Shown here: positions 1 through 64,000 of the stretch, one piece after another | Layout of the letters: each line of letters starts with the position of its first letter | Numbering within the stretch: position 1 is the stretch's first letter | Position numbers and translations under genes: made by a program | Notes under the pieces: generated by a model | Told to the model about the DNA's origin: nothing | Seen by the model: the letters and a program-made list of their open reading frames with translations, nothing else | Database searches by the model: none | From: Alphaproteobacteria bacterium | GTDB taxonomy: Bacteria; Pseudomonadota; Alphaproteobacteria; GCA-2731375 | DNA length: 64,000 nucleotides | Direction of reading: 5' to 3' | Assembly: GCA_965226475.1 (NCBI GenBank) | Contig: CBDDDJ010000002.1 | Location: forward strand, 862,697 to 926,696

Positions 1-434
1 AAAAAATCGGCCCCCACCCGGTCCATCTTGTTGATGAAACACATCCGGGGGACACCGTATTTGTCGGCCTGACGCCATACGGTCTCGGATTGGGGCTCGA
101 CGCCGGCGACCGAGTCGAAGACCGCGACCGCGCCGTCGAGCACGCGCAGAGATCGCTCGACCTCGATGGTGAAGTCGACGTGGCCGGGCGTGTCGATGAT
201 GTTGATGCGATGATCGCGCCAGAAGCAAGTCGTCGCGGCCGAGGTGATGGTGATCCCCCGCTCCTGCTCCAGCTCCATCCAGTCCATGGTCGCGGCACCG
301 TCATGCACCTCGCCGATGCGGTGCGAGCGTCCCGTGTAGTACAGCACGCGCTCCGTCGTCGTCGTCTTGCCGGCATCGATATGCGCCATGATGCCGATAT
401 TGCGATATCGCTCGAGGGGCGTTGCACGGGACAT
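1..434 (-). CDS. fusA: Elongation factor G, 5' part (runs off the window)
   Basis: Manual translation [35 protein letters not shown]...DTPGHVDF...NKMDR; lies downstream of rpsG. Confidence 0.97.
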
Positions 435-458
435 GGGAATGATCCTCCGAGGACTCGG

Positions 459-929
459 TTACCAGCGATAATGAGAGAACGCGCGGTTGGCTTCGGCCAT
501 CCGATGCACGTCTTCCCGTCTCTTGACGGAGGTGCCGCGGGCGTTGGCGGCGTCCAGCAGCTCCGACGACAGCCGCTCCTCCATGGTATTCTCCGAGCGG
601 CCGCGCGCGGCGACGATGAGCCAGCGAATGGCCAGCGCCTGGGAACGTTCGGGACGAACCTCGACGGGCACCTGGTAGGTCGCGCCACCGACGCGGCGGG
701 AGCGAACCTCGACAGCCGGCTTCACATTGGTCAGCGCCTCGTGGAAGACCTTCAACGGATCCTGTCCGGAGCGCGCCTGAATGCGGTCGAAGGCGCTGTA
801 GATGATGCCCTCGGCCGAGGACTTCTTGCCGTCCAGCATCAAGGAGTTGGTGAATTTCGCCAGAACCGTGTCGCCGAATTTCGGATCGGGGAGAATTTCC
901 CGTTTTTCCGCTCTGTGGCGTCGTGACAT
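459..929 (-). CDS. rpsG: 30S ribosomal protein S7
   Basis: [19 protein letters not shown]...[11 protein letters not shown]...[12 protein letters not shown]. Confidence 0.99.
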
Positions 930-956
930 CCTATTCGCTCCCGTCCTGGCTGGCGC

Positions 957-1328
957 TTATTTCGGCCGCCGGGCGCCGTACTTCGAGCGGCGCTGACGAC
1001 GATCGGAGACGCCCTGGGTGTCGAGGACGCCGCGAATGATGTGGTAGCGGACACCGGGCAGGTCCTTGACCCGGCCGCCGCGGATCAACACCACCGAGTG
1101 CTCCTGCAAATTGTGACCCTCGCCCGGGATGTAGCTGATCACCTCGAAGCCGTTGGTCAGGCGCACGCGCGCCACCTTGCGCAACGCCGAGTTCGGCTTC
1201 TTCGGCGTCGTCGTATAGACGCGAGTGCAAACCCCACGTCTCTGCGGACAGGCCTGCAGCGCCGGCACCTTGTTGCGCGTCGCTTGGGCCCGCCTGGGTT
1301 TGCGGATCAGCTGGTTTATCGTCGGCAT
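957..1328 (-). CDS. rpsL: 30S ribosomal protein S12
   Basis: [10 protein letters not shown]...[11 protein letters not shown]...[12 protein letters not shown]. Confidence 0.99.
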
Positions 1329-1672
1329 GTAACGTCCCCGTTCCTAACACTCTTTACCGCCGCGTGGGCTCGCCCCGCGCTCGAAAAGACCACGATGTCC
1401 CACGTGTCCCCGACGCAAACGGCGCAAACACAGCCACGCCACGAGACAGCCCCCTTAGGGTTTTGCCAACCTCGCGACGTGGTCGCCCGCGTCGTATATA
1501 TCCCAGATTGAGATCGCTCGACGCAGCGTCTAGGTCGACAGCCTACTGCCTGCGCCCCATTCGGGGTTGGCGGATACTATGTATCGACCCCTTGCGCGTC
1601 AACTAAAAATTCAAGATTTTCCGGCCCTTCGACGATCCTCTCGACAATCGCGGGATCGGTCGCCACGACCTA

Positions 1673-1699
1673 GGTCCGCGCAATTTAATTGCGCGGACC
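1673..1699. repeat. Perfect 13-bp inverted repeat between rpoC and rpsL (hairpin/terminator or binding site)
   Basis: GGTCCGCGCAATT-T-AATTGCGCGGACC. Confidence 0.5.
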
Positions 1700-1732
1700 C
1701 GAGTGATTTCGACCAGAATTGGCGTTCGACGA

Positions 1733-10108
<8,376 letters not shown>

Positions 10109-10503
10109 GCCTTCTCCCCAATATCCCGCCGGAGGCGGGTCCATCTTCGCTTCGCCCGAATGCGCTCGGTCCGGAAACCCGGCCTGGCCCGTCCATCCCG
10201 GCGACGAGCATGGTGACGGACGTGACCCACCCGCGCGATTGCGCGGTATGCGGACACGAGCACCGACGCGGTCGCGTCAGCGACCGGCCGGTGCAAGACC
10301 TGCGACAAGAATTCCAGTTTTCAATCGATCGACCCGCGGCGATTGCCGGGACTATATGCGATTCGCGCCGAAAGATTCAAGCACTGACTTCACCATTCAC
10401 CCGGGACTTCCAGACGGCGAAATCTCGAGCCCCTCCCCGGTCCGGCGACGGTATCGAGGGAACCCCGGGCCGTAACCCGGGATTCCAAACGAAATTCTTA
10501 CGC

Positions 10504-10884
10504 TTATTTCACCTCGACAGTGGCGCCGGCGCCTTCCAGCTGTTCCTTCAGCTGGTCGGCCTCGTCCTTGTTGACGCCTTCCTTGACCGCCTTGGGCGCG
10601 GCCTCGACCAGATCCTTGGCCTCCTTCAGGCCAAGACCGGTGATCACGCGGACCTCTTTGATAACGTTGATCTTCTTGTCACCAAAGGACGCCAGGATGA
10701 CGTCGAACTCGGTCTGTTCCTCGGCCTCGGCCGCCTCGCCGCCGTCCGCGCCCGGCATCACCGCCATGGCCATCGGGGCCGCCGCCGAGACGCCCCACTT
10801 CTCTTCCAGCATCTTGGCTAGGTCCGCCGCCTCGATGACCGTCAAACCGGAAAGCTGTTCCGCGATCTGTTCCAGATCCGCCAT
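10504..10884 (-). CDS. rplL: 50S ribosomal protein L7/L12
   Basis: [10 protein letters not shown]...[24 protein letters not shown]. Confidence 0.99.
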
Positions 10885-10979
10885 TGTTCATACTCCTTCA
10901 TTCGCTATCGTCGCGCCAGGGCGCGATCATGGTTCGATTCGGTGTGCCCGTGCGCGCCGTTCGTTTCGAGTCCCGTGTC

Positions 10980-11507
10980 TCAAGCCGCCTCGTCGGCGCC
11001 CGCCGAATCGGCGTAGGCCGACAGCACCCGGGCCAACTGGCTCGCAGGCGCCTGCACCACGCCCGCGACCTTGGTCGCCGGTGCCTGCAGCAGTCCGATC
11101 AGCTTGCCGCGCAGCGCGTCCAGCGACGGCAACGCGGCCAGCGCCTTGATGCCGTCCTCGTCCAGCTGACGCTCGCCCATGGCACCGCCACGCACGACTA
11201 GCGCGTTTACGGTCCTGGCGAACTCGACGGCGACCTTCGCGGGCGCCACCGGATCGTCCGAATAGGCGATCCCGGTCGGCCCGGTGAAGAGGTCACGCAA
11301 TCCCTCGTAGGGCGTGCCCTCGAGGGCGAGCTTCGTCAGGCGGTTCTTGGTGACGCGGAAGGTCGCGCCGGCCTCGTTCATGCGCCGTCGCAGATCGCTG
11401 ATCCGCCCGACGTCAAGACCGCTGTAGTGCGTGACCACGACACAGTTGGTCCCGTTAAGGATCTCGTGCATCTCGGCCACGAACGCTCGCTTTTGCGCTC
11501 TATCCAC
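10980..11507 (-). CDS. rplJ: 50S ribosomal protein L10
   Basis: GTG start (M)DRAQKRAFV...RVTKNRLTKLAL...LPSLDALRGKLIGLL; position between rplA and rplL. Confidence 0.96.
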   Translation of the reverse strand: MDRAQKRAFVAEMHEILNGTNCVVVTHYSGLDVGRISDLRRRMNEAGATFRVTKNRLTKLALEGTPYEGLRDLFTGPTGIAYSDDPVAPAKVAVEFARTVNALVVRGGAMGERQLDEDGIKALAALPSLDALRGKLIGLLQAPATKVAGVVQAPASQLARVLSAYADSAGADEAA

Positions 11508-11680
11508 CGAAGCTTCCTCGCTCTCCTGGCCACGACCGGCGGACGTGCCGCCGCCCATGGCGCGGTTGCAAACAGGGCGCCGGCTCCAGGGAGCCGCCAC
11601 CCGCTCTCGTCCGTCCAGGTGAAGGAGGCCGATTGACCAAAGGGGGTCGCTCGGACCCGCTTCCTCGACCACGCGATCCA

Positions 11681-11747
11681 CCCGTCTCATGCCGGCGCCC
11701 CGGAGGGCCATTAAGTCGTCGCGACGACACCCGCAATCTCGGACAGG
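11681..11747 (-). promoter_or_regulatory. Putative L10 leader (rplJ autoregulatory RNA)
   Basis: CCTGTCCGAGATTGCGGGTG...TTAA...CCGGCATGAGACGGG in the long rplA-rplJ spacer resembles proteobacterial L10 leaders; no covariance model was run. Confidence 0.6.
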
Positions 11748-11856
11748 TGGGAAACGACGAAGCGCCGCCTCCCGATCCCACCCCGACCTCGGGCCGGGGC
11801 GAAACTCCGCACGCTATAACACGATCAATCCGGCCCGGCAAAGCCGGGCCGCGTCG

Positions 11857-12552
11857 TCAGCCGCCCAGCAGTTCCTGCGGGTCGATCTTGACGCCCGGCC
11901 CCATGGTGGAACTGACGGCGACGCGCTCCACGTAGGTGCCCTTGGCGCCAGCCGGCTTGTTGCGGATCAGGGCGTCGAGCAGCGCGACGACGTTCTCCTT
12001 GAGCTGTCCGTCCTCGAAGCTCGCCTTGCCGACACCGGCATGGACGATACCTGCCTTCTCGACGCGGAACTCCACCTGACCGCCCTTGGCCGCGCGCACC
12101 GCCTCGCCGATATCCATGGTGACGGTGCCGAGCTTGGGGTTCGGCATCAGGCCGCGTGGGCCCAGGACCCGGCCCAAGCGGCCGACGACGCTCATCATGT
12201 CGGGCGTCGCGATACAGCGGTCGAAGTCCATTTCGCCGCCCTGGATCTTCTCCGCGAGGTCCTCGGCGCCGACGATATCGGCGCCCGCCTCGCGCGCCTC
12301 GTCCGCCTTGCCCTCGCGGGCGAAGACGGCGACGCGGACCGACCTACCCGTGCCGTTGGGCAGCTGCACGGTGCCGCGCAAGTTCTGGTCGGCATGGCGC
12401 GGGTCGAGGCCCAGGTTGACGGCCACCTCCACCGTCTCGTCGAACTTCCCCGAGCTGCGTTCCTTCACCATCCGGATTGCCTCGTCCAACCCGTAGAGGC
12501 GGTCGCGATCGATGCCGTCGCGGCCCTTGATGACACGTTTTCCACTCGCCAT
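11857..12552 (-). CDS. rplA: 50S ribosomal protein L1
   Basis: KFDETVE...[16 protein letters not shown]...STMGPG. Confidence 0.99.
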
Positions 12553-12556
12553 GACG

Positions 12557-12985
12557 CTACCTCCTCACCTCGATGCCCATCGAACGGGCGGAGCCCGCGA
12601 TCATCTCCGCCGCCGCGTCGATGTCGTTGGCGTTCAGGTCCTTCATCTTGACCTCGGCGATCTCGCGGCACTGCTCGAGAGTGACCGAGCCGACGACTTT
12701 GCGCCCCGCCGTCTCGGCTCCCTTGTCCAGGCCGGCCGCCCTGCGCAGCAGATGGGAGGCCGGCGGCGTGCGGGTGACGAAGCTGAAGCTCTTGTCGGCA
12801 TAGACCGTAATCGTCACCGGCGTCGGCACGCCGGGCTCGCCACCCTGGGTCTCGGCGTTGAACGCCTTGCAGAATTCCATGATGTTGACGCCGCGCTGGC
12901 CCAGCGCCGGGCCCACCGGCGGCGAGGGGTTGGCCTGTCCCGCCGCTATTTGCAGCTTGATGTAGCCGTTGATCTTCTTCGCCAT
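12557..12985 (-). CDS. rplK: 50S ribosomal protein L11
   Basis: [26 protein letters not shown]. Confidence 0.99.
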
Positions 12986-13089
12986 TCACTCGTCCCTTTC
13001 TCTAACGGCCACCACCGGACGCGTGCCCGCCGGCGCCTTTGGGATGGCGTGGTGCGCGGCCCTGGCCAGGCCTCCCACGCAGCTTCCGC

Positions 13090-13620
13090 TCAGGTCTTCT
13101 CGACCTGGGCGTATTCCAACTCGACCGGCGTCGCCCGGCCGAAAATCGATACCGCGACCTTGAGCCGGGCCCGCTCCTCGTCGACCTCCTCGACTTCTCC
13201 GTTGAAGGAGGTGAACGGGCCGTCGCAGACCCGGACCAGTTCGCCGATCTCGAAGGTGATCGACGGCTTCGGCCGCTCGATCCCGTCCTGCACCTGCTGC
13301 ACGACGCGCGCCGCCTCGGCCTCGCTTATCGGCGAGGGCCGATTGCCGGTGCCGAGAAACCCGGTCACCTTCGGCGTGTTCTTGATCAGGTGATAGGCTT
13401 CGTCCGTCATGTCCATCCGGGCCAGGATATAGCCGGGGAAAAACTTGCGCTCGGCGCTGACTTTCTGGCCGCGACGGACCCTGAGCACCTCTTCCGTCGG
13501 CACCATGACCTCGAGGATCTCGTCCTCCAGGCCCATGGCCTGGACCTGCTCCAAGATCGAGGCCTGGACCTTCTTCTCGAAACCCGAGTAGACGTGGGCG
13601 ATGTACCATCTGGCCGCCAT
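13090..13620 (-). CDS. nusG: Transcription termination/antitermination factor NusG
   Basis: [22 protein letters not shown] motif [20 protein letters not shown]. Confidence 0.99.
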
Positions 13621-13624
13621 GGCC

Positions 13625-13822
13625 CTAGCTCCCGAGATTGAGGATCAAGCGTACGATATTAGAGAGGCCGAGATCGACCAGCAGGAAGAAGATCGCCGCC
13701 AGCGTCACCATGATGAATACCATGATGGTGGTGATGCCCGTCTCCTTGCGGCTCGGCCAGGTGACCTTGGAAGCCTCCTGCCGCACCTGCCGGACGAACT
13801 CCGCCGGTGATACCTTCGCCAT
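13625..13822 (-). CDS. secE: Preprotein translocase subunit SecE
   Basis: [20 protein letters not shown] plus one TM helix; lies between tRNA-Trp and nusG. Confidence 0.96.
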
Positions 13823-13867
13823 CGCTTCAGCCTTCCCTATAGTTGCCCACCGGAAGTCCCGGGCCGA

Positions 13868-13943
13868 TGGCAGGAGTGGAGGGGCTCGAACCCCCAACCC
13901 CCGGTTTTGGAGACCGGTGCTCTACCAATTGAGCTACACTCCT
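13868..13943 (-). tRNA. tRNA-Trp (CCA)
   Basis: AGGAGTGTAGCTCAATTGGTAGAGCACCGGTCTCCAAAACCGG...GTTCGAGCCCCTCCACTCCTGCCA. Confidence 0.97.
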
Positions 13944-13956
13944 CGGATCCAGCCCT

Positions 13957-15147
<1,191 letters not shown>

Positions 15148-15250
15148 CGCTCGACCAACCTTTTCGTTCGCTCGTCCGTCTTCGACCGTTTCCCGGTCCT
15201 CGCCGCCGCCCGGCGAGCCGTGCTCCGGCCCCTTGGCCCGCGGCCTCGTC

Positions 15251-15324
15251 TGGAGCGGGTGATGGGAATCGAACCCACGTAACCAGCTTGGAAGGCTGGG
15301 GCTCTACCATTGAGCTACACCCGC
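15251..15324 (-). tRNA. tRNA-Gly (TCC)
   Basis: GCGGGTGTAGCTCAATGGTAGAGCCCCAGCCTTCCAAGCTGG...GTTCGATTCCCATCACCCGCTCCA. Confidence 0.97.
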
Positions 15325-15377
15325 GAAAACCCGAGTATCCTCGTCTTCGCCCGCTTGCCCCGTTCGTCGGGTTTACT

Positions 15378-15462
15378 TGGTGGAGGGAGTTGGATTCGAA
15401 CCAACGTAGGCATAGCCAACGGGTTTACAGCCCGTCCCCTTTAACCACTCGGGCATCCCTCC
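15378..15462 (-). tRNA. tRNA-Tyr (GTA)
   Basis: GGAGGGATGCCCGAGTGG...GGGCTGTAAACCCG...long variable arm...GTTCGAATCCAACTCCCTCCACCA. Confidence 0.97.
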
Positions 15463-15580
15463 GAAAAGCACGATGAACGGCGCCGGGGCCGACAGGCCCC
15501 GACGCGGCGACGTGGGACTATGGCTTTTGTCGTCAAATGTCAATATTTGAGCGCGCGTTCAGCCATGCAAGGGGGCCCAA

Positions 15581-16357
15581 ATGCCACGAGAACGAAAACC
15601 CAGAGACGGCGGCGAGCCGGCGGAGGATCGGAGCTACTGGATTCACGGCACCCATGCCGTGCACGCCGCGCTCGCAAACCCGACGCGCCGCGCAAGCCAG
15701 CTGCTGGCGACGGGCTCGGCGGTGGTCCGGCTGCGCGACGCGGACCTGTGGGACGATGCGCCCCGGGCGGAGGTCGTATCGAGCACCAAGATCGCTCGTT
15801 ACCTCCCCGCCGATACCACCCATCAAGGAGTGGCGCTGCGCGTGGGGGCCCTGGACGACGTGGCCCTCGGCGAGGTGGCGGGCATCGACGCGGCGGCGGC
15901 CCGCCTTGTGGTGCTGGACCGGGTTTCTGATCCCAGAAACGTCGGTGCCATCCTACGGGCGGCGGCGGCCTTCGGCGTCGCCTGCGTGGTCACGCCACGC
16001 CGCCACGCGCCGGCGGAAGGCGGCGTGCTGGCCAAGTCGGCCTCGGGTGCGCTGGAGATCGTGCCCCTGGTGCGTGTCGCCAACCTCGCCCGCGCCCTCG
16101 ACGAGATCGCGGAGCTCGGCTTCTGGCGCCTCGGCCTCGACGCCGAGGCCGAGGCGGGAATAGACCAGACCCGGCCCGACGGGCGCTTCGCCCTCGTGCT
16201 GGGCGCCGAGGGCAGCGGGCTCAGACGGTTGACCATCGAGCATTGCGACGCGCTGGCCCGTATCGAGATGGCGCCCGGAATGGCGAGCCTCAACGTAAGC
16301 CAAGCCGCCGCCGTCGCCCTGCATGCGACCCGGCCCCCTGGCCAGCCGACACCCTAG
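15581..16357 (+). CDS. rlmB: 23S rRNA 2'-O-methyltransferase, TrmH/SpoU family
   Basis: HQG, DPRNVGAILR, LGAEGSG, SLNVS SPOUT motifs; divergent from tRNA-Tyr as usual in Alphaproteobacteria. Confidence 0.9.
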   Translation: MPRERKPRDGGEPAEDRSYWIHGTHAVHAALANPTRRASQLLATGSAVVRLRDADLWDDAPRAEVVSSTKIARYLPADTTHQGVALRVGALDDVALGEVAGIDAAAARLVVLDRVSDPRNVGAILRAAAAFGVACVVTPRRHAPAEGGVLAKSASGALEIVPLVRVANLARALDEIAELGFWRLGLDAEAEAGIDQTRPDGRFALVLGAEGSGLRRLTIEHCDALARIEMAPGMASLNVSQAAAVALHATRPPGQPTP

Positions 16358-16543
16358 CAGTTTGTCGGGCTTAGGCCGATAGAGGTCAATATGCGCAAGA
16401 AACGCAATGATTTTGACGGGAAATTATAACAAACATACGAACCATGCGCTTTGTGTGAAATATTATTGCCGATTTTGCTTAAGTCCGACAGGCTCCTAGG
16501 GGGCAAGATCGTCCCAGATATTTCGACCGAGGGGGAGACAGGC

Positions 16544-17287
16544 ATGGCGGACGCGCTCGGCTGGCGGGGCAAGATCGGTGTCGCGATCCCCTCGACCAAC
16601 ACAATTCTTCAACCCGATTTCGAGGTGATGCGGCCCTTGGGCGTCACCAATCACACCGGCCGCATCATGATCCCCAACATGACGATCGGCTCGGACGAGG
16701 ACTTCAAGACCTTGATGGGGATGATCGACGTGGAGATCTATGCCGCCGTCGACCGGCTGATGACCGCGGCGCCCGACCGGATGCTGGTCGGCATCTCGTC
16801 CTTCATCTTCTGGGAGGGGCTGGAGGCCTCGGAAGCCCGCCGCGCGAAGCTGGAGGCGCACGCCGGCGTGCCGGTGACGGGCGGCTCGTTCGGGATGCTG
16901 GCGGCGCTTCGGGCCTTGGGCGCGACGCGCGTCGCCGTCCTCTCGCCTTACCCGAAAATCGCCAACGACCAGGTAACCCGCTTCCTGGGCGATGGCGGCA
17001 TCGAGGTGCGGCGCTTTCGCACGCTCGAATGCACAACGCCGCTGGAGATCGCCGAAGTCGGCGAGGATCGTATCCGCGCCGCCCTCCTGGAAATCGACGG
17101 CGACGATGTCGACGCCCTGGTGCAGGCCGGCACCAACCTCTCGATGCTGCGCCTCGCTGCCGAGGCGGAGCGCTGGTTGGCCAAGCCGGTGCTGTCGATC
17201 AACGCGGTCACCTACTGGCACGTGCTCAGGGAGATGGGTGTGGCCGACCGGATCGACGGCTTCGGCACGCTGCTGGAGAACCATTGA
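16544..17287 (+). CDS. Maleate isomerase / arylmalonate decarboxylase (Asp/Glu racemase superfamily)-like protein
   Basis: GWRGKIGVAIPSTNT, LGATRVAVLSPY, QAGTNL, KPVLSIN. Confidence 0.8.
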   Translation: MADALGWRGKIGVAIPSTNTILQPDFEVMRPLGVTNHTGRIMIPNMTIGSDEDFKTLMGMIDVEIYAAVDRLMTAAPDRMLVGISSFIFWEGLEASEARRAKLEAHAGVPVTGGSFGMLAALRALGATRVAVLSPYPKIANDQVTRFLGDGGIEVRRFRTLECTTPLEIAEVGEDRIRAALLEIDGDDVDALVQAGTNLSMLRLAAEAERWLAKPVLSINAVTYWHVLREMGVADRIDGFGTLLENH

Positions 17288-17304
17288 AGCTTAAAGGAGC
17301 GGGG

Positions 17305-17721
17305 ATGGCGGAGGCGAGAGCGACACGTGGCGCCATCGGGCTAAAGGCCGCCTGGCTCTGCTGCGCTCTGGGGATGGCGCTCTCATCGACTTTTCCGGCG
17401 GCCGCCACGCAGCCGGCGCGGCGCGATTTCGTCCTCGATTGGCCCGCCGTCAGGTCGGCGGCCCAAGGCTTCGATCGGTCCGACGCCGCGCGCTTCGAGG
17501 CGAGATACGAGGAACTGTCGCGGCAACGTCCCTATCTGATCCTGACGCCTCCCGCGCCCTATTTCGTCGTCGGCCGGGGCGGCGGGGATCATTTTTTCCT
17601 CGAGGCCGTAGTCGAGATGTTCACGTCCGCCTTGCGCAAGAGCCAGACGGCCAGGGTCGGATGCGCTCCGCGACGGCGTGGCGCGCGACGGCAAATGAAA
17701 GCTATCCGGAACACGAGTTGA
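17305..17721 (+). CDS. Hypothetical protein, possibly exported or degraded
   Basis: AAGGAG RBS upstream; hydrophobic N-terminus; C-terminus looks non-protein-like. Confidence 0.35.
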   Translation: MAEARATRGAIGLKAAWLCCALGMALSSTFPAAATQPARRDFVLDWPAVRSAAQGFDRSDAARFEARYEELSRQRPYLILTPPAPYFVVGRGGGDHFFLEAVVEMFTSALRKSQTARVGCAPRRRGARRQMKAIRNTS

Positions 17722-17773
17722 AAACCAACGCGGCGATCGCCACGATCGCGTTGAACACAGCCGGAGCCACCCG

Positions 17774-18916
17774 ATGCCGATCCCCTCGCAAGTCCACCTC
17801 TTCGATATTCCCGACGACATCGCCTACCTCAACTGCGCCTATCTCTCGCCGCTTTTGAAAACGGTGGCGGCGGCCGGCCAGGCGGGCCTCGCGCGCAAGT
17901 CGCGGCCCTGGGAGATCCAGAGTGTGGATTTCGAGTCGGAGGTGGAAGTCGCGCGCCAGCGCTTCGCGGCGCTGATCGGCGCCACCGCCGACGACGTCGC
18001 GGTCGTGCCGGCGGCGAGCTACGGCATGGCCAACGCGGCGCGAAACGTCGAGATCGCGGCGGGCGACAATATCGTCGTACTGGCCGATCAATTCCCCTCC
18101 AATGTCGCCCCCTGGCGGACTCGCGCGGCCGAGACCGGCGCCGAGCTCCGCACCGTCGCCCGGCCCGCCGACGACGACTGGACGCCCGCCGTACTCGCCG
18201 CGATCGACGATGCCACGGCGGTCGTCGCCCTTCCCAACTGCCACTGGACCGACGGCACGCTCGTGGACCTGGAATCCGCAAGCGCGGGAGCCAGGCGGGT
18301 GGGCGCGGCGCTCTGCCTTGACCTGACGCAGTCGATCGGCGCCATGCCCTTCGACGTCGGCGCCGTTCGGCCCGATTTCATGGTCGCCGCTGGCTACAAG
18401 TGGATGATGGGTCCCTATTCCTTGGGCTTCATGTATGCCGCGCCCGCGCGCCAGGACGGCATCGGCTTCGAGCACAACTGGACCATGCGGTCGAACGACC
18501 CCGATTTCGCCCGCATGCGGAGCGACGCCGCCAGCGGAAAAATCGCGGCCCGCCGCTACGACATGGGCAAAGCCGCCAACTTCGCGTGCATGCCGATGGC
18601 GATCGCGGCGCTCGACCAACTGATCGCATGGGGCCCAGCCGAGACCCAGGCGACGTTACGCCTGCTCACCGACGAGATCGCGGCCGAGGCCGAAGCCCGA
18701 GGCCTGCTCGTCGCCGCCCGGGAGCGGCGCGCCGGCCACTACATCGGTCTCCGCTTCACCGGCGGCATGCCGGAGGCGATCATCGCCCGCCTCGCCGAAC
18801 GTCGCGTCTTCGTCAGCCAGCGCGGCGATTCCCTGCGCGTGACGCCGCATCTTTATAACGATTCCCGCGACGTCGCCCGCCTGTTCGCGGCGCTTGACCG
18901 CGAACTCGGGCGCTGA
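17774..18916 (+). CDS. PLP-dependent aminotransferase class V (cysteine desulfurase/kynureninase-like)
   Basis: YLNCAYLSP, DLTQSIG, PLP-lysine AAGYKWMMGP, LRVTPHLYN. Confidence 0.88.
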   Translation: MPIPSQVHLFDIPDDIAYLNCAYLSPLLKTVAAAGQAGLARKSRPWEIQSVDFESEVEVARQRFAALIGATADDVAVVPAASYGMANAARNVEIAAGDNIVVLADQFPSNVAPWRTRAAETGAELRTVARPADDDWTPAVLAAIDDATAVVALPNCHWTDGTLVDLESASAGARRVGAALCLDLTQSIGAMPFDVGAVRPDFMVAAGYKWMMGPYSLGFMYAAPARQDGIGFEHNWTMRSNDPDFARMRSDAASGKIAARRYDMGKAANFACMPMAIAALDQLIAWGPAETQATLRLLTDEIAAEAEARGLLVAARERRAGHYIGLRFTGGMPEAIIARLAERRVFVSQRGDSLRVTPHLYNDSRDVARLFAALDRELGR

Positions 18917-18964
18917 AGCCACCGACGGACAACAGGCCCGGGAGTCGCCGTTCATGGCGATTGG

Positions 18965-20581
18965 TCATCGGTCGTACTCGAAGGCGTCGTCGCGAAGCCG
19001 ATCGGCTGCGTCGCGCTCGTCCGCCGGGCCGAACCCGCCGCCGCCGGGGGTACGGATCAGCAGCACATCGCCCTGTTCCAGGAAATAGACCCCGCGTGGG
19101 TCGTGCTCGACGCCGTTGATGCGGATGGCGCCGAGGCCGCCCGCCTCGCCGCCGTCGAGGCCGGGGGCGGGGACGCGAGTGCGCTCTCCCATGAAAGTGA
19201 CGGTGGTGGGCGTCTCCGACTCGTTCACCATCTCGACCTCCTGGCCGAGGCCGCCGCGACGCCGGCCGCGCCCGCCGGAACCGGGCGTCAAGCGCTTGTA
19301 GCGGAACAGCAGCGGCGAGATCTGCTCCGCCACCTCGACCGGCGTGGACGAGATATTGGAGGGCCAAGAGAGCACCGCTTCCCCGTCCGCCCCGCTCGTC
19401 GCGCCCATGCCGCCATTGAGGAACAGGTTGGTCGTGTAGGTCCGCCCATCGGGCCGCATGCCGCCCTGGGTACAGTTCCACAGGGGCGAGCCGGGCGCGG
19501 CCATGACGCGCCCAGGCAGAATCGGCGCCAGGGCGCCGAACACCAGAACGGGCACGTAATGGCCCGTGCTGGAGCGCGCGCCGACGGCGGCGGGCGGCAA
19601 GGGGTTCAGCAACGAACGCTCGGGCACGGAAAGCGTGATCGGCCGCAGCATGCCGGCGTTGTTCGCCAGCTCGGGCAGCAGGGCGCATTTCAGCGCATAG
19701 GCGCTCATCGCGAAGGTGTAGCAAAGTGGGCAGTTGATCGAGCGCGGCTGTTCGGGCGAGGTGCCGGCATAGTCGAAACGGACCTCGTCGCCGGCGATTT
19801 CGAGCGCCAGCTCGAAGTGGTAGGGCCGGTCCGGCTCGTGGCCGTCGGTGTCCATGGCAAAGCGCAGGACGCCGTCGGGAAGCGCACGGATCGCCGCCCG
19901 CATCGCGGTCTCGCAACGGCCATTCAGTTCGTGGCTGAGCGCCGCCAGATCCCTCAGGCGATATTCCGCCATCAGCGCGCCCAGGCGCTGTTCCATCAGG
20001 CCGTTGGCGCTCACCTGGGCGAAGATGTCGCCCTCGGTCTGCTCGGGCGTGCGCACCTGAGTCCTGAGTAGACGGAAAAAGGTCTCGTCCGGCACGCCCG
20101 CGCGGATAATCTTCATCGGGGGGATGTGGAAGCCTTCCTCGAAGACCTCGCGCGCAATCATCGAACGGATGCGCCCGCCGATGTCCGGCACATGGCTCGT
20201 GGTGGCGGCGAAGGCCACGAGCTTTTGGCCCAGAAAGATCGGCCTGACGATACAGACGTCGTTCAGATGGCCCGTCCCGAGCCAGGGATTGTTGGTCGAG
20301 AGCACGTCGCCCGGCTCAAGGCCGTCGTGGCCGAATTCGGCGATGAAGTGGCGCACCGTCGCCGGCAGGGTGCCGATGAAGGAGGGGATGGAGCCGGAAT
20401 TTTGCGCGATCAGTTCGCCGTCGCGGTCGGTCAGCACGCAGGCGAAATCGTTGGCCTCGTTCGAGAGAGTCGAGAATGAGGTGCGGACGATCGCCTTCGC
20501 CGCCTCGTCGACGATCGAGATGAGCCGCGTCCAAAGCACCTCCAACAGCACCGCATCGAGTTTCGGCGTTTCGGACATCAC
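18965..20581 (-). CDS. Hydantoinase B / 5-oxoprolinase subunit
   Basis: [48 protein letters not shown]. Confidence 0.92.
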   Translation of the reverse strand: MMSETPKLDAVLLEVLWTRLISIVDEAAKAIVRTSFSTLSNEANDFACVLTDRDGELIAQNSGSIPSFIGTLPATVRHFIAEFGHDGLEPGDVLSTNNPWLGTGHLNDVCIVRPIFLGQKLVAFAATTSHVPDIGGRIRSMIAREVFEEGFHIPPMKIIRAGVPDETFFRLLRTQVRTPEQTEGDIFAQVSANGLMEQRLGALMAEYRLRDLAALSHELNGRCETAMRAAIRALPDGVLRFAMDTDGHEPDRPYHFELALEIAGDEVRFDYAGTSPEQPRSINCPLCYTFAMSAYALKCALLPELANNAGMLRPITLSVPERSLLNPLPPAAVGARSSTGHYVPVLVFGALAPILPGRVMAAPGSPLWNCTQGGMRPDGRTYTTNLFLNGGMGATSGADGEAVLSWPSNISSTPVEVAEQISPLLFRYKRLTPGSGGRGRRRGGLGQEVEMVNESETPTTVTFMGERTRVPAPGLDGGEAGGLGAIRINGVEHDPRGVYFLEQGDVLLIRTPGGGGFGPADERDAADRLRDDAFEYDR

Positions 20582-22668
20582 GTCTCCCCTCCCCCGAGCG
20601 TCACCACGATGTTGCCGCCCGCCATCACCTCGAGGTCGGCGCCGGGGCCGACCACCAGGGTCGATTCCGCCTCCTCGACGATCGCCGGCCCGGCGAGCCG
20701 GTCGCCCGGACGCAGGCGGGCCCGCTCGTGCACCGGCGTCGGCCCGGCTTCCCCGAACGCCGGAAAGAAGACCGGCCGGTCGCCCTTCAGCGATCCGGCG
20801 CTGTCCCCGCCCCGCCCCGCCGCGCCGGGACTGGCACCAGCGACGGGCGCGTGGAGCGAAATCCGCAGGTTGACGATCTCCACCGCCACCTCGGGCGGCG
20901 CGCGGGTGAACTTCTCGACGTAGACCCGCTCGTAGGCGGCGCGGATGGCGGGTTGGCTCGCCTCAGTGAAGGGGCCCTCGGGTAAGGGCACGACGATTTC
21001 GAAGGCCTGGCCGGCGAAGCGCATGTCCGCCTCGCGGCGCGCAATCGCTGTCGCGGGATCGAGCCCCGTCTCGGCGATCACCACGCGCGCTTCGACCTCC
21101 ATCGCCTGGTAGGCCGCCTCCAGCGCCGGCCAGTCGGCGCGATCGAGCAGGCTTGTGTGCGCCGACACCCGGTCGACCCGGGCCGGTGCCAGCAGCAATC
21201 CCAACGCCGAGGCGACGCCCGCGGCCGGCGGACAGATCAGCCGCGGGATGCCGAGCTTGACGGCCACGTGAAAGGCATGCACCGGCCCCGCCCCGCCGGT
21301 CGCCAGCAACGTGAAGTCGCGGGGATCGCGGCCCCGCTCGGCGATATGGACGCGCGCCGCGCTCGCCATGTTCTCGTTGACGATATCGTGGACGCCCCAG
21401 GCCGCGCGCTCGGGCGACAGGCCGGTCGCCGCCGCGAGCTCCTCCATCGCCCTCCGGCAGGCGTCCATGTCGATGGCCATGTCGCCGCCGGCGAAATAGT
21501 CCGGGCTCAGATAGCCGAGCAGGAAGTCGGCGTCGGTCACCGTCGGCTCCCGCCCGCCCCGCCCGTAGGCGGCCGGCCCGGGCTCCGAGCCGGCGCTTCG
21601 GGGTCCGACCTTCATCAGGCCGATATCGTCGATGCCAGCGATGGAGCCGCCGCCGGCGCCGATCTCGATAAGCTCGATGGTGGAGATGCGGATCGGCAGG
21701 CCGCTCCCCTCGATGAAGCGCTTCTGCCTGGCCGCCTCGAAGCCGTGCGCGATCAGCGGCTCGCCGTCGGCGATGACGGAAAGCTTCGCCGTGGTCCCGC
21801 CCATGTCGAAGGCGAGGAGGTCGGGGCCGCCCTCGGTCCGGCCGAGATACGCGGCGGCGAGAGCGCCGGCCGCCGGCCCCGATTCCAACAGCCGCACCGG
21901 CGCCCGCTTGGCTTCCGCCAGATGGGTAAGGCCACCGCTCGACAGCATCAACAGCAGGCTCGCGCCGATCCCGCGCTCGCCGATCCGTCCCGCCAGCGCG
22001 TCGAGATAGGTGGCGGCGAGCGGCATGATGAAGGCGTTGGCGACGGCGGTGGAGGCGCGCTCGTATTCCCGGACCTCGGGCGCCACCTCGCTCGACCGGG
22101 TGACGGCGAGGCCGGGGTGCGCCGCCTCGATGCGCGTGGCCGCCTCGATCTCGTGCGCCGGATTGGCGTAGCTGTGAAGGAAGACGATGGCGAGGGAGCG
22201 CACCCCGTCCGCCACCAGGCCCGCCGCGACCTCGTCCAGCGCCGCCACGTCCAGCGGCGTTTGGACCGTGCCGTCGGCGCGGGCCCGCTCCGCCACCTCG
22301 CGGCGAAGCGGGCGGGGCACCAGCGGCTCCGGCTTGCGGATGGCGACGTCGTAGAGCTCGTACTTCCGCTCCCGCCCGATCTCCAGCGTGTCGCGGAAGC
22401 CTTCGGTGGTGACGAGGCCCGTGACCGCGCCCTTGCGCTCGATCAGCGCGTTGGTGAAAAGCGTCGTGGCATGAACGACGCGGCCGATCCCGGCCGCCGG
22501 CACGCCGTCCTGGGCGAGGATCAGGTCGATCCCGTCCAAGACGCCCCGCGCCGGATCGTCGTGCGTGGTCAGCACCTTGCGGCTGAGGCGCTCGCCCGCC
22601 TCGTGATCGAAGACCACGATATCGGTGAAGGTGCCGCCGATATCGATGCCGAGGGAATAGCGGCTCAT
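20578..22668 (-). CDS. Hydantoinase A / 5-oxoprolinase subunit (ATP-dependent)
   Basis: GIDIGGTFTD, SGPAAG, DMGGTT, IGAGGGS, PTVTDA. Confidence 0.93.
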   Translation of the reverse strand: MSRYSLGIDIGGTFTDIVVFDHEAGERLSRKVLTTHDDPARGVLDGIDLILAQDGVPAAGIGRVVHATTLFTNALIERKGAVTGLVTTEGFRDTLEIGRERKYELYDVAIRKPEPLVPRPLRREVAERARADGTVQTPLDVAALDEVAAGLVADGVRSLAIVFLHSYANPAHEIEAATRIEAAHPGLAVTRSSEVAPEVREYERASTAVANAFIMPLAATYLDALAGRIGERGIGASLLLMLSSGGLTHLAEAKRAPVRLLESGPAAGALAAAYLGRTEGGPDLLAFDMGGTTAKLSVIADGEPLIAHGFEAARQKRFIEGSGLPIRISTIELIEIGAGGGSIAGIDDIGLMKVGPRSAGSEPGPAAYGRGGREPTVTDADFLLGYLSPDYFAGGDMAIDMDACRRAMEELAAATGLSPERAAWGVHDIVNENMASAARVHIAERGRDPRDFTLLATGGAGPVHAFHVAVKLGIPRLICPPAAGVASALGLLLAPARVDRVSAHTSLLDRADWPALEAAYQAMEVEARVVIAETGLDPATAIARREADMRFAGQAFEIVVPLPEGPFTEASQPAIRAAYERVYVEKFTRAPPEVAVEIVNLRISLHAPVAGASPGAAGRGGDSAGSLKGDRPVFFPAFGEAGPTPVHERARLRPGDRLAGPAIVEEAESTLVVGPGADLEVMAGGNIVVTLGGGET

Positions 22669-22684
22669 CGTCCCGCCTCCGATC

Positions 22685-24344
22685 CTAGTCCTCGTCCCGC
22701 GTCGCATGGGGCGGCGGCTGGAAGTAGCGTGGGATCGGACCGATCGCCTCGATGTCGACCTCGACCAGCGCCGGGCCCGCGACGGCGAAGGCGCGTTCCA
22801 TGCAGGCGCCGAGGTCCGTCGCGCGGCTCGCCCGCTCGAACGGCATCCCGGCGAGCTTGGCGAGCCCCTCCAGGTCCGGCCCCTTCAAGTCGCCATAGAG
22901 AGTGGCGGCCGCCATAGAGCGCGTCCTGGATATGCTTGATGACGCCGTAGCCCTTGTCGTTCATCACCATGAAGACGACATCCGCGTTCTCCTGCGCGGC
23001 GGTGAAGATCTCGCTCATGTTGACGGCGAAACCGCCGTCGCCGCACATCGCCATCGCCTTCCGGCCCTTGGCGCCTATCGCCGCGCCGACGCCGAGGCTG
23101 AGACCCGGGCCGATCGCCGCGCTCACCGGATATACGCTGTCGCGGGGACCGTTAAGCGCCACGAGGCGGTGCCCCCAGGTGGAATTGGAGATCGTGACGT
23201 CGCGCACGAAGACCGCGTCCCTCGGCATCACGGCGCGGAGCGTCGCGGGGAAGTCGCGATAGGGACCGAGTCGGTCGAGATAGTTCTCCATCGCTGCCGT
23301 CTTTGCGGCGAGCAGGTCGTCGTGGTAGCCCGGGGCGAGCGCCAGCGGCCCGGCGAGGCGATCGGCCATCGCGCCCAAGGCCGTGCCGGCCTCGGCGGTA
23401 ATGAAAAGGTCCGAGGTATAGGTCCCCCCCTCTGCCGCCGGGTCGATGTCGATATGAACGCGAGGCTCTGGCAACGGCATGGTCATGTCCCGCGTCTCGT
23501 GCCCCTTGAGGCGGGAACCCGCGACGATCAGCAGATCGACGCTTTCCATGAAGGCCTCGATCTCCGGCAGGCCGGCGAGCGCGCCCAGGCTACGGGGATG
23601 GTCCTCGGCCACCACGCCGCGTCCCTGCCAGCTGGTGATGACGGGCAGGCCGGCCTCTACCAGGCGCATGACCTCCGCGCCCGCGTCGCGCGCGCCGTTA
23701 CCGAGCCACAGCAGCGGCCGGCGCGCGTGTCCCAGCATTTCCACCAGCCGGTCCATCCTGGCGGGGTCGGGCGCCGGGGCCGGCGGCACCGGCAGGGCGG
23801 TGTCGAGTTCCGTCGGGCGGGCGATCTCGGTCCGCTGAATGTCGATCGGGATCTCGACGCTGACGGGGCCGCGCGGCGGGGTCATGGCCTCGGCGGCGGC
23901 GCGTATCAGGGTCGGTATCGCCGTCTCGGCCGAGCGCACGCGGTAGGCGGCCTTGCCCACCGACTTCAGCATGCCCAGCTGGTCGGGCACGTCGTGCACC
24001 GTCTGCTGGCCCTTGTCCATGTTGCCCGTCGCGGTCTGGCCGGTGATGTGCAGCACCGGCACGCCGGCGAAATTGGCCTCCACCAGGCCGGCGACCGCGT
24101 TGGCGGCACCCGGCCCGGTGCTGGAGAAGAGCACGCCGAGCCCGCCCGACACCCGCGCGTGCGCGTCCGCCATGTGGCCCGCCCCCGCCTCGCCGCGCGC
24201 CATCACGCAGCGGATGGCGTTCCGCCGGCCGATCCCGTCCAGCATCGGGATATTGTGCACCGAGATCACGCCATAGGCGGTGTCGACGCCGATCCCTTGC
24301 AAAAATTCGGCGACGGCGTCGCCGACCAGGTAGGACTCGGGCAT
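22685..24344 (-). pseudogene. Thiamine pyrophosphate-binding enzyme (acetolactate synthase-like) with an apparent 1-nt frameshift near the 3' end
   Basis: YGVISVHN, TGPGAAN, GDGGF...MNDKGYG TPP motif; C-terminus (YGDLKGPDL...GPALVEVD) continues in another frame from ~22900. Confidence 0.8.
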
Positions 24345-24455
24345 GGGGTATTTCCTCATGGCGTAACGGGAGGGAATGATGCCGGATACCTCCCCACGGC
24401 TCATGGTGGCGGGATCGCCCGGGCCGAGGTGCGAGTTCGGGGTGCCGTCAAGACA

Positions 24456-25214
24456 TCAAGAAATCGTCGTCCCGCTGTCGACCGTCAAGATATGACCGGT
24501 GGTGATGCGCGATTCGTCCGAAGCCAGGAAGAGGGCCGTGTTGGCGATGTCCTCCGGCTCGGCCAGCCCCACCAGGTGGGAGCGCGAGAGGTCGCCCACC
24601 TTGTCGTCGTGGGCCAGGATGTTGCGCACCCGGGGCGTCAAAGTCACCGAGGGGGCGATGGCGTTCACCCGGATGTTGTCGGCGCCGTATTCGGCCGCCA
24701 TGGACCGGGTCATCGAGGCGACGCCGCCCTTGGCCGCGGTATAGGAATCGCGCCCCGGGATCGCCATCAGGGCGACGTTCGAGGTCATGTTGATGACCGA
24801 GCCACCGCCCGCCTCGATCATGCCCGGAATGATCGCCCGGCTGCAAAGCCAGGTGCCGAAGAGGTCGACGGAGATCACCCGCCAGAACTCCTCGACCGAG
24901 CCCTCGGTGACGCGGCTGTCGTTCAGCGACGAGCCGCCGGCGTTGTTGTGCAGCACGGTGATGTTGCCGTAAGCCTCGACCGCCCTCGCGGCGGCGGCGG
25001 CGACGCTTTCCTCGTTCGTCACGTCGACCTCGACGAAGACCGCCTGGTTGCCCGCTTCGTTCACCAGCCCCACGGTCTCCTCGCCCGCCGGGACGTCGAT
25101 GTCGGCGACGACCACGCGCGCGCCCTCGCTCGCGAACAGCCGCGCCGTCGCCCGCCCGATGCCGGATCCCGCCCCGGTGATAAAGGCGATCTTTCCATCC
25201 AGTCGCGCCATCAT
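24456..25214 (-). CDS. Short-chain dehydrogenase/reductase
   Basis: TGAGSGIG, NNAG, YTAAK, ITTGHILTVDSG. Confidence 0.92.
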   Translation of the reverse strand: MMARLDGKIAFITGAGSGIGRATARLFASEGARVVVADIDVPAGEETVGLVNEAGNQAVFVEVDVTNEESVAAAAARAVEAYGNITVLHNNAGGSSLNDSRVTEGSVEEFWRVISVDLFGTWLCSRAIIPGMIEAGGGSVINMTSNVALMAIPGRDSYTAAKGGVASMTRSMAAEYGADNIRVNAIAPSVTLTPRVRNILAHDDKVGDLSRSHLVGLAEPEDIANTALFLASDESRITTGHILTVDSGTTIS

Positions 25215-25324
25215 TCCCTCCCTCGGAAATTATAGGCGGGACTATAGCGCAAGCGACGAATTGACGCGCAACGGGTCGCCCGCGGCATCCCCTCGGGGTA
25301 TTGGGGCAAACGGAGGCATCGCGA

Positions 25325-26243
25325 TTACAGTTGGGGACGCACGCGCTCCGCGAACGTTTCCATGGTCGCGAGAATGCCGTCGTGGGATTGCGCCGACAGG
25401 TCCAATACCACGTGTTCCAGCCCCAGTTCCCGATACGCCCCGAATTGCTCGACCGCCGCGTCGACAGTGCCGGTGATGCTGGAGAGTGGCCTTGGGCGAT
25501 TGGCCTGTCCCGTGGAATAGGTCCTGCCCGCCTCGAAAGCCCCGTCGAGCGACAGCCCGATGCGACAGGAAAATGCCGGCTCGCCCCGACGGTCATTCTT
25601 CACCCAAAGCTCCCCTACGTGCGCGCAGCCGGGAGCCATTATCCGGCGCCAGAAGGCCCGAGGCATGCCAGCCGTCCCCCAATTCCGCGACCCGGCGCCG
25701 CGAACGGGCACGGTTTCCCCCGACCCAGATCGGCGGACCGCCCGGCCGCACCGGTTCCGGCGAGGCCTGCATTTGGTCGAAGCGGTGGAACTTGCCGTCG
25801 ATGCCGACCGTGCCGTCGGTCCAGATGTCGCGCATGATCCGCAGACATTCGTCGCTGTAATCACCGCGCGCCTCGAAGGGCGCGTTCAGGGCGGCGAACT
25901 CTTCCGCCATCCAACCCGTTCCCGTCCCCACGATCACCCGGCCCCCGGACAGTTGATCGATAGTGGCGAGCATCTTGGCCAGCACGATGGGGCTGCGATA
26001 GGGCAGGATCAGGACGCTGGTGCCCAGGCGCACCTTCGTCACGACCGCCGCAAGGTGGCTCATCAAGGCGACGGGCTCCAGCATGTCGTCGCGGTAGGTG
26101 ATCTCCATCGAGCGCGGCACGATGATATGGTCGGTCATCCAAACGGAATCGAAACTGAGCGCCTCGGCCCGCCGCGCGACGTCGAGCACGCGCCCGATCT
26201 CGAGCGTCCTGCCGTAATGCGGAATGCAAACGCCGAAATCCAT
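25325..26243 (-). pseudogene. LLM-class (probably F420-dependent) oxidoreductase with a frameshift at ~25640
   Basis: FDSVWMTDH, RLGTSVLILPYR, DQLSGGR, PPIWVGG, GDGWH; C-terminal half (...ETFAERVRPQL) is in another frame. Confidence 0.8.
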
Positions 26244-26339
26244 GTCCGAACCCTTTCATCCACCGCCCGGTCGCGGCATTCACACGGAGCGTGATCCGGC
26301 CGCCTCCACCAGACAAGTCCCTCTCGCGGGCGGCACGCG

Positions 26340-27362
26340 TCAGTTGGCGGCCAGCAGCTCCACCACTGCGCCCCTCAAGAAGGCCTCGTCCTCGGGGTTC
26401 AGCGTTGGATTGCCGGCCCGGTGACCCCAGATCGAGGGGATCGGCCGGAATTCAGCATTGGGCATCTGATCCGCCTCGATCCGGCTGTCTTCCGGCGTGA
26501 AGTAGAGGTCCGTCTCCGACGGCATGACGAAGGTCCGCGCCGTGATGGCGCCGAGCGCGGAAGAGAGGTCGCCCGCGTGGAGGGGATTGTCCGCGATGTC
26601 GGAGGCGGACCAGGTATCCAGGCTGGCCAGCAGGTTGTGGGGATCGCGGTGGAGGAAGTTGGCCTCCCACGAGCGTACGAGGAAATCCTCCAGGCTGGAG
26701 AAGCCGACCGCCTCGTAGGCCCTCTCGCGGTAGAAGGCCTGCGACATGGCCCAGCCGGCATAGACCCGGCCCATGGCACGCAGGCCCCGAACCGGATGCG
26801 CCTCGAAATGATCGCCGGCCCAGGCGGGATCGCCGGTCAGCGCCGCGCGCACGCCCTGGAGGAAGACCTGGTTGTGCACCGAAGTCTTGGCCGAGCCGCA
26901 GATGGCGCAGATCCGCTTCACCCGATCGGCGTGGATCGCCCCCCAGTGCAAGGCCTGTTGCGCGCCCATCGACCAGCCGTAGACCAGCGCCAGCTCCTCG
27001 ATGGCGAAGACCTCGCGCAACATCCGGCTCTGGGCTTCCACGTTGTCCCAATGGGTGAACACCGGATAGCGGTCGGGACCGAAGGGCCGCGCCAAGTTCG
27101 ACGGCGAAGTCGAGAGGCCGTTTGCGAACATGTTGGGGATGACGATGAACCAGTCGGTCGGATCAAGAATGCATCCCGGCCCGATCAGCCACTGGATGTC
27201 GTAATGCTGGGCACCGTACGAGGTCGGATAGAGAATGGCGTTGGATTTGTCGGCGTTGAGGGTGCCGTAGGTTTGGTAGGCGAGTTCCGCCCTGGGCAGC
27301 GTGATGCCGCGTTGCAGGGTGAAGTTTTCGATCTCGAAGATTTCGTAGTCGCGGTCCGCCAT
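26340..27362 (-). CDS. Alpha/beta hydrolase, homoserine O-acetyltransferase-like
   Basis: YQTYGTLNADKSNAIL, GWSMG nucleophile elbow, DLYF, WGHRAG. Confidence 0.85.
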   Translation of the reverse strand: MADRDYEIFEIENFTLQRGITLPRAELAYQTYGTLNADKSNAILYPTSYGAQHYDIQWLIGPGCILDPTDWFIVIPNMFANGLSTSPSNLARPFGPDRYPVFTHWDNVEAQSRMLREVFAIEELALVYGWSMGAQQALHWGAIHADRVKRICAICGSAKTSVHNQVFLQGVRAALTGDPAWAGDHFEAHPVRGLRAMGRVYAGWAMSQAFYRERAYEAVGFSSLEDFLVRSWEANFLHRDPHNLLASLDTWSASDIADNPLHAGDLSSALGAITARTFVMPSETDLYFTPEDSRIEADQMPNAEFRPIPSIWGHRAGNPTLNPEDEAFLRGAVVELLAAN

Positions 27363-27985
27363 GTCGCCGTTCCTCTCGCCCGTCGCCCGCACAGAAAGCA
27401 AGCGTAACGGATTTCCGGCCCGCACGCTGGACAGGCCCCAACACCGCCATGTACATCATGGCCCGACCCGCCTTGCCGTCGGCATCCGCCGGCTTCCGCT
27501 TCGACATTCGAACCCGAGAGGACCCGCCATGGACTTCGGCACCTTTCTGCTGCTGCAGTCGCCGAGCGCCAGGCCGCCCGAGGAGCTCTTCGCCCGCGCG
27601 GTCGAACTTGCCCAGACCGCGGACAGGCTGGGTTTCGACAGCATCTGGTGCGCCGAGCACCACTTCTCGACCTACGGCTATCTCTCGCGGCCCCTGATGC
27701 TGGCGATCCATATCGCCAACCGGACCGAGCGGATCCGCGTCGGCTCGGCCGTCGTGGTGCTACCGCTGCACCATCCCCTGATCGTCGCCGAAGAGATCGC
27801 AACCGCCGACGTGCTGACGGGCGGCAGGCTCAACGTCGGCCTCGGGCGCGGCTACCAGACCTACGAGTTCGAGCGGCTGGGCTTCACGCTGGGCGAGAGC
27901 CGGGAGCGTTTTGACGAGGAGGTCGATATTCTGCTGCGGGCCTTCGAGGGCCAGCCCTTTGCGCACGAGGGCAAGCATTATCAAT

Positions 27986-29010
27986 GGCTCAATTCGTGAA
28001 ACGTATGCATTTGTGATAGAATGCCCGGAATGTCAGGAGGTTGGGTCATGGACGGCAAGGGTTTCCAGGTGTGGCTTTCGGCGGCGCGCGGGCTGACGCG
28101 CGTGCAGCGGCACGAGGCGCTCGCGGTGCTGTCGGGCCGGAGCGAAGGCGAGGCATCGAAGGCCGCGATCGAGCTTGGTGTGGACGAGGCCCGGCGCTGT
28201 CCGCACTGCGCGAGCGAAGGGGCGGTTTCGCGCGGTATGGCGCGGGGTCTGCGGCGCTACCAGTGCAAGGGCTGCGGCAGGACCTTCAACGCGCTGACCG
28301 GTACGCCGCTGTCGGGCCTGCACCACAAGGAACGCTGGCTGTCGTTCGGGGCGTCGCTGGCGGAGGGGGAGACGGTGAAGGCCTCGGCGGCGCGCTGCGA
28401 CGTGGCGGTGAGCACGGCGTTCCGCTGGCGTCACCGGTTTCTGGCGGCGGCGCGGAGCGATTCGGAGGTGCTCAAGGGGATCGTGGAAGCGGACGAGACC
28501 TACGTCCTGGAGAGCCGGAAGGGCGCGCGCGGGCTGGGACGCAAGGCACGGCGGCGGGGCGGCAAGGCGAAGAAGCGCGGCCTCTCGCGCGAGCAGGTGC
28601 CGGTTCTCATGGCGGCGGACCGGAGCGGGACGACGGTGAGCGCGGTGCTGCCCAGGGTCGACGCGGCGGCGCTCACGGCTGCTCTCGACCCGGTGGTCGC
28701 GAAGGACGCCCTGCTGGTCTCCGACGGTGGCGCGAGCTATCCACCTTGCGCCGCCGCGCTCGGGGTGAGCCACGAAGCACTCAACCGCTCGATGGGGGAA
28801 CGGGTTCGGGGCGATCTGCATGTGCAGACGGTGAACAGCCGCCACAGCCGGTTGAAGGACTTCCTGCGTCCCCGCCGCGGCATCGCCACCCGCTATCTGG
28901 ACAACTACCTGAGCTGGTTCCACCTCGTCGGCCTCGCCCCCGGCGCCAATGACCGAGCCTGCCTCGCCGCCGCCGTAACAAGGTGACGCATACAATTCAC
29001 GAATTGAGCC
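27986..29010 (+). mobile_element. IS1595-family element type A, copy 1 (1025 bp)
   Basis: IRs GGCTCAATTCGTGAA(AC/TT)GTATGC; 8-bp TSD TTATCAAT at 27978-27985 and 29011-29018. Confidence 0.95.
28048..28986 (+). CDS. IS1595-family transposase (ISPna2-like, DD-N)
   Basis: CPHC...CKGC zinc finger, HTH, VEADETY, SDG, QTVNSRHSRLK, YLDNYLSW. Confidence 0.92.
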   Translation: MDGKGFQVWLSAARGLTRVQRHEALAVLSGRSEGEASKAAIELGVDEARRCPHCASEGAVSRGMARGLRRYQCKGCGRTFNALTGTPLSGLHHKERWLSFGASLAEGETVKASAARCDVAVSTAFRWRHRFLAAARSDSEVLKGIVEADETYVLESRKGARGLGRKARRRGGKAKKRGLSREQVPVLMAADRSGTTVSAVLPRVDAAALTAALDPVVAKDALLVSDGGASYPPCAAALGVSHEALNRSMGERVRGDLHVQTVNSRHSRLKDFLRPRRGIATRYLDNYLSWFHLVGLAPGANDRACLAAAVTR

Positions 29011-29602
29011 TTATCAATTCGGCGAGACCAGCGTCTATCCCCAGCCGATCCAGAAGCCGCACCCGCCGATCTGGGTCGTCGGCCAGAGCGCGGAGTCGGT
29101 CGTCGCCACGGTGAAGCGCGGCTTCAACCTGGTGAGCGGCGGCTTCGGCGTGCCGCTGGAGCGCCTACGCGAATTCCGCCGGGGTTTCGACGAGATGGAG
29201 GTGCCGGGCATCGACAAATCCAAGATCCGCGTCTCCACCCAGCGCCCGGTCTACGTCACCCACGACGAGAGCGAGCTGCCGGAGATCGTCGCCCAGGCGC
29301 GCTGGAACATGCGGGTGACCCTCAGCCTGCGCCAGGGCCTGGAGCGGGTCGAGAAGGGCCGGGCCATCGCCATCCCCTTCGAGAACGAGCCCACGGACGA
29401 GGAACTATTGGAGCGCTTCTTCGTCGTCGGCACGCCCGAGACCTGCATCGCGCGGTTGAAGGCGCTGGTGGAGGCGATGAGAATCGATCACTTCAACGCC
29501 AGCTTCTGGTTCGGCGACCTAGCCCACGACCGCGTGCTCAAATCGATGGAACTCTTCGCCGAAGAGGTGATGCCGGCGTTCGCTTGAGGCCCGCCAGCCG
29601 AC

Positions 29603-30706
29603 TCAGTCCGTCACGATCAGCTCCGGTCGTTGCGAGAGGGTGAGCGGCGCCGCGCCATCGCGGCCATACCAGACGAAGGCGAGTTCCGCCTCCCGCGTCG
29701 TTGTCCAGGTATCCAGGTCCGTGAGGAACGGTTCGTCGAGGGTGACGGTCTGGTCCCGGCCGGCGACGTCGATCGGAGCCGAATGGGTGGTGACCAGCTG
29801 CTGCGGCTTGCCCGCGCTTTCCTCGTCATGGAACGAGCGGAGGAAGATCTTGGCGTGCAGCTCGCCAGCCGCGCTTCCCGCCGTCGGGTGGACGCGAAAT
29901 CCGCCAATGCCGCGCTGGCGGAAGCGGGAATAGGTGAAGCTGATCGGATTGGCCGTGATCTCGAAGGATCGTGGTGCCTGCAAAATCAAGTATCCGACGC
30001 CAGGTACCGAGGAACGCATGGTGGCGAACGGGTTGGCGGGTTCGAACGCCGCGAAGGCGCCGCTCACCTCGCGCCAGCCGGGGTTGAGCTCGAGGAAATG
30101 CTTGGCGGCCCAGAAGACGCCGGGCTGATCGCAATCGTCGAGGACGACCAGGCCGCCCGGCCGGGTCCAGTTCGCCAGCGTGATCAGATCGTAGAAGGCG
30201 AACTCATAGGCGTGGTTGCCGTCGATGAAGGCGATGTCGATTTGCGGATCGTGACGGCCGAACTCGATGTAGAAATCCATCGAAGTCTTGTCGAGAAAGA
30301 CCACCAATTCCCGGAGTTCCTCCGGCCACTGGGCGAGAATGCCGGGCACCCGGTGGCCGCCATAAGGATCGGTGGTAACGAGTTGCCCGCCCTCCCCGTT
30401 GGCCCACATGGCCCGCGCGATTACCTCCGTCGTTCCGGCGAAATAGGTGCCGATCTCCACCATCAACTTGGGCCGCCAGGCCCGGACCAGCTGGTACATG
30501 AAGGCACGCACCCGGGGCGAGGCCAGCACGCGTTCGGGATAGTCGGTGAAATAGGCCTCGGCCCGGGCGCAGCCCGGCGTGTGGACCAGCGCCGGCAGGC
30601 GCGAGGCCTGGTCGGTGAAACCGTCCAGCGCCTCGACCGTGATGTCCTCCAGTACCCGCGACGTCATCCCGGCCACACTCCCGTTGTCCTTGCCTCGGGC
30701 GCCCAT
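29603..30706 (-). CDS. Class I SAM-dependent methyltransferase with a C-terminal extension
   Basis: VEIGTYFAGTT, IAFIDGNHAYE, PGGLVVLDD. Confidence 0.8.
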   Translation of the reverse strand: MGARGKDNGSVAGMTSRVLEDITVEALDGFTDQASRLPALVHTPGCARAEAYFTDYPERVLASPRVRAFMYQLVRAWRPKLMVEIGTYFAGTTEVIARAMWANGEGGQLVTTDPYGGHRVPGILAQWPEELRELVVFLDKTSMDFYIEFGRHDPQIDIAFIDGNHAYEFAFYDLITLANWTRPGGLVVLDDCDQPGVFWAAKHFLELNPGWREVSGAFAAFEPANPFATMRSSVPGVGYLILQAPRSFEITANPISFTYSRFRQRGIGGFRVHPTAGSAAGELHAKIFLRSFHDEESAGKPQQLVTTHSAPIDVAGRDQTVTLDEPFLTDLDTWTTTREAELAFVWYGRDGAAPLTLSQRPELIVTD

Positions 30707-30784
30707 GCTGGCGGAACATGGTTAGGGAAGCCTTAAGCGGTCTGACGCCCGATTTGCTAAACTCGTTTCCGGGAGGAAATGGTC

Positions 30785-31951
30785 ATGAACGACATGCGGG
30801 AAACGTCGCTTGCGGCGGGCCAGCGGGTCCCGGCGAAGATCACCGGAGTCGAGTGCATCCCCTTGAACATCCCCTTCGAGGTGCCGTTCAAGATCGCCGC
30901 CGGCGCGGCGCGGCCGGTGGTCGAGACGCTGATCGTCAAGCTGTCGACCGACCAGGGCGTCGTAGGCGTCGGCGAAACCCAGGCCTGGCGCCGGCAGGGC
31001 AGCGGCGAGACGCTCGCCGGCCAGATCGACGTCATCGACAACCACTTCGCGCCGCGCCTGATCGGCCGCTCGCCCTTCGACGTCGCGGCGATCATGCACG
31101 AGCTGAACCAGGCGATGTACGCCACGCATTATTCCCAGGCCGCCGTGGGAGACGCGCTTTACGATGCCGTGGGCAAGCTGCTCGACGTGCCGGTCTGGCA
31201 GCTGCTCGGCGGCAAATGCCGCGAGACGGTGAGGATTGCCGCCGTCCTCACGATGAAGGGCTCGCTCGGGTCCCTCATGGACTCGGCCGAGGGCTTTTAC
31301 GAACGCGGCTTCCGCCACCTGGTGCTGAAGATCGGCGTCGACCCGGCCGACGACGTGCGCAACGTCGAGGCGCTGCGCAAGCGCTTCGGCGACGCGATCG
31401 AACTCCGGGTCGACGCCAACGCGGCGCTCGGCTACGACGCGGCGCTCCGCCTGCTGACGCGGCTCGGGCCCCACGACATCGAGTGCGCGGAACAGCCGCT
31501 CGCCATCTCGGATGTCGCCGGCATGGCACGCCTCGCGCGCGCCGTGGCCATGCCGGTGATGGCGGACGAATCCGTCTCGACCGATACGGCCCTCCTGGAC
31601 ATTATCCGCGCGGGCGCCGCCAGTTCGGCCCAGACCAAGGTCGCCAAGAACGGCGGCATCCATCACATCCGCCGGCTCTGGCATCTGCTGGCGGCGGCCG
31701 GCATGGGGATCAACCCGGGCAACCACCCGAGCACCTCCATCGCCACTTCCTCGGTCGCTCAGATGTGCGCCTCCTGGCCCGGGCCGCTGATGGCGGGCGT
31801 CTTCGCCGTCGGCGTCAGCGGCGCGCTGGCCCAAGACATCGTCGAGAATCCGATCCAGCCGGTGGACGGCGAGATCGCCATTCCCGACGGCCCGGGCTTC
31901 GGCCTGCAACTGGACGAAGAGGCGGTCGGGCGGCTCCGAATCGACACATGA
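30785..31951 (+). CDS. Enolase-superfamily enzyme (mandelate racemase/muconate cycloisomerase-like)
   Basis: GVGE, PVWQLLGG, VDAN, EQP, ADES, KVAKNGG, PDGPGFG. Confidence 0.9.
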   Translation: MNDMRETSLAAGQRVPAKITGVECIPLNIPFEVPFKIAAGAARPVVETLIVKLSTDQGVVGVGETQAWRRQGSGETLAGQIDVIDNHFAPRLIGRSPFDVAAIMHELNQAMYATHYSQAAVGDALYDAVGKLLDVPVWQLLGGKCRETVRIAAVLTMKGSLGSLMDSAEGFYERGFRHLVLKIGVDPADDVRNVEALRKRFGDAIELRVDANAALGYDAALRLLTRLGPHDIECAEQPLAISDVAGMARLARAVAMPVMADESVSTDTALLDIIRAGAASSAQTKVAKNGGIHHIRRLWHLLAAAGMGINPGNHPSTSIATSSVAQMCASWPGPLMAGVFAVGVSGALAQDIVENPIQPVDGEIAIPDGPGFGLQLDEEAVGRLRIDT

Positions 31952-32010
31952 CGGCGGCGAGCTTACCATCGGCGCCGATAATAGAGACGTCGAAGCCCCG
32001 GAGGCGCCCC

Positions 32011-33699
32011 ATGTTCGACCTGATTATTCGCGATGCGGAAATCCACGACGGCAACGGCGCCGAGCCGGTGCACGGCAACCTCTGGATCCAGGACGGGAAG
32101 GTCGCCGGCGTCGGCACGGAGGCCCCCGAGGCCAGACGCGAGGTGAAGGCCGACGGCCTGACGTTGATGCCGGGGATCGTCGACCTCCATACCCACTACG
32201 ACGCCCAGGTGACCTGGGACCCGACCTGCTCGCCCTCGCCCTCGCTCGGCGTCACCACCTGCGTCATGGGCAACTGCGGCTTCGGCATCGTGCCGAGCCC
32301 GCCGGAGATCCGCGATACGATTCTGAAGAACCTCTCCGTCGTCGAGGGCATGGACCTTGACGCGCTCCGCGCCGGCACCGACTGGCGTTTCGAGACATTC
32401 GCCGAATATCTCGACGCGCTCGACGCCATGGGACCAACGCCCAACCTGGCCGTCCTCGCCGGCCATTCCGCCGTGCGCACCGCCGTGATGCGCGACGAGG
32501 CCTGGACCCGCGAGACGCCCACCGAGGACGAGATGGCCCAAATGCGGGCGCTGATCGACACGGCGCTCGGCCAAGGCGCGGTCGGTTTCGCCTCTTCCTT
32601 CTCGATCAACCATTCGGGCTATGGCGGCATCCCGATGCCGTCCACCATCGCCAGCGTCGATGAGTTCGGCCATCTGGCCGACGCGCTGGGCGCGGCCGCC
32701 CGAGGCGTCTGCCAGATCGCCGCCGGCGGGCGTGGCACGGTCGAGGCGCTGGAGCCGATCGTGGCCCGTAACGGGCGGCCGATGTTCCTCACCACCGGCG
32801 CGGCCATGTACAGCCCGAGCGAGCCCGAACGTTCGATGCAGTGGTTCGAGGCCTGTGCCGAGGCCCGGGCGCGCGGCAACCGCTTCTACATCCAAATCCC
32901 CTGCCAGCCGCTCAGCTTCGATTTCACCATGGCCAACGCCTATCCCTTCCACAGCCATGCGACCTTCTCGGCAATCAAGGCCTACGAGCCCGAGCAACTG
33001 GTGCCGGTCTACCAGGACCCCGAGTTCCGGCGGCGCTTCCGCGAGGATCTGGCGGCCCCGGTGGTCGGCACGATCTTCAAGGGCACGTGGGACCAGATCG
33101 TCATCGCCGTCGTCGCCAAGCCCGAGAACGAGCCGCTCCGGAACAAGACCATCGCCGAACTGGCCGCCGAGCGCGGCGCCGATCCCCTCGACACCATGCT
33201 GGACCTGGCGCTGGAGGAGGATCTGGGCACCTATTTCCTCGGCAAGTTCCTGAACGTCGGCGACGAGGGCGTCGGCCGCCTGCTACAACACGAGTCGGGC
33301 GTGATCAGCCTCTCGGACGCGGGGGCGCATCTGATCTACATGTGCGATGCCGGCTTCGGCCTGCATTTCCTCGGCCATTGGGTCCGCGAATTGGGCCAGT
33401 TCACCATGGCCGAGGGCGTGCGCCGCCTCACCAGCCACCCGGCCGACCTCTACGGCATTCCGGATCGCGGCCGCCTGGCGCCCGGCTCTCACGCCGACAT
33501 GCTGCTGTTCGACCCCGCCACCGTCGGCGTCGGCCAGCCGAGCCGCGTCTCCGACCTCCCCGGCGGCGGCCCGCGCACCATCCGACGGCCGAGCGGCGTC
33601 CACGGCGTGTGGGTCAACGGCGAAGCGGTCTTCGACGGCACCGACTACGTCGCCGAGGGTAAGGGCCCGGGGCAGGTGCTCAGAGAGTTTCGGGCGTAG
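32011..33699 (+). CDS. Amidohydrolase, N-acyl-D-amino-acid deacylase family
   Basis: MFDLIIRDA, PGIVDLHTHYDAQ, GNCG, SDAGAH, DRGRLAPG. Confidence 0.9.
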   Translation: MFDLIIRDAEIHDGNGAEPVHGNLWIQDGKVAGVGTEAPEARREVKADGLTLMPGIVDLHTHYDAQVTWDPTCSPSPSLGVTTCVMGNCGFGIVPSPPEIRDTILKNLSVVEGMDLDALRAGTDWRFETFAEYLDALDAMGPTPNLAVLAGHSAVRTAVMRDEAWTRETPTEDEMAQMRALIDTALGQGAVGFASSFSINHSGYGGIPMPSTIASVDEFGHLADALGAAARGVCQIAAGGRGTVEALEPIVARNGRPMFLTTGAAMYSPSEPERSMQWFEACAEARARGNRFYIQIPCQPLSFDFTMANAYPFHSHATFSAIKAYEPEQLVPVYQDPEFRRRFREDLAAPVVGTIFKGTWDQIVIAVVAKPENEPLRNKTIAELAAERGADPLDTMLDLALEEDLGTYFLGKFLNVGDEGVGRLLQHESGVISLSDAGAHLIYMCDAGFGLHFLGHWVRELGQFTMAEGVRRLTSHPADLYGIPDRGRLAPGSHADMLLFDPATVGVGQPSRVSDLPGGGPRTIRRPSGVHGVWVNGEAVFDGTDYVAEGKGPGQVLREFRA

Positions 33700-33704
33700 A
33701 CCTC

Positions 33705-34817
33705 ATGCACCACGGCGAATACCGCCGCCGGCACGCCGCCGTCGCCGGGGCGATGGCGGCGGAGGGGCTGGACCTTCTGGTCGCGGCGGGTCGCGGCCTG
33801 CTGACGCAATATGGCTATGTGTTCTATCTCGCCGGCTACTGTCCGGTGATCCGGCCAGCCGCCGTGCTCATGCCGGCGGGTGGCGCGCCGATCCTGGCCG
33901 TTTCCACCGGCTCCGACATTCCGCTAGCCGCTCCGATCAGCCCAATCGCCGATGCCCGCGTCGCTCCGCCCGGCGGCGGGGGCGCCTTGGCGGCGCTGAT
34001 TCGCGAGGTCGCCGAGGCCCAGGATGGCTTACGCATCGGCGTCGCCGGCCTGGAAGAAATCATCCCGGCCGATGAATTCTCGCGCTGGCAACGGGCCTTG
34101 CCGCAGGCCAGCTTCGTGCCGGCGAGCGATCTGCTGCTCGGCCTGAAAGCCATCAAGGTCGAGGCCGAGCGCGACGAGATGCGCAAGGCCGCCACGCTCG
34201 CGGACGACGGCCTAAGGGTCCTGCTCGACGCGCTGCGGAGTGGCGCGACGCCGCGCGCGGCGAGCGGCGCCTGCGAAGCCCACCTACGGGCCGGCGGCGG
34301 CCAGGAGATACTCGTCTACTGCAGCCCCGGGCCCCACTTCCTGCACCATCCCCTCGCCGACCCGCCGCGCGAGGGCGATCTGCTCTCGGTCTTTGTCGAG
34401 CTGTCGAACGAGGCCGGCTATTGGGTCGAACTCGCCCGCCTCGTCGCGGTCGGCCCACTCGACGAGGCGCGCCAACGGGTCGCCGAAAGCTGCGCCGCCG
34501 CCATGGCCGTGGCCGAGAACGCCATCGCGCCCGGCACGACGGCGGGCGCCGCCTACCAGGCAATTGCACAAGAGATCGGCCGCCAGGGGCTCACCTCCGG
34601 CCTGCTCTATGGCCACGGCGTCGGCGTCGACCACGACCTGCCGCTGATCGGCCAGGGCGAGGAAACCGAGATCCGCGCCGGCATGACCATCGCGCTGCAT
34701 CCCCACATCATCGACGCGGCGGGCGAGGTGGGCGCCAGCCTGTGCGACACCTTTATCGTCGGCGAGGGCGGCGCCCAACCCTTGTCCAGCTGGGCACGCG
34801 AGCCGATCCCGCTTTGA
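33705..34817 (+). CDS. M24 (Xaa-Pro peptidase/creatinase)-like protein
   Basis: LKAIKVEAERDEMR, GYWVELAR, GHGVG, GMTIALHP; metal ligands partly degenerate. Confidence 0.8.
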   Translation: MHHGEYRRRHAAVAGAMAAEGLDLLVAAGRGLLTQYGYVFYLAGYCPVIRPAAVLMPAGGAPILAVSTGSDIPLAAPISPIADARVAPPGGGGALAALIREVAEAQDGLRIGVAGLEEIIPADEFSRWQRALPQASFVPASDLLLGLKAIKVEAERDEMRKAATLADDGLRVLLDALRSGATPRAASGACEAHLRAGGGQEILVYCSPGPHFLHHPLADPPREGDLLSVFVELSNEAGYWVELARLVAVGPLDEARQRVAESCAAAMAVAENAIAPGTTAGAAYQAIAQEIGRQGLTSGLLYGHGVGVDHDLPLIGQGEETEIRAGMTIALHPHIIDAAGEVGASLCDTFIVGEGGAQPLSSWAREPIPL

Positions 34818-34862
34818 TCCAGCCGGCTACGGCGCCCCTGGCCTCTGGGTCGACGGCCATTA

Positions 34863-36101
34863 TTACGGGGCCTGGCGCCGAATGGCGCGCAGGCCCAGCA
34901 GCATCGAGACGGTGGCGGCCGCGCAGAGAACCGCAAAGAGGCCGCAGATCGCCTCGACCGTGACTCCCGCGTCCATCAACGCGCCCATGAGAAGCGGCCC
35001 GAGCGCCGACGAGAGCGAGGAGAGCGCGGCCGCGAGCGCGCGGATCGCGCCCAGATGGCCGACACCGTAGACCTCGGCCCAGAGCGCGGTAAGCACGGTG
35101 AAGCCGAGGCCGACGGTGATGCCCATGAGGAAAAGGTAGGGAAGCGCCCAGGGCGCGTCGTCGAAGGTCCAGAGGATCACCATCGCGAGGCCCATCGGCG
35201 CCAGGAAGCCGGGCAGGACCCGGGCGGCCGTCACCCGGTCGATCAATGGGCCGGCGACCAGGGCGGCGAGCACCGTGCCCACGGCGTGGAGCCAGTACTG
35301 CCCGGCAAACCAGGCGGCGCTCCAGCCCTTTACCGCCGCCAGTTCCAGGCCGTGGAAAAACAGCGCCGTGTGAATGATGGAGGGGGCGAGCACGGCGGGC
35401 AGCAGCAGGTAAAAGGCCCGGTGGCGGAGCACTTCCGCCCTGGACCAGGAGCGCGGCGCCATCTCCCGCCCGACGTCGGCGCGCGTCCGGGCCGCCCGGC
35501 CGGGATAGTCGTCGCCACGGACCACCGGATTGCGCAGCAGCCACCAGATCAGCGGTGGCAGGCCGAGAGCGAGGACCGAGGCGGCGACGGCGTAGCTCGC
35601 GCGCCAGCCGATCGCGGCGATGCCGACGACGGCGAGGAAGGGCAGCACGCTCTGGCTGGCGGCGAAGCCGAGCGAGGCGAATGCCACCGCCTTGCCGCGA
35701 TTGGCATCGAAGAAGCGGGCCATGGCGACGGTGCTGACGTGGCTCGCCAGGCCCTGACCGGCATGGCGCAGGAAGAAGATCGCGAGCACCAGCCAGACGG
35801 CATGCGGCACCCAGGCCATGAAGGCCGCGCCCCAAACCAGCGCCAAGCAGACCAGCGTCGTGTAGCGGCCCAGCCGCAGCCGATCGATCTGCGCGCCGCT
35901 CCAGGTGAGCAAGAGCGCGCTCGCCAGGGTGCCCACCATGTAGATGGCGCTCCAGGAGGTATGGGTGAGGGCGAACTCGTCCCGCACGGCCGGTCCGAAA
36001 ACGCCGATGAAGAAGGTCTGTCCCACGCTCGAGGCGAAGGCCATGGTGAAGCCGAAGCCGAGTAGCCGCGCGTTGGCGCGCGCAAAGGTCTGATTAGTCA
36101 C
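34863..36101 (-). CDS. MFS transporter
   Basis: About 12 hydrophobic segments; SSVGQTFFIG; GAQIDRL and GPLIDRV MFS motifs. Confidence 0.88.
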   Translation of the reverse strand: MTNQTFARANARLLGFGFTMAFASSVGQTFFIGVFGPAVRDEFALTHTSWSAIYMVGTLASALLLTWSGAQIDRLRLGRYTTLVCLALVWGAAFMAWVPHAVWLVLAIFFLRHAGQGLASHVSTVAMARFFDANRGKAVAFASLGFAASQSVLPFLAVVGIAAIGWRASYAVAASVLALGLPPLIWWLLRNPVVRGDDYPGRAARTRADVGREMAPRSWSRAEVLRHRAFYLLLPAVLAPSIIHTALFFHGLELAAVKGWSAAWFAGQYWLHAVGTVLAALVAGPLIDRVTAARVLPGFLAPMGLAMVILWTFDDAPWALPYLFLMGITVGLGFTVLTALWAEVYGVGHLGAIRALAAALSSLSSALGPLLMGALMDAGVTVEAICGLFAVLCAAATVSMLLGLRAIRRQAP

Positions 36102-36214
36102 GTGCGAACATCTATTGTCCGGGCGGTCGGGGAGCGGTGCGTCTATCTAGCCGCGGCCGGGCCAAACTTCCAGTCGCCGTTCGTCGCCCGGCACCGCGCG
36201 GAAGGCGCCGGCGC

Positions 36215-36577
36215 CTACTCCGCCTCGCCGCCCTCCGGCCCCCAGAAGACGACCCAGAGGCCGAGATCGTCGCCGAAGTCCTCGAAGCGGTGCTCGACCC
36301 GGGCCGCGACGAAGAGGGCGTCGCCCGGGCCGAAGGGCACGCGATCCGGGCCGTGGACGAAGGTACCGGTGCCCGAGGCGACGATGTAGATTTCGTCCTG
36401 CTCGTGCGGCGTCTGGGGATCGTGGCCACGCGGCGCGTAGTAGCGAAGCGTCATGGTGCCGTGGCGCATCAGCAGCGCCGAGCGCGCGCCTTCGGGCAGC
36501 GGCGCGGCGATGGCTTCCTCGCGCGTGACGCGACCCGGCAGGGCGCCGGCGGAATAGAGCGCGGATGATTCGGACAT
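36215..36577 (-). CDS. Cupin-domain protein
   Basis: PQTPHEQDEIYIVASG...GDALFVAARVEHRF. Confidence 0.85.
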   Translation of the reverse strand: MSESSALYSAGALPGRVTREEAIAAPLPEGARSALLMRHGTMTLRYYAPRGHDPQTPHEQDEIYIVASGTGTFVHGPDRVPFGPGDALFVAARVEHRFEDFGDDLGLWVVFWGPEGGEAE

Positions 36578-36762
36578 GTTTTCCTCCCCTCGATCGGGAT
36601 GATCGACGTCGCTCGAGGATAATCCAAGGACGTGCGCCGCCAAGGGCGAAGCTTGCCGCGCGCGGCCCCCTCTGCGACACTACGTCACAGTCGAGGCGAG
36701 TCGCTGGCCCGCCACGCGACGCGCGGGCGACGGCCGCCTCCGAGGAAGAGGAGGTTTTAGCC

Positions 36763-37560
36763 ATGTCGTATCGGACCGTCGCAACCGCGTTCTTGCTGGG
36801 CTTTATTTCCCTGGCGAGCGCCAGCGCCGCGCCCCAGATCCTGGCGTTGATCCAGACCGAGGGCGCGAAGCCACTCGCCTGCGCCGGCGGTGAGTGCGTG
36901 GCCGAATTCAGCTCCTTCTGCATGGAGCCCCGGCGCGCGAGTCCGAGCCACGCCAGCGTCTACCAACCGGCCGAGGGCGCGGCGCTGACCCTGGTCGCGA
37001 CCCTCGCGAACGGCGAGACCCGGCGCATGGCGCCGCCGCCGGACACCGGTTATCTCAGCCAGCGCGGCTATGCCGCCGTCCGCATTTCCGTGCCGGCGAG
37101 GCTCCGGGCCGAACTCGGCGCGGCGCGGCTGGCGATCGAGGTCGGACCCCGCGTCGCGCTGATCCCGAAGCCGTGGCCGAGCCATCATCGCCCGCACGAG
37201 CCGGAGGAGATCGCCTCCGCGCTCGGCCCCAACCGCTTGCTGGGCGAGGAGATCGTCGAGAACGCCGGCGAACGGACCCAGGGCATCCGGCTGCTGAGCT
37301 ACCTGATCAACGCGCTGCCCGAGGGCCGCAAGGCCGATGCCCGGGCCCGGTCCGGGGTCTGGGAACGCGCGCTCGCCCAGGCACCGGCCGGCATCGCGAA
37401 ATCGGGCCGCGACATCGCCGCCGAAGGCCTCTCGGTCTGCCGCGACAAACTCGGGGCCCGCGACGTCTTTTCCCTCCGCGAATGTCTGCAACATCGCCAC
37501 GACCATCTTATGTGGCTGCTGAACCACAAGTACTGGAAGAGTGTCCGGCCGCACGGCTGA
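36763..37560 (+). CDS. Exported hypothetical protein (Cys-containing)
   Basis: GAGG RBS, signal peptide ending ASASA, CxxxxCxxxxxxxC motif. Confidence 0.7.
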   Translation: MSYRTVATAFLLGFISLASASAAPQILALIQTEGAKPLACAGGECVAEFSSFCMEPRRASPSHASVYQPAEGAALTLVATLANGETRRMAPPPDTGYLSQRGYAAVRISVPARLRAELGAARLAIEVGPRVALIPKPWPSHHRPHEPEEIASALGPNRLLGEEIVENAGERTQGIRLLSYLINALPEGRKADARARSGVWERALAQAPAGIAKSGRDIAAEGLSVCRDKLGARDVFSLRECLQHRHDHLMWLLNHKYWKSVRPHG

Positions 37561-37628
37561 CCGGAACGAGGATTCGCCCGTTCCAGGCCCTGGTGGCCCC
37601 GGTACCCAAAGGGTAGTACACCCGGCCG

Positions 37629-37826
37629 ATGAGCTGGTTTCTCGGCATGGCGGTCGTCGTTGTCCTGGTCGCCGTGGTCGGCGTCCTGCTGGCGGGCGTC
37701 GTCACCATGGGCAAGGGCGGCGAGAAGGGCAGCCTCAGGTCCAACAATCTGATGCGCTGGCGGATCGGCCTGCAGCTGCTGGCCGTGGTCCTGGTCGTCG
37801 CGCTGCTTCTGTCGCAAGGCCTCTGA
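37629..37826 (+). CDS. Twin-transmembrane small protein (HIG1-like)
   Basis: SNNLMRWRIGLQ between two TM helices; conserved position before the PduO-type gene. Confidence 0.85.
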   Translation: MSWFLGMAVVVVLVAVVGVLLAGVVTMGKGGEKGSLRSNNLMRWRIGLQLLAVVLVVALLLSQGL

Positions 37827-37841
37827 GGAGCGGAGCGGACG

Positions 37842-38405
37842 ATGGTTCGACTGACCAAGATCTATACCCGCGGCGGCGATAAGGGCGAGACCAGCCTCGG
37901 CGACGGCGGCCGGGTGGCGAAGGACTCGGTCCGGGTCGCCGCCTACGGCACCGTCGACGAGGCGAACGCCGCGATCGGCCTCGCGCGCCTGCACACGGCG
38001 GGCGAGGCGGACGAGATGCTGGCGCGGATCCAGAACGATCTCTTCGATCTCGGCGCCGACCTCTGCACGCCGGAAAATTCGGAACGGCGTGCCGGCGCGC
38101 TCCGCATCCGGCAGGTCCAGGTCGACCGGCTGGAAGCCGAGATCGATGCCGTCAACGCGCGGCTGAAACCACTCGATTCCTTCATCCTGCCGGGCGGCAC
38201 GCCGGCGGGCGCCCATCTCCACCTCGCCCGGGTGATCACGCGGCGCGCCGAGCGGCGGATGGTCGATCTTGCCCGCGAAGAGACACTCAACCCGCAGGCC
38301 ATCGCTTATATCAACCGGCTCTCCGACCACCTTTTCGTGCTCTCCCGCATGGTCAACGACGATGGCGCCCTCGACGTCCTCTGGAAGCCCGGCGCCAACC
38401 TCTGA
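37842..38405 (+). CDS. ATP:cob(I)alamin adenosyltransferase, PduO type
   Basis: TKIYTRGGDKGET, YGTVDE, FILPGG, RRAER, NRLSD. Confidence 0.95.
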   Translation: MVRLTKIYTRGGDKGETSLGDGGRVAKDSVRVAAYGTVDEANAAIGLARLHTAGEADEMLARIQNDLFDLGADLCTPENSERRAGALRIRQVQVDRLEAEIDAVNARLKPLDSFILPGGTPAGAHLHLARVITRRAERRMVDLAREETLNPQAIAYINRLSDHLFVLSRMVNDDGALDVLWKPGANL

Positions 38406-38549
38406 AAGGGCCGCGTCCTCCGTTGACAGCGCGGGGTCCGGGTCCTAGGTTGCGCCGCGTTTCGGCGCCCGTCCGGCGCCGCCATCTCTTTGATTTGGAA
38501 CGGCCCCAGAGGGCCAACCACCAACCCTCGATGAGGAGCGGGAGACGCC

Positions 38550-39299
38550 ATGAAGATCCTCGTCCCGGTGAAACGGGTGGTCGACTACAACGTGAAGATC
38601 CGGGTCAAGGCGGATCAGACCGGCGTCGACCTCAACAACGTCAAGATGTCGATGAACCCCTTCGACGAGATCGCCGTCGAGGAGGCGCTCAGGATGAAGG
38701 AATCGGGGAGCGCGGAAGAGGTCGTCGCCGTCTCCATCGGCGTGCAACAGTGCCAGGAGACGATCCGCACCGCGCTCGCCATGGGCGCCGACCGCGGCAT
38801 CCTGGTGAAGACCGACGCGGCGCTCGAGCCGCTGCATGTCGCCACGATCCTCAAGGCGGTGATCGAGGAAGAGAACTCGGAGCTGGTCATCCTCGGCAAG
38901 CAGGCGATCGACGACGACTGCAACCAGACCGGCCAGATGCTGGCGGCGATGCTGGGCCGCCCCCAGGGTACCTTCGCCTCCAAGCTGGAGCTGGCCGACG
39001 GCAAGCTGAACGTCACCCGCGAGGTCGACGCTGGGCTGCAGACCATCACCATCGACATGCCGGCGATCGTCACTACCGACCTACGGCTGAACGAGCCGCG
39101 CTACGCCTCGCTTCCCAACATCATGAAGGCGAAGAAGAAGCCAATCGACGAGAAGACGCCCGAGGACATGGGCATCGACGTGACGCCGCGCCTCACCGTG
39201 CTGAAGGTCGAGGAGCCGCCGAAGCGGGACGCCGGCGTCAAGGTCGAAAGCGTCGACGAACTGGTCGACAAACTCAGAAACGTAGCGGGAGTGATCTGA
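38550..39299 (+). CDS. etfB: Electron transfer flavoprotein beta subunit
   Basis: [41 protein letters not shown]. Confidence 0.97.
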
Positions 39300-40246
39300 T
39301 GAGCGTCCTGGTCATAGCCGATCACGAAAGCGGCGTACTGAAGCCCGGTACCGCGGCCGTCGTCACCGCCGCGGCGGCAATCGATTCCGACGTCCATGTG
39401 CTGGTCGCGGGCACCGACGTCGCCGCCGCCGCCGCCCAGGCCGCCGCCGTCCAGGGGGTCGCCAAGGTCCGCGTCGCCGACGCCGCGCACTACGGCGCGA
39501 TGCTGGCGGAACCGATGGCGGAGCTGCTGCGGGCGATGTCCGGCGATTACGCCGCCATCCTCGCGGTGGCCAACACCGACGGCAAGAATTTCATGCCGCG
39601 CCTCGCCGCCCTGCTCGACGTCAGCCAGATTTCCGACATCACCGAAGTGGTCTCCCCCGATACCTTCGTGCGGCCGATCTATGCCGGCAACGCCATGGCA
39701 ACGGTGCGGTCGGGCGATGGGATCAAGATCATCACCGTGCGCACCACCACCTTCGCCAAGGCGGAGCTGGAGGGTGGCTCGGCCCCCATCGAGGACGTGG
39801 CGGCGGCCGGCGATCCCGGAATCTCCAGTTTCGTCAAGAACGAGCTGTCGGACAGCGAGCGGCCGGAGCTCACCTCGGCCCGCGTGATCATCTCGGGCGG
39901 TCGCGGCATGCAGTCGGGCGAAAATTTTCCGATGCTGTTCGAGATCGCCGACCAGTTGGGCGCCGCCGTCGGCGCCAGCCGCGCGGCGGTCGACGCCGGC
40001 TACGTGCCGAACGAGTTCCAGGTCGGCCAGACCGGCAAGGTGGTGGCGCCGGAACTCTACATCGCCGTCGGCATTTCGGGCGCCATCCAGCACCTGGCCG
40101 GCATGAAGGATTCGAAGGTCATCGTCGCCATCAACAAGGACGAGGAAGCGCCGATCTTCCAGGTCGCCGACTTCGGCCTGGTGGCCGACCTCTTCAAGGC
40201 GGTGCCAGAGCTGAAAGAGGCGCTGGAGAAGCTGCCTCCCGCCTGA
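39299..40246 (+). CDS. etfA: Electron transfer flavoprotein alpha subunit
   Basis: [42 protein letters not shown]. Confidence 0.97.
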
Positions 40247-40275
40247 CGATACCGCCGATTTCGACGCCTCACCGG

Positions 40276-40308
40276 GGGCCGGCGCGGGAAGGCGCCGGCC
40301 CTTCTTTT
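40276..40308 (+). terminator. Rho-independent terminator after etfA
   Basis: Stem GGGCCGGCGC/GCGCCGGCCC followed by TTCTTTT. Confidence 0.75.
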
Positions 40309-40444
40309 ATCCGGATTCACTCGGAAGCTTCGGGCCTCGGACGATTTGGATAAAATTTTACCTTTATCGTCAGTTGTTTACGTTGTGGTTTGGTTAATTC
40401 ATCGTTACATCCTCGGTGACGGTCATCACTTCAAGGAGGTCGTC

Positions 40445-40708
40445 ATGAGAGCCATACAGCACGTCGTCGACCGCAGTCGCCTCCGCGAGATCCGGCACCG
40501 TGAGAAACATCGCGTCATCGCCGACGCCTCCATCGAGGGGCAGAGAATCGATCCCCGTCTGCTGAGCCAGGCGGGGCGGCTAGACCGGGGCGGCGCCTCG
40601 ACGGAACGGATCGCGGCCGAACTCGGCATCAGCTTGCCGCTCGCCCGCCATCTTCAGCTCACCAGCCGCGACCACGGCACGACCGGCCCCGCCACGACCC
40701 AGGCGTAG
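40445..40708 (+). CDS. Small hypothetical protein with a possible HTH
   Basis: AAGGAGG RBS; STERIAAELGISLPLARH HTH-like segment. Confidence 0.55.
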   Translation: MRAIQHVVDRSRLREIRHREKHRVIADASIEGQRIDPRLLSQAGRLDRGGASTERIAAELGISLPLARHLQLTSRDHGTTGPATTQA

Positions 40709-40750
40709 TCCCGGATTGGCGGCCGAAACAAGTATAAGGAGTCACGACCC

Positions 40751-41023
40751 ATGCAACTCCCGACGGTTTACGGAATCTGCGGCGCCCGACGCAAGGACGA
40801 CGGACGGCCCTGCCAGCGCCTGGCAATGCGGAACGGGCGCTGCCGCCTGCATGGCGGCCTCGCCACCGGACCGCGCACCGACGAGGGGCGCTACCGGATC
40901 AGCCAAGCCCAGCGCAAGCGCTGGGCGGCCTGGCGCGCGGCCAGGACGGCCAAAGAGGCCGCCGCCGTGTCGGCGCCGGTTGACGCGGGCACCGTCTCCC
41001 ACGAGATAAGCCCGGCGCTCTGA
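40751..41023 (+). CDS. HGGxSTG-domain (CCCH zinc finger) protein
   Basis: CGARRKDDGRPCQRLAMRNGRCRLHGGLATGPRT; AAGGAG RBS. Confidence 0.8.
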   Translation: MQLPTVYGICGARRKDDGRPCQRLAMRNGRCRLHGGLATGPRTDEGRYRISQAQRKRWAAWRAARTAKEAAAVSAPVDAGTVSHEISPAL

Positions 41024-41119
41024 AGCGCCGACACTCGGGGAGAGGCGCGTTGCCGATCGCGCGGCGCGCCTCTACCCTGCCTCCCCGGGACACGTGTGGC
41101 CCGAGCGGGAGGCTTAAGG

Positions 41120-42094
41120 ATGAAGGCGATCGTCGCGCATGAATGGGGCGGACCCGAGGTCCTGAAGCTGGAGGATGTCCCAACGCCCGAGGCCGGCCCG
41201 GGCGAGGTTCTGGTCCGGCTCGCCGCCACAGGCATCAACCCCGCCGAAACCTACATGCGGGCCGGTGCCTACGCCCATCTCCCGGATCTTCCCTGCATCC
41301 TCGGCATCGACGGCGCCGGCGTGATCGAGACGGTCGGCGCCAGCGTCGACGGGGTCGAGGTCGGGGACCGCGTATACATCGCCGGCGCGGTCGGCGGACG
41401 GCTGACCGGCTGCTATGCCGAGTACGTGATTCGCCCGGCGGACGAGGTATTTCCGCTGCCCGACCGTGTCTCCTTCACCGCCGGCGCCGGTATCGGCGTG
41501 CCCTATGCGACCGCCTACTACGGCCTGTTCAACCGGGGCCGCGCCCAGGCGGGCGAAACGCTCTTCATCCACGGCGCCAGCGGCGCCGTCGGCACCGCCG
41601 CGATCCAGCTCGCCCGTGCGCGCGGCCTCACCGTGATCGGCAGCGCCGGCAGCCAGCGGGGCCTGGATCTTGTTCGCGAACAGGGTGCCCATCATGCCGT
41701 CGACCACGGCGCGGCCGGCTATCTCGATACGGTTCGCGAGCTGACCGGCGGCGCGGGGCCCACGCTGATCCTGGAGATGCTGGCCAACGTCAACCTGCAG
41801 CACGACCTCGACCTGGTGGCGAAGTACGGCCGAATCGTCGTCGTCGGCAATCGCGGCACGATCGAAATCAACCCCCGCGCGGCGATGATGAAGGAACTCG
41901 ACGTCATCGGCTTCGCGCTCTGGAACTGCCCGCCGGCGGACCTGAAGGCGATCCACCTGGCGCTCATCGCCGGCCTGGAGAACGGCACGCTCGCCCCCGT
42001 CATCGGCCGCGAAATGCCGCTCAGCCAGGCGAGCCAGGCCCATATCGCGGTGCTGGAGCCGGGCGCCCACGGCCGCATCGTCCTCGTTCCCTGA
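41120..42094 (+). CDS. NADPH:quinone reductase (zeta-crystallin-like MDR)
   Basis: GGPEVLKLE, GINP, HGASGAVG, EMLANVNL. Confidence 0.9.
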   Translation: MKAIVAHEWGGPEVLKLEDVPTPEAGPGEVLVRLAATGINPAETYMRAGAYAHLPDLPCILGIDGAGVIETVGASVDGVEVGDRVYIAGAVGGRLTGCYAEYVIRPADEVFPLPDRVSFTAGAGIGVPYATAYYGLFNRGRAQAGETLFIHGASGAVGTAAIQLARARGLTVIGSAGSQRGLDLVREQGAHHAVDHGAAGYLDTVRELTGGAGPTLILEMLANVNLQHDLDLVAKYGRIVVVGNRGTIEINPRAAMMKELDVIGFALWNCPPADLKAIHLALIAGLENGTLAPVIGREMPLSQASQAHIAVLEPGAHGRIVLVP

Positions 42095-42106
42095 CGCCGA
42101 AAGGCG

Positions 42107-43549
42107 TCACGAAAGCAGGCGCCAAAAGGCGCTCTTGCGGCCATGCGCGTCGCGCAGTCGAGCCGCGTAGGCCTCGTGGGACTCGAAATTCCCGAAGTCC
42201 TCGATTCCCCCAGCGAGACTCTCGCACGCCATCAGATGTCGGGCGGCATGTCGGTAGCGGGTCGAGCGGGCCTTGCTCAACGTGAAGTCGATCATCGACC
42301 TGAAGAGAAGGGTGGCGGCCAACGGATGCCCGGCGGCAAGCGTTTCGGCGGCCGGCCGCAAAAACTCGTAGTGGTCGCCATTCAATTCGTCCGCCCGGGC
42401 GGTCACGAGGCGCGCCGCCCGGTCCAGCGCGGGCCATTCGATCAGGAACATCAGCGCGTGCGGGACGCGTTCCGATCCCGCCACGTGATCGAGCGCGCGC
42501 TCTTCCGCCTCGACATCGTCGAAATCCGCGAGCCGTTTCAGGTATTCGCGCAGGTGCGAGGCCGAGAGCGCGTCCTCGAAGACTTCCAGGCGGGTCGCTT
42601 GCGCCTCCTCCGTCCGCCCGAGGGCGTCGAGGGTCTCGATCCGGGCATCGTCCCATTCGATGTCGAGCCAGTGCCATTCTCGCCGCGGGCGATCTGCCTC
42701 CTCCAGCCGCCGCCACGCCTCTTCGGCGCGACCCGCCGCGAGCAGCCGACTGGCGATCTCCGCCGCGATTTTGGGGACCTTCCGCGCCGCCTCGTCGTAC
42801 TGCGACATGAAGGCGTCGACATCGCCCTGGGCGTCGGCGATGTCCTTCAGGGCGGACCGTACAATCATCTCGCGCGAGAGTTCCGCGACTTCGTCGGCGT
42901 AGATCGGAGCCCTCGAAGACCAGCCGACGACCTCTCTCTCCTGTTCTGGCGGCGTCGGGACCCGGCGCTCGGAGAGGGCGGCGATCCGCTCTTTCAAGTG
43001 CGCCAATCCGACCTCGCCCAAGGCCGGCGCGAGGTCGGCGATCAGTCCGTCGTATTGGCCGAAGCCGTTATCGGTGAGCGCCAGGAAGGCCCTGTCGGCG
43101 AGCGTGACGGGATCCGCTCGGGCCGCCGTCGCGATGGCGCCGAGTTCGCCGGTGGCCGAACGGAAGACGTGGCCGAATTTCCCATTGCTGTCGTCCACGC
43201 GCCCCAAGGTCACATCCGCCAGTTCCATGTAGCGCCACATGAGGTCGAGCGCGACGGCGGGGTCCGATTTCGCGACTCCGTCGACAATCGCGCGGCGTTG
43301 CGCATACAGGTCGTCGATGAGTCCGCGCGCCTTGCGCCAATCGACGAAGCCGCGCGCGCCGGCGAGGGAGGCGAGCCGCTTGCGGACCTCGCGCGCGACC
43401 TCCCCCGCCCCTTGCGCGCCGGCCAGTTCCAGGCGCAGCCGGCGCTTGGCCGCCGCGTCGCCGCCCGCTATTTCCAGCAGCAACTCGGCCAGGCGCTCCG
43501 CGCCGAGCGCCTCGAGATTCTTCGCGTTGAGGGTTTTCTTGGACGCCAT
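42107..43549 (-). CDS. Conserved helical hypothetical protein (DUF6880-like)
   Basis: MASKKTLNAKNLEALGAERLAELL, DDSNG, RYRHAARHL, HGRKSAFW recognised as typical of this family. Confidence 0.7.
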   Translation of the reverse strand: MASKKTLNAKNLEALGAERLAELLLEIAGGDAAAKRRLRLELAGAQGAGEVAREVRKRLASLAGARGFVDWRKARGLIDDLYAQRRAIVDGVAKSDPAVALDLMWRYMELADVTLGRVDDSNGKFGHVFRSATGELGAIATAARADPVTLADRAFLALTDNGFGQYDGLIADLAPALGEVGLAHLKERIAALSERRVPTPPEQEREVVGWSSRAPIYADEVAELSREMIVRSALKDIADAQGDVDAFMSQYDEAARKVPKIAAEIASRLLAAGRAEEAWRRLEEADRPRREWHWLDIEWDDARIETLDALGRTEEAQATRLEVFEDALSASHLREYLKRLADFDDVEAEERALDHVAGSERVPHALMFLIEWPALDRAARLVTARADELNGDHYEFLRPAAETLAAGHPLAATLLFRSMIDFTLSKARSTRYRHAARHLMACESLAGGIEDFGNFESHEAYAARLRDAHGRKSAFWRLLS

Positions 43550-43571
43550 CGGCCGTGCCGATACAAACGCC

Positions 43572-45712
<2,141 letters not shown>

Positions 45713-45716
<4 letters not shown>

Positions 45717-45994
45717 CGAAAAATCCTCCGTGGCCGCCCCGCATTATAGCGCAATCGCGGCGGCTCAGGCGTTGGGCTGGCGAAGGCCGCTTCCATCTCG
45801 CGGCGGATGCGGAGCGCCGGGTCGGCCTCGTCGAGAGCGGCGTCGGACCAGGTAAGGAGTTCTCCCTTCTTGATATCGCGAGTCAGCGGGCCGTCGCTCG
45901 CCAGGCCCAGCGGCAGGCCGCCGATCTCGAGCGATTTCGCGGCCGGCACCTGCTTGCTCCAGACGAGGTAGCCGCCCTCGCCGTCCAGAATCTC
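45713..45994 (-). pseudogene. 3' remnant of an NAD(P)-dependent oxidoreductase with a C-terminal SAF domain
   Basis: EILDGEGGYLVWSKQ...LPLGLA...LTRDIKKGELLTWSD; homology stops abruptly at ~45995. Confidence 0.75.
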
Positions 45995-46088
45995 AACAGC
46001 CGTAGTCGACCTTCTCTAATTCTGAGTCGGACCCGATTTCCTTGGACACAGAATTGGTTTAATCGAAGTGTCCAAGGAGGACCGGAAC

Positions 46089-46499
46089 ATGACCGACAAT
46101 TTTGAAAACAAAGTTGCTGTTGATGGGCCTGTGGTAAACGAGGGCGAGCTTGGCTCGTCCACGTTTTCCCCGGGCCAGGTTTCGCCGGCAGGCCCGCTGG
46201 GACTTGGCCAGCGGTGGACGGTGACGCGCAAGCGTGAGGTTGCCCTGCGGCTTTTGCGTGGCGAGCCGGTGGAACTTTTGTCGCGGCAGTTGGGCGTGGA
46301 GATTTTCCGGCTCGAGCAGTGGCGTGAGAAGGCGATCGCCGGGATCGATGCCTCGCTCAAGGAACGCAAGGGCGATCCGGTAAAGGCGGAACTGGACATC
46401 GCCATGAAGCGGATCGGGGAGTTGATCATGCAGGTGGAACTGCTGGAGGCCAAGACGGAGACGTCCGGCCCTTTGGGGCGGCGGAGGTCGCGGCGATGA
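46089..46499 (+). CDS. IS3-family OrfA (HTH)
   Basis: RWTVTRKREVALRLLRGE...LSRQLGV; overlaps orfB by ATGA. Confidence 0.8.
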   Translation: MTDNFENKVAVDGPVVNEGELGSSTFSPGQVSPAGPLGLGQRWTVTRKREVALRLLRGEPVELLSRQLGVEIFRLEQWREKAIAGIDASLKERKGDPVKAELDIAMKRIGELIMQVELLEAKTETSGPLGRRRSRR

Positions 46500-47407
46500 G
46501 TGCCGCCACCTCTCCCGGCACGGGTTTGGCCTACGGCCTCCAGCGGGTCTGTGCGGCCTGGGGTTTTGCCCGTTCCTCGTTCTACGCCATGAAATCCCGG
46601 CAGCAGGCCACCGCTGAGCGCCCACCAGCAAAGCGCCGGGGACCGAAGCCCTCGATCTCGGACGAGGCTCTGCTGGTGGCCATCGAGGCCGACCTGGAGG
46701 CATCCCCCTGGGAGGGCGAGGGACACCGCAAGGTCTGGGCTCGGCTTCGGGTCTGTCGTGGCATCCGTGTTTCCCGCAAGCGGGTGCTCCGGGTGATGCG
46801 CGAGAACAACCTGCTCTCGCCCCATCGCTGCCGCCGCCGTGGCGGAAATCCCCATGTCGGTGAGATCATCACCCATGCCCCCAACCTCATGTGGGGCACG
46901 GACGGCGTTCGGGTGTTCACGGTGGACGACGGCTGGGGCTGGATATTCACCGCCATCGAGCATTGGAACGCCGAGTGCGTCGGCTGGCATGTGTGCAAGC
47001 GAGGCGACCGCTTCGCCGCCCTTCAGCCGATCTCCATGGGGCTTGCGAGGCTGTATGCCTCGACCTCCGCCGGTGCGGCGCGGGGGCTGGCCTTGCGGAT
47101 GGATCACGGCTCCCAGTATCTGTCGGACCACTTCACCAACCAGATCAAGTTCTGGGGCATCCAGCCGTCCTACGCCTTCGTCGAACAGCCCCAGACCAAC
47201 GGCGTCGCCGAGAGGTTCAATCGCACGCTCAAGGAACAGATCATCCATGGCCGCATCTACCGCAACATCGCGGAGCTGCGGAACGCCGTCCGCGGGTTCG
47301 TCGAACTCTACAATGCCCAGTGGATCGTGGAGAAGAACGGCTACCTGAGCCCCGCTCAAGCTCGTCAGGCGTGGCACACCGCGATGTCACTCAGGCCCGC
47401 CGCATGA
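46496..47407 (+). CDS. IS3-family OrfB DDE transposase
   Basis: WGTDG, RMDHGSQY, NGVAERFNRTLKE. Confidence 0.9.
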   Translation: MSAATSPGTGLAYGLQRVCAAWGFARSSFYAMKSRQQATAERPPAKRRGPKPSISDEALLVAIEADLEASPWEGEGHRKVWARLRVCRGIRVSRKRVLRVMRENNLLSPHRCRRRGGNPHVGEIITHAPNLMWGTDGVRVFTVDDGWGWIFTAIEHWNAECVGWHVCKRGDRFAALQPISMGLARLYASTSAGAARGLALRMDHGSQYLSDHFTNQIKFWGIQPSYAFVEQPQTNGVAERFNRTLKEQIIHGRIYRNIAELRNAVRGFVELYNAQWIVEKNGYLSPAQARQAWHTAMSLRPAA

Positions 47408-47481
47408 GACAAACTTGTGTCCAAGGAACCGGGTGCGCTACATCCCGAGCTTTGCGCAACTTCGTCGTTTATTATACTCAT

Positions 47482-48714
47482 ATGGCTTATTCCTTTGCTT
47501 CCGGTCACACCAGATGTTGATCGGCCTTCTACGTTCCAGGCACGGTTTTCGGACCGTGCCGGGGGATGTGCGGGAGCTTTTGGACTTGAGGAAGTTGGTT
47601 TCGAGTGCTGTCAGGCAGACTGGAGGGCCGGTATTCGGCTCCGATTGAGGCGGATCGGAGGGCGGGCGATGGCTGGCGCCCGGCCTGCCGGGATCAGACG
47701 TGTTGTCCGACGATGTCGCGGTAGTCGGCGGGTCGCAGGCGCGTGCCGATGCCGAGCAGGGTATCGAAAGCCGTTGCGGTGTGGCGGCGGCGGTTCCAGC
47801 GGAACACGAACTCGTCGAGGTAGCGGCGCAGATGGGCGCGGCGCAGGCCATGGAAGGTTCCGAGCGCCCAGCGCTTCAGGTTCGAGAACACACGATGGAT
47901 CCACGTCAGCACGAGATGGGCGGGCGTTGCACCGACGACCTTGGGCTGGTGGTCGTGGTCGGGCAGGCCGCAATAACCGCTCCAGCCATCGGTAATCACC
48001 CGCGCGCCCGGCGCCGAGGTTCCGGCAACGAAGGCACGAAGGCTGCGCGCGGAGAAATCCCCGATCGGCGCCAGCCGGATGCGGCGTGGCTCGCCCTCGG
48101 GCGATAGCTCGACCGCGCCGGCAATGCGCATCTTGCCTTGTGGGCTGCGACCTTGCCCGCCTGTGGCCGGGTCTTTTGCGGTGCGGAACGGGAGGGTGGC
48201 CTCATCAATCTCGATCAGGTCCTCAAGCAGGCTGCGATCCGGATTGACCATGGCACGGCGCAGCTTGTGCAGCAGGAGCCAGGCACTCTTGTAACTGCCG
48301 AGCCCGAGCTGGGCCTGGAGTTGCAGGGCGGAGATACCATTCGAGTGGCTGGTCACGATGTGAACGGCCATGAACCAGGTCTTCAGGGGCAAGTGGCTGC
48401 GGTGCATGATCGTGCCTGCGGTCACCGAGGTCTCCTTCCCGCAGGCCGCACATTCCCAGCTCGCCCGGCGCCGCTTCAGTTCCCAGCCCCTGTCATGGCC
48501 GCAGGCGGGGCAGACGAAGCCGTCGGGCCAGCGCCTGGCGGCGAGATGCCGGGCACAGGAGGCTTCATCGGGAAAGCGCGCCTCGAAGGCGGCGCGGGAC
48601 ATGGGGCGGTCATATTTCCAGCGGCTGGCCATGACGGAACATTACACGAACATGCTGCCGACGCCCACCAGAAACTCAACATCTCGTCAAACCGGGCTCA
48701 AAGGGATAAGCCCT
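47482..48714 (-). mobile_element. IS1595-family element type B, copy 1 (1233 bp, no TSD)
   Basis: Ends ATGGCTTATTCCTTTG and CAAAGGGATAAGCCCT; near-identical to 59630-60862; flanks ATACTCAT and TAACATGA do not match. Confidence 0.92.
47694..48632 (-). CDS. IS1595-family transposase (ISSod11-like, DD-H)
   Basis: RWPDGFVCPAC...CAAC, IEIDE, ITDGW, HRVFSNLKRW, YLDEFVFRWNRR. Confidence 0.93.
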   Translation of the reverse strand: MASRWKYDRPMSRAAFEARFPDEASCARHLAARRWPDGFVCPACGHDRGWELKRRRASWECAACGKETSVTAGTIMHRSHLPLKTWFMAVHIVTSHSNGISALQLQAQLGLGSYKSAWLLLHKLRRAMVNPDRSLLEDLIEIDEATLPFRTAKDPATGGQGRSPQGKMRIAGAVELSPEGEPRRIRLAPIGDFSARSLRAFVAGTSAPGARVITDGWSGYCGLPDHDHQPKVVGATPAHLVLTWIHRVFSNLKRWALGTFHGLRRAHLRRYLDEFVFRWNRRRHTATAFDTLLGIGTRLRPADYRDIVGQHV

Positions 48715-48718
48715 TAAC

Positions 48719-48970
48719 ATGATTAAGCAATTAAGTGTCGCTTTGGAGAAATGGCCCGTGCGGTTGACGCATGACCAAAGGAAGGAAATTTTTGAAGCAT
48801 TGGATTGGTATAAAATTGACAGTTTGCATGCTACGAAGAATGAACTTGGAGAAGTCACGTTTGGGGAATTACCTGAAGGAAGGTGGCCAACTAATGAAAT
48901 GCGCTCAGAATTTGCGGAAGATAAATTCAGTCGACTCAAATCTATTAAGTGGTTGTGTCTAAGAGATTAG
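48719..48970 (+). pseudogene. AT-rich ORF fragment, probably the 3' end of an accessory gene truncated by the IS
   Basis: Visibly low-GC segment beginning at the IS end; 83-aa open frame of unknown function. Confidence 0.45.
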
Positions 48971-49020
48971 GTCGGGCTAGACTTCCTAGAATTATACGCA
49001 ATCGGTGAAAACATACTGCT

Positions 49021-50517
49021 ATGAAGGCGTTGTTTGACCACATAGAGGGATTGTACATCACTCAAGGCCGTCTCTCCGGACAGGCGTTCGTGGTCCTCCC
49101 TTGGCAACGGCAGTTTGTGCGTGGCGCCTTTGCGCAGGATGTTCAGTCGGCGGCTTTGAGCGTGGCCCGTGGCAATGGCAAGACGGCGTTGTTGAGCGGC
49201 ATTGCCGCCGCCACACTAGACGGCCCGCTTGCGGTTTCGAGGGGAGAAACCGTGATCGTGGCTTCCAGCTTCGAGCAAGCACGGATCGCCTTCGAGCATG
49301 TAACAGCGTTCATGGATGCCAAGCTGAGGGACAAGCGGCGGTGGCGGGTGTGGGACAGTGCGAACATGGCGCGAGTGGAGTGCCTGCTAACCGGCGCACG
49401 GGTCAGGTGCATCGGCTCCGACCCGCGCCGGGCGCACGGGCTGGCGCCGGTGCTGGTGCTGGCGGACGAGCCGGCACAGTGGCCGGAGACCACGGGCGAG
49501 CGCATGGTCGCGGCGCTGCGCACGGCGGCGGGCAAACAACCGCACTCGCGCTTTGTGGCGCTGGGCACCCGGCCCGCTGATGCCGAATACTGGTTCGCGA
49601 AGATGCTGGCGGGCGGCGCGGACTATGCCCAAAGCCACGCGGCGCGCGCCGACGATCCCCCCTTCCGAAAGCGGACCTGGGCGAAGGCGAATCCCTCCCT
49701 CGCGCATATGCCGGATCTGGAGTCGGCGATCCGCACCGAGGCGCGGCAAGCCCGCCAGGACCCGGCCTTGCTTGCCAGTTTCGAGGCGTTGCGGCTCAAT
49801 CTCGGCACCGAGGACGCGGCGGTTTCAACGCTGCTGGACGCGGGCTTGTGGCGAGCGATCGAAGGCGTTGCCGAGCTGGACGGGCCGGCGGTTTGGGGTG
49901 TCGATTTGGGAACGAGTGCGGCACAGTCCGCGGTGGCCTGCTATCACCCTCAGACGGGCGCGCTGGCGTCCCTGGCGGCCTTCCCCGCGGAGCCGACCCT
50001 TGCCGAGCGGGGCCTGCGGGATGGCGTCGGCGGGCTCTATGCCGAGTGCGCGGGGCGCGGCGAGCTGCTCACCCTGGGGCGGCATACCGTTGATGTGCGG
50101 GCGTTGATGCAAGCGGCGCTAGATCGATTCGGTCGGCCCGCTCGGATCGTTGCCGATCGCTGGCGCGAGGCCGATCTGCGCGAGGCGCTGGACGCGGCCG
50201 GGGTGCCGATGGCGGCGCTTGAATTTCGCGGGATGGGATACCGCGATGGCGCCGAAGATGTCCGCCAGTTCCGCCGGGCCTGCGCGGATCGCCGGGTCAC
50301 GCCGGCACCGTCCCTGCTCTTGCGCTCGGCGATGGCTGAGGCAAGGACGGTCTCCGATCCAGCCGGCAATCACAAACTCAGCAAGGGCTCACAAGGCGGG
50401 CGCCGGGTCCGGGCCCGCGACGATGCCGCGGCGGCGGCAATCCTGGCGGTCTCGGCTGGTGTGCGCGCGCCGGTGGCGCCGGTGCGCCGGTGGCGTTATC
50501 GAGGAATGGCAGGGTGA
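49021..50517 (+). CDS. Phage terminase large subunit
   Basis: LPWQ, Walker A VARGNGKT, Walker B VLVLADE, WAKANPSL, nuclease GVDLG, DRWR, DPAGNHK, RDDAAAA. Confidence 0.9.
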   Translation: MKALFDHIEGLYITQGRLSGQAFVVLPWQRQFVRGAFAQDVQSAALSVARGNGKTALLSGIAAATLDGPLAVSRGETVIVASSFEQARIAFEHVTAFMDAKLRDKRRWRVWDSANMARVECLLTGARVRCIGSDPRRAHGLAPVLVLADEPAQWPETTGERMVAALRTAAGKQPHSRFVALGTRPADAEYWFAKMLAGGADYAQSHAARADDPPFRKRTWAKANPSLAHMPDLESAIRTEARQARQDPALLASFEALRLNLGTEDAAVSTLLDAGLWRAIEGVAELDGPAVWGVDLGTSAAQSAVACYHPQTGALASLAAFPAEPTLAERGLRDGVGGLYAECAGRGELLTLGRHTVDVRALMQAALDRFGRPARIVADRWREADLREALDAAGVPMAALEFRGMGYRDGAEDVRQFRRACADRRVTPAPSLLLRSAMAEARTVSDPAGNHKLSKGSQGGRRVRARDDAAAAAILAVSAGVRAPVAPVRRWRYRGMAG

Positions 50518-50606
50518 GAGGGTGCCGGCGATCGGGCGCGTATCGAATGGAGCATGAAGCTCGGCCGCTTCGTGGCCGTCACGCCGACGAGCACCACTAT
50601 AGCAGG

Positions 50607-50635
50607 TTGACACGCCGGCACTAGGGCGATAAGTT
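50607..50635 (+). promoter_or_regulatory. Putative sigma70 promoter
   Basis: TTGACA-17 bp-TAAGTT upstream of the 61-aa ORF. Confidence 0.6.
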
Positions 50636-50707
50636 GAGGCGTTCATGGCACGGAACAACGCGGCAGGCACGGATGTAACCGTCCACCGTTAGAGAGAGAG
50701 AAAGACC

Positions 50708-50893
50708 ATGACTTACCACACCCTGAAGGCGAGGGCCGATAGGATCGGCTTGTCCCTGCGGAAGAGCGGCGACCGCTACTCCGTCACCCATGTCGACTCC
50801 GGGGGCGCGGTGCATCCGCATTGCCCCGCGACCGGTTCGCCTTTCGTCCTCACTTTGAACGAGGCTACGGAGATCGTTGTCGAGATGACGTAG
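50708..50893 (+). CDS. Small hypothetical protein
   Basis: Purine-rich RBS, own promoter, 61 aa. Confidence 0.55.
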   Translation: MTYHTLKARADRIGLSLRKSGDRYSVTHVDSGGAVHPHCPATGSPFVLTLNEATEIVVEMT

Positions 50894-50906
50894 TAGCTTT
50901 CCGGGG

Positions 50907-51197
50907 ATGAGCCGGCACCACGTTCGGCTGCACTGGCGCCGATGGTATGCGACCCGTCGAACTGTATTTCGGCGGGACGCATACCGGTGCCGCTCTTGTG
51001 GCAAGGCCGGGCGCATGGAGTGCGACCACGTCATCCCGCTGCATGTGGACCCTGCGCAAAACCCCTACGACCCGGACGGCTGTCAGGCCCTTTGTCGCGG
51101 CTGTCATGTCGAGAAAACCCGGCATGAAAACCGCCGCGAGCCTACGCCTGCCGAGGCCGCATGGCGCGAGCTGGTCGCGGAGATGGCCGGCGAGTGA
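50907..51197 (+). CDS. HNH endonuclease (packaging-associated)
   Basis: RDAYRCRSCG...ECDHVIPL...CQALCRGCHVEKT. Confidence 0.88.
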   Translation: MSRHHVRLHWRRWYATRRTVFRRDAYRCRSCGKAGRMECDHVIPLHVDPAQNPYDPDGCQALCRGCHVEKTRHENRREPTPAEAAWRELVAEMAGE

Positions 51198-51230
51198 CGA
51201 TATTGCGCCGGGCCGCGTAATACCGAGAAA

Positions 51231-51263
51231 TATCAGTGGCTTAGCCTCTAAAATTTGTTGACA
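51231..51263 (+). promoter_or_regulatory. IHF-consensus site and -35 box upstream of the capsid gene
   Basis: TATCAGTGGCTTA matches WATCARNNNNTTR; TTGACA at 51258-51263. Confidence 0.45.
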
Positions 51264-51318
51264 TCGCAGCCGGTTCTCTCCCTGATGGACATGATTTGTT
51301 CTTTCCGGGAGTGCCCAA

Positions 51319-52605
51319 ATGACCGATGCCCAACGCCGTCTCCGCGAGCTTCGCGACCGCCAGTCCAAAGAACGCGGCACAATGGCCGAGCTGAGCCGCG
51401 TCGACTCGCTCACGGATGAACAGCGCAGCGAACTCGACACCATCGAGTCTGGCGTCCCGGATTTGGAGCGCCAAATCCGGGCGGCGATGGTCGGGCTCGA
51501 GGAGGAGGAGCGCGCGGCCGAGACCAAGGAAACCGCTTCGCCGGACGCCGAAATGCGCGAGAGACTGGCGTTGCGCGGCAAGGCGCAGCTCACCAATTTC
51601 CTGCTGGCGGCGGCGCGCGGCCGCATCGTCGATGGGGCTGAGGCCGAGCTTTGCGCGGCGGCGGGCGTCCAGGGAATCCCCCTCGAACTGTGGGACCTGC
51701 CGCGCCCGGCCGAACAGCGCGACATCACCCCGGCGCCCGGAACGGTCGGAATCAATCTCGACCCGATCCGCCCCGCCGTGTTCGCCAACTCCATCGCGCC
51801 GCGTCTCGGGGTTCAAATGCCGCGCGTCATGTCCGGCACCTATGCGACGGGGACGATCACGACTTCGCAGACCGCGACTCCGCTTGCCAAGAGCGCGGCG
51901 GCGGTCGGAGCGGTTGGCGCGATCAGCGTTACCACGGCGACCCCGAAACGAATCTCGGCGCGTCTGGAATTGACGCTTGAGGATATCGCGGCGGTCGGAC
52001 AGGCCAACTTCGAGTCGATCCTCCGGGAGAACCTGTCACTCGCGCTGTCGGACGAGCTGGACGATCAAGTGATCAACGGGGACGGGGCGGCGCCGAACCT
52101 GGCGGGGATCTTCGAGCGGCTTGCCAATCCGAGCGCGCCGGGCGCGACCGTCGCGGCCTTCGACGATTTCGTTACCACCTTCGCCGGCGGGATCGACGGG
52201 CTTTGGGCGAACACGATCAAAGAGGTCGCCATCGTCGCCGGCGTCGACACCTATCGACTCAGCGCCCAAACCTTCCGGGACATCGCGACCGCCGACCTGG
52301 GCGACAAGGCTTTCGCCGACTATGCGATGCAGCACTTCGGCGGATTCTGGACCAACAAGCGGATGCCGGCCAAGGCGAGCCACGTTCAGCAAGCCATCCT
52401 GTACCGCAAGGGCCGCTCGATGATGGGCGGCTCCGGGGCGATGCGCACCGCTGTCTGTCCGCATTGGAACGAGATTTCGATTGACGATATCTATTCCGGC
52501 TCCGCGAAGGGCGAGCGATATTTCACAATGCATGTCCTGCTCGGCGACGTGATTTTGGTGCAACCGAACGCCTACGCGCAGGTGGCTTTCCGAGTCTCCA
52601 CGTAG
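51319..52605 (+). CDS. Phage major capsid protein (HK97 fold, with delta-domain-like coiled coil)
   Basis: N-terminal coiled coil; ATPKRISARLELTLE; LSDELDDQVINGDG...GIF; 428 aa. Confidence 0.82.
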   Translation: MTDAQRRLRELRDRQSKERGTMAELSRVDSLTDEQRSELDTIESGVPDLERQIRAAMVGLEEEERAAETKETASPDAEMRERLALRGKAQLTNFLLAAARGRIVDGAEAELCAAAGVQGIPLELWDLPRPAEQRDITPAPGTVGINLDPIRPAVFANSIAPRLGVQMPRVMSGTYATGTITTSQTATPLAKSAAAVGAVGAISVTTATPKRISARLELTLEDIAAVGQANFESILRENLSLALSDELDDQVINGDGAAPNLAGIFERLANPSAPGATVAAFDDFVTTFAGGIDGLWANTIKEVAIVAGVDTYRLSAQTFRDIATADLGDKAFADYAMQHFGGFWTNKRMPAKASHVQQAILYRKGRSMMGGSGAMRTAVCPHWNEISIDDIYSGSAKGERYFTMHVLLGDVILVQPNAYAQVAFRVST

Positions 52606-52614
52606 GGGCTAACC

Positions 52615-53568
52615 GTGGAATTTGAGCGCCGCCTGTCCGGGCTAGAGCTTCGAGCCGAGGGCCGGCGCCTGTCCGGCGTCGTCATGAAATACGGCGACAT
52701 TTCCCTCTCGCATCGCGAACGCTTCGAATCGGGCTCGCTCCGCATGGCCGAATCGGTTCACCTGGACCTGCATCATGACGTCGAGCGCGCCATCGCCTGG
52801 CATCCCGGCGGCGGGCTCACCCTGGCCAACGGCCGCGCCGAGCTGAAAATGACGGCCGTATTGCCGCCGATCCCTGCGGCTAATCGTGCCTTGGACGAGA
52901 TCCGCGCCGGCCGCGTCGACGGTCTGAGCGTCGAATTCCGCGCCGTGAAAGAGCGGCGCGACGGCAACTTGCGGGTGATCGAAGACGCCGAGCTTCGGGG
53001 TATAGGGCTCGTCCGCAATCCCAGCTACCAGCAATCGCACGTCGAGGCGCGGCGGCGGTCGGGCCGGACCATGCGGGCTCGGATCCCGGCCGATGAGACC
53101 GTGGCCTGCGAGTGCGCCGGCCAGGACACCAGGTGGGCGCGGGTGATCCAGCCGGCGATGGAGAAAATGTGGAAGGACTCGTTTGAGGGCGGCACCAAGG
53201 CGGTGGTCGGCGCCTATCTCGAAAACTACGGGACGCCGATTGCCAGCACGGCGCGCGGCACCCTTCGGGGGCGGATCCGCGGCGTCGACGGGTACGAGGT
53301 GGACATCGACCTTCCCGATTCGGATGCGGGCCGGTCGCTGCTGGCCGCTTGGGAGGACTCCGGCTTGGTGGTCCGGCCCTTCATCGCCGATCAAACATCG
53401 GTGGTTGTGGACGGCGTGCGCGAGATAACCGGCGGCCGACTCCGGGCGCTCATACTCACCAGCTCCGACGCTCGCGAGGGCTGGCCGGAGCCGGAGATTG
53501 TCGCCACGCCGGACGAGCTGGCGAGCGCCGACGCGCCCCGGAAGCGGAGGATTCGGTTGTGGCCGTAG
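52615..53568 (+). CDS. HK97-type prohead protease with a second degenerate protease-like domain
   Basis: ELRAEGRRLSG, RERFESGS, LDLHHD, DGLSVEF, IGLVRNPSY. Confidence 0.8.
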   Translation: MEFERRLSGLELRAEGRRLSGVVMKYGDISLSHRERFESGSLRMAESVHLDLHHDVERAIAWHPGGGLTLANGRAELKMTAVLPPIPAANRALDEIRAGRVDGLSVEFRAVKERRDGNLRVIEDAELRGIGLVRNPSYQQSHVEARRRSGRTMRARIPADETVACECAGQDTRWARVIQPAMEKMWKDSFEGGTKAVVGAYLENYGTPIASTARGTLRGRIRGVDGYEVDIDLPDSDAGRSLLAAWEDSGLVVRPFIADQTSVVVDGVREITGGRLRALILTSSDAREGWPEPEIVATPDELASADAPRKRRIRLWP

Positions 53569-53870
53569 ACCTGACCGCCGCCTCGCTCGGCTTCGCGCTC
53601 GGCGTCGACGTGGCGGACGCCACGCGGCTGCTGGCCGTGGCCACGCCAACGGTGGAACGATACGCGCCGGCCGCCCCGTCCGCAGTCCAGAATGAGGCGG
53701 TGATCCGCTTCGGCGGATGGCTGAACGAATCGCCTGCCAGCGGTGCCCGGATGGAGTCGGAGGGCGATATCTCGACTTCGTTCTCCCCCGCAATGACGGG
53801 CGGTCTGAGGGCGTCCGGGGCGATGGCGCTTCTCTCGCCTTGGAAGATCCGCCGGGCGGGTGCGATATGA
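53559..53870 (+). CDS. Putative head-tail connector (gp6/gp15-like)
   Basis: Small helical protein, RLLAVAT..VERYAP.AP..VQNEAVIR...ALLSPWK; GTG start overlaps the protease stop. Confidence 0.6.
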   Translation: MAVDLTAASLGFALGVDVADATRLLAVATPTVERYAPAAPSAVQNEAVIRFGGWLNESPASGARMESEGDISTSFSPAMTGGLRASGAMALLSPWKIRRAGAI

Positions 53871-54322
53871 GACGGCTTGCGCTTCGCCGGTTTCCCGATG
53901 CCATTGTGCGCAGGCGCCAGGGCGTCGGCGCTTTTGACGAATACGGAGAGTGGATTCAAGGGCAGATCGTGACCGTCGTGCTGCCCGCGAGCATCCAGCC
54001 TGTGAAGCTGGAGGACTCAGATTTTGCCGGCGGGGTGAGTCTGGTGGATCGTCTCAAGGTCTATGTGCCGGTCGGGATCGAGCGCGTCGTGACTCCAGGC
54101 GACACGTTGAGGTGGAACGGCGGCGTACTAACCTGGAACGGCGCCCCGCTCATGTGGGGCGGACCTATCGGCTATCGCGCTGGGGACGAGAACCCCTTGG
54201 CGGCGGCGTTCGAGGCCGCGGGCGCGGACGAGGTAGAGATCGGAACGACCCACTACAGCGTCGTTGAGTCCGAGCTTTGGCGCGGCGGGCATGTCCGCGC
54301 GATCCTGCTGAGGGAAACGTGA
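53867..54322 (+). CDS. Putative head-closure/stopper protein
   Basis: FDEYGEW, ASIQP, KVY, DEVEIGTTHYSV beta-rich pattern; ATGA overlap. Confidence 0.5.
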   Translation: MRRLALRRFPDAIVRRRQGVGAFDEYGEWIQGQIVTVVLPASIQPVKLEDSDFAGGVSLVDRLKVYVPVGIERVVTPGDTLRWNGGVLTWNGAPLMWGGPIGYRAGDENPLAAAFEAAGADEVEIGTTHYSVVESELWRGGHVRAILLRET

Positions 54323-55386
54323 TGCGCTGGCCGTGGTCGAAACCGGAGCGGCGCGAATCGGGCGGCGATTTTTCCGATGCCGTTGTCCGGCTGATCGAGG
54401 CGCAGGCGGCCGGCACGGCGGCGGATGCGTCGTCTACGGCTGCGGTCGAGGCGGCCGCCGGGGCGCTGTCGAGGGCCTTCGCGAGCGCCGAGGTACAAGG
54501 TGCGCCCTGGGTCCGGGATGCCGTCTCTCCGACCGTCCTGGGGCAAATCGGGCGCGACTTGGTTCGGTCGGGTGATTCGATGCACGTTGTCCGGGTCGGC
54601 GGCGATGGCGCCGTGCGGCTGATCCCCTGTTCGTCCTGGCACTGGGAAGGGAGTCACGATCCCGCGAGTTGGGCCGTGCGAGTGACCGCCTATGGACCGA
54701 CGACAAGCACGACATGGAACCTGCCGGCGTCGGCGGTTGTGTTCGTTGGGTGGGGATCGAACCCCGGCCAACCCTATGTCGGCGTGGCTCCGACATCATG
54801 GGCGCATGCCACGGCAAGGCTCGGGTCCGAGGTCGAGCGATCCATTGCCGATGAAGTCGGCGGGCCGCTCGCGCAATTGCTGGCGGTCCCGCAGGACGGC
54901 GGCGACGATGGCGACGATGATCCGCTCGCGGCGCTGAAAGCGGACATCGCGGGCGCCCGCGGCCGGGCGATGTTGGTCGAGACCACGGCCGCGGGATGGG
55001 GCGAGGGCAAGACCGCCGCGCCGCAAGCCGACTGGCGGCAACAGCGACTCGGGCCGGCCCCGCCCGAAGTGATGGCGCGGCTCCGATGCGATGCCTTCGC
55101 GCATGTCTTGGCCGCTTGCGGGGCGCCGCCGTCGATGTTCGTCGACAACGCGGACGGGACGGCGCAGCGCGAGGCCGTGCGCCGCTGGCATCTGAATACC
55201 GTCTTGCCGATGGCGCGCATGGTCGAGCATGAGCTGACGCGAAAGCTCGAAACGCCGGTGCGGCTGAAATTCGATTCCTACGCGATGGACATGGTGAGCC
55301 GGGCAACCGTGGTCGCGAAGCTCACCGGGGCCGGGGTGGCGCCGGGCGTCGCGCTGGCGGCGGTGGGATTGGCGGATGACGAATGA
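54322..55386 (+). CDS. Phage portal protein (short, 354 aa)
   Basis: TAAVEAAAGALSRAFAS, RDLVRSGD, YVGVAP, AACGAPPSMF, VLPMARMVEHELTRKL. Confidence 0.8.
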   Translation: MRWPWSKPERRESGGDFSDAVVRLIEAQAAGTAADASSTAAVEAAAGALSRAFASAEVQGAPWVRDAVSPTVLGQIGRDLVRSGDSMHVVRVGGDGAVRLIPCSSWHWEGSHDPASWAVRVTAYGPTTSTTWNLPASAVVFVGWGSNPGQPYVGVAPTSWAHATARLGSEVERSIADEVGGPLAQLLAVPQDGGDDGDDDPLAALKADIAGARGRAMLVETTAAGWGEGKTAAPQADWRQQRLGPAPPEVMARLRCDAFAHVLAACGAPPSMFVDNADGTAQREAVRRWHLNTVLPMARMVEHELTRKLETPVRLKFDSYAMDMVSRATVVAKLTGAGVAPGVALAAVGLADDE

Positions 55387-55441
55387 CCAAGCCTGCCCGG
55401 ACTGCGACCGGCCCCGCGCCGACATCCAAATCGGCGGTTTT

Positions 55442-55463
55442 TCTGTGACACGTCTGTGACACG
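55442..55463 (+). repeat. Tandem 11-bp direct repeat, probable integrase arm-type sites
   Basis: TCTGTGACACG x2, ~46 bp from the tRNA 3' end. Confidence 0.65.
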
Positions 55464-55509
55464 GTCCCCTTCGCGTGTCCCTGAAATTCCCCTAGGTCAT
55501 TGAAAAGAT

Positions 55510-55586
55510 TGGCGACCCCGGCAGGACTCGAACCTGCGACCTGTGGATTAGAAGTCCACTGCTCTATCCAGCTGAGCTACGGGGCC
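55510..55586 (-). tRNA. tRNA-Arg (TCT)
   Basis: GGCCCCGTAGCTCAGCTGGATAGAGCAGTGGACTTCTAATCCAC...GTTCGAGTCCTGCCGGGGTCGCCA. Confidence 0.96.
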
Positions 55587-55658
55587 CGCGCGCTTCGTCT
55601 TCGGGACGACGATGACAACACTCGGGCAAAACTCTCCAAACGCGGGGGCCAAGTCAAA

Positions 55659-55979
55659 TCATCTCGGCTCGTAGGGTGCCGTTCCCGGGCCCCGGACGCT
55701 GGCGTAGCTGAAATTGTCCGCATAGACCTTGGGCCTGACGCGGCGCTCGCGCGGCTCGCGCACCTGATAGGCGATGGCGTGGCGTTCGCAATATGCGATG
55801 GCGTCGGCCTCGCTTTCGAAATTTATGCGCAGCTGCTGCCGGGTATCGGCCGACGCCGTCCAGCCCATGAGGGGTTCCACCACGCGGGCGGCGGTCGGAT
55901 CGAATTCCAGCCGCCATGTCGTCTTGGCCCGCCCGGACTGCATGGCCGTTTTTGCCGGGCGATAGATCACCGCCTTCAT
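55659..55979 (-). CDS. ETC complex I accessory subunit (NDUFS4-like)
   Basis: IYRPAKTAMQSG, EPLMGWT, YADNF. Confidence 0.9.
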   Translation of the reverse strand: MKAVIYRPAKTAMQSGRAKTTWRLEFDPTAARVVEPLMGWTASADTRQQLRINFESEADAIAYCERHAIAYQVREPRERRVRPKVYADNFSYASVRGPGTAPYEPR

Positions 55980-56063
55980 CGCAATCGCTCCCCGTCGAAT
56001 GGTGGGCGGACTATCTGAAATTCCGCCGCGCGGCGTCAAGACCCTCGTCCCGATCGGGCGCCT

Positions 56064-56140
56064 TGGTCGGGGAGACTGGATTTGAACCAGCGACCCTCTG
56101 CTCCCAAAGCAGATGCGCTACCAGGCTGCGCCACTCCCCG
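56064..56140 (-). tRNA. tRNA-Pro (TGG)
   Basis: CGGGGAGTGGCGCAGCCTGGTAGCGCATCTGCTTTGGGAGCAG...GTTCAAATCCAGTCTCCCCGACCA. Confidence 0.96.
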
Positions 56141-56361
56141 ATGGCGGTTTCCTGCGCCTTTTCGCGGGTGGCGTCAATGGACAAAATGGAACCAAACGGA
56201 CCTTTTGGGCATCGGAGGCCGGGCAAAGCCCCGTCCGCCCGTTCGCCAGGCGTTCCACCCGCTCCCCGCCCCAAATCGGGGCAGGCATCGATGCCGCGCG
56301 CTGCTAGCCTCGGTTCGCAAGGCGGAGACGAGCCGCTTCGCCGGATAGAGGAACGAGGACA

Positions 56362-57522
56362 ATGAACAGGATCAACCTAGCTATGTCGGCCATCGCCTTG
56401 CTGGCGTCCTTGGCCATCCCCTCGAGCGGAGCGCTGGCGCAGGCCACGGACGTGCAATGCGCCCAATGCGTCGGCACGACGGATATCGCCCTCCAGGCCA
56501 TCACCAACGGCCGGCTGAGAAACAACGCGGTGAACACGGCCAAGATCACCGACGGCGCCGTCACCGCGAGCAAGCTCGCCCCCGGCGCGGTGACCAACAG
56601 CCGGATCGCGCTCGGCGCGGTGCGGGAAGGCCGGATCGCGAACAAGGCCGTCACGACGCCCAAGATCGCGCTCGGCGCGGTGGTGGAGGGCCGCCTGGCC
56701 AACGGCGCCGTCGTGACGAACAAAATCCGGGACGGGGCGGTGACGACGGCGAAAATCGCGGCCGGCGCGGTGACCAACGGCAGGCTCGCCGCCCGCGCGG
56801 TCGGATCCGGCAAGATCCTGGACCGCGCCATCGCCACCGCCGACATCGCCGACGGCGCGGTGACCTCGGCCAAGATCGCCGACGGGACGATCGCCAACGC
56901 CGACATCGCCGCCGACGCCGTGACCTCGGGAACTATCTTCGACGGCACGATCGTAAACGCCGACATCGCCGACGCCACCATCACGGCCGCCAAGCTGGCG
57001 TTCACTTCCTCGACGGAAGTGTACGTCATGAAGGACAGCCAAGGGGACGTGTTCGGCGAGGTCATCGATTTCGGCTCTGCGAATAGCTGGCTGGTGCTTG
57101 CCGATATCGGCGGGACGAATTTCGAACTGGGCGTAATATTCGCGACGAACGGCGCGGGAACCGCCGACGACGCCTATTATTTCAATCGTGGCAGCACTAA
57201 GACGCTTCATTTTGCGCTAGCAGGCTGCGCGGGCACGGCATATTTCCAAACGACCAAGAATGTCGGAATCGAATTGTTCGGCTTCTTCACGAGGCCGATA
57301 TTGCTTGGCCCCCAGACGGGTAGTGGTACGGACCAACGCATCATGTACAAGCCAACGAACCAGACGGAGGTTACCCTGAATATCGCCTCGACGATGACAA
57401 GTAATACGACCTGCACGACGCCTGGAGGAACCGTATCGACAGCCAACCTGATCCCGATGGAAATCGTGGACAGCAATCTGCAAACGACTTTTCCGGGCCC
57501 GTTTACGATCGCGATGCAATAG
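56362..57522 (+). CDS. Secreted protein with ~18 x 10-aa GAVTxxKIAD-type repeats and a distinct C-terminal domain
   Basis: Signal peptide ending GALA-Q; repeats at ~56464-57003. Confidence 0.8.
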   Translation: MNRINLAMSAIALLASLAIPSSGALAQATDVQCAQCVGTTDIALQAITNGRLRNNAVNTAKITDGAVTASKLAPGAVTNSRIALGAVREGRIANKAVTTPKIALGAVVEGRLANGAVVTNKIRDGAVTTAKIAAGAVTNGRLAARAVGSGKILDRAIATADIADGAVTSAKIADGTIANADIAADAVTSGTIFDGTIVNADIADATITAAKLAFTSSTEVYVMKDSQGDVFGEVIDFGSANSWLVLADIGGTNFELGVIFATNGAGTADDAYYFNRGSTKTLHFALAGCAGTAYFQTTKNVGIELFGFFTRPILLGPQTGSGTDQRIMYKPTNQTEVTLNIASTMTSNTTCTTPGGTVSTANLIPMEIVDSNLQTTFPGPFTIAMQ

Positions 57523-57679
57523 ATCAAGCCGAACCGACCCGCTCACCGCCGGCGTTGCGCGGCGACCGGCGGAAGCGCGGGGGAGGATGGTCGCCCGGAG
57601 CGGTATCCATTCAAGTGGAACGCCGGGCCACCGGATTGGAACTTCGCCAGCGGGCGGGGGTCGCCGGCGGCGTTGTGGG

Positions 57680-57862
57680 TCACTTCTTCTTCCCGCGCCG
57701 CGCCCACTCCCGAAGCGTCAGGCAAAGTCGGAGCCAGACCAGGGCGCAGCCGCCTATCGCCGCGAACAGCGTGAAGAGGCTCGTGGCCTGGCCGGCGATG
57801 TCCGCCAGATAGAACCAAACCGCGCCGATACCGATCGGCACGTCGACGATGCTCGGCTTCAA
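57680..57862 (-). CDS. Small membrane protein, holin-like
   Basis: TTG start overlapping the upstream TGA; hydrophobic segments and basic tail RRGKKK; end of the phage-like operon. Confidence 0.5.
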   Translation of the reverse strand: MKPSIVDVPIGIGAVWFYLADIAGQATSLFTLFAAIGGCALVWLRLCLTLREWARRGKKK

Positions 57863-58107
57863 CTCGGCTCCCCCCTCTTCGCTTCGATCGTCTCCCAGTT
57901 CTCGCCGCTGGCGGCCATGCAGGTTGTGCCGCCCGGATTCGTCACCAGGATCGACCAGCCGCCATCGGGCGCCACGAACAGCTCGACCATGTTTCCGTTG
58001 TCGTGCATGCCGATCGCGGTTCGGCCCTCCTGGTGCTGCGTTCTCAGCCCGGCGATGAACATCTCGCGCGGCTGGCATTGCATCCAAGCTAGGGCCGGAA
58101 ATGAAAA

Positions 58108-59132
58108 GGCTCTATTATTGAATCATATGCGTCACCTTGTTATGGCGGCGGCGGGGCAGGCTCGGTCATTGGCGCCGGGGGCGAGGCCGACGAGGTGGAA
58201 CCAGCTCAGGTAGTTGTCCAGATAGCGGGTGGCGATGCCGCGGCGGGGACGCAGGAAGTCCTTCAACCGGCTGTGGCGGCTGTTCACCGTCTGCACATGC
58301 AGATCGCCCCGAACCCGTTCCCCCATCGAGCGGTTGAGTGCTTCGTGGCTCACCCCGAGCGCGGCGGCGCAAGGTGGATAGCTCGCGCCACCGTCGGAGA
58401 CCAGCAGGGCGTCCTTCGCGACCACCGGGTCGAGAGCAGCCGTGAGCGCCGCCGCGTCGACCCTGGGCAGCACCGCGCTCACCGTCGTCCCGCTCCGGTC
58501 CGCCGCCATGAGAACCGGCACCTGCTCGCGCGAGAGGCCGCGCTTCTTCGCCTTGCCGCCCCGCCGCCGTGCCTTGCGTCCCAGCCCGCGCGCGCCCTTC
58601 CGGCTCTCCAGGACGTAGGTCTCGTCCGCTTCCACGATCCCCTTGAGCACCTCCGAATCGCTCCGCGCCGCCGCCAGAAACCGGTGACGCCAGCGGAACG
58701 CCGTGCTCACCGCCACGTCGCAGCGCGCCGCCGAGGCCTTCACCGTCTCCCCCTCCGCCAGCGACGCCCCGAACGACAGCCAGCGTTCCTTGTGGTGCAG
58801 GCCCGACAGCGGCGTACCGGTCAGCGCGTTGAAGGTCCTGCCGCAGCCCTTGCACTGGTAGCGCCGCAGACCCCGCGCCATACCGCGCGAAACCGCCCCT
58901 TCGCTCGCGCAGTGCGGACAGCGCCGGGCCTCGTCCACACCAAGCTCGATCGCGGCCTTCGATGCCTCGCCTTCGCTCCGGCCCGACAGCACCGCGAGCG
59001 CCTCGTGCCGCTGCACGCGCGTCAGCCCGCGCGCCGCCGAAAGCCACACCTGGAAACCCTTGCCGTCCATGACCCAACCCCCTGCCGTTCCTCGCATTCT
59101 ACCGCAAATGCATACAATTCAAGAATTGAGCC
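58108..59132 (-). mobile_element. IS1595-family element type A, copy 2 (1025 bp)
   Basis: IRs GGCTC(T/A)ATT(A/C)TTGAAT..TATGC; 8-bp TSD AATGAAAA at 58100-58107 and 59133-59140. Confidence 0.95.
58132..59070 (-). CDS. IS1595-family transposase (type A)
   Basis: Protein identical to 28048-28986 except two C-terminal residues. Confidence 0.92.
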   Translation of the reverse strand: MDGKGFQVWLSAARGLTRVQRHEALAVLSGRSEGEASKAAIELGVDEARRCPHCASEGAVSRGMARGLRRYQCKGCGRTFNALTGTPLSGLHHKERWLSFGASLAEGETVKASAARCDVAVSTAFRWRHRFLAAARSDSEVLKGIVEADETYVLESRKGARGLGRKARRRGGKAKKRGLSREQVPVLMAADRSGTTVSAVLPRVDAAALTAALDPVVAKDALLVSDGGASYPPCAAALGVSHEALNRSMGERVRGDLHVQTVNSRHSRLKDFLRPRRGIATRYLDNYLSWFHLVGLAPGANDRACPAAAITR

Positions 59133-59629
59133 AATGAAAAGACCGCCACGAGGGCGGCCATCGGGAAGGCCCTGTACCCGGGGCGACGCCGAAAGGGGAG
59201 CATGATCGTTTCCTCGCGGATGCCGGTCCAGGTCAGGCCGTCGGCGTTTGCAGCGCGCGTCTGACGGCGGCCAGATCCTCCGCCGTATCGACACCGCGCA
59301 CCATCTCGGGCACAAGTCCGACGCCTATCCTCATGCCGGATTCGAGGGCGCGTAGTTGTTCCAGGGATTCGGCCCTTTCCAACCGACCGCGTGGCAGCTC
59401 GCAAAACCGCGCCAGCGCCGCGCGGCGGTAGGCGTAGATCCCCATGTGGGGATGGCCCTCCGCGATCGGGGCACGCGTGAAATAAAGCGCGTTCCCCTCG
59501 GCGTCGACGGCCACCCTGGGGGAGTCCGCGCCACCCGAAGCGCCGACGGGCGCGGCAAGGGTCGCGATATCGGAGTCTCCCTTCAGGGCCTCGATGGCCC
59601 GCCACACGTAAGCGGGAGGAATCGTCGGA

Positions 59630-60862
59630 AGGGCTTATCCCTTTGAGCCCGGTTTGACGAGATGTTGAGTTTCTGGTGGGCGTCGGCAGCATGTTCGTGT
59701 AATGTTCCGTCATGGCCAGCCGCTGGAAATATGACCGCCCCATGTCCCGCGCCGCCTTCGAGGCGCGCTTTCCCGATGAAGCCTCCTGTGCCCGGCATCT
59801 CGCCGCCAGGCGCTGGCCCGACGGCTTCGTCTGCCCCGCCTGCGGCCATGACAGGGGCTGGGAACTGAAGCGGCGCCGGGCGAGCTGGGAATGTGCGGCC
59901 TGCGGGAAGGAGACCTCGGTGACCGCAGGCACGATCATGCACCGCAGCCACTTGCCCCTGAAGACCTGGTTCATGGCCGTTCACATCGTGACCAGCCACT
60001 CGAATGGTATCTCCGCCCTGCAACTCCAGGCCCAGCTCGGGCTCGGCAGTTACAAGAGTGCCTGGCTCCTGCTGCACAAGCTGCGCCGTGCCATGGTCAA
60101 TCCGGATCGCAGCCTGCTTGAGGACCTGATCGAGATCGATGAGGCCACCCTCCCGTTCCGCACCGCAAAAGACCCGGCCACAGGCGGGCAAGGTCGCAGC
60201 CCACAAGGCAAGATGCGCATTGCCGGCGCGGTCGAGCTATCGCCCGAGGGCGAGCCACGCCGCATCCGGCTGGCGCCGATCGGGGATTTCTCCGCGCGCA
60301 GCCTTCGTGCCTTCGTTGCCGGAACCTCGGCGCCGGGCGCGCGGGTGATTACCGATGGCTGGAGCGGTTATTGCGGCCTGCCCGACCACGACCACCAGCC
60401 CAAGGTCGTCGGTGCAACGCCCGCCCATCTCGTGCTGACGTGGATCCATCGTGTGTTCTCGAACCTGAAGCGCTGGGCGCTCGGAACCTTCCATGGCCTG
60501 CGCCGCGCCCATCTGCGCCGCTACCTCGACGAGTTCGTGTTCCGCTGGAACCGCCGCCGCCACACCGCAACGGCTTTCGATACCCTGCTCGGCATCGGCA
60601 CGCGCCTGCGACCCGCCGACTACCGCGACATCGTCGGACAACACGTCTGATCCCGGCAGGCCGGGCGCCAGCCATCGCCCGCCCTCCGATCCGCCTCAAT
60701 CGGAGCCGAATACCGGCCCTCCAGTCTGCCTGACAGCACTCGAAACCAACTTCCTCAAGTCCAAAAGCTCCCGCACATCCCCCGGCACGGTCCGAAAACC
60801 GTGCCTGGAACGTAGAAGGCCGATCAACATCTGGTGTGACCGGAAGCAAAGGGATAAGCCAT
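59630..60862 (+). mobile_element. IS1595-family element type B, copy 2 (1233 bp)
   Basis: Ends AGGGCTTATCCCTTTG and CAAAGGGATAAGCCAT; 8-bp TSD TCGTCGGA at 59622-59629 and 60863-60870. Confidence 0.95.
59712..60650 (+). CDS. IS1595-family transposase (type B)
   Basis: Same protein as 47694-48632. Confidence 0.93.
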   Translation: MASRWKYDRPMSRAAFEARFPDEASCARHLAARRWPDGFVCPACGHDRGWELKRRRASWECAACGKETSVTAGTIMHRSHLPLKTWFMAVHIVTSHSNGISALQLQAQLGLGSYKSAWLLLHKLRRAMVNPDRSLLEDLIEIDEATLPFRTAKDPATGGQGRSPQGKMRIAGAVELSPEGEPRRIRLAPIGDFSARSLRAFVAGTSAPGARVITDGWSGYCGLPDHDHQPKVVGATPAHLVLTWIHRVFSNLKRWALGTFHGLRRAHLRRYLDEFVFRWNRRRHTATAFDTLLGIGTRLRPADYRDIVGQHV

Positions 60863-61173
60863 TCGTCGGAATATCGCCCTGGCAATTGACGACAATGTCG
60901 TATTCGCCATTGGCATCCACGAGGTCGACCGCTTCGCGCACCCGGTCGGTGCCCGATGCATGGTCGCTCGAGGTGCCGACGCAATCGCCACCTCCGGCAC
61001 GGATGGTATCGGCGATCTCCGCATCGTCCGTCGCCACGTAGACTGGCCCGACGTCGGCCTCGACGCAGCGGCGCCATACGTGGACCACCATCGCCTCCCC
61101 GGCGATTTCGGCGAGCATCTTGTCGGGGAGCCGGGTCGAGGCCCGCCTGGCCGGGATGACGATCGCGATATTG

Positions 61174-61527
61174 TCAGCCATCTCGCGCCGCCCCCGGCTC
61201 GACTCTCTCGGCCCCGTGCATCCGCTCGCCGAGCGCGATGTAGGCCGGCATGACGACGGCAAGCTTGAAAGCATCGAAAGACGCCCGGACCCGCTCCCAT
61301 TCGCCGTCTTCGAGCAGGACCGCGTCCTCGGCCGACTCGATCTTGTCGATCAGCGCCAGCCGTTCCTTCATCTCCTTGAAATCCAGGCCATTGACGGGAT
61401 CGGAACCGAGGATGCGATCGGCCAGCCATTCGACCGGGTCCATTACCCGCTCCGCTCCGCCGGAATCCCTGACCGGCTCGCCGTCCCGCTCCCGCATCGG
61501 GATCGGGCGAAGGTCGATTTTTCGCAT
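61174..61527 (-). CDS. Hypothetical phage-like protein
   Basis: AAGGGAG-type RBS; overlaps the kdsB start by 8 nt; acidic and helical. Confidence 0.65.
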   Translation of the reverse strand: MRKIDLRPIPMRERDGEPVRDSGGAERVMDPVEWLADRILGSDPVNGLDFKEMKERLALIDKIESAEDAVLLEDGEWERVRASFDAFKLAVVMPAYIALGERMHGAERVEPGAARDG

Positions 61528-61538
61528 GCCTTTCTCCC

Positions 61539-61823
61539 TTAACTCAAGTCGATCGCGGCGACGGCGTCGGCCGCCGCTTCGCCGGCCGCGCGCCGCTCCG
61601 CCTGCAGCGTGATGGCCTTGGCCTGATCGAATATCCCCGCCGACCAGCGGGCGAAGACCTCGCCGTCCGTCATCGCCCGCTCGGCCGGCGGACTCCCATC
61701 CCTGATCGTGCCGTAATGGGCGCGAAGCGCGTCGGCGAACCTCACCAGATGCGCGGCGGGGACGTTGCGCGAGTGACTCAGAAGCGGCGAGCCGGCATCG
61801 ATTTCGATTCTCATCGCGGCCAT
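61539..61823 (-). CDS. Hypothetical phage-like protein (position typical of tail-fibre accessory proteins)
   Basis: AAGGAGG RBS; directly downstream of the fibre-like gene. Confidence 0.65.
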   Translation of the reverse strand: MAAMRIEIDAGSPLLSHSRNVPAAHLVRFADALRAHYGTIRDGSPPAERAMTDGEVFARWSAGIFDQAKAITLQAERRAAGEAAADAVAAIDLS

Positions 61824-61852
61824 GGATCGGCCTCCTTCTTTCGTGTCCGTCC

Positions 61853-63511
61853 CTAATTCAAAAGCCCGACGTGGCCCATGCCTGCATCGTCGAGCCGCGC
61901 CCGGTACTTCGCCAGCAGGGCTGGCCTCTCTTCCCCCAGCAGGTCCACGAGGATCCGGTGTTGCGCCGATTGCTGGACCGCCGCGCCCGTGAGCGCGCGC
62001 TGCAGTTGGGCGACGTTCGTCATCCCGCCCTCGGAAACGGGCCCGCCCAGGATGCCGGCCGCGATCAGCTCGCCCTCGTTATAACGGGTGAAGCCGGCGA
62101 ACCCGGAGCGGATGCGGTCGTAGGACGAGATCAGCGCGCCGTCGTCCCAGGCGTCGAACGTCCCCCCCGCCGTCACCGACCACATGTCGCCGTCCTCGTC
62201 GATCAGGAAACGGGCGACATTGGCCGCCCCCACGAGCGCCCGCACGGCGAACACGTTCCCGTCGGCCGTGATGTCGGCGTTGCCGTTCGCCCCGTCGTGC
62301 TCGGCGGCATAAACCTCGACGAGGGCGCGCGCCGACGTGGTCTTGTTGGTGTCCGCCGTCCCGCCGTGGGCGCGAAACGACAGAATATTGGGTGCCGCGC
62401 CATCCTCGGCGAGGGCCTGGAGAAACACGCCGCCTTGCGCCCCGCTCGCCTTGCCTATCGTCATAAAATCGTCGGTCTCGACATCGATCGCCGGCGACGT
62501 GGTCAGCCCCGTCGCGACGTCGCTCGATTTGAAGGCCAATATCTGATCGTCGGCCGCGCCCATATTTATGGTCAAGCCCGACGTCATGTTGGCGTTGGCG
62601 GTCTCGTTGACGAAAAGAACCGGCGCGGAACCAAGCGTGAAGCGGAAACGCTCCGCCCCGCTGTTTTCAATCGCGAGCCGAGGCGCGCCGCTGTTGTAAT
62701 TCCACGCCAGTGTGCCGAAGTCGCTGTCCGCCGGGCCGCCCGCGACCCAACGGTGCACGTTGGCGTCCGGCGCCAAGGTCGAGAACCCGACGTCGGCGGC
62801 GGCTTCGACCACCAGGTCCGAAGCGGACGCCAGCGCCGCCACCGCCCCGGCGGTGCATGTGTGAACATGCAGCGTGCCGTCGCCGCCGCCGGCCGTCAGC
62901 GCGCCGGACGGATCGATAACCATATTACCCGCCAGCATCCCGACGTTCCGCGAAGCGTCGATCCGCATGGCCTCGGCGGCGCCCGTGGAGAACCCGAGTT
63001 CGTTCGTGTCCGCGCGGAACATGCCCGTGTCTTTGTCCCCGGCGAACGTGATCGAGGGCGCCGCCGCCGAGCCGAAATCGAAACAGGCGGACGCGATTCC
63101 CATGCCGGCGTATGCGGAATAGACGTTGCCACTCGGGTCGATCGAAAGCTCTACCTTTGCGCCGGCGGGGATATCGACGACGGCCATGGAGGGCGACCCG
63201 GCGTTCGCCTCGATCCCGATGGCGAAGCCGCCCGACGTATTGTTCCACACCAGCTTTTTCGTCTCGGCATTCGGGACTGTAATCACCGCCGCGCCCGTCA
63301 GCGTGCCGTCGATTTCGATCGTGCGCGCCCGATGCCACACCGAATCCCCGTCCGCGTCCAGGTCGGCCGTGAAGTCGTGATCGGCGCTGATCGTCTCTAT
63401 GTGATAGCCGTTCAGGCCTTCGTCCAGATCGTCGAACGCCGCGTTGATCGGGACCTCGGGGTTGCCGTTCAACTCGAAATGCGCAACGCCGGAATGGGGT
63501 GTGTCAACCAT
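61853..63511 (-). CDS. Phage tail-fibre-like protein
   Basis: N-terminus TPHSG...EVPINAAFDDLD; GSAAAPSITFAGDKDTGMFR..NELGFSTG...MRID motif common in fibres; G/A/T/D-rich beta body; helical C-terminus. Confidence 0.7.
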   Translation of the reverse strand: MVDTPHSGVAHFELNGNPEVPINAAFDDLDEGLNGYHIETISADHDFTADLDADGDSVWHRARTIEIDGTLTGAAVITVPNAETKKLVWNNTSGGFAIGIEANAGSPSMAVVDIPAGAKVELSIDPSGNVYSAYAGMGIASACFDFGSAAAPSITFAGDKDTGMFRADTNELGFSTGAAEAMRIDASRNVGMLAGNMVIDPSGALTAGGGDGTLHVHTCTAGAVAALASASDLVVEAAADVGFSTLAPDANVHRWVAGGPADSDFGTLAWNYNSGAPRLAIENSGAERFRFTLGSAPVLFVNETANANMTSGLTINMGAADDQILAFKSSDVATGLTTSPAIDVETDDFMTIGKASGAQGGVFLQALAEDGAAPNILSFRAHGGTADTNKTTSARALVEVYAAEHDGANGNADITADGNVFAVRALVGAANVARFLIDEDGDMWSVTAGGTFDAWDDGALISSYDRIRSGFAGFTRYNEGELIAAGILGGPVSEGGMTNVAQLQRALTGAAVQQSAQHRILVDLLGEERPALLAKYRARLDDAGMGHVGLLN

Positions 63512-63516
63512 GCTCT

Positions 63517-64000
63517 CTACCTGTGTAAGGCCGCGTCGATATCCAAAAGCTCGGCCAGGAGCGCGTGCAGATCGGCGAGACGCACCATGTTCGGTCCGTC
63601 CGACGGGGCGTTATCGGGATCGTCATGAACTTCCATGAAAAGGCCGGCTACCCCGACGGCCACGGCCGCGCGCGCAAGTACCGGCACGAGCTCCCGGCTA
63701 CCGCCGGTGGTGGCGCCGCCAGGCCGCTGTAGCGAGTGCGTCGCATCGAACACGACGGGGTCGAAGTCGGCCATGAGCACCAGCGAGCGCATGTCGACGA
63801 TCATGTCGCCGTAGCCGTGGGCCGTTCCCCGCTCGGTGAGAATGACATTCACGGCACCCGCCCACCGCGCCTTCTCGGCCGCGTGCGCCATGCTTTCGGG
63901 TGCCAGCCACTGGCCTTTCTTGATGTTCACCGTTCGGCCGCTCCTCGCGGCGGCGACGATCAAATCGGTCTGCCGGCACAGAAAGGCCGGGATCTGTAGG
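63517..64000 (-). CDS. kdsA: KDO-8-phosphate synthase homologue (5' part beyond the window)
   Basis: [41 protein letters not shown]. Confidence 0.92.

Follow-up and report, generated by a model that had tools for sequence, protein, structure and literature searches.

A probable tail-less, capsid-forming phage satellite at tRNA-Arg(TCT) of an alphaproteobacterial genome

What kind of element leaves a row of phage head and DNA-packaging genes, but no recognised tail gene, beside a tRNA gene? The question is raised by a 64,000-nt stretch of an alphaproteobacterial genome (the window), in which a sequence-only reading had seen either a distinct alphaproteobacterial family of cf-PICI-like, head-forming satellites or a domesticated DNA-packaging compartment. 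With a probability of about 75%, the window carries the right-hand 6.8 kb, that is the morphogenesis and packaging operon, of a tail-less, capsid-forming phage satellite of about 10.8 kb integrated at tRNA-Arg(TCT).

The module occupies 49021-55386 (+) and comprises TerL, a 61-aa ORF and the genes for an HNH endonuclease, major capsid protein (MCP), prohead protease, adaptor, head-closure protein and portal; all of these had been named from the letters, the adaptor and closure genes as two head-completion genes, and profiles, reading frames and paralogues confirm them. The order, with TerL at the start and the portal at the end, is also confirmed. None of the eight genes contains an internal stop, and the whole set remains intact. 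A gap of 123 nt separates the portal stop from the 3' end of tRNA-Arg, in agreement with the earlier figure of about 120 bp, and Pfam and PHROGs searches of 49021-55586 detected no tail, tape-measure or lysis family, as had been proposed.

TerL (49021-50517, +, 498 aa) matches phrog_9 (E 2e-54), while its Pfam scores (TerL_ATPase 22.8 bits, TerL_nuclease 22.7 bits) both fall just below the cut-off; it shares 64-70% identity with paralogues C and D (dN/dS 0.24-0.27). The 61-aa ORF (50708-50893, +, GC3 0.84) stands in a variable cargo gap between TerL and HNH, which in other copies is filled by unrelated ORFs of low GC; the 61-aa ORF has no family match in Pfam, PHROGs or PADLOC and no paralogue in its own genome. 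Contigs from RNA libraries of two studies cover 50649-51107 with zero mismatches. The HNH endonuclease (50907-51197, +, 96 aa) shows the motifs CxxC...DH...CxxCH in its translation; the ORF 50947-51261 was rejected as its frame because these motifs stand in 50907-51197. Six of its ten paralogues in the genome match Pfam HNH with 25-36 bits, and it is 77% identical to one scoring 36.2 bits.

The HK97-type MCP (51319-52605, +, 428 aa) scores 25.8 bits on Pfam Phage_capsid (cut-off 24.2 bits) and matches phrog_10 (E 1.9e-8); its homologues at E<=1e-30 number 429 representatives. Residues 3-68 are predicted as a helix with pLDDT about 80, the remainder of the model being unusable, and this N-terminal region is delta-domain-like. 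The prohead serine protease S78 (52615-53568, +, 317 aa; Pfam Peptidase_S78 49.6 bits, residues 19-154) bears a C-terminal extension of about 160 aa and shares 58-60% identity with paralogues E and F along its whole length. The frame of the gp6-like head-tail adaptor (53571-53870, +, about 100 aa) was taken from the GC3 plot, with an uncertain start at 53556-53571. Its model (pLDDT 81.9) gave no significant Foldseek match; in VIA-align, each of the 17 best rows is a neck, connector or portal-tail entry from a phage, GTA or SaPI, and the model aligns with HK97 gp6 (3jvo; Z 6.9, rmsd 4.1, 77 aligned) and with RcGTA (6tba_2A; Z 6.9, rmsd 2.3, 74 aligned). At ATGA the adaptor gene overlaps that of the gp7-like head-closure or head-completion protein (53867-54322, +, 151 aa), which matches phrog_501 'head closure Hc1' (E 3e-4) and phrog_939 (E 1.5e-5) and whose equivalents in copies G and H score 34.9 and 28.8 bits on Pfam Phage_HCP. 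The portal protein (54322-55386, +, 354 aa) reaches 35.5 bits on Pfam Phage_portal (cut-off 39.1), and its paralogues in copies G and H reach 55.4 and 53.5 bits; it is 91% identical to that of copy B (dN/dS 0.21) and 38-39% identical to those of copies G, H, I and J. For portal, MCP, TerL and HNH, dN/dS against paralogues is 0.14-0.27, well below 1, which suggests purifying selection, although such values cannot single out the branch after the split described below. None of the copies has a recognised small terminase, and no cos or pac site was identified.

The integration target, tRNA-Arg(TCT), is located at 55510-55586 (-; ARAGORN, Rfam tRNA 71 bits). The att core, 47 nt of its 3' part (55510-55556, strand not assigned), is repeated exactly (47/47 by blastn) on contig C5 at 1229048-1229094, about 160 nt upstream of an adjoining P4-type integrase gene (C5:1229256-1230461, 401 aa; Phage_integrase 75.6 bits, Arm-DNA-bind_3). 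Further along this left arm lie small ORFs resembling regulators and the 5' half of a cargo gene, the integrase being the only family match of the arm. The low-GC 3' fragment of the cargo gene (48719-48970, +, 83 aa) lies in the window and corresponds to residues 80-159 of a 159-aa protein (L032:8985-9464, -; blastp 55% identity, E 5e-28) that a related element encodes between TerL and HNH; residues 1-80 are found at C5:1232800-1233039. Together the two halves measure 10,827 nt with both att copies counted, a sum that fits the att-bounded paralogues of 10.6-10.7 kb. The earlier proposal of a head-forming satellite in the window holds as to its nature, but only half of the element is present there, the integrase arm and second att lying on C5; as assembled, the window copy is unable to excise as one unit.

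Each cargo half abuts an IS1595-family insertion sequence: the second half adjoins a copy beside TerL (47482-48714, -; transposase ORF 47694-48632, Pfam DDE_Tnp_IS1595 92.4 bits plus Zn_ribbon_IS1595), and the first half is flush with the copy at C5:1233041-1234271. Left of the window copy stands ATACTCAT and right of it TAACATGA, without a matched duplication, and the C5 copy has the reciprocal arrangement, TAACATGA before and ATACTCAT after it; 8-bp target duplications are matched in two other IS copies. The swapped 8-bp duplications point to either reciprocal recombination between IS copies or an assembly mis-join at the IS. An IS1595 inserted into the cargo gene just upstream of TerL; in the former case the DNA to its left (att, integrase, regulator-like ORFs, cargo 5' half) would afterwards have become joined to the other IS1595 on C5. 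In the latter the element would be whole in the cell, though IS-interrupted: the two copies are 99.8% identical over about 1.23 kb, the flanks are swapped exactly as a mis-join would yield, and short-read (Logan) contigs end at the IS, which fits both explanations. The assembly comprises only 5 contigs, however, which suggests long reads that would normally span 1.2 kb, and we hold a mis-join to be unlikely, if well conceivable. The genome as a whole is very rich in IS elements, which flank the module, and a second, nearly identical IS1595 lies inverted at 59620-60862 in the window.

The genome contains ten such modules of identical gene order, seven with an integrase in the same locus and three bounded by tRNA-derived att repeats. 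AlpA (PF05930, 61.7 bits) and Replicase (PF03090) with PriCT_1 occur among these copies. The family plan consists, in the left half, of att, P4-type tyrosine integrase, a small ORF, an AlpA/Xis-like regulator and a replication initiator of varying type, and in the right half of TerL, variable cargo slot, HNH, MCP, S78 protease, gp6-like adaptor, head-closure, portal and att. Related elements of about 10.5-10.9 kb occur in MAGs labelled, by their record titles, Binatia, Dehalococcoidia, Longimicrobiales, Gammaproteobacteria and Alphaproteobacteria, so that a satellite family is upheld but its restriction to Alphaproteobacteria is not. A search for homologous loci of the same order found the full TerL-to-portal arrangement in 13 of 20 related loci in other genomes and an integrase match likewise in 13 of 20. 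An IMG/VR contig of 10,029 nt with a 99-nt terminal repeat, corresponding to a circular viral contig of about 9.9 kb, combines the same module with a D5-type primase-helicase.

These copies bear on the possibility that the locus is what deletion left of an ordinary HK97-like tailed prophage once its tail, lysis and lysogeny modules were gone. The module by itself is indistinguishable from a phage head module, and the flanking IS elements in so IS-rich a genome would suit such a loss, but the missing part, now located, proves to be a 4-kb integrase arm that reaches to the att repeat and carries no tail genes. Flanking att repeats of at least 20 nt delimit three copies of this genome and four related loci at 10.5-10.9 kb, which leaves no space for tails, and among the 71 ORFs of six own copies no tail or lysis family was found except for one weak Mu Gp37 match. 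The MCP had no match among 50,697 phage genome records. The close homologues were not seen to be full-length tailed prophages, which would have refuted the cf-PICI-like interpretation; the remnant reading is already largely refuted and is the least probable of those weighed here.

The neighbourhood would suit another origin, namely a head-making or DNA-packaging device kept by the host in the manner of a GTA, acting with or beside an RcGTA-type cluster that begins about 9 kb past the portal, just outside the window (G000:C2:927354-953259). This cluster, present in single copy and without an integrase, encodes TerS, a T4-type TerL, tail tube, baseplate hub and a g15-type host-specificity protein, and holds the only recognised tail-tube and host-specificity genes of the genome; seven tail families searched in the genome matched nowhere else, and by the same search no resident helper prophage was seen. 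Intact genes, low dN/dS and the fit of the adaptor model to that of RcGTA would agree with domestication. Against it stand the ten divergent copies with integrases, att sites and variable cargo of their own, their position in two deep clades intermixed with elements from other phyla, and their patchy spread (5 of 400 other genomes of the class, 3 of 40 relatives), while connectors, MCP and TerL of GTA and satellite lack sequence similarity and the dN/dS comparison does not isolate the time after the split. The suggestion of a domesticated compartment is thus abandoned as highly improbable, the real GTA-type cluster being a separate locus. Beyond the two tRNAs, an ORF resembling a PHROG 'tail fibre' (56362-57522) starts with a signal-peptide-like stretch; its many paralogues are scattered through the genome, none adjoining other module copies.

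For the satellite a life cycle may be drawn by analogy with cf-PICIs. A stress signal or helper phage would trigger excision and replication; TerL and HNH would cut the genome of about 10.8 kb and package it into small HK97-type heads built from the element's own MCP (with the N-terminal domain as scaffold), protease and portal; adaptor and closure proteins would seal the head and offer a docking face; and the helper would supply tails and lysis, the tails probably being taken from other phages. Alternatively, the family could be helper-independent, as a minimal autonomous tail-less (or portal-only) virus or a capsid-packaged plasmid with no borrowed tails. The circular relative and the lack of a detected resident tailed prophage would accord with this, and occurrence across phyla is hard to explain by one helper, but the gp6-like adaptor is kept in the examined copies, in many together with the head-closure protein, and such proteins are described as serving tail docking in HK97, SPP1 and cf-PICI (He et al., 10.1101/2025.02.11.637232). 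As receptor-binding, lysis and membrane-fusion genes were also not found in the copies searched, helper independence seems improbable.

Among known systems, the RcGTA-type cluster shares with the satellite an HK97-type head, a gp6-like adaptor whose RcGTA fold resembles the satellite model, a Phage_HCP head completion protein and an alphaproteobacterial host, but differs by its TerS, T4-type TerL, tail genes, single copy and missing integrase. HK97-like cos phages, in which packaging is reportedly HNH-dependent (a result attributed to Kala et al. in 2014), are alike in having HNH beside the terminase, an HK97-type MCP with an N-terminal scaffold domain, S78 protease and gp6/gp7-type connectors. 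Their order is HNH-TerS-TerL-portal-protease-MCP, followed by tail and lysis modules; the satellite differs in order and lacks both modules.

In Streptomyces, the satellites MulchRoom and MiniFlayer have genes for terminase, portal, MCP, adaptor and HNH and none for a tail. They are described as unrelated in sequence to cf-PICIs (deCarvalho et al. 2023, PMC10690885) and show that capsid-encoding satellites arose more than once. Compared by description, they differ in their direct terminal repeats, virulent helpers, low GC, TerS and scaffold protein, have no obvious replicase, and carry an integrase in MulchRoom only.

Closest are the cf-PICIs, whose criteria and gene order are outlined in 10.1101/2022.09.08.507074, 10.1101/2025.02.11.637232 and PMC10085698, with EcCIEDL933 of E. 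coli O157:H7 as prototype (Alqurainy et al., 10.1101/2022.09.08.507074). As there described, both are integrative islands (10-18 kb in cf-PICIs) with tyrosine integrase, AlpA-type regulator and replication gene, both encode their own MCP, prohead protease, portal, head-tail adaptor, head-closure protein, HNH and TerL, and both lack tail and lysis genes. EcCIEDL933 measures 15.4 kb against 10.5-10.9 kb, has a TerS where none was recognised in the satellite family, and replicates with DUF927 instead of Replicase/PriCT, DnaD-like or D5 genes. Similarity to the E. coli prototype is close to the limit: identity is 20-22% for TerL, 24-30% for protease and 39% for AlpA, and the MCPs do not match at E<0.05. 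The putative satellite family extends by MAG labels from Alphaproteobacteria to other phyla. Its order is TerL-cargo-HNH-MCP-protease-adaptor-closure-portal, that of EcCIEDL933 MCP-protease-portal-closure-connector-HNH-TerS-TerL. The order had been called unusual, which is correct for TerL first and portal last; capsid ahead of protease, unlike in phages, is however already reported for proteobacterial cf-PICIs (Alqurainy et al., 10.1101/2022.09.08.507074), and what sets the satellite order apart is only that TerL-HNH stand first and that the connectors precede the portal. cf-PICI-like satellites are a known kind, of which the window element is probably a new lineage and variant.

The head and packaging module at 49021-55386 of the window comprises eight ORFs, all on the + strand and without internal stops. 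The first, at 49021-50517 (+), encodes the large terminase subunit (TerL; phrog_9, E 2e-54) and is followed by an ORF of 61 aa at 50708-50893 (+), which occupies the slot between TerL and HNH in this copy. The HNH gene is placed at 50907-51197 (+) on the basis of the GC3 frame plot and the CxxC...DH...CxxCH motifs, both of which disfavour an alternative frame at 50947-51261. Further downstream are an HK97-type major capsid protein (MCP) at 51319-52605 (+; Pfam Phage_capsid 25.8 bits, cut-off 24.2; phrog_10, E 1.9e-8), an S78 prohead protease at 52615-53568 (+; 49.6 bits), a gp6-like adaptor of about 100 aa that ends at 53870 (+) and is assigned by predicted fold, a head-closure protein of 151 aa at 53867-54322 (+; phrog_501 head closure, E 3e-4; Pfam Phage_HCP in paralogues) and a portal at 54322-55386 (+). 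The portal scores 35.5 bits with Phage_portal, below the cut-off of 39.1, and its paralogues in copies G and H of the same genome score 53-55 bits. A tRNA-Arg(tct) gene at 55510-55586 on the - strand is separated from the portal stop by 123 nt. Searches of the window module matched no tail or lysis family, and a scan of the module with Rfam and promoter/terminator prediction delivered two tRNAs only and no promoter-like site.

The AlphaFold model of the adaptor (pLDDT 81.9) gave no Foldseek match at E<=0.001. With VIA-align each of the 17 best rows (Z 4.4-6.9) is a neck, connector or portal-tail entry from a phage, GTA or SaPI, led by HK97 gp6 (Z 6.9, rmsd 4.1, 77 aligned) and the adaptor of the RcGTA-type gene transfer agent (Z 6.9, rmsd 2.3, 74 aligned). 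By fold the protein is thus probably an adaptor, the Z values being middling and the match list homogeneous. The MCP model has a mean pLDDT of 46.2 and is unusable for fold search, with residues 3-68 helical at a pLDDT of about 80; the MCP profile produced a single weak match among PDB sequences (8eck, E 0.005). Because of the ORF, family and fold results, the gene inventory, the gene order and the lack of tail genes given by the sequence-only reading are correct for 49021-55386.

The window is chromosomal and carries rpoB/C-sized and ribosomal-protein-sized ORFs, methylmalonyl-CoA mutase and others. To the left of TerL follow, in outward order, about 300 nt of low-GC DNA, an IS1595-family element (47482-48714) and an IS3-family element. 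The latter, adjoining the module at 46016-47442, has many tens of genome copies at ~92% identity and two at 99%, in a genome with an unusually high IS load. A low-GC ORF of 83 aa at 48719-48970 begins at the IS1595 boundary and matches, with 55% identity (E 5e-28), residues 80-159 of a 159-aa ORF located in the TerL-HNH gap of a related element. Residues 1-80 of this cargo protein are encoded on contig C5 of the same genome (C5:1232800-1233039), with another IS1595 copy directly after. About 2.3 kb upstream of this 5' half of the cargo gene lies a 401-aa integrase (C5:1229256-1230461; Phage_integrase, 75.6 bits), and about 160 nt before the integrase a 47-nt stretch is identical to window 55510-55556, the 3' part of the tRNA-Arg gene. 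No such att repeat is present in window 44000-49100; it is located on C5. The 8-bp IS1595 flanks are swapped, with ATACTCAT before and TAACATGA after the IS in the window and TAACATGA before and ATACTCAT after it on C5; two other IS1595 copies have matched 8-bp target duplications. Together the halves measure 10,827 nt, with the two 47-nt att copies counted in; 6.8 kb of this is in the window, and the total matches the size of the att-bounded paralogues. From the positions of the halves, the att copy, the integrase, the swapped flanks and the summed size, the window module is therefore the right half of a once-complete element that integrated at the 3' end of tRNA-Arg, and its boundaries, gene content and split are directly visible. 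The earlier proposal of a satellite was right in kind, but the window copy is only a separated half.

An IS1595 element inserted into the cargo gene of the tRNA-Arg element. Afterwards either reciprocal recombination between this and a second IS1595 copy drove the halves apart, or their separation is only apparent and stems from an assembly mis-join at the ~1.2-kb repeat. Public short-read contigs end at the IS and do not distinguish between the two. One 991-nt contig from a public run covers 48715-49437 with 11 differences and continues with 268 nt unlike the IS, which hints at a related strain or copy in which the IS insertion is absent. The public runs richest in matching DNA include one labelled 'sponge metagenome'. 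An inversion between the two IS1595 copies of the window was also considered. The second copy, at 59620-60862, is inverted and near-identical to the first, and is located inside kdsB (59233-61181, - strand). It has a perfect 8-bp duplication, TCGTCGGA, and the kdsB halves are collinear, so that it is a simple insertion and the inversion is ruled out. Upstream of kdsB (CMP-KDO synthetase) and on the same strand are a kdsA-like gene and ORFs of 552, 94 and 117 aa without Pfam match.

The C5 arm also contains a 118-aa ORF without Pfam match which, by eye only, is like the HTH ORF of copy E (phrog_66, E 0.0021). No replication module was recognised in this arm, nor in copies B, E and H. Between portal and tRNA, at 55440-55463, a short motif that contains TGTGACACG in tandem was observed; it recurs with 22/24 nt at C5:1229221-1229244, between the att copy and the integrase, and may be an arm-type binding site of the integrase. 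An ORF at 56362-57522 (+) matches PHROG tail-fibre families, and has a signal-peptide-like start and 60-nt periodic repeats. Its many paralogues are scattered over the genome, none of them beside other module copies, and it is not counted as part of the element, since it belongs to a scattered, secreted-looking repeat-protein family unlinked to the satellite copies.

When the window proteins were searched with tblastn in the whole genome (7.97 Mb, 5 contigs), MCP, TerL and HNH were each located in 10 places and portal in 12. These represent ten modules, A (the window copy) to J, with the common order TerL-HNH-MCP-protease-adaptor-(closure)-portal; in addition there are an isolated portal, on C3, and a fragmentary one. 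Identities of module A to the others are mosaic: 91% (portal) and 73-77% (MCP) to B, 64-70% (TerL) to C and D, 77% (HNH) and 60% (protease) to E. The dN/dS values of its genes against these partners range from 0.14 to 0.27, with 0.56 for the protease. For seven of the ten modules the locus also contains a P4-type tyrosine integrase (Arm-DNA-bind_3, Phage_int_M, Phage_integrase). The interval between integrase and TerL contains an ORF of ~175 aa, an AlpA-type regulator and a replication gene. The regulator is matched by PF05930 Phage_AlpA at 61.7 bits in H, and by phrog_66 and phrog_2790 in both G and H. The replication gene differs in type between copies: D and G have Replicase PF03090 with PriCT_1, and F has an HTH_36/DnaD-like gene that matches phrog_270. 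Exact direct repeats derived from the 3' part of a tRNA bound B (52 nt), D (36+12 nt) and E (35+13 nt), giving elements of 10.6-10.7 kb.

Among 71 ORFs of six copies from this genome no tail or lysis family was matched, except for a weak Mu Gp37-like match (25.6 bits) in D, and element sizes of 10.5-10.9 kb leave no room for a tail module. No TerS family was matched among the scanned ORFs. The ORFs just upstream of TerL belong to several unrelated small families, none of them family-wide and none with a family match; small terminases are diverse, and an unrecognised TerS may be present. The gap between TerL and HNH contains unrelated, mostly low-GC ORFs that differ between copies, such as an MtlR/DUF4145-like protein in B and proteins that look membrane-bound by eye in E and in L021, a locus of a relative. 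This gap looks like an accessory-gene slot and is a place to seek new accessory or anti-phage genes; nine cargo ORFs gave no match with PADLOC and, with Pfam, MtlR/DUF4145 of copy B only.

One locus (G000:C5:446500-466400) carries modules J and I in tandem with integrase and AlpA gene only in the upstream one, an arrangement that resembles tandem satellite integration at one site. At G000:C3:168487-170354 an integrase 79% identical to that of copy F and an AlpA gene 91% identical to that of copy H occur with no head module nearby; a further split element may have its left arm here, and modules C and I are without integrase. In copy D, moreover, the integrase is located at the portal end. In one sub-lineage the portal is followed by three additional small genes, including a Mu Gp37-like one (phrog_490), at 4084-7555 of L013 (a locus of this genome) and 13594-15106 of L038 (a relative), and related pieces occur at 3311-4445 of the relative L039. 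The extra genes may encode additional neck proteins for a different tail type.

Contigs from metatranscriptome libraries of two different studies cover 50649-51107 without mismatch, which corresponds to the 61-aa ORF and the 5' part of HNH. Their ends lie within a few bases of each other, and they may represent a discrete transcript of the cargo slot. This points only weakly to expression of the slot in the resting state, as the contigs give neither strand nor level and may stem from DNA carry-over. Most of module A has no RNA-library contig in those two runs, which is not evidence of silence.

Searching a one-genome-per-species collection with the MCP profile delivered 20 loci with 34-80% MCP identity. 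They originate from MAGs labelled as Alphaproteobacteria (Rhodospirillaceae, Micropepsaceae, Paracoccaceae and unclassified), Gammaproteobacteria, Candidatus Binatia (two, one a 4.2-Mb single-contig chromosome), Dehalococcoidia (a 3.1-Mb chromosome) and Longimicrobiales. When the 20 loci were mapped with the proteins of the own genome, 13 had the full order from TerL to portal and 13 an integrase match. Loci of the same order and with an integrase arm, for which a search had been suggested from the sequence alone, are thus found both among the ten modules (seven with integrase) and in relatives. Five loci (L026, L027, L036, L037 and L039) are partial but collinear, L020 is permuted (MCP...portal-TerL-HNH), and L031 has TerL-HNH inverted. 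In many of the relatives a tRNA gene is found at one element end. Direct repeats of 20-50 nt bound L035, L038, L028 and L024 at 10.5-10.9 kb; repeats of at least 20 nt occur in 7 of 16 loci tested, the others having 13-19 nt or none. IMG/VR contains two matching contigs. One, of 10,029 nt, has a 99-nt terminal direct repeat and is therefore circular or concatemeric with a unit of ~9.9 kb; it carries the same module and a D5_N/DUF5906 primase-helicase, and no integrase.

An MCP tree, as proposed at the outset, was calculated from 24 rows, ten from this genome and 14 others; L022 and L036, whose matched ranges contain stops, and six fragmentary loci were left out. The tree consists of two deep clades (100/100) with copies of this genome in both; A and B fall together with the two Binatia elements (91/100). 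The distribution is patchy: 3 of 40 close relatives carry the MCP, as do 5 of 400 other sampled genomes of the class (E<=1e-20). Among 1.84 billion representative proteins it has 429 matches at E<=1e-30 and 2204 at E<=1e-3, and among 50,697 phage genome records none at E<=1e-5.

A tailed HK97-like prophage is very unlikely in view of the absence of tail and lysis modules after the head genes, the absence of the MCP from the phage records and the att-bounded sizes. That close homologues might be full prophages with tails, leaving the locus as a deletion remnant, was not borne out, as three copies of this genome and four relatives are att-bounded at 10.5-10.9 kb, too small for tails. An agent of the RcGTA type, a single vertically inherited head and tail cluster without integrase, is contradicted by the ten divergent copies with integrases and att sites, by the patchy distribution and by a separate RcGTA-type locus in the genome. 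This cluster (C2:927354-953259, - strand; loci L043 and L044) starts ~660 nt past the window end, about 9 kb beyond the portal. It encodes TerS, a T4-type TerL, portal, MCP, a Gp77-like protein, a gp6-like connector and Phage_HCP, as well as tail tube, DUF2460, hub, BR0599 and a g15-like protein with Rcc01698_C. An IS3 copy and an ~8-kb insert of unrelated genes interrupt the cluster; its portal was matched in two frames and is possibly frameshifted. In blastp, its connectors, MCP and TerL gave nothing below E 0.18 against the satellite proteins.

In the own genome (96% complete) the tail families PF10145, PF04984, PF04630, PF04985 and PF06791 had no match. PF13550 and PF06199 had one match each, both in the RcGTA-type cluster, which has the only tail-tube and Phage-tail_3 matches in the genome. 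As tail matches are confined to this cluster, the seven families revealed no resident tailed helper prophage. Infecting phages may serve as helpers; tails from the GTA are a long-shot idea.

Going by what is known of the protein families, excision of the element would be assisted by AlpA/Xis and replication driven by Rep. The HNH protein would assist terminase cutting, as it reportedly does in HK97-like cos phages (an observation attributed to Kala et al., 2014). Small heads would be assembled from the MCP, with its N-terminal scaffold domain, the protease and the portal, would be sealed by the adaptor and closure proteins, and would receive helper tails. We infer all of these functional steps. 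The family is a compact, capsid-forming satellite lineage whose copy number and spread are striking. The ~10.8-kb lineage is essentially unrelated in sequence and has its own gene order; one 8-Mb genome contains ten modules, and MAGs with labels from several phyla contain close relatives (capsid 50-80% identical). This would extend the lifestyle to more hosts and provide a clear-cut system in which to test whether tails are borrowed between distant hosts. The split further indicates that an IS can part the lysogeny arm from the head operon, the resulting halves being easily mistaken for prophage remnants or domesticated compartments. It is an unlikely, far-reaching conjecture that the elements are a fourth independently evolved capsid-forming satellite lineage, the smallest so far, which crosses phyla on any available tails and, in alphaproteobacterial hosts like the present one with its lack of a recognisable tailed prophage, uses tails of the resident RcGTA-type agent and so would be a satellite of a GTA.

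Literature searches gave no published description of the family; this is not a clean negative, and supplementary tables on cf-PICIs (capsid-forming PICIs) and SatelliteFinder may list alphaproteobacterial cases. Supplementary host tables aside, 'Alphaproteobacteria' is absent from the main text of both cf-PICI preprints, and neither 'Alphaproteobacteria' nor 'Rhizobi' occurs in the text of the SatelliteFinder paper (PMC10085698). Capsid-encoding satellites are also described from Streptomyces (PMC10690885). The capsid-forming satellites characterised so far come from Enterobacteria and a small number of Firmicutes. Published catalogues place them mainly in Gammaproteobacteria and Firmicutes (10.1101/2022.09.08.507074; PMC10085698), and the proteobacterial cf-PICI order is capsid-protease-portal-connectors-hnh-terS-terL (10.1101/2022.09.08.507074), which is exactly that of the annotated region of EcCIEDL933, the prototype from E. 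coli.

Like cf-PICIs, which are att-bounded at ~10-18 kb, the present element is of such size (10,827 nt), has an integrase at one end (here on the C5 arm, not in the window), and encodes its own MCP, prohead protease, portal, adaptor, head-closure protein, HNH and TerL without tail or lysis genes; the unusual position of the capsid gene before the protease is common to both. In contrast to cf-PICIs, the gene order of the family starts with TerL and HNH, its connectors precede the portal, and no TerS is recognisable. Its elements are a third smaller than EcCIEDL933, to which blastp identities are 20-22% for TerL, 24-30% for the protease and 39% for AlpA, with no MCP match at E<0.05, whereas packaging-module proteins of the original proteobacterial cf-PICI family are 50-90% similar to EcCIEDL933. 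cf-PICIs are induced by a helper phage and use helper tails, and the present family would do likewise. The shared content, taken together with the different order, the lack of TerS, the smaller size and the scant similarity, argues for a new lineage or variant that would work like a cf-PICI and stands outside the described E. coli-type family.

Follow-up and report, generated by a model that had tools for sequence, protein, structure and literature searches.

Putative virus-encoded routes to CMP-KDO, consisting of an isomerase, a synthase and a cytidylyltransferase, have been described for CroV and Fadolivirus, eukaryote-infecting giant viruses rather than tailed phages, in which, according to the available part of the source, the genes lie outside a structural operon, on an island of 38 kb that is devoted to carbohydrate metabolism and came from bacteria (PMC9614988). 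In a contig of a giant-virus MAG from IMG/VR (L142), kdsA, kdsB and a SIS gene are adjacent. Among tailed phages, the Synechococcus cyanomyovirus S-SCSM2R, a 244-kb lytic T4-like phage of an LPS-bearing host, encodes a cassette (ORF261-265) comprising, in that order, a glycosyltransferase of ‘family 24’, two hypothetical proteins, KdsB and KdsA; according to the accessible text of its description, no cyanophage had been reported to carry kdsA and kdsB before, and these and similar genes are proposed to modify the host surface (PMC12801897). A different use of sugars is documented for the mycobacteriophages Che8, Corndog and Myrna, which encode glycosyltransferases that glycosylate their own structural proteins (PMC12363180, citing Freeman et al. 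2023); these phages draw on the nucleotide sugars of their actinobacterial hosts, and the available portion of that source describes neither a ulosonic acid nor a phage-encoded sugar-activation pathway.

The locus examined here resembles S-SCSM2R in that genes for KdsA (43% identity), KdsB and a glycosyltransferase-like homologue occur together in a tailed-phage context. It differs in carrying, in addition, a SIS gene, whereas no kdsD-like gene is reported in the accessible text on S-SCSM2R, and in gene arrangement, the cyanophage kds genes being grouped, as far as that text goes, close to photosynthesis genes in a region of auxiliary genes rather than scattered among capsid, tail and fibre genes. 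In its tail-tip gene families it matches the gene transfer agent of Rhodobacter capsulatus (RcGTA), with which it shares the GTA-gp10 chaperone, DUF2460 (g12), phiJL001 Gp84_N/BR0599 (g13) and Phage-tail_3 plus Rcc01698_C (g15), as well as the lack of integration and replication genes. Compared with RcGTA, the fibres of which use capsular polysaccharide as receptor according to the part of the source available (PMC10218006), the present cluster is about twice as long, encodes its fibre and sugar genes internally and is not inherited within the bacterial family.

kds genes interleaved with virion genes

The kds locus, situated at the end of the window (the whole 64,000-nt stretch of DNA analysed), is probably the distal end of a head-tail gene cluster of phage origin, ~32 kb long. 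Beyond the window end, the minus strand carries a complete head-tail set, encoding the small and large terminase subunits, portal, protease, capsid, connectors and tail-tip proteins; the head is of the HK97 type and the tail tip of the RcGTA/phiJL001 type. An earlier note on this DNA had assigned the kds genes to a phage-like structural operon rather than to the housekeeping gene set and had suggested reading past position 64,000; the virion genes found there, upstream and on the same strand, bear it out, as does the lack of a kds set of the host genus itself, and a SIS gene resembling kdsD lies in the same cluster, as does a glycosyltransferase-like cassette.

The entire cluster has a single orientation and is closely packed at its kds end. 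The stop of the g15-like large tail gene overlaps the kdsA start by 4 nt; the fibre-like gene begins 5 nt past the kdsA stop, as claimed from the first inspection; gaps of 29 and 11 nt precede the two small ORFs recognized at the same time; and the 8-nt overlap read at the entry to kdsB is real, the kdsB start at 61181 falling inside the end of the 117-aa ORF (Table 1). Spread over ~25 kb, kdsA, kdsB and the SIS gene occupy three separate places among the virion genes, and the GC3 of the kds genes (0.80-0.92) is the same as that of the neighbouring genes. The nearest relative of the capsid protein is encoded by a Rhizobium phage (58%), and the capsid gene was found in none of the 32 other genomes of the family, indicating that the cluster is not ancestral. 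Searches of both flanks found no integrase, repressor or replication genes. The order of the tail genes is non-canonical, with a tube-like gene downstream of a TMP-like gene and the cassette, and the portal ORF has no counterpart of the first ~85 positions of its profile.

Past kdsB, the sole terminator-like hairpin on the minus strand lies 74 nt from the kdsB stop; given that the whole region contains 8 such sites compared to 11.5 expected in shuffled sequence, that is, no enrichment, this hairpin is weak evidence of an operon end. The same kind of scan yielded 1 promoter-like site, with 1.7 expected.

Table 1. Features at the kds end of the cluster (window coordinates)
Feature	Position	Strand	Basis and remarks
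kdsA (KDO-8-P synthase), part within the window	63517..64000	-	PF00793, E 1.3e-33
552-aa tail-fibre-like protein	61853..63511	-	phrog_28766 ‘tail fiber protein’, E 2.4e-7, residues 142-187
94-aa ORF	61539..61823	-	GC3 0.84-0.85
117-aa ORF	61174..61527	-	GC3 0.81
kdsB, N-terminal part	60872..61181	-	PF02348 positions 1-100, E 7.4e-25; NF003948 4-107, E 3.4e-38
IS-B, IS1595 family, inside kdsB	59631..60871	+	Pfam; transposase 59712-60650
kdsB, C-terminal part	59233..59630	-	PF02348 positions 113-217; NF003948 119-245, E 3.9e-31
Terminator-like hairpin and T run	59141..59159	-	Consensus scan, L153 2838-2856; candidate operon end
IS-A, IS1595 family	58100..59132	-	Pfam DDE_Tnp_IS1595, HTH_23, Zn_ribbon_IS1595; transposase 58132-59097
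74-aa ORF	57859..58083	-	Phage family phrog_25396, E 6.5e-18, profile positions 34-101 of 111
Small ORF, ~53-60 codons	57680..57862	-	GC3 0.87; RRGKKK tail; two hydrophobic stretches

The KDO genes and the tail genes around them

The complete kdsA gene extends to window-equivalent position 64323 (G000:C2:926213-927019) and encodes 268 aa that exceed the cut-offs of both NCBIfam KdsA equivalogs, NF003543 (372.5 bits, cut-off 242) and TIGR01362 (351.8 bits, cut-off 314). The protein is of the alphaproteobacterial type, with 54-64% identity. Two peculiarities picked out in the earlier note held up in an alignment of 62 KdsA sequences: the KKGQW motif is present only in the cluster copy and a relative with 78% identity, with KKGQF in 58 sequences, and the shortened loop after DATHS, 21 residues long, is found in 5 sequences, compared to 23 residues in 55. 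In a maximum likelihood tree, the cluster KdsA falls outside the clade of the family, and the AU test does not reject its placement inside (p 0.141). A second, diverged lineage encodes KdsA and SIS-only proteins with 78% and 66% amino acid identity, respectively, both full-length and each on a contig of 1,026,305 bp.

In the source genome, kdsB is split by an IS1595-family element, as first noticed from the sequence. This element (IS-B; 1241 bp) lies between two copies of the 9-bp direct repeat TCGTCGGAA and has ~40 copies in the genome (41 blastn rows, including the query itself); in silico removal of IS-B together with one repeat copy restores a single 235-aa KdsB frame, and both parts match the KdsB equivalog NF003948. 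The claim that this KdsB lacks an NxVKVV segment agrees in part with an 8-residue gap at that place relative to the KdsB of a family member, G004 (51% identity). The third KDO-pathway gene, located directly after the capsid gene, encodes a SIS-only arabinose-5-phosphate isomerase homologue. For all three genes (kdsA, kdsB and kdsD-type), the cluster copies are the only ones in the genome: tblastn detected one kdsA and one kdsB, the only PF00793 match is kdsA, and the KdsB and KpsF family searches agree.

Among the tail genes lies a GT8-like glycosyltransferase cassette that is common to phiCbK-like phages and S-SCSM2R. The GT8-like protein of this cassette, 242 aa long, is a homologue of S-SCSM2R ORF261 (43% identity, E 5e-39). 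It has no match in Pfam, and its assignment to GT8 is based on the names given by depositors, on a D-x-D motif that is conserved and on PDB hits that do not reach significance. The donors of GT8-type enzymes are normally UDP-sugars rather than CMP-KDO. In the Caulobacter phiCbK-like phage C2 (Bertelyvirus), four homologous genes, gp163-gp166, including the glycosyltransferase-like one, are collinear with the cassette and belong to the tail module, directly following a giant g15-like tail protein; they are annotated simply as ‘hypothetical protein’. Unlike the cluster, C2 is a 300-kb lytic phage without kds genes, being absent from the kdsA matches.

In the 552-aa fibre-like protein, the N-terminal part varies, while a C-terminal domain of ~250 aa (residues ~290-540) is conserved and recurs in 128 IMG/VR stretches and 17 MAG loci; Peptidase_S74 is present in 3 of 53 among the fibre homologues listed. 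Neither a Pfam match nor a PDB relative was found for the protein. None of the 97 other loci with this domain carries kdsA or kdsB nearby, so this fibre family as a whole is not linked to kds genes. The 94-aa and 117-aa ORFs that separate the fibre gene from kdsB have no match in Pfam, PHROG or NCBIfam.

A host lineage without detected lipid A genes

The host bacterium has apparently lost the lipopolysaccharide genes of its own. LpxA, LpxB, LpxC and LpxK were not detected in any of the three genomes of the genus, including the source assembly (96.4% complete); host-own full-length KdsB and KdsD are likewise missing from all three, and kdsA, kdsB and kdsD are absent from both sister species (98% and 96% complete). 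The family relatives G004 and G009 possess the full set (KdsA, KdsB, KdsD, LpxA, LpxB, LpxC and LpxK). The search for separate housekeeping kdsA and kdsB genes suggested by the earlier note thus came back empty, and the cluster copies are the sole ones because the host genus has none, not because they form a host-essential set. Since searches of the host revealed no lipid A pathway, an LPS core that could be remodelled is missing, and the proposed role of the cluster in remodelling the host LPS receptor is unlikely. All three genus genomes nevertheless carry a WaaA-like PF04413 gene, in the source genome the single GT30 match and a host gene on contig C5; the host therefore possesses the fold of a KDO transferase but no obvious donor for it. 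The cluster itself yielded no KDO transferase, the KpsS/KpsC family has no match in any of 5 genomes, and KdsC was found neither here nor in the LPS-bearing relatives.

Integrity of the cluster across samples

Three IS insertions and a frameshift in the source genome disrupt kdsB, the g15-like large tail gene and the 74-aa gene, so that this copy cannot function. The fibre-kdsA stretch is carried by 20 runs from 9 studies, and bridging contigs from three other studies are ~99.6-99.9% identical in the region and free of IS elements (IS-B is absent from those of runs X3, X7 and X8, and IS-A from that of X8), which implies that these samples have an intact kdsB and an intact large tail gene. Removal of the insertions restores, besides the KdsB frame, a tail protein of 1385 aa.

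Possible role of the CMP-KDO module

The identities, order and uniqueness of these genes, their absence from the host lineage and their intactness in other samples are established. We consider it probable that they belong to a phage-derived particle cluster that has a CMP-KDO and glycan module of its own, expressed late. The SIS-only isomerase homologue would convert Ru5P to A5P, which KdsA would combine with PEP to give KDO-8-P; the phosphatase step would be supplied by the host cell, and KdsB would turn KDO and CTP into CMP-KDO, a metabolite for whose synthesis the host genus has no detected genes. Close packing and shared orientation suggest that the sugar genes are co-transcribed with the virion genes, in which case CMP-KDO would be present only during particle building. 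This arrangement suggests that the particle, or the cell producing it, receives a KDO-containing glycan. Our preferred mechanism, put forward tentatively, is attachment of this glycan to a component of the particle, for example the fibre, the capsid or the tail.

The chief alternative is an altered surface of the producer cell, whereby the orphan GT30 (WaaA-like) enzyme of the host, or the cassette enzymes, would place a KDO-glycan on the envelope of the carrier, masking or creating a receptor, excluding superinfection or preventing re-adsorption of particles to debris. We regard this as rather unlikely, despite the surface modification proposed for the cyanophage genes (PMC12801897, as far as available), the capsular target of RcGTA fibres (PMC10218006, likewise) and the retention of the WaaA-like gene in a genus without detectable lipid A genes. 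The two sister species, although devoid of kds genes, have the WaaA-like gene as well, so its function is independent of the element, and lipid A, which usually serves as acceptor, should be missing. Furthermore, with the three kds genes scattered in a late-type operon of overlapping or nearly abutting frames, expression in non-producing cells would require several internal promoters, and promoter-like sites do not exceed expectation.

It is improbable that the cluster is a decaying prophage remnant, with the kds genes as functionless passengers from a former LPS-bearing host. The disruptions in the source genome, the odd tail gene order and the lack of detectable integrase, repressor and replication genes at the flanks would fit such decay, but the full frames on IS-free contigs of three other studies, the full length of the three kds genes, fibre, capsid and terminase, the full-length proteins retained in the second lineage and kds GC3 values at the level of the neighbours all speak against it. 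Finally, that these are the essential KDO genes of the bacterium itself, adjoining phage debris, is close to refuted: even though they are the sole kdsA and kdsB of the assembly, with a KdsA of alphaproteobacterial type that the AU test leaves compatible with the family clade, an IS interrupts kdsB, the Lpx enzymes for an acceptor were not found, sister species do without kdsA, kdsB and kdsD, and the genes sit at three places among virion genes of a cluster that is absent from all 32 other genomes of the family.

Downstream of kdsB

A second IS, missing from the earlier account, lies past the hairpin (IS-A, with the 9-bp direct repeat AATGAAAAG) and cuts off the 5’ side of the 74-aa gene, the frame of which, without IS-A, extends open for 61 codons upstream. 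The description of its product as a small exported protein does not stand, as there is no hydrophobic N-terminus even when the frame is read across IS-A. The adjacent 135-aa ‘holin-like’ ORF can be retained in part: its upstream portion runs out of frame over the 74-aa gene (GC3 0.49), whereas the last ~60 codons, with no family match in Pfam or PHROG, are coding-like, with a basic tail and two hydrophobic stretches (hydropathy windows >1.5 at residues 6 and 27-34).

Gene order and parts of the cluster

We read the 50 kb of DNA that follow the window, calling genes by third-position GC, and family matches over this stretch show that the minus-strand gene run containing kdsA and kdsB goes on unbroken beyond the window. 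The virion genes that an earlier note on this DNA, made from the sequence alone, had expected upstream are there on the same strand, as a terminase-to-tail cluster of ~32 kb (hereafter the element). Read 5' to 3', the element starts with the small terminase, large terminase, portal, S78 protease, HK97-type capsid and a 148-aa phage protein, followed by a 199-aa SIS-domain protein, a Gp77-like adaptor, a head-tail connector and the head completion and tail completion proteins. Next come a GTA-gp10-type chaperone, a 314-aa TMP-like ORF, a ~6.2-kb cassette and a 242-aa glycosyltransferase-like protein, and then a Phage_tail_2 tube-like protein, DUF2460, a phiJL001-Gp84 hub, BR0599, two small ORFs and a g15-like host-specificity protein. 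The distal end consists of kdsA, the fibre gene, a 94-aa ORF, a 117-aa ORF, kdsB and a terminator-like hairpin. The two ORFs between the fibre gene and kdsB lie on the minus strand as well, and the first 8 nt of kdsB overlap the 117-aa ORF. The hairpin, 74 nt past the kdsB stop, is weak, as shuffled sequence has such sites at least as often.

Coordinates of the features of the element. C2 is the contig that holds the window (C2:862697-926696), and subtracting 862696 from a C2 position gives its window equivalent; L121 is a locus of C2 DNA beyond the window.
Feature	Coordinates	Strand	Remarks
kdsA, C-terminal 160 residues	window 63517-63999	-	ORF list and family scans
kdsA, whole	C2:926213-927019	-	
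Fibre ORF, 552 aa	window 61853-63511	-	5 nt past kdsA stop
g15-like piece, 113 aa	C2:927016-927357	-	
g15-like piece, 699 aa	C2:927354-929453	-	Phage-tail_3 and Rcc01698_C; phrog_4271 positions 751-1282
IS3-type element	C2 about 929477-930904		rve transposase on +
g15-like piece, 590 aa	C2:930828-932600	-	phrog_4271 positions 1-215
141-aa protein	C2:932604-933029	-	phrog_329
94-aa ORF beyond the window	C2:933013-933297	-	
BR0599	C2:933287-933652	-	
Hub	C2:933668-934360	-	
DUF2460	C2:934357-934974	-	
Tube-like protein	C2:935068-935484	-	
GT8-like 242-aa protein	C2:935471-936199	-	
Cassette	C2:936195-942442	-	includes 292-aa ORF
SDR-like fragment (cassette)	C2:937054-937540	-	
FAD-oxidoreductase-like ORF (cassette)	C2:937608-938850	-	
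Two gp165-like ORFs (cassette)	C2:938579-939400 and 939433-940452	-	
gp164-like ORF (cassette)	C2:940238-941083	-	
gp163-like ORF (cassette)	C2:941439-942040	-	
TMP-like ORF	C2:942752-943696	-	
Chaperone	C2:943941-944342	-	
Tail completion protein	C2:944403-944819	-	
Head completion protein	C2:945418-945744	-	
Connector	C2:945741-946394	-	
Gp77-like adaptor	C2:946391-946690	-	
SIS-only isomerase homologue	C2:946739-947338	-	
148-aa protein	C2:947426-947872	-	
Capsid	C2:947890-949038	-	
Protease	C2:949022-949921	-	
Portal	C2:949961-950854	-	= L121:13962-14855
Large terminase	C2:951249-952580	-	
Small terminase	C2:952498-953259	-	

In the genome under study, the g15-like gene is in three pieces, parted by a 1-nt frameshift and an IS3-type element. 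The portal ORF meets its Pfam profile from position 86 only and is separated from the terminase by a 395-nt gap, which may reflect a frameshift or a mis-called start. The tail genes (C2:935068-943696) are in a non-canonical order: the Phage_tail_2 tube-like gene, normally found ahead of the chaperone, comes only after the glycan cassette, which itself follows the chaperone and the TMP-like ORF; between the tail-completion and chaperone genes there is no tube gene. Two small ORFs near the distal end had been read as a small exported protein and as holin-like. The former is a 74-aa ORF (phrog_25396) that carries no export signal and is truncated by a second IS1595-type insertion (window 58100-59132). 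In the latter, of 135 aa, nothing but the final ~60 codons looks coding, and it is this part that has two hydrophobic stretches.

Predicted enzymes of the KDO pathway

KdsA scores above the NCBIfam equivalog cut-offs (NF003543, 372.5 bits versus 242; TIGR01362, 351.8 versus 314), with the profile covered over its full length (positions 14-271 of 273). The departures from housekeeping-type sequence pointed out earlier are real: KKGQW is found in 2 of 62 aligned sequences, 58 of which have KKGQF, and 5 of the 62 have a DATHS-adjoining loop that is shorter by two residues. The element's KdsA keeps the GPC (metal-type Cys) motif, as do the eight most frequent column patterns, which between them account for 47 of the 62 sequences. 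The protein is predicted to be a KDO-8-P synthase, condensing A5P and PEP to KDO-8-P.

The kdsB gene is in two parts, matching positions 4-107 (131.3 bits) and 119-245 (108.1 bits) of NF003948, each half falling under the 281-bit cut-off, which is set for the whole protein (NF003948/TIGR00466). It is split by a 1241-bp IS1595-family element flanked by a 9-bp direct repeat, and removing this element and one repeat copy restores a single 235-aa KdsB frame with 51% identity to the KdsB of G004, an LPS-bearing relative from the same family.

The 199-aa SIS protein matches PF01380 (E 3.5e-18) and positions 3-151 of TIGR00393 (E 1.4e-30). It has no CBS pair and reaches 106.8 bits against the TIGR00393 cut-off of 203.7, and for these two reasons we do not file it as a canonical member of the KdsD/KpsF/GutQ group. 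SIS-only isomerases exist, and the relatives of this protein are one SIS-only protein at 66% identity, followed by full-length named arabinose-5-phosphate isomerases at 40-51%; further SIS-only proteins of 195-216 aa are among its database matches. Taken against the pathway steps summarised in PMC9614988, three of the four dedicated steps to CMP-KDO are encoded by the element as predicted enzymes. The fourth, the KdsC phosphatase, was found in none of the five genomes searched, and because these include the two LPS-bearing relatives, its absence says little.

A host lineage apparently without KDO and lipid A synthesis

In the genome under study, PF00793 is matched once, tblastn finds a single kdsA and a single kdsB, and the KpsF family has one SIS match; each of these lies in the cluster. 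The suspicion that these kds genes are not housekeeping copies is supported: they are the sole copies in the genome, but the genus apparently has no pathway of its own. KdsA is absent from both sister species of the genus (98% and 96% complete), and none of the three genus genomes has LpxA, LpxB, LpxC or LpxK, or a full-length KdsB or KdsD, over cut-off. All of these proteins are present in the LPS-bearing family relatives G004 and G009, in both of which waaA adjoins lpxK. A WaaA-like GT30 gene is retained in all three genus genomes, the copy in the genome under study lying at C5:64458-64982. Across the family, 29 of the 32 other genomes have a KdsA match, and in 26 of them it is full-length (E<=1e-60) with 54-59% identity to the element KdsA; no match came from the two sister species or from a genome of 78% completeness. 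As order and family comprise the same 33 genomes, the order-wide search is the family search. Judged from gene content, this genus, inside an LPS-bearing alphaproteobacterial family, apparently lacks both lipid A and KDO biosynthesis. Remodelling of the host LPS, which the earlier note had entertained, is accordingly unlikely.

Intact copies in other samples

The fibre-kdsA stretch occurs in 20 public sequencing runs from 9 studies, with no RNA run among those listed. The runs bear seven coded organism labels plus one 'sponge metagenome', with contig depths of 3.5-9 in the runs aligned, and the carrier fits a low-abundance associate of several hosts. Contigs of four runs were aligned over 20 kb of the cluster. 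A contig of run X3 joins across the kdsB insertion site, a 19.6-kb contig of X7 lacks both the kdsB insertion and the IS3 element, and those of X8 lack all three insertion sequences; the long contig pieces listed for these three runs are each 0-35 letters off the reference. Read as in the contigs from other runs, the g15-like gene is one 1385-aa frame, the stop of which overlaps the kdsA start. The element is strain- or species-specific but maintained, and it is intact in other samples.

The nearest KdsA among the matches listed, 78% identical, and the 66% SIS-only protein are each found on a 1,026,305-bp contig, presumably the same contig of a second lineage. As to the insertion sequences themselves, the IS1595-family element in kdsB (window 59631-60871) has ~40 near-identical copies spread over all five contigs of the genome (41 blastn rows including its own), and another IS3-type copy lies at window 46496-47407.

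The fibre

The 552-aa protein is predicted to be a phage tail fibre by sequence relation and gene position: it matches phrog_28766 (E 2.4e-7) over a short stretch, and its gene follows the g15-like gene and kdsA. The neighbours of its homologue P0028, a database relative, are 100% viral in the Atlas, which we treat as a lead only. No PDB relative was recovered by sequence or by a 50-sequence profile, and there was no match in the phage record collection. The C-terminal domain of ~250 aa (residues ~290-540; window 61890-62640) recurs in 128 IMG/VR stretches and 17 MAG loci, and kdsA or kdsB at E<=1e-3 was near it in none of 97 loci (17 MAG, 80 IMG/VR). This domain, with the consensus ...ANANMTxGLTINQGANDDQILAFKSSDV...VDEDGD..., is an unnamed but widespread caudoviral module, joined to varied N-termini and with Peptidase_S74 alongside in a few proteins; the MAG loci come from Chloroflexota, CPR and others.

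A glycosyltransferase-like protein and its cassette

The 242-aa ORF belongs to phrog_28018 (E 5e-49), with 19 matches in phage records at 38-43% identity, four of which depositors had named 'glycosyltransferase family 24 protein', 'nucleotide-diphospho-sugar transferase', 'galT-like protein' and 'putative glycosyltransferase'. A D-x-D motif (D95, D97) is invariant in all five aligned sequences. There is no Pfam family match, and the two best PDB profile matches, both GT8 enzymes, are non-significant (E 0.12 and 0.28); a PDB match to a designed repeat protein was discarded as spurious. That this protein is a glycosyltransferase is plausible from these relations, not proven. GT8-type enzymes are expected to use UDP-sugars, and no GT30 or KpsS/KpsC family match was found within the element.

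In S-SCSM2R, a cyanophage with kdsA and kdsB, the homologue of the 242-aa protein is ORF261, in the run ORF261, ORF262, ORF263, KdsB, KdsA; in Pelagibacter phage Mosig and a podovirus it lies among methyl-, sulfo-, acyl- and glycosyltransferases. The cassette is collinear with gp163-gp166 of Caulobacter phage C2 (tblastn E 4e-33, 5e-31, 6e-18 and 3e-30). In phage C2 (L237, 4661-7795), these genes are an unannotated four-gene block directly past the giant tail protein, with a GT8-like D-x-D member, and homologues are also present in CcrColossus and CcrPW. This points to a glycan-related role, so far overlooked, for the tail modules of phiCbK-like phages. Weak Pfam matches of the cassette to MptE-like/Maf (E 4e-4) and DUF6716 (E 6e-3), considered as candidate users of KDO, had no PDB support and were dropped. 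At position 18110 of L153, a locus of C2 DNA (C2:937109), where the SDR-like frame meets the 292-aa ORF, 8 letters are missing from the contigs of X3, X7 and X8, and the two may be one gene elsewhere; the X8 contig also lacks 1 letter inside the 292-aa ORF (L153 17660; C2:936659).

Origin and type of the element

Among the 120 KdsA matches listed, all but the 78% relative are at most 64% identical to the element protein. A first, quick tree with 62 rows drew on 25 of these 120 matches, 12 relatives' loci and 23 of 26 viral loci, 3 viral loci with matches under 200 aa having been left out; in it, the element KdsA and the 78% relative group with 8 viral rows (SH-aLRT 98). A more careful tree had 56 rows, after removal of 4 duplicates and of 2 rows that were long or compositionally odd. 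The maximum-likelihood trees place the element KdsA and the 78% relative on a long branch outside the family clade, but in an AU test on the 56-row tree, grouping them with the 10 KdsA sequences of the family was not rejected (p 0.141, lnL difference 32.2). Because joining the family is not rejected, we do not claim a viral or foreign origin for this KdsA. Among the virion proteins, the capsid has its best phage relative in Rhizobium phage RHph_X2_25 (58%), the structural module of which is without sugar genes, and the g15-like protein is nearest to phiJL001 and phiCbK-type tail proteins (28-31%).

In the ORFs scanned on either flank, including ~4.6 kb right of the small terminase that are only partly annotated, no integrase, repressor or replication genes were found. 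The right flank has an IS fragment, a ParA-like gene and ordinary metabolic genes; the left flank has a repeat protein, tRNA-Pro and tRNA-Arg, which are 1.5-2 kb from the cluster end, and a second, unrelated phage head remnant. The DUF3326 gene of the right flank is absent from both sister genomes, and for this reason no empty site can be defined.

The integrase, immunity and replication modules expected of a temperate prophage were thus not found in the flanking ORFs. There is also a resemblance to RcGTA: read from genes alone, the cluster has its tail-tip families and lacks a lysogeny module, being a head-tail cluster with g2-g15 homologues and no integrase, replication or lysogeny genes found. 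Vertical inheritance, however, fails, given that the capsid has no match in any of the 32 other family genomes, the two of the same genus included, and we therefore do not file the cluster as a member of the RcGTA family. It may behave as a GTA, as a defective prophage or as an inducible phage.

The second head remnant (window 49021-55386, plus strand) comprises a large terminase, HNH, a 428-aa capsid-like ORF, a protease-like ORF and a weak portal match, and is separated by 124 nt from tRNA-Arg (55510-55586), whose 3' end faces it; the capsid of the cluster does not match that of this remnant. Between the cluster end and tRNA-Pro, a gene at window 56362-57522 (plus strand) codes for a protein of 386 aa that starts with a signal-like segment, contains many short 'GAVT..KI.DGAVT' repeats and has no family match; contigs from other runs break inside this gene.

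Possible uses of the sugar

Altogether, a phage-derived particle cluster carries the only CMP-KDO genes in an organism of a pathway-less lineage, and it is intact elsewhere. The main proposal of the earlier note, a phage-borne, non-housekeeping KDO activation module in a virion operon, is upheld and extended by these results. The sugar genes would be made together with the virion proteins, as suggested by their orientation, their overlapping or near-abutting frames and the lack of internal terminator or promoter signals beyond chance. The SIS protein would then convert Ru5P to A5P, KdsA would condense A5P with PEP, a cellular phosphatase would dephosphorylate the product and KdsB would activate the resulting KDO with CTP, such that the steps to CMP-KDO would take place only during particle assembly.

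The most likely use, which we put forward tentatively, is a KDO-containing glycan placed on a particle protein. Phage-encoded virion glycosylation has a precedent in mycobacteriophages (PMC12363180), and the cassette forms part of the tail module in the element, as it does in phiCbK-like phages. The main rival, a change to the envelope of the producer cell, perhaps via the orphan GT30, appears rather unlikely to us, even as it fits proposals made for cyanophage surface genes (PMC12801897) and the polysaccharide receptors of RcGTA (PMC10218006). The weak point of both the particle-glycan and the envelope reading is that the element yielded no match to the families of CMP-KDO-dependent transferases searched for (GT30, KpsS/KpsC).

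Quite improbable, in our estimate, is a further reading, a domesticated GTA-like system whose particles recognise a glycan made by the system itself. Here, only carriers of the cluster would synthesise KDO, the host lineage having lost the pathway. A KDO-containing surface glycan would be the target of the fibre, the gene of which lies between kdsA and kdsB, and the particles would deliver DNA to kin carriers only. If true, this would be a self-marking, 'greenbeard'-type link, with the pathway for receptor synthesis and the receptor-binding protein in one operon.

As the host apparently makes neither KDO nor lipid A, the element would be the only source of the missing sugar, and any KDO in the organism or on particles would be attributable to it. 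This allows a clean test for an ulosonic acid as a decoration of tailed-phage particles or of the cells that produce them.

Comparison with known systems

Both kdsA and kdsB are already known from a few large lytic phages and giant viruses. S-SCSM2R is, according to its authors, the first cyanophage with both genes (PMC12801897), and a putative KDO pathway has been described in CroV and Fadolivirus (PMC9614988). Among GenBank phage records, 14 matched a kdsA search and 4 of these were KdsA-like, at about 42-47% identity. IMG/VR yielded 26 kdsA stretches, only one of which, a giant-virus MAG contig, also had kdsB and SIS; other proteins of the element were shared by none of the 26. Two IMG/VR loci that we inspected are T4-like (gp32, RNase H, PhoH, RNR), with kdsA among replication genes.

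Sugar genes carried by phages are commonly taken to be auxiliary functions with which large lytic phages adjust the surface of their host, whereas here a small temperate- or GTA-type head-tail operon has its CMP-KDO genes split between capsid, tail-tip and fibre genes. Our literature and sequence searches, which were non-exhaustive, returned no other case of kds genes interleaved in a small head-tail operon, of a SIS-only isomerase beside a capsid gene, or of viral kds genes in a host without its own pathway. Both the architecture and the host background are unusual among virus-encoded sugar-nucleotide pathways and virion- or surface-glycan modules. The analysis also exposes an apparently lipid A-less genus and a glycosyltransferase-like cassette that recurs in phiCbK-like tail modules and beside cyanophage kdsA/kdsB.

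A metagenome scan gave no KdsA nearer than 58% identity among the 80 loci kept, 17-18 of which have kdsB and 19 SIS; kdsB or SIS beside kdsA in these loci looks like ordinary bacterial clustering. One 23.5-kb metagenome contig (L228) is phage-like: in it, kdsB adjoins kdsA, and a large terminase (PDB TerL, E 2e-9) and a portal-like gene lie ~6-9 kb downstream.
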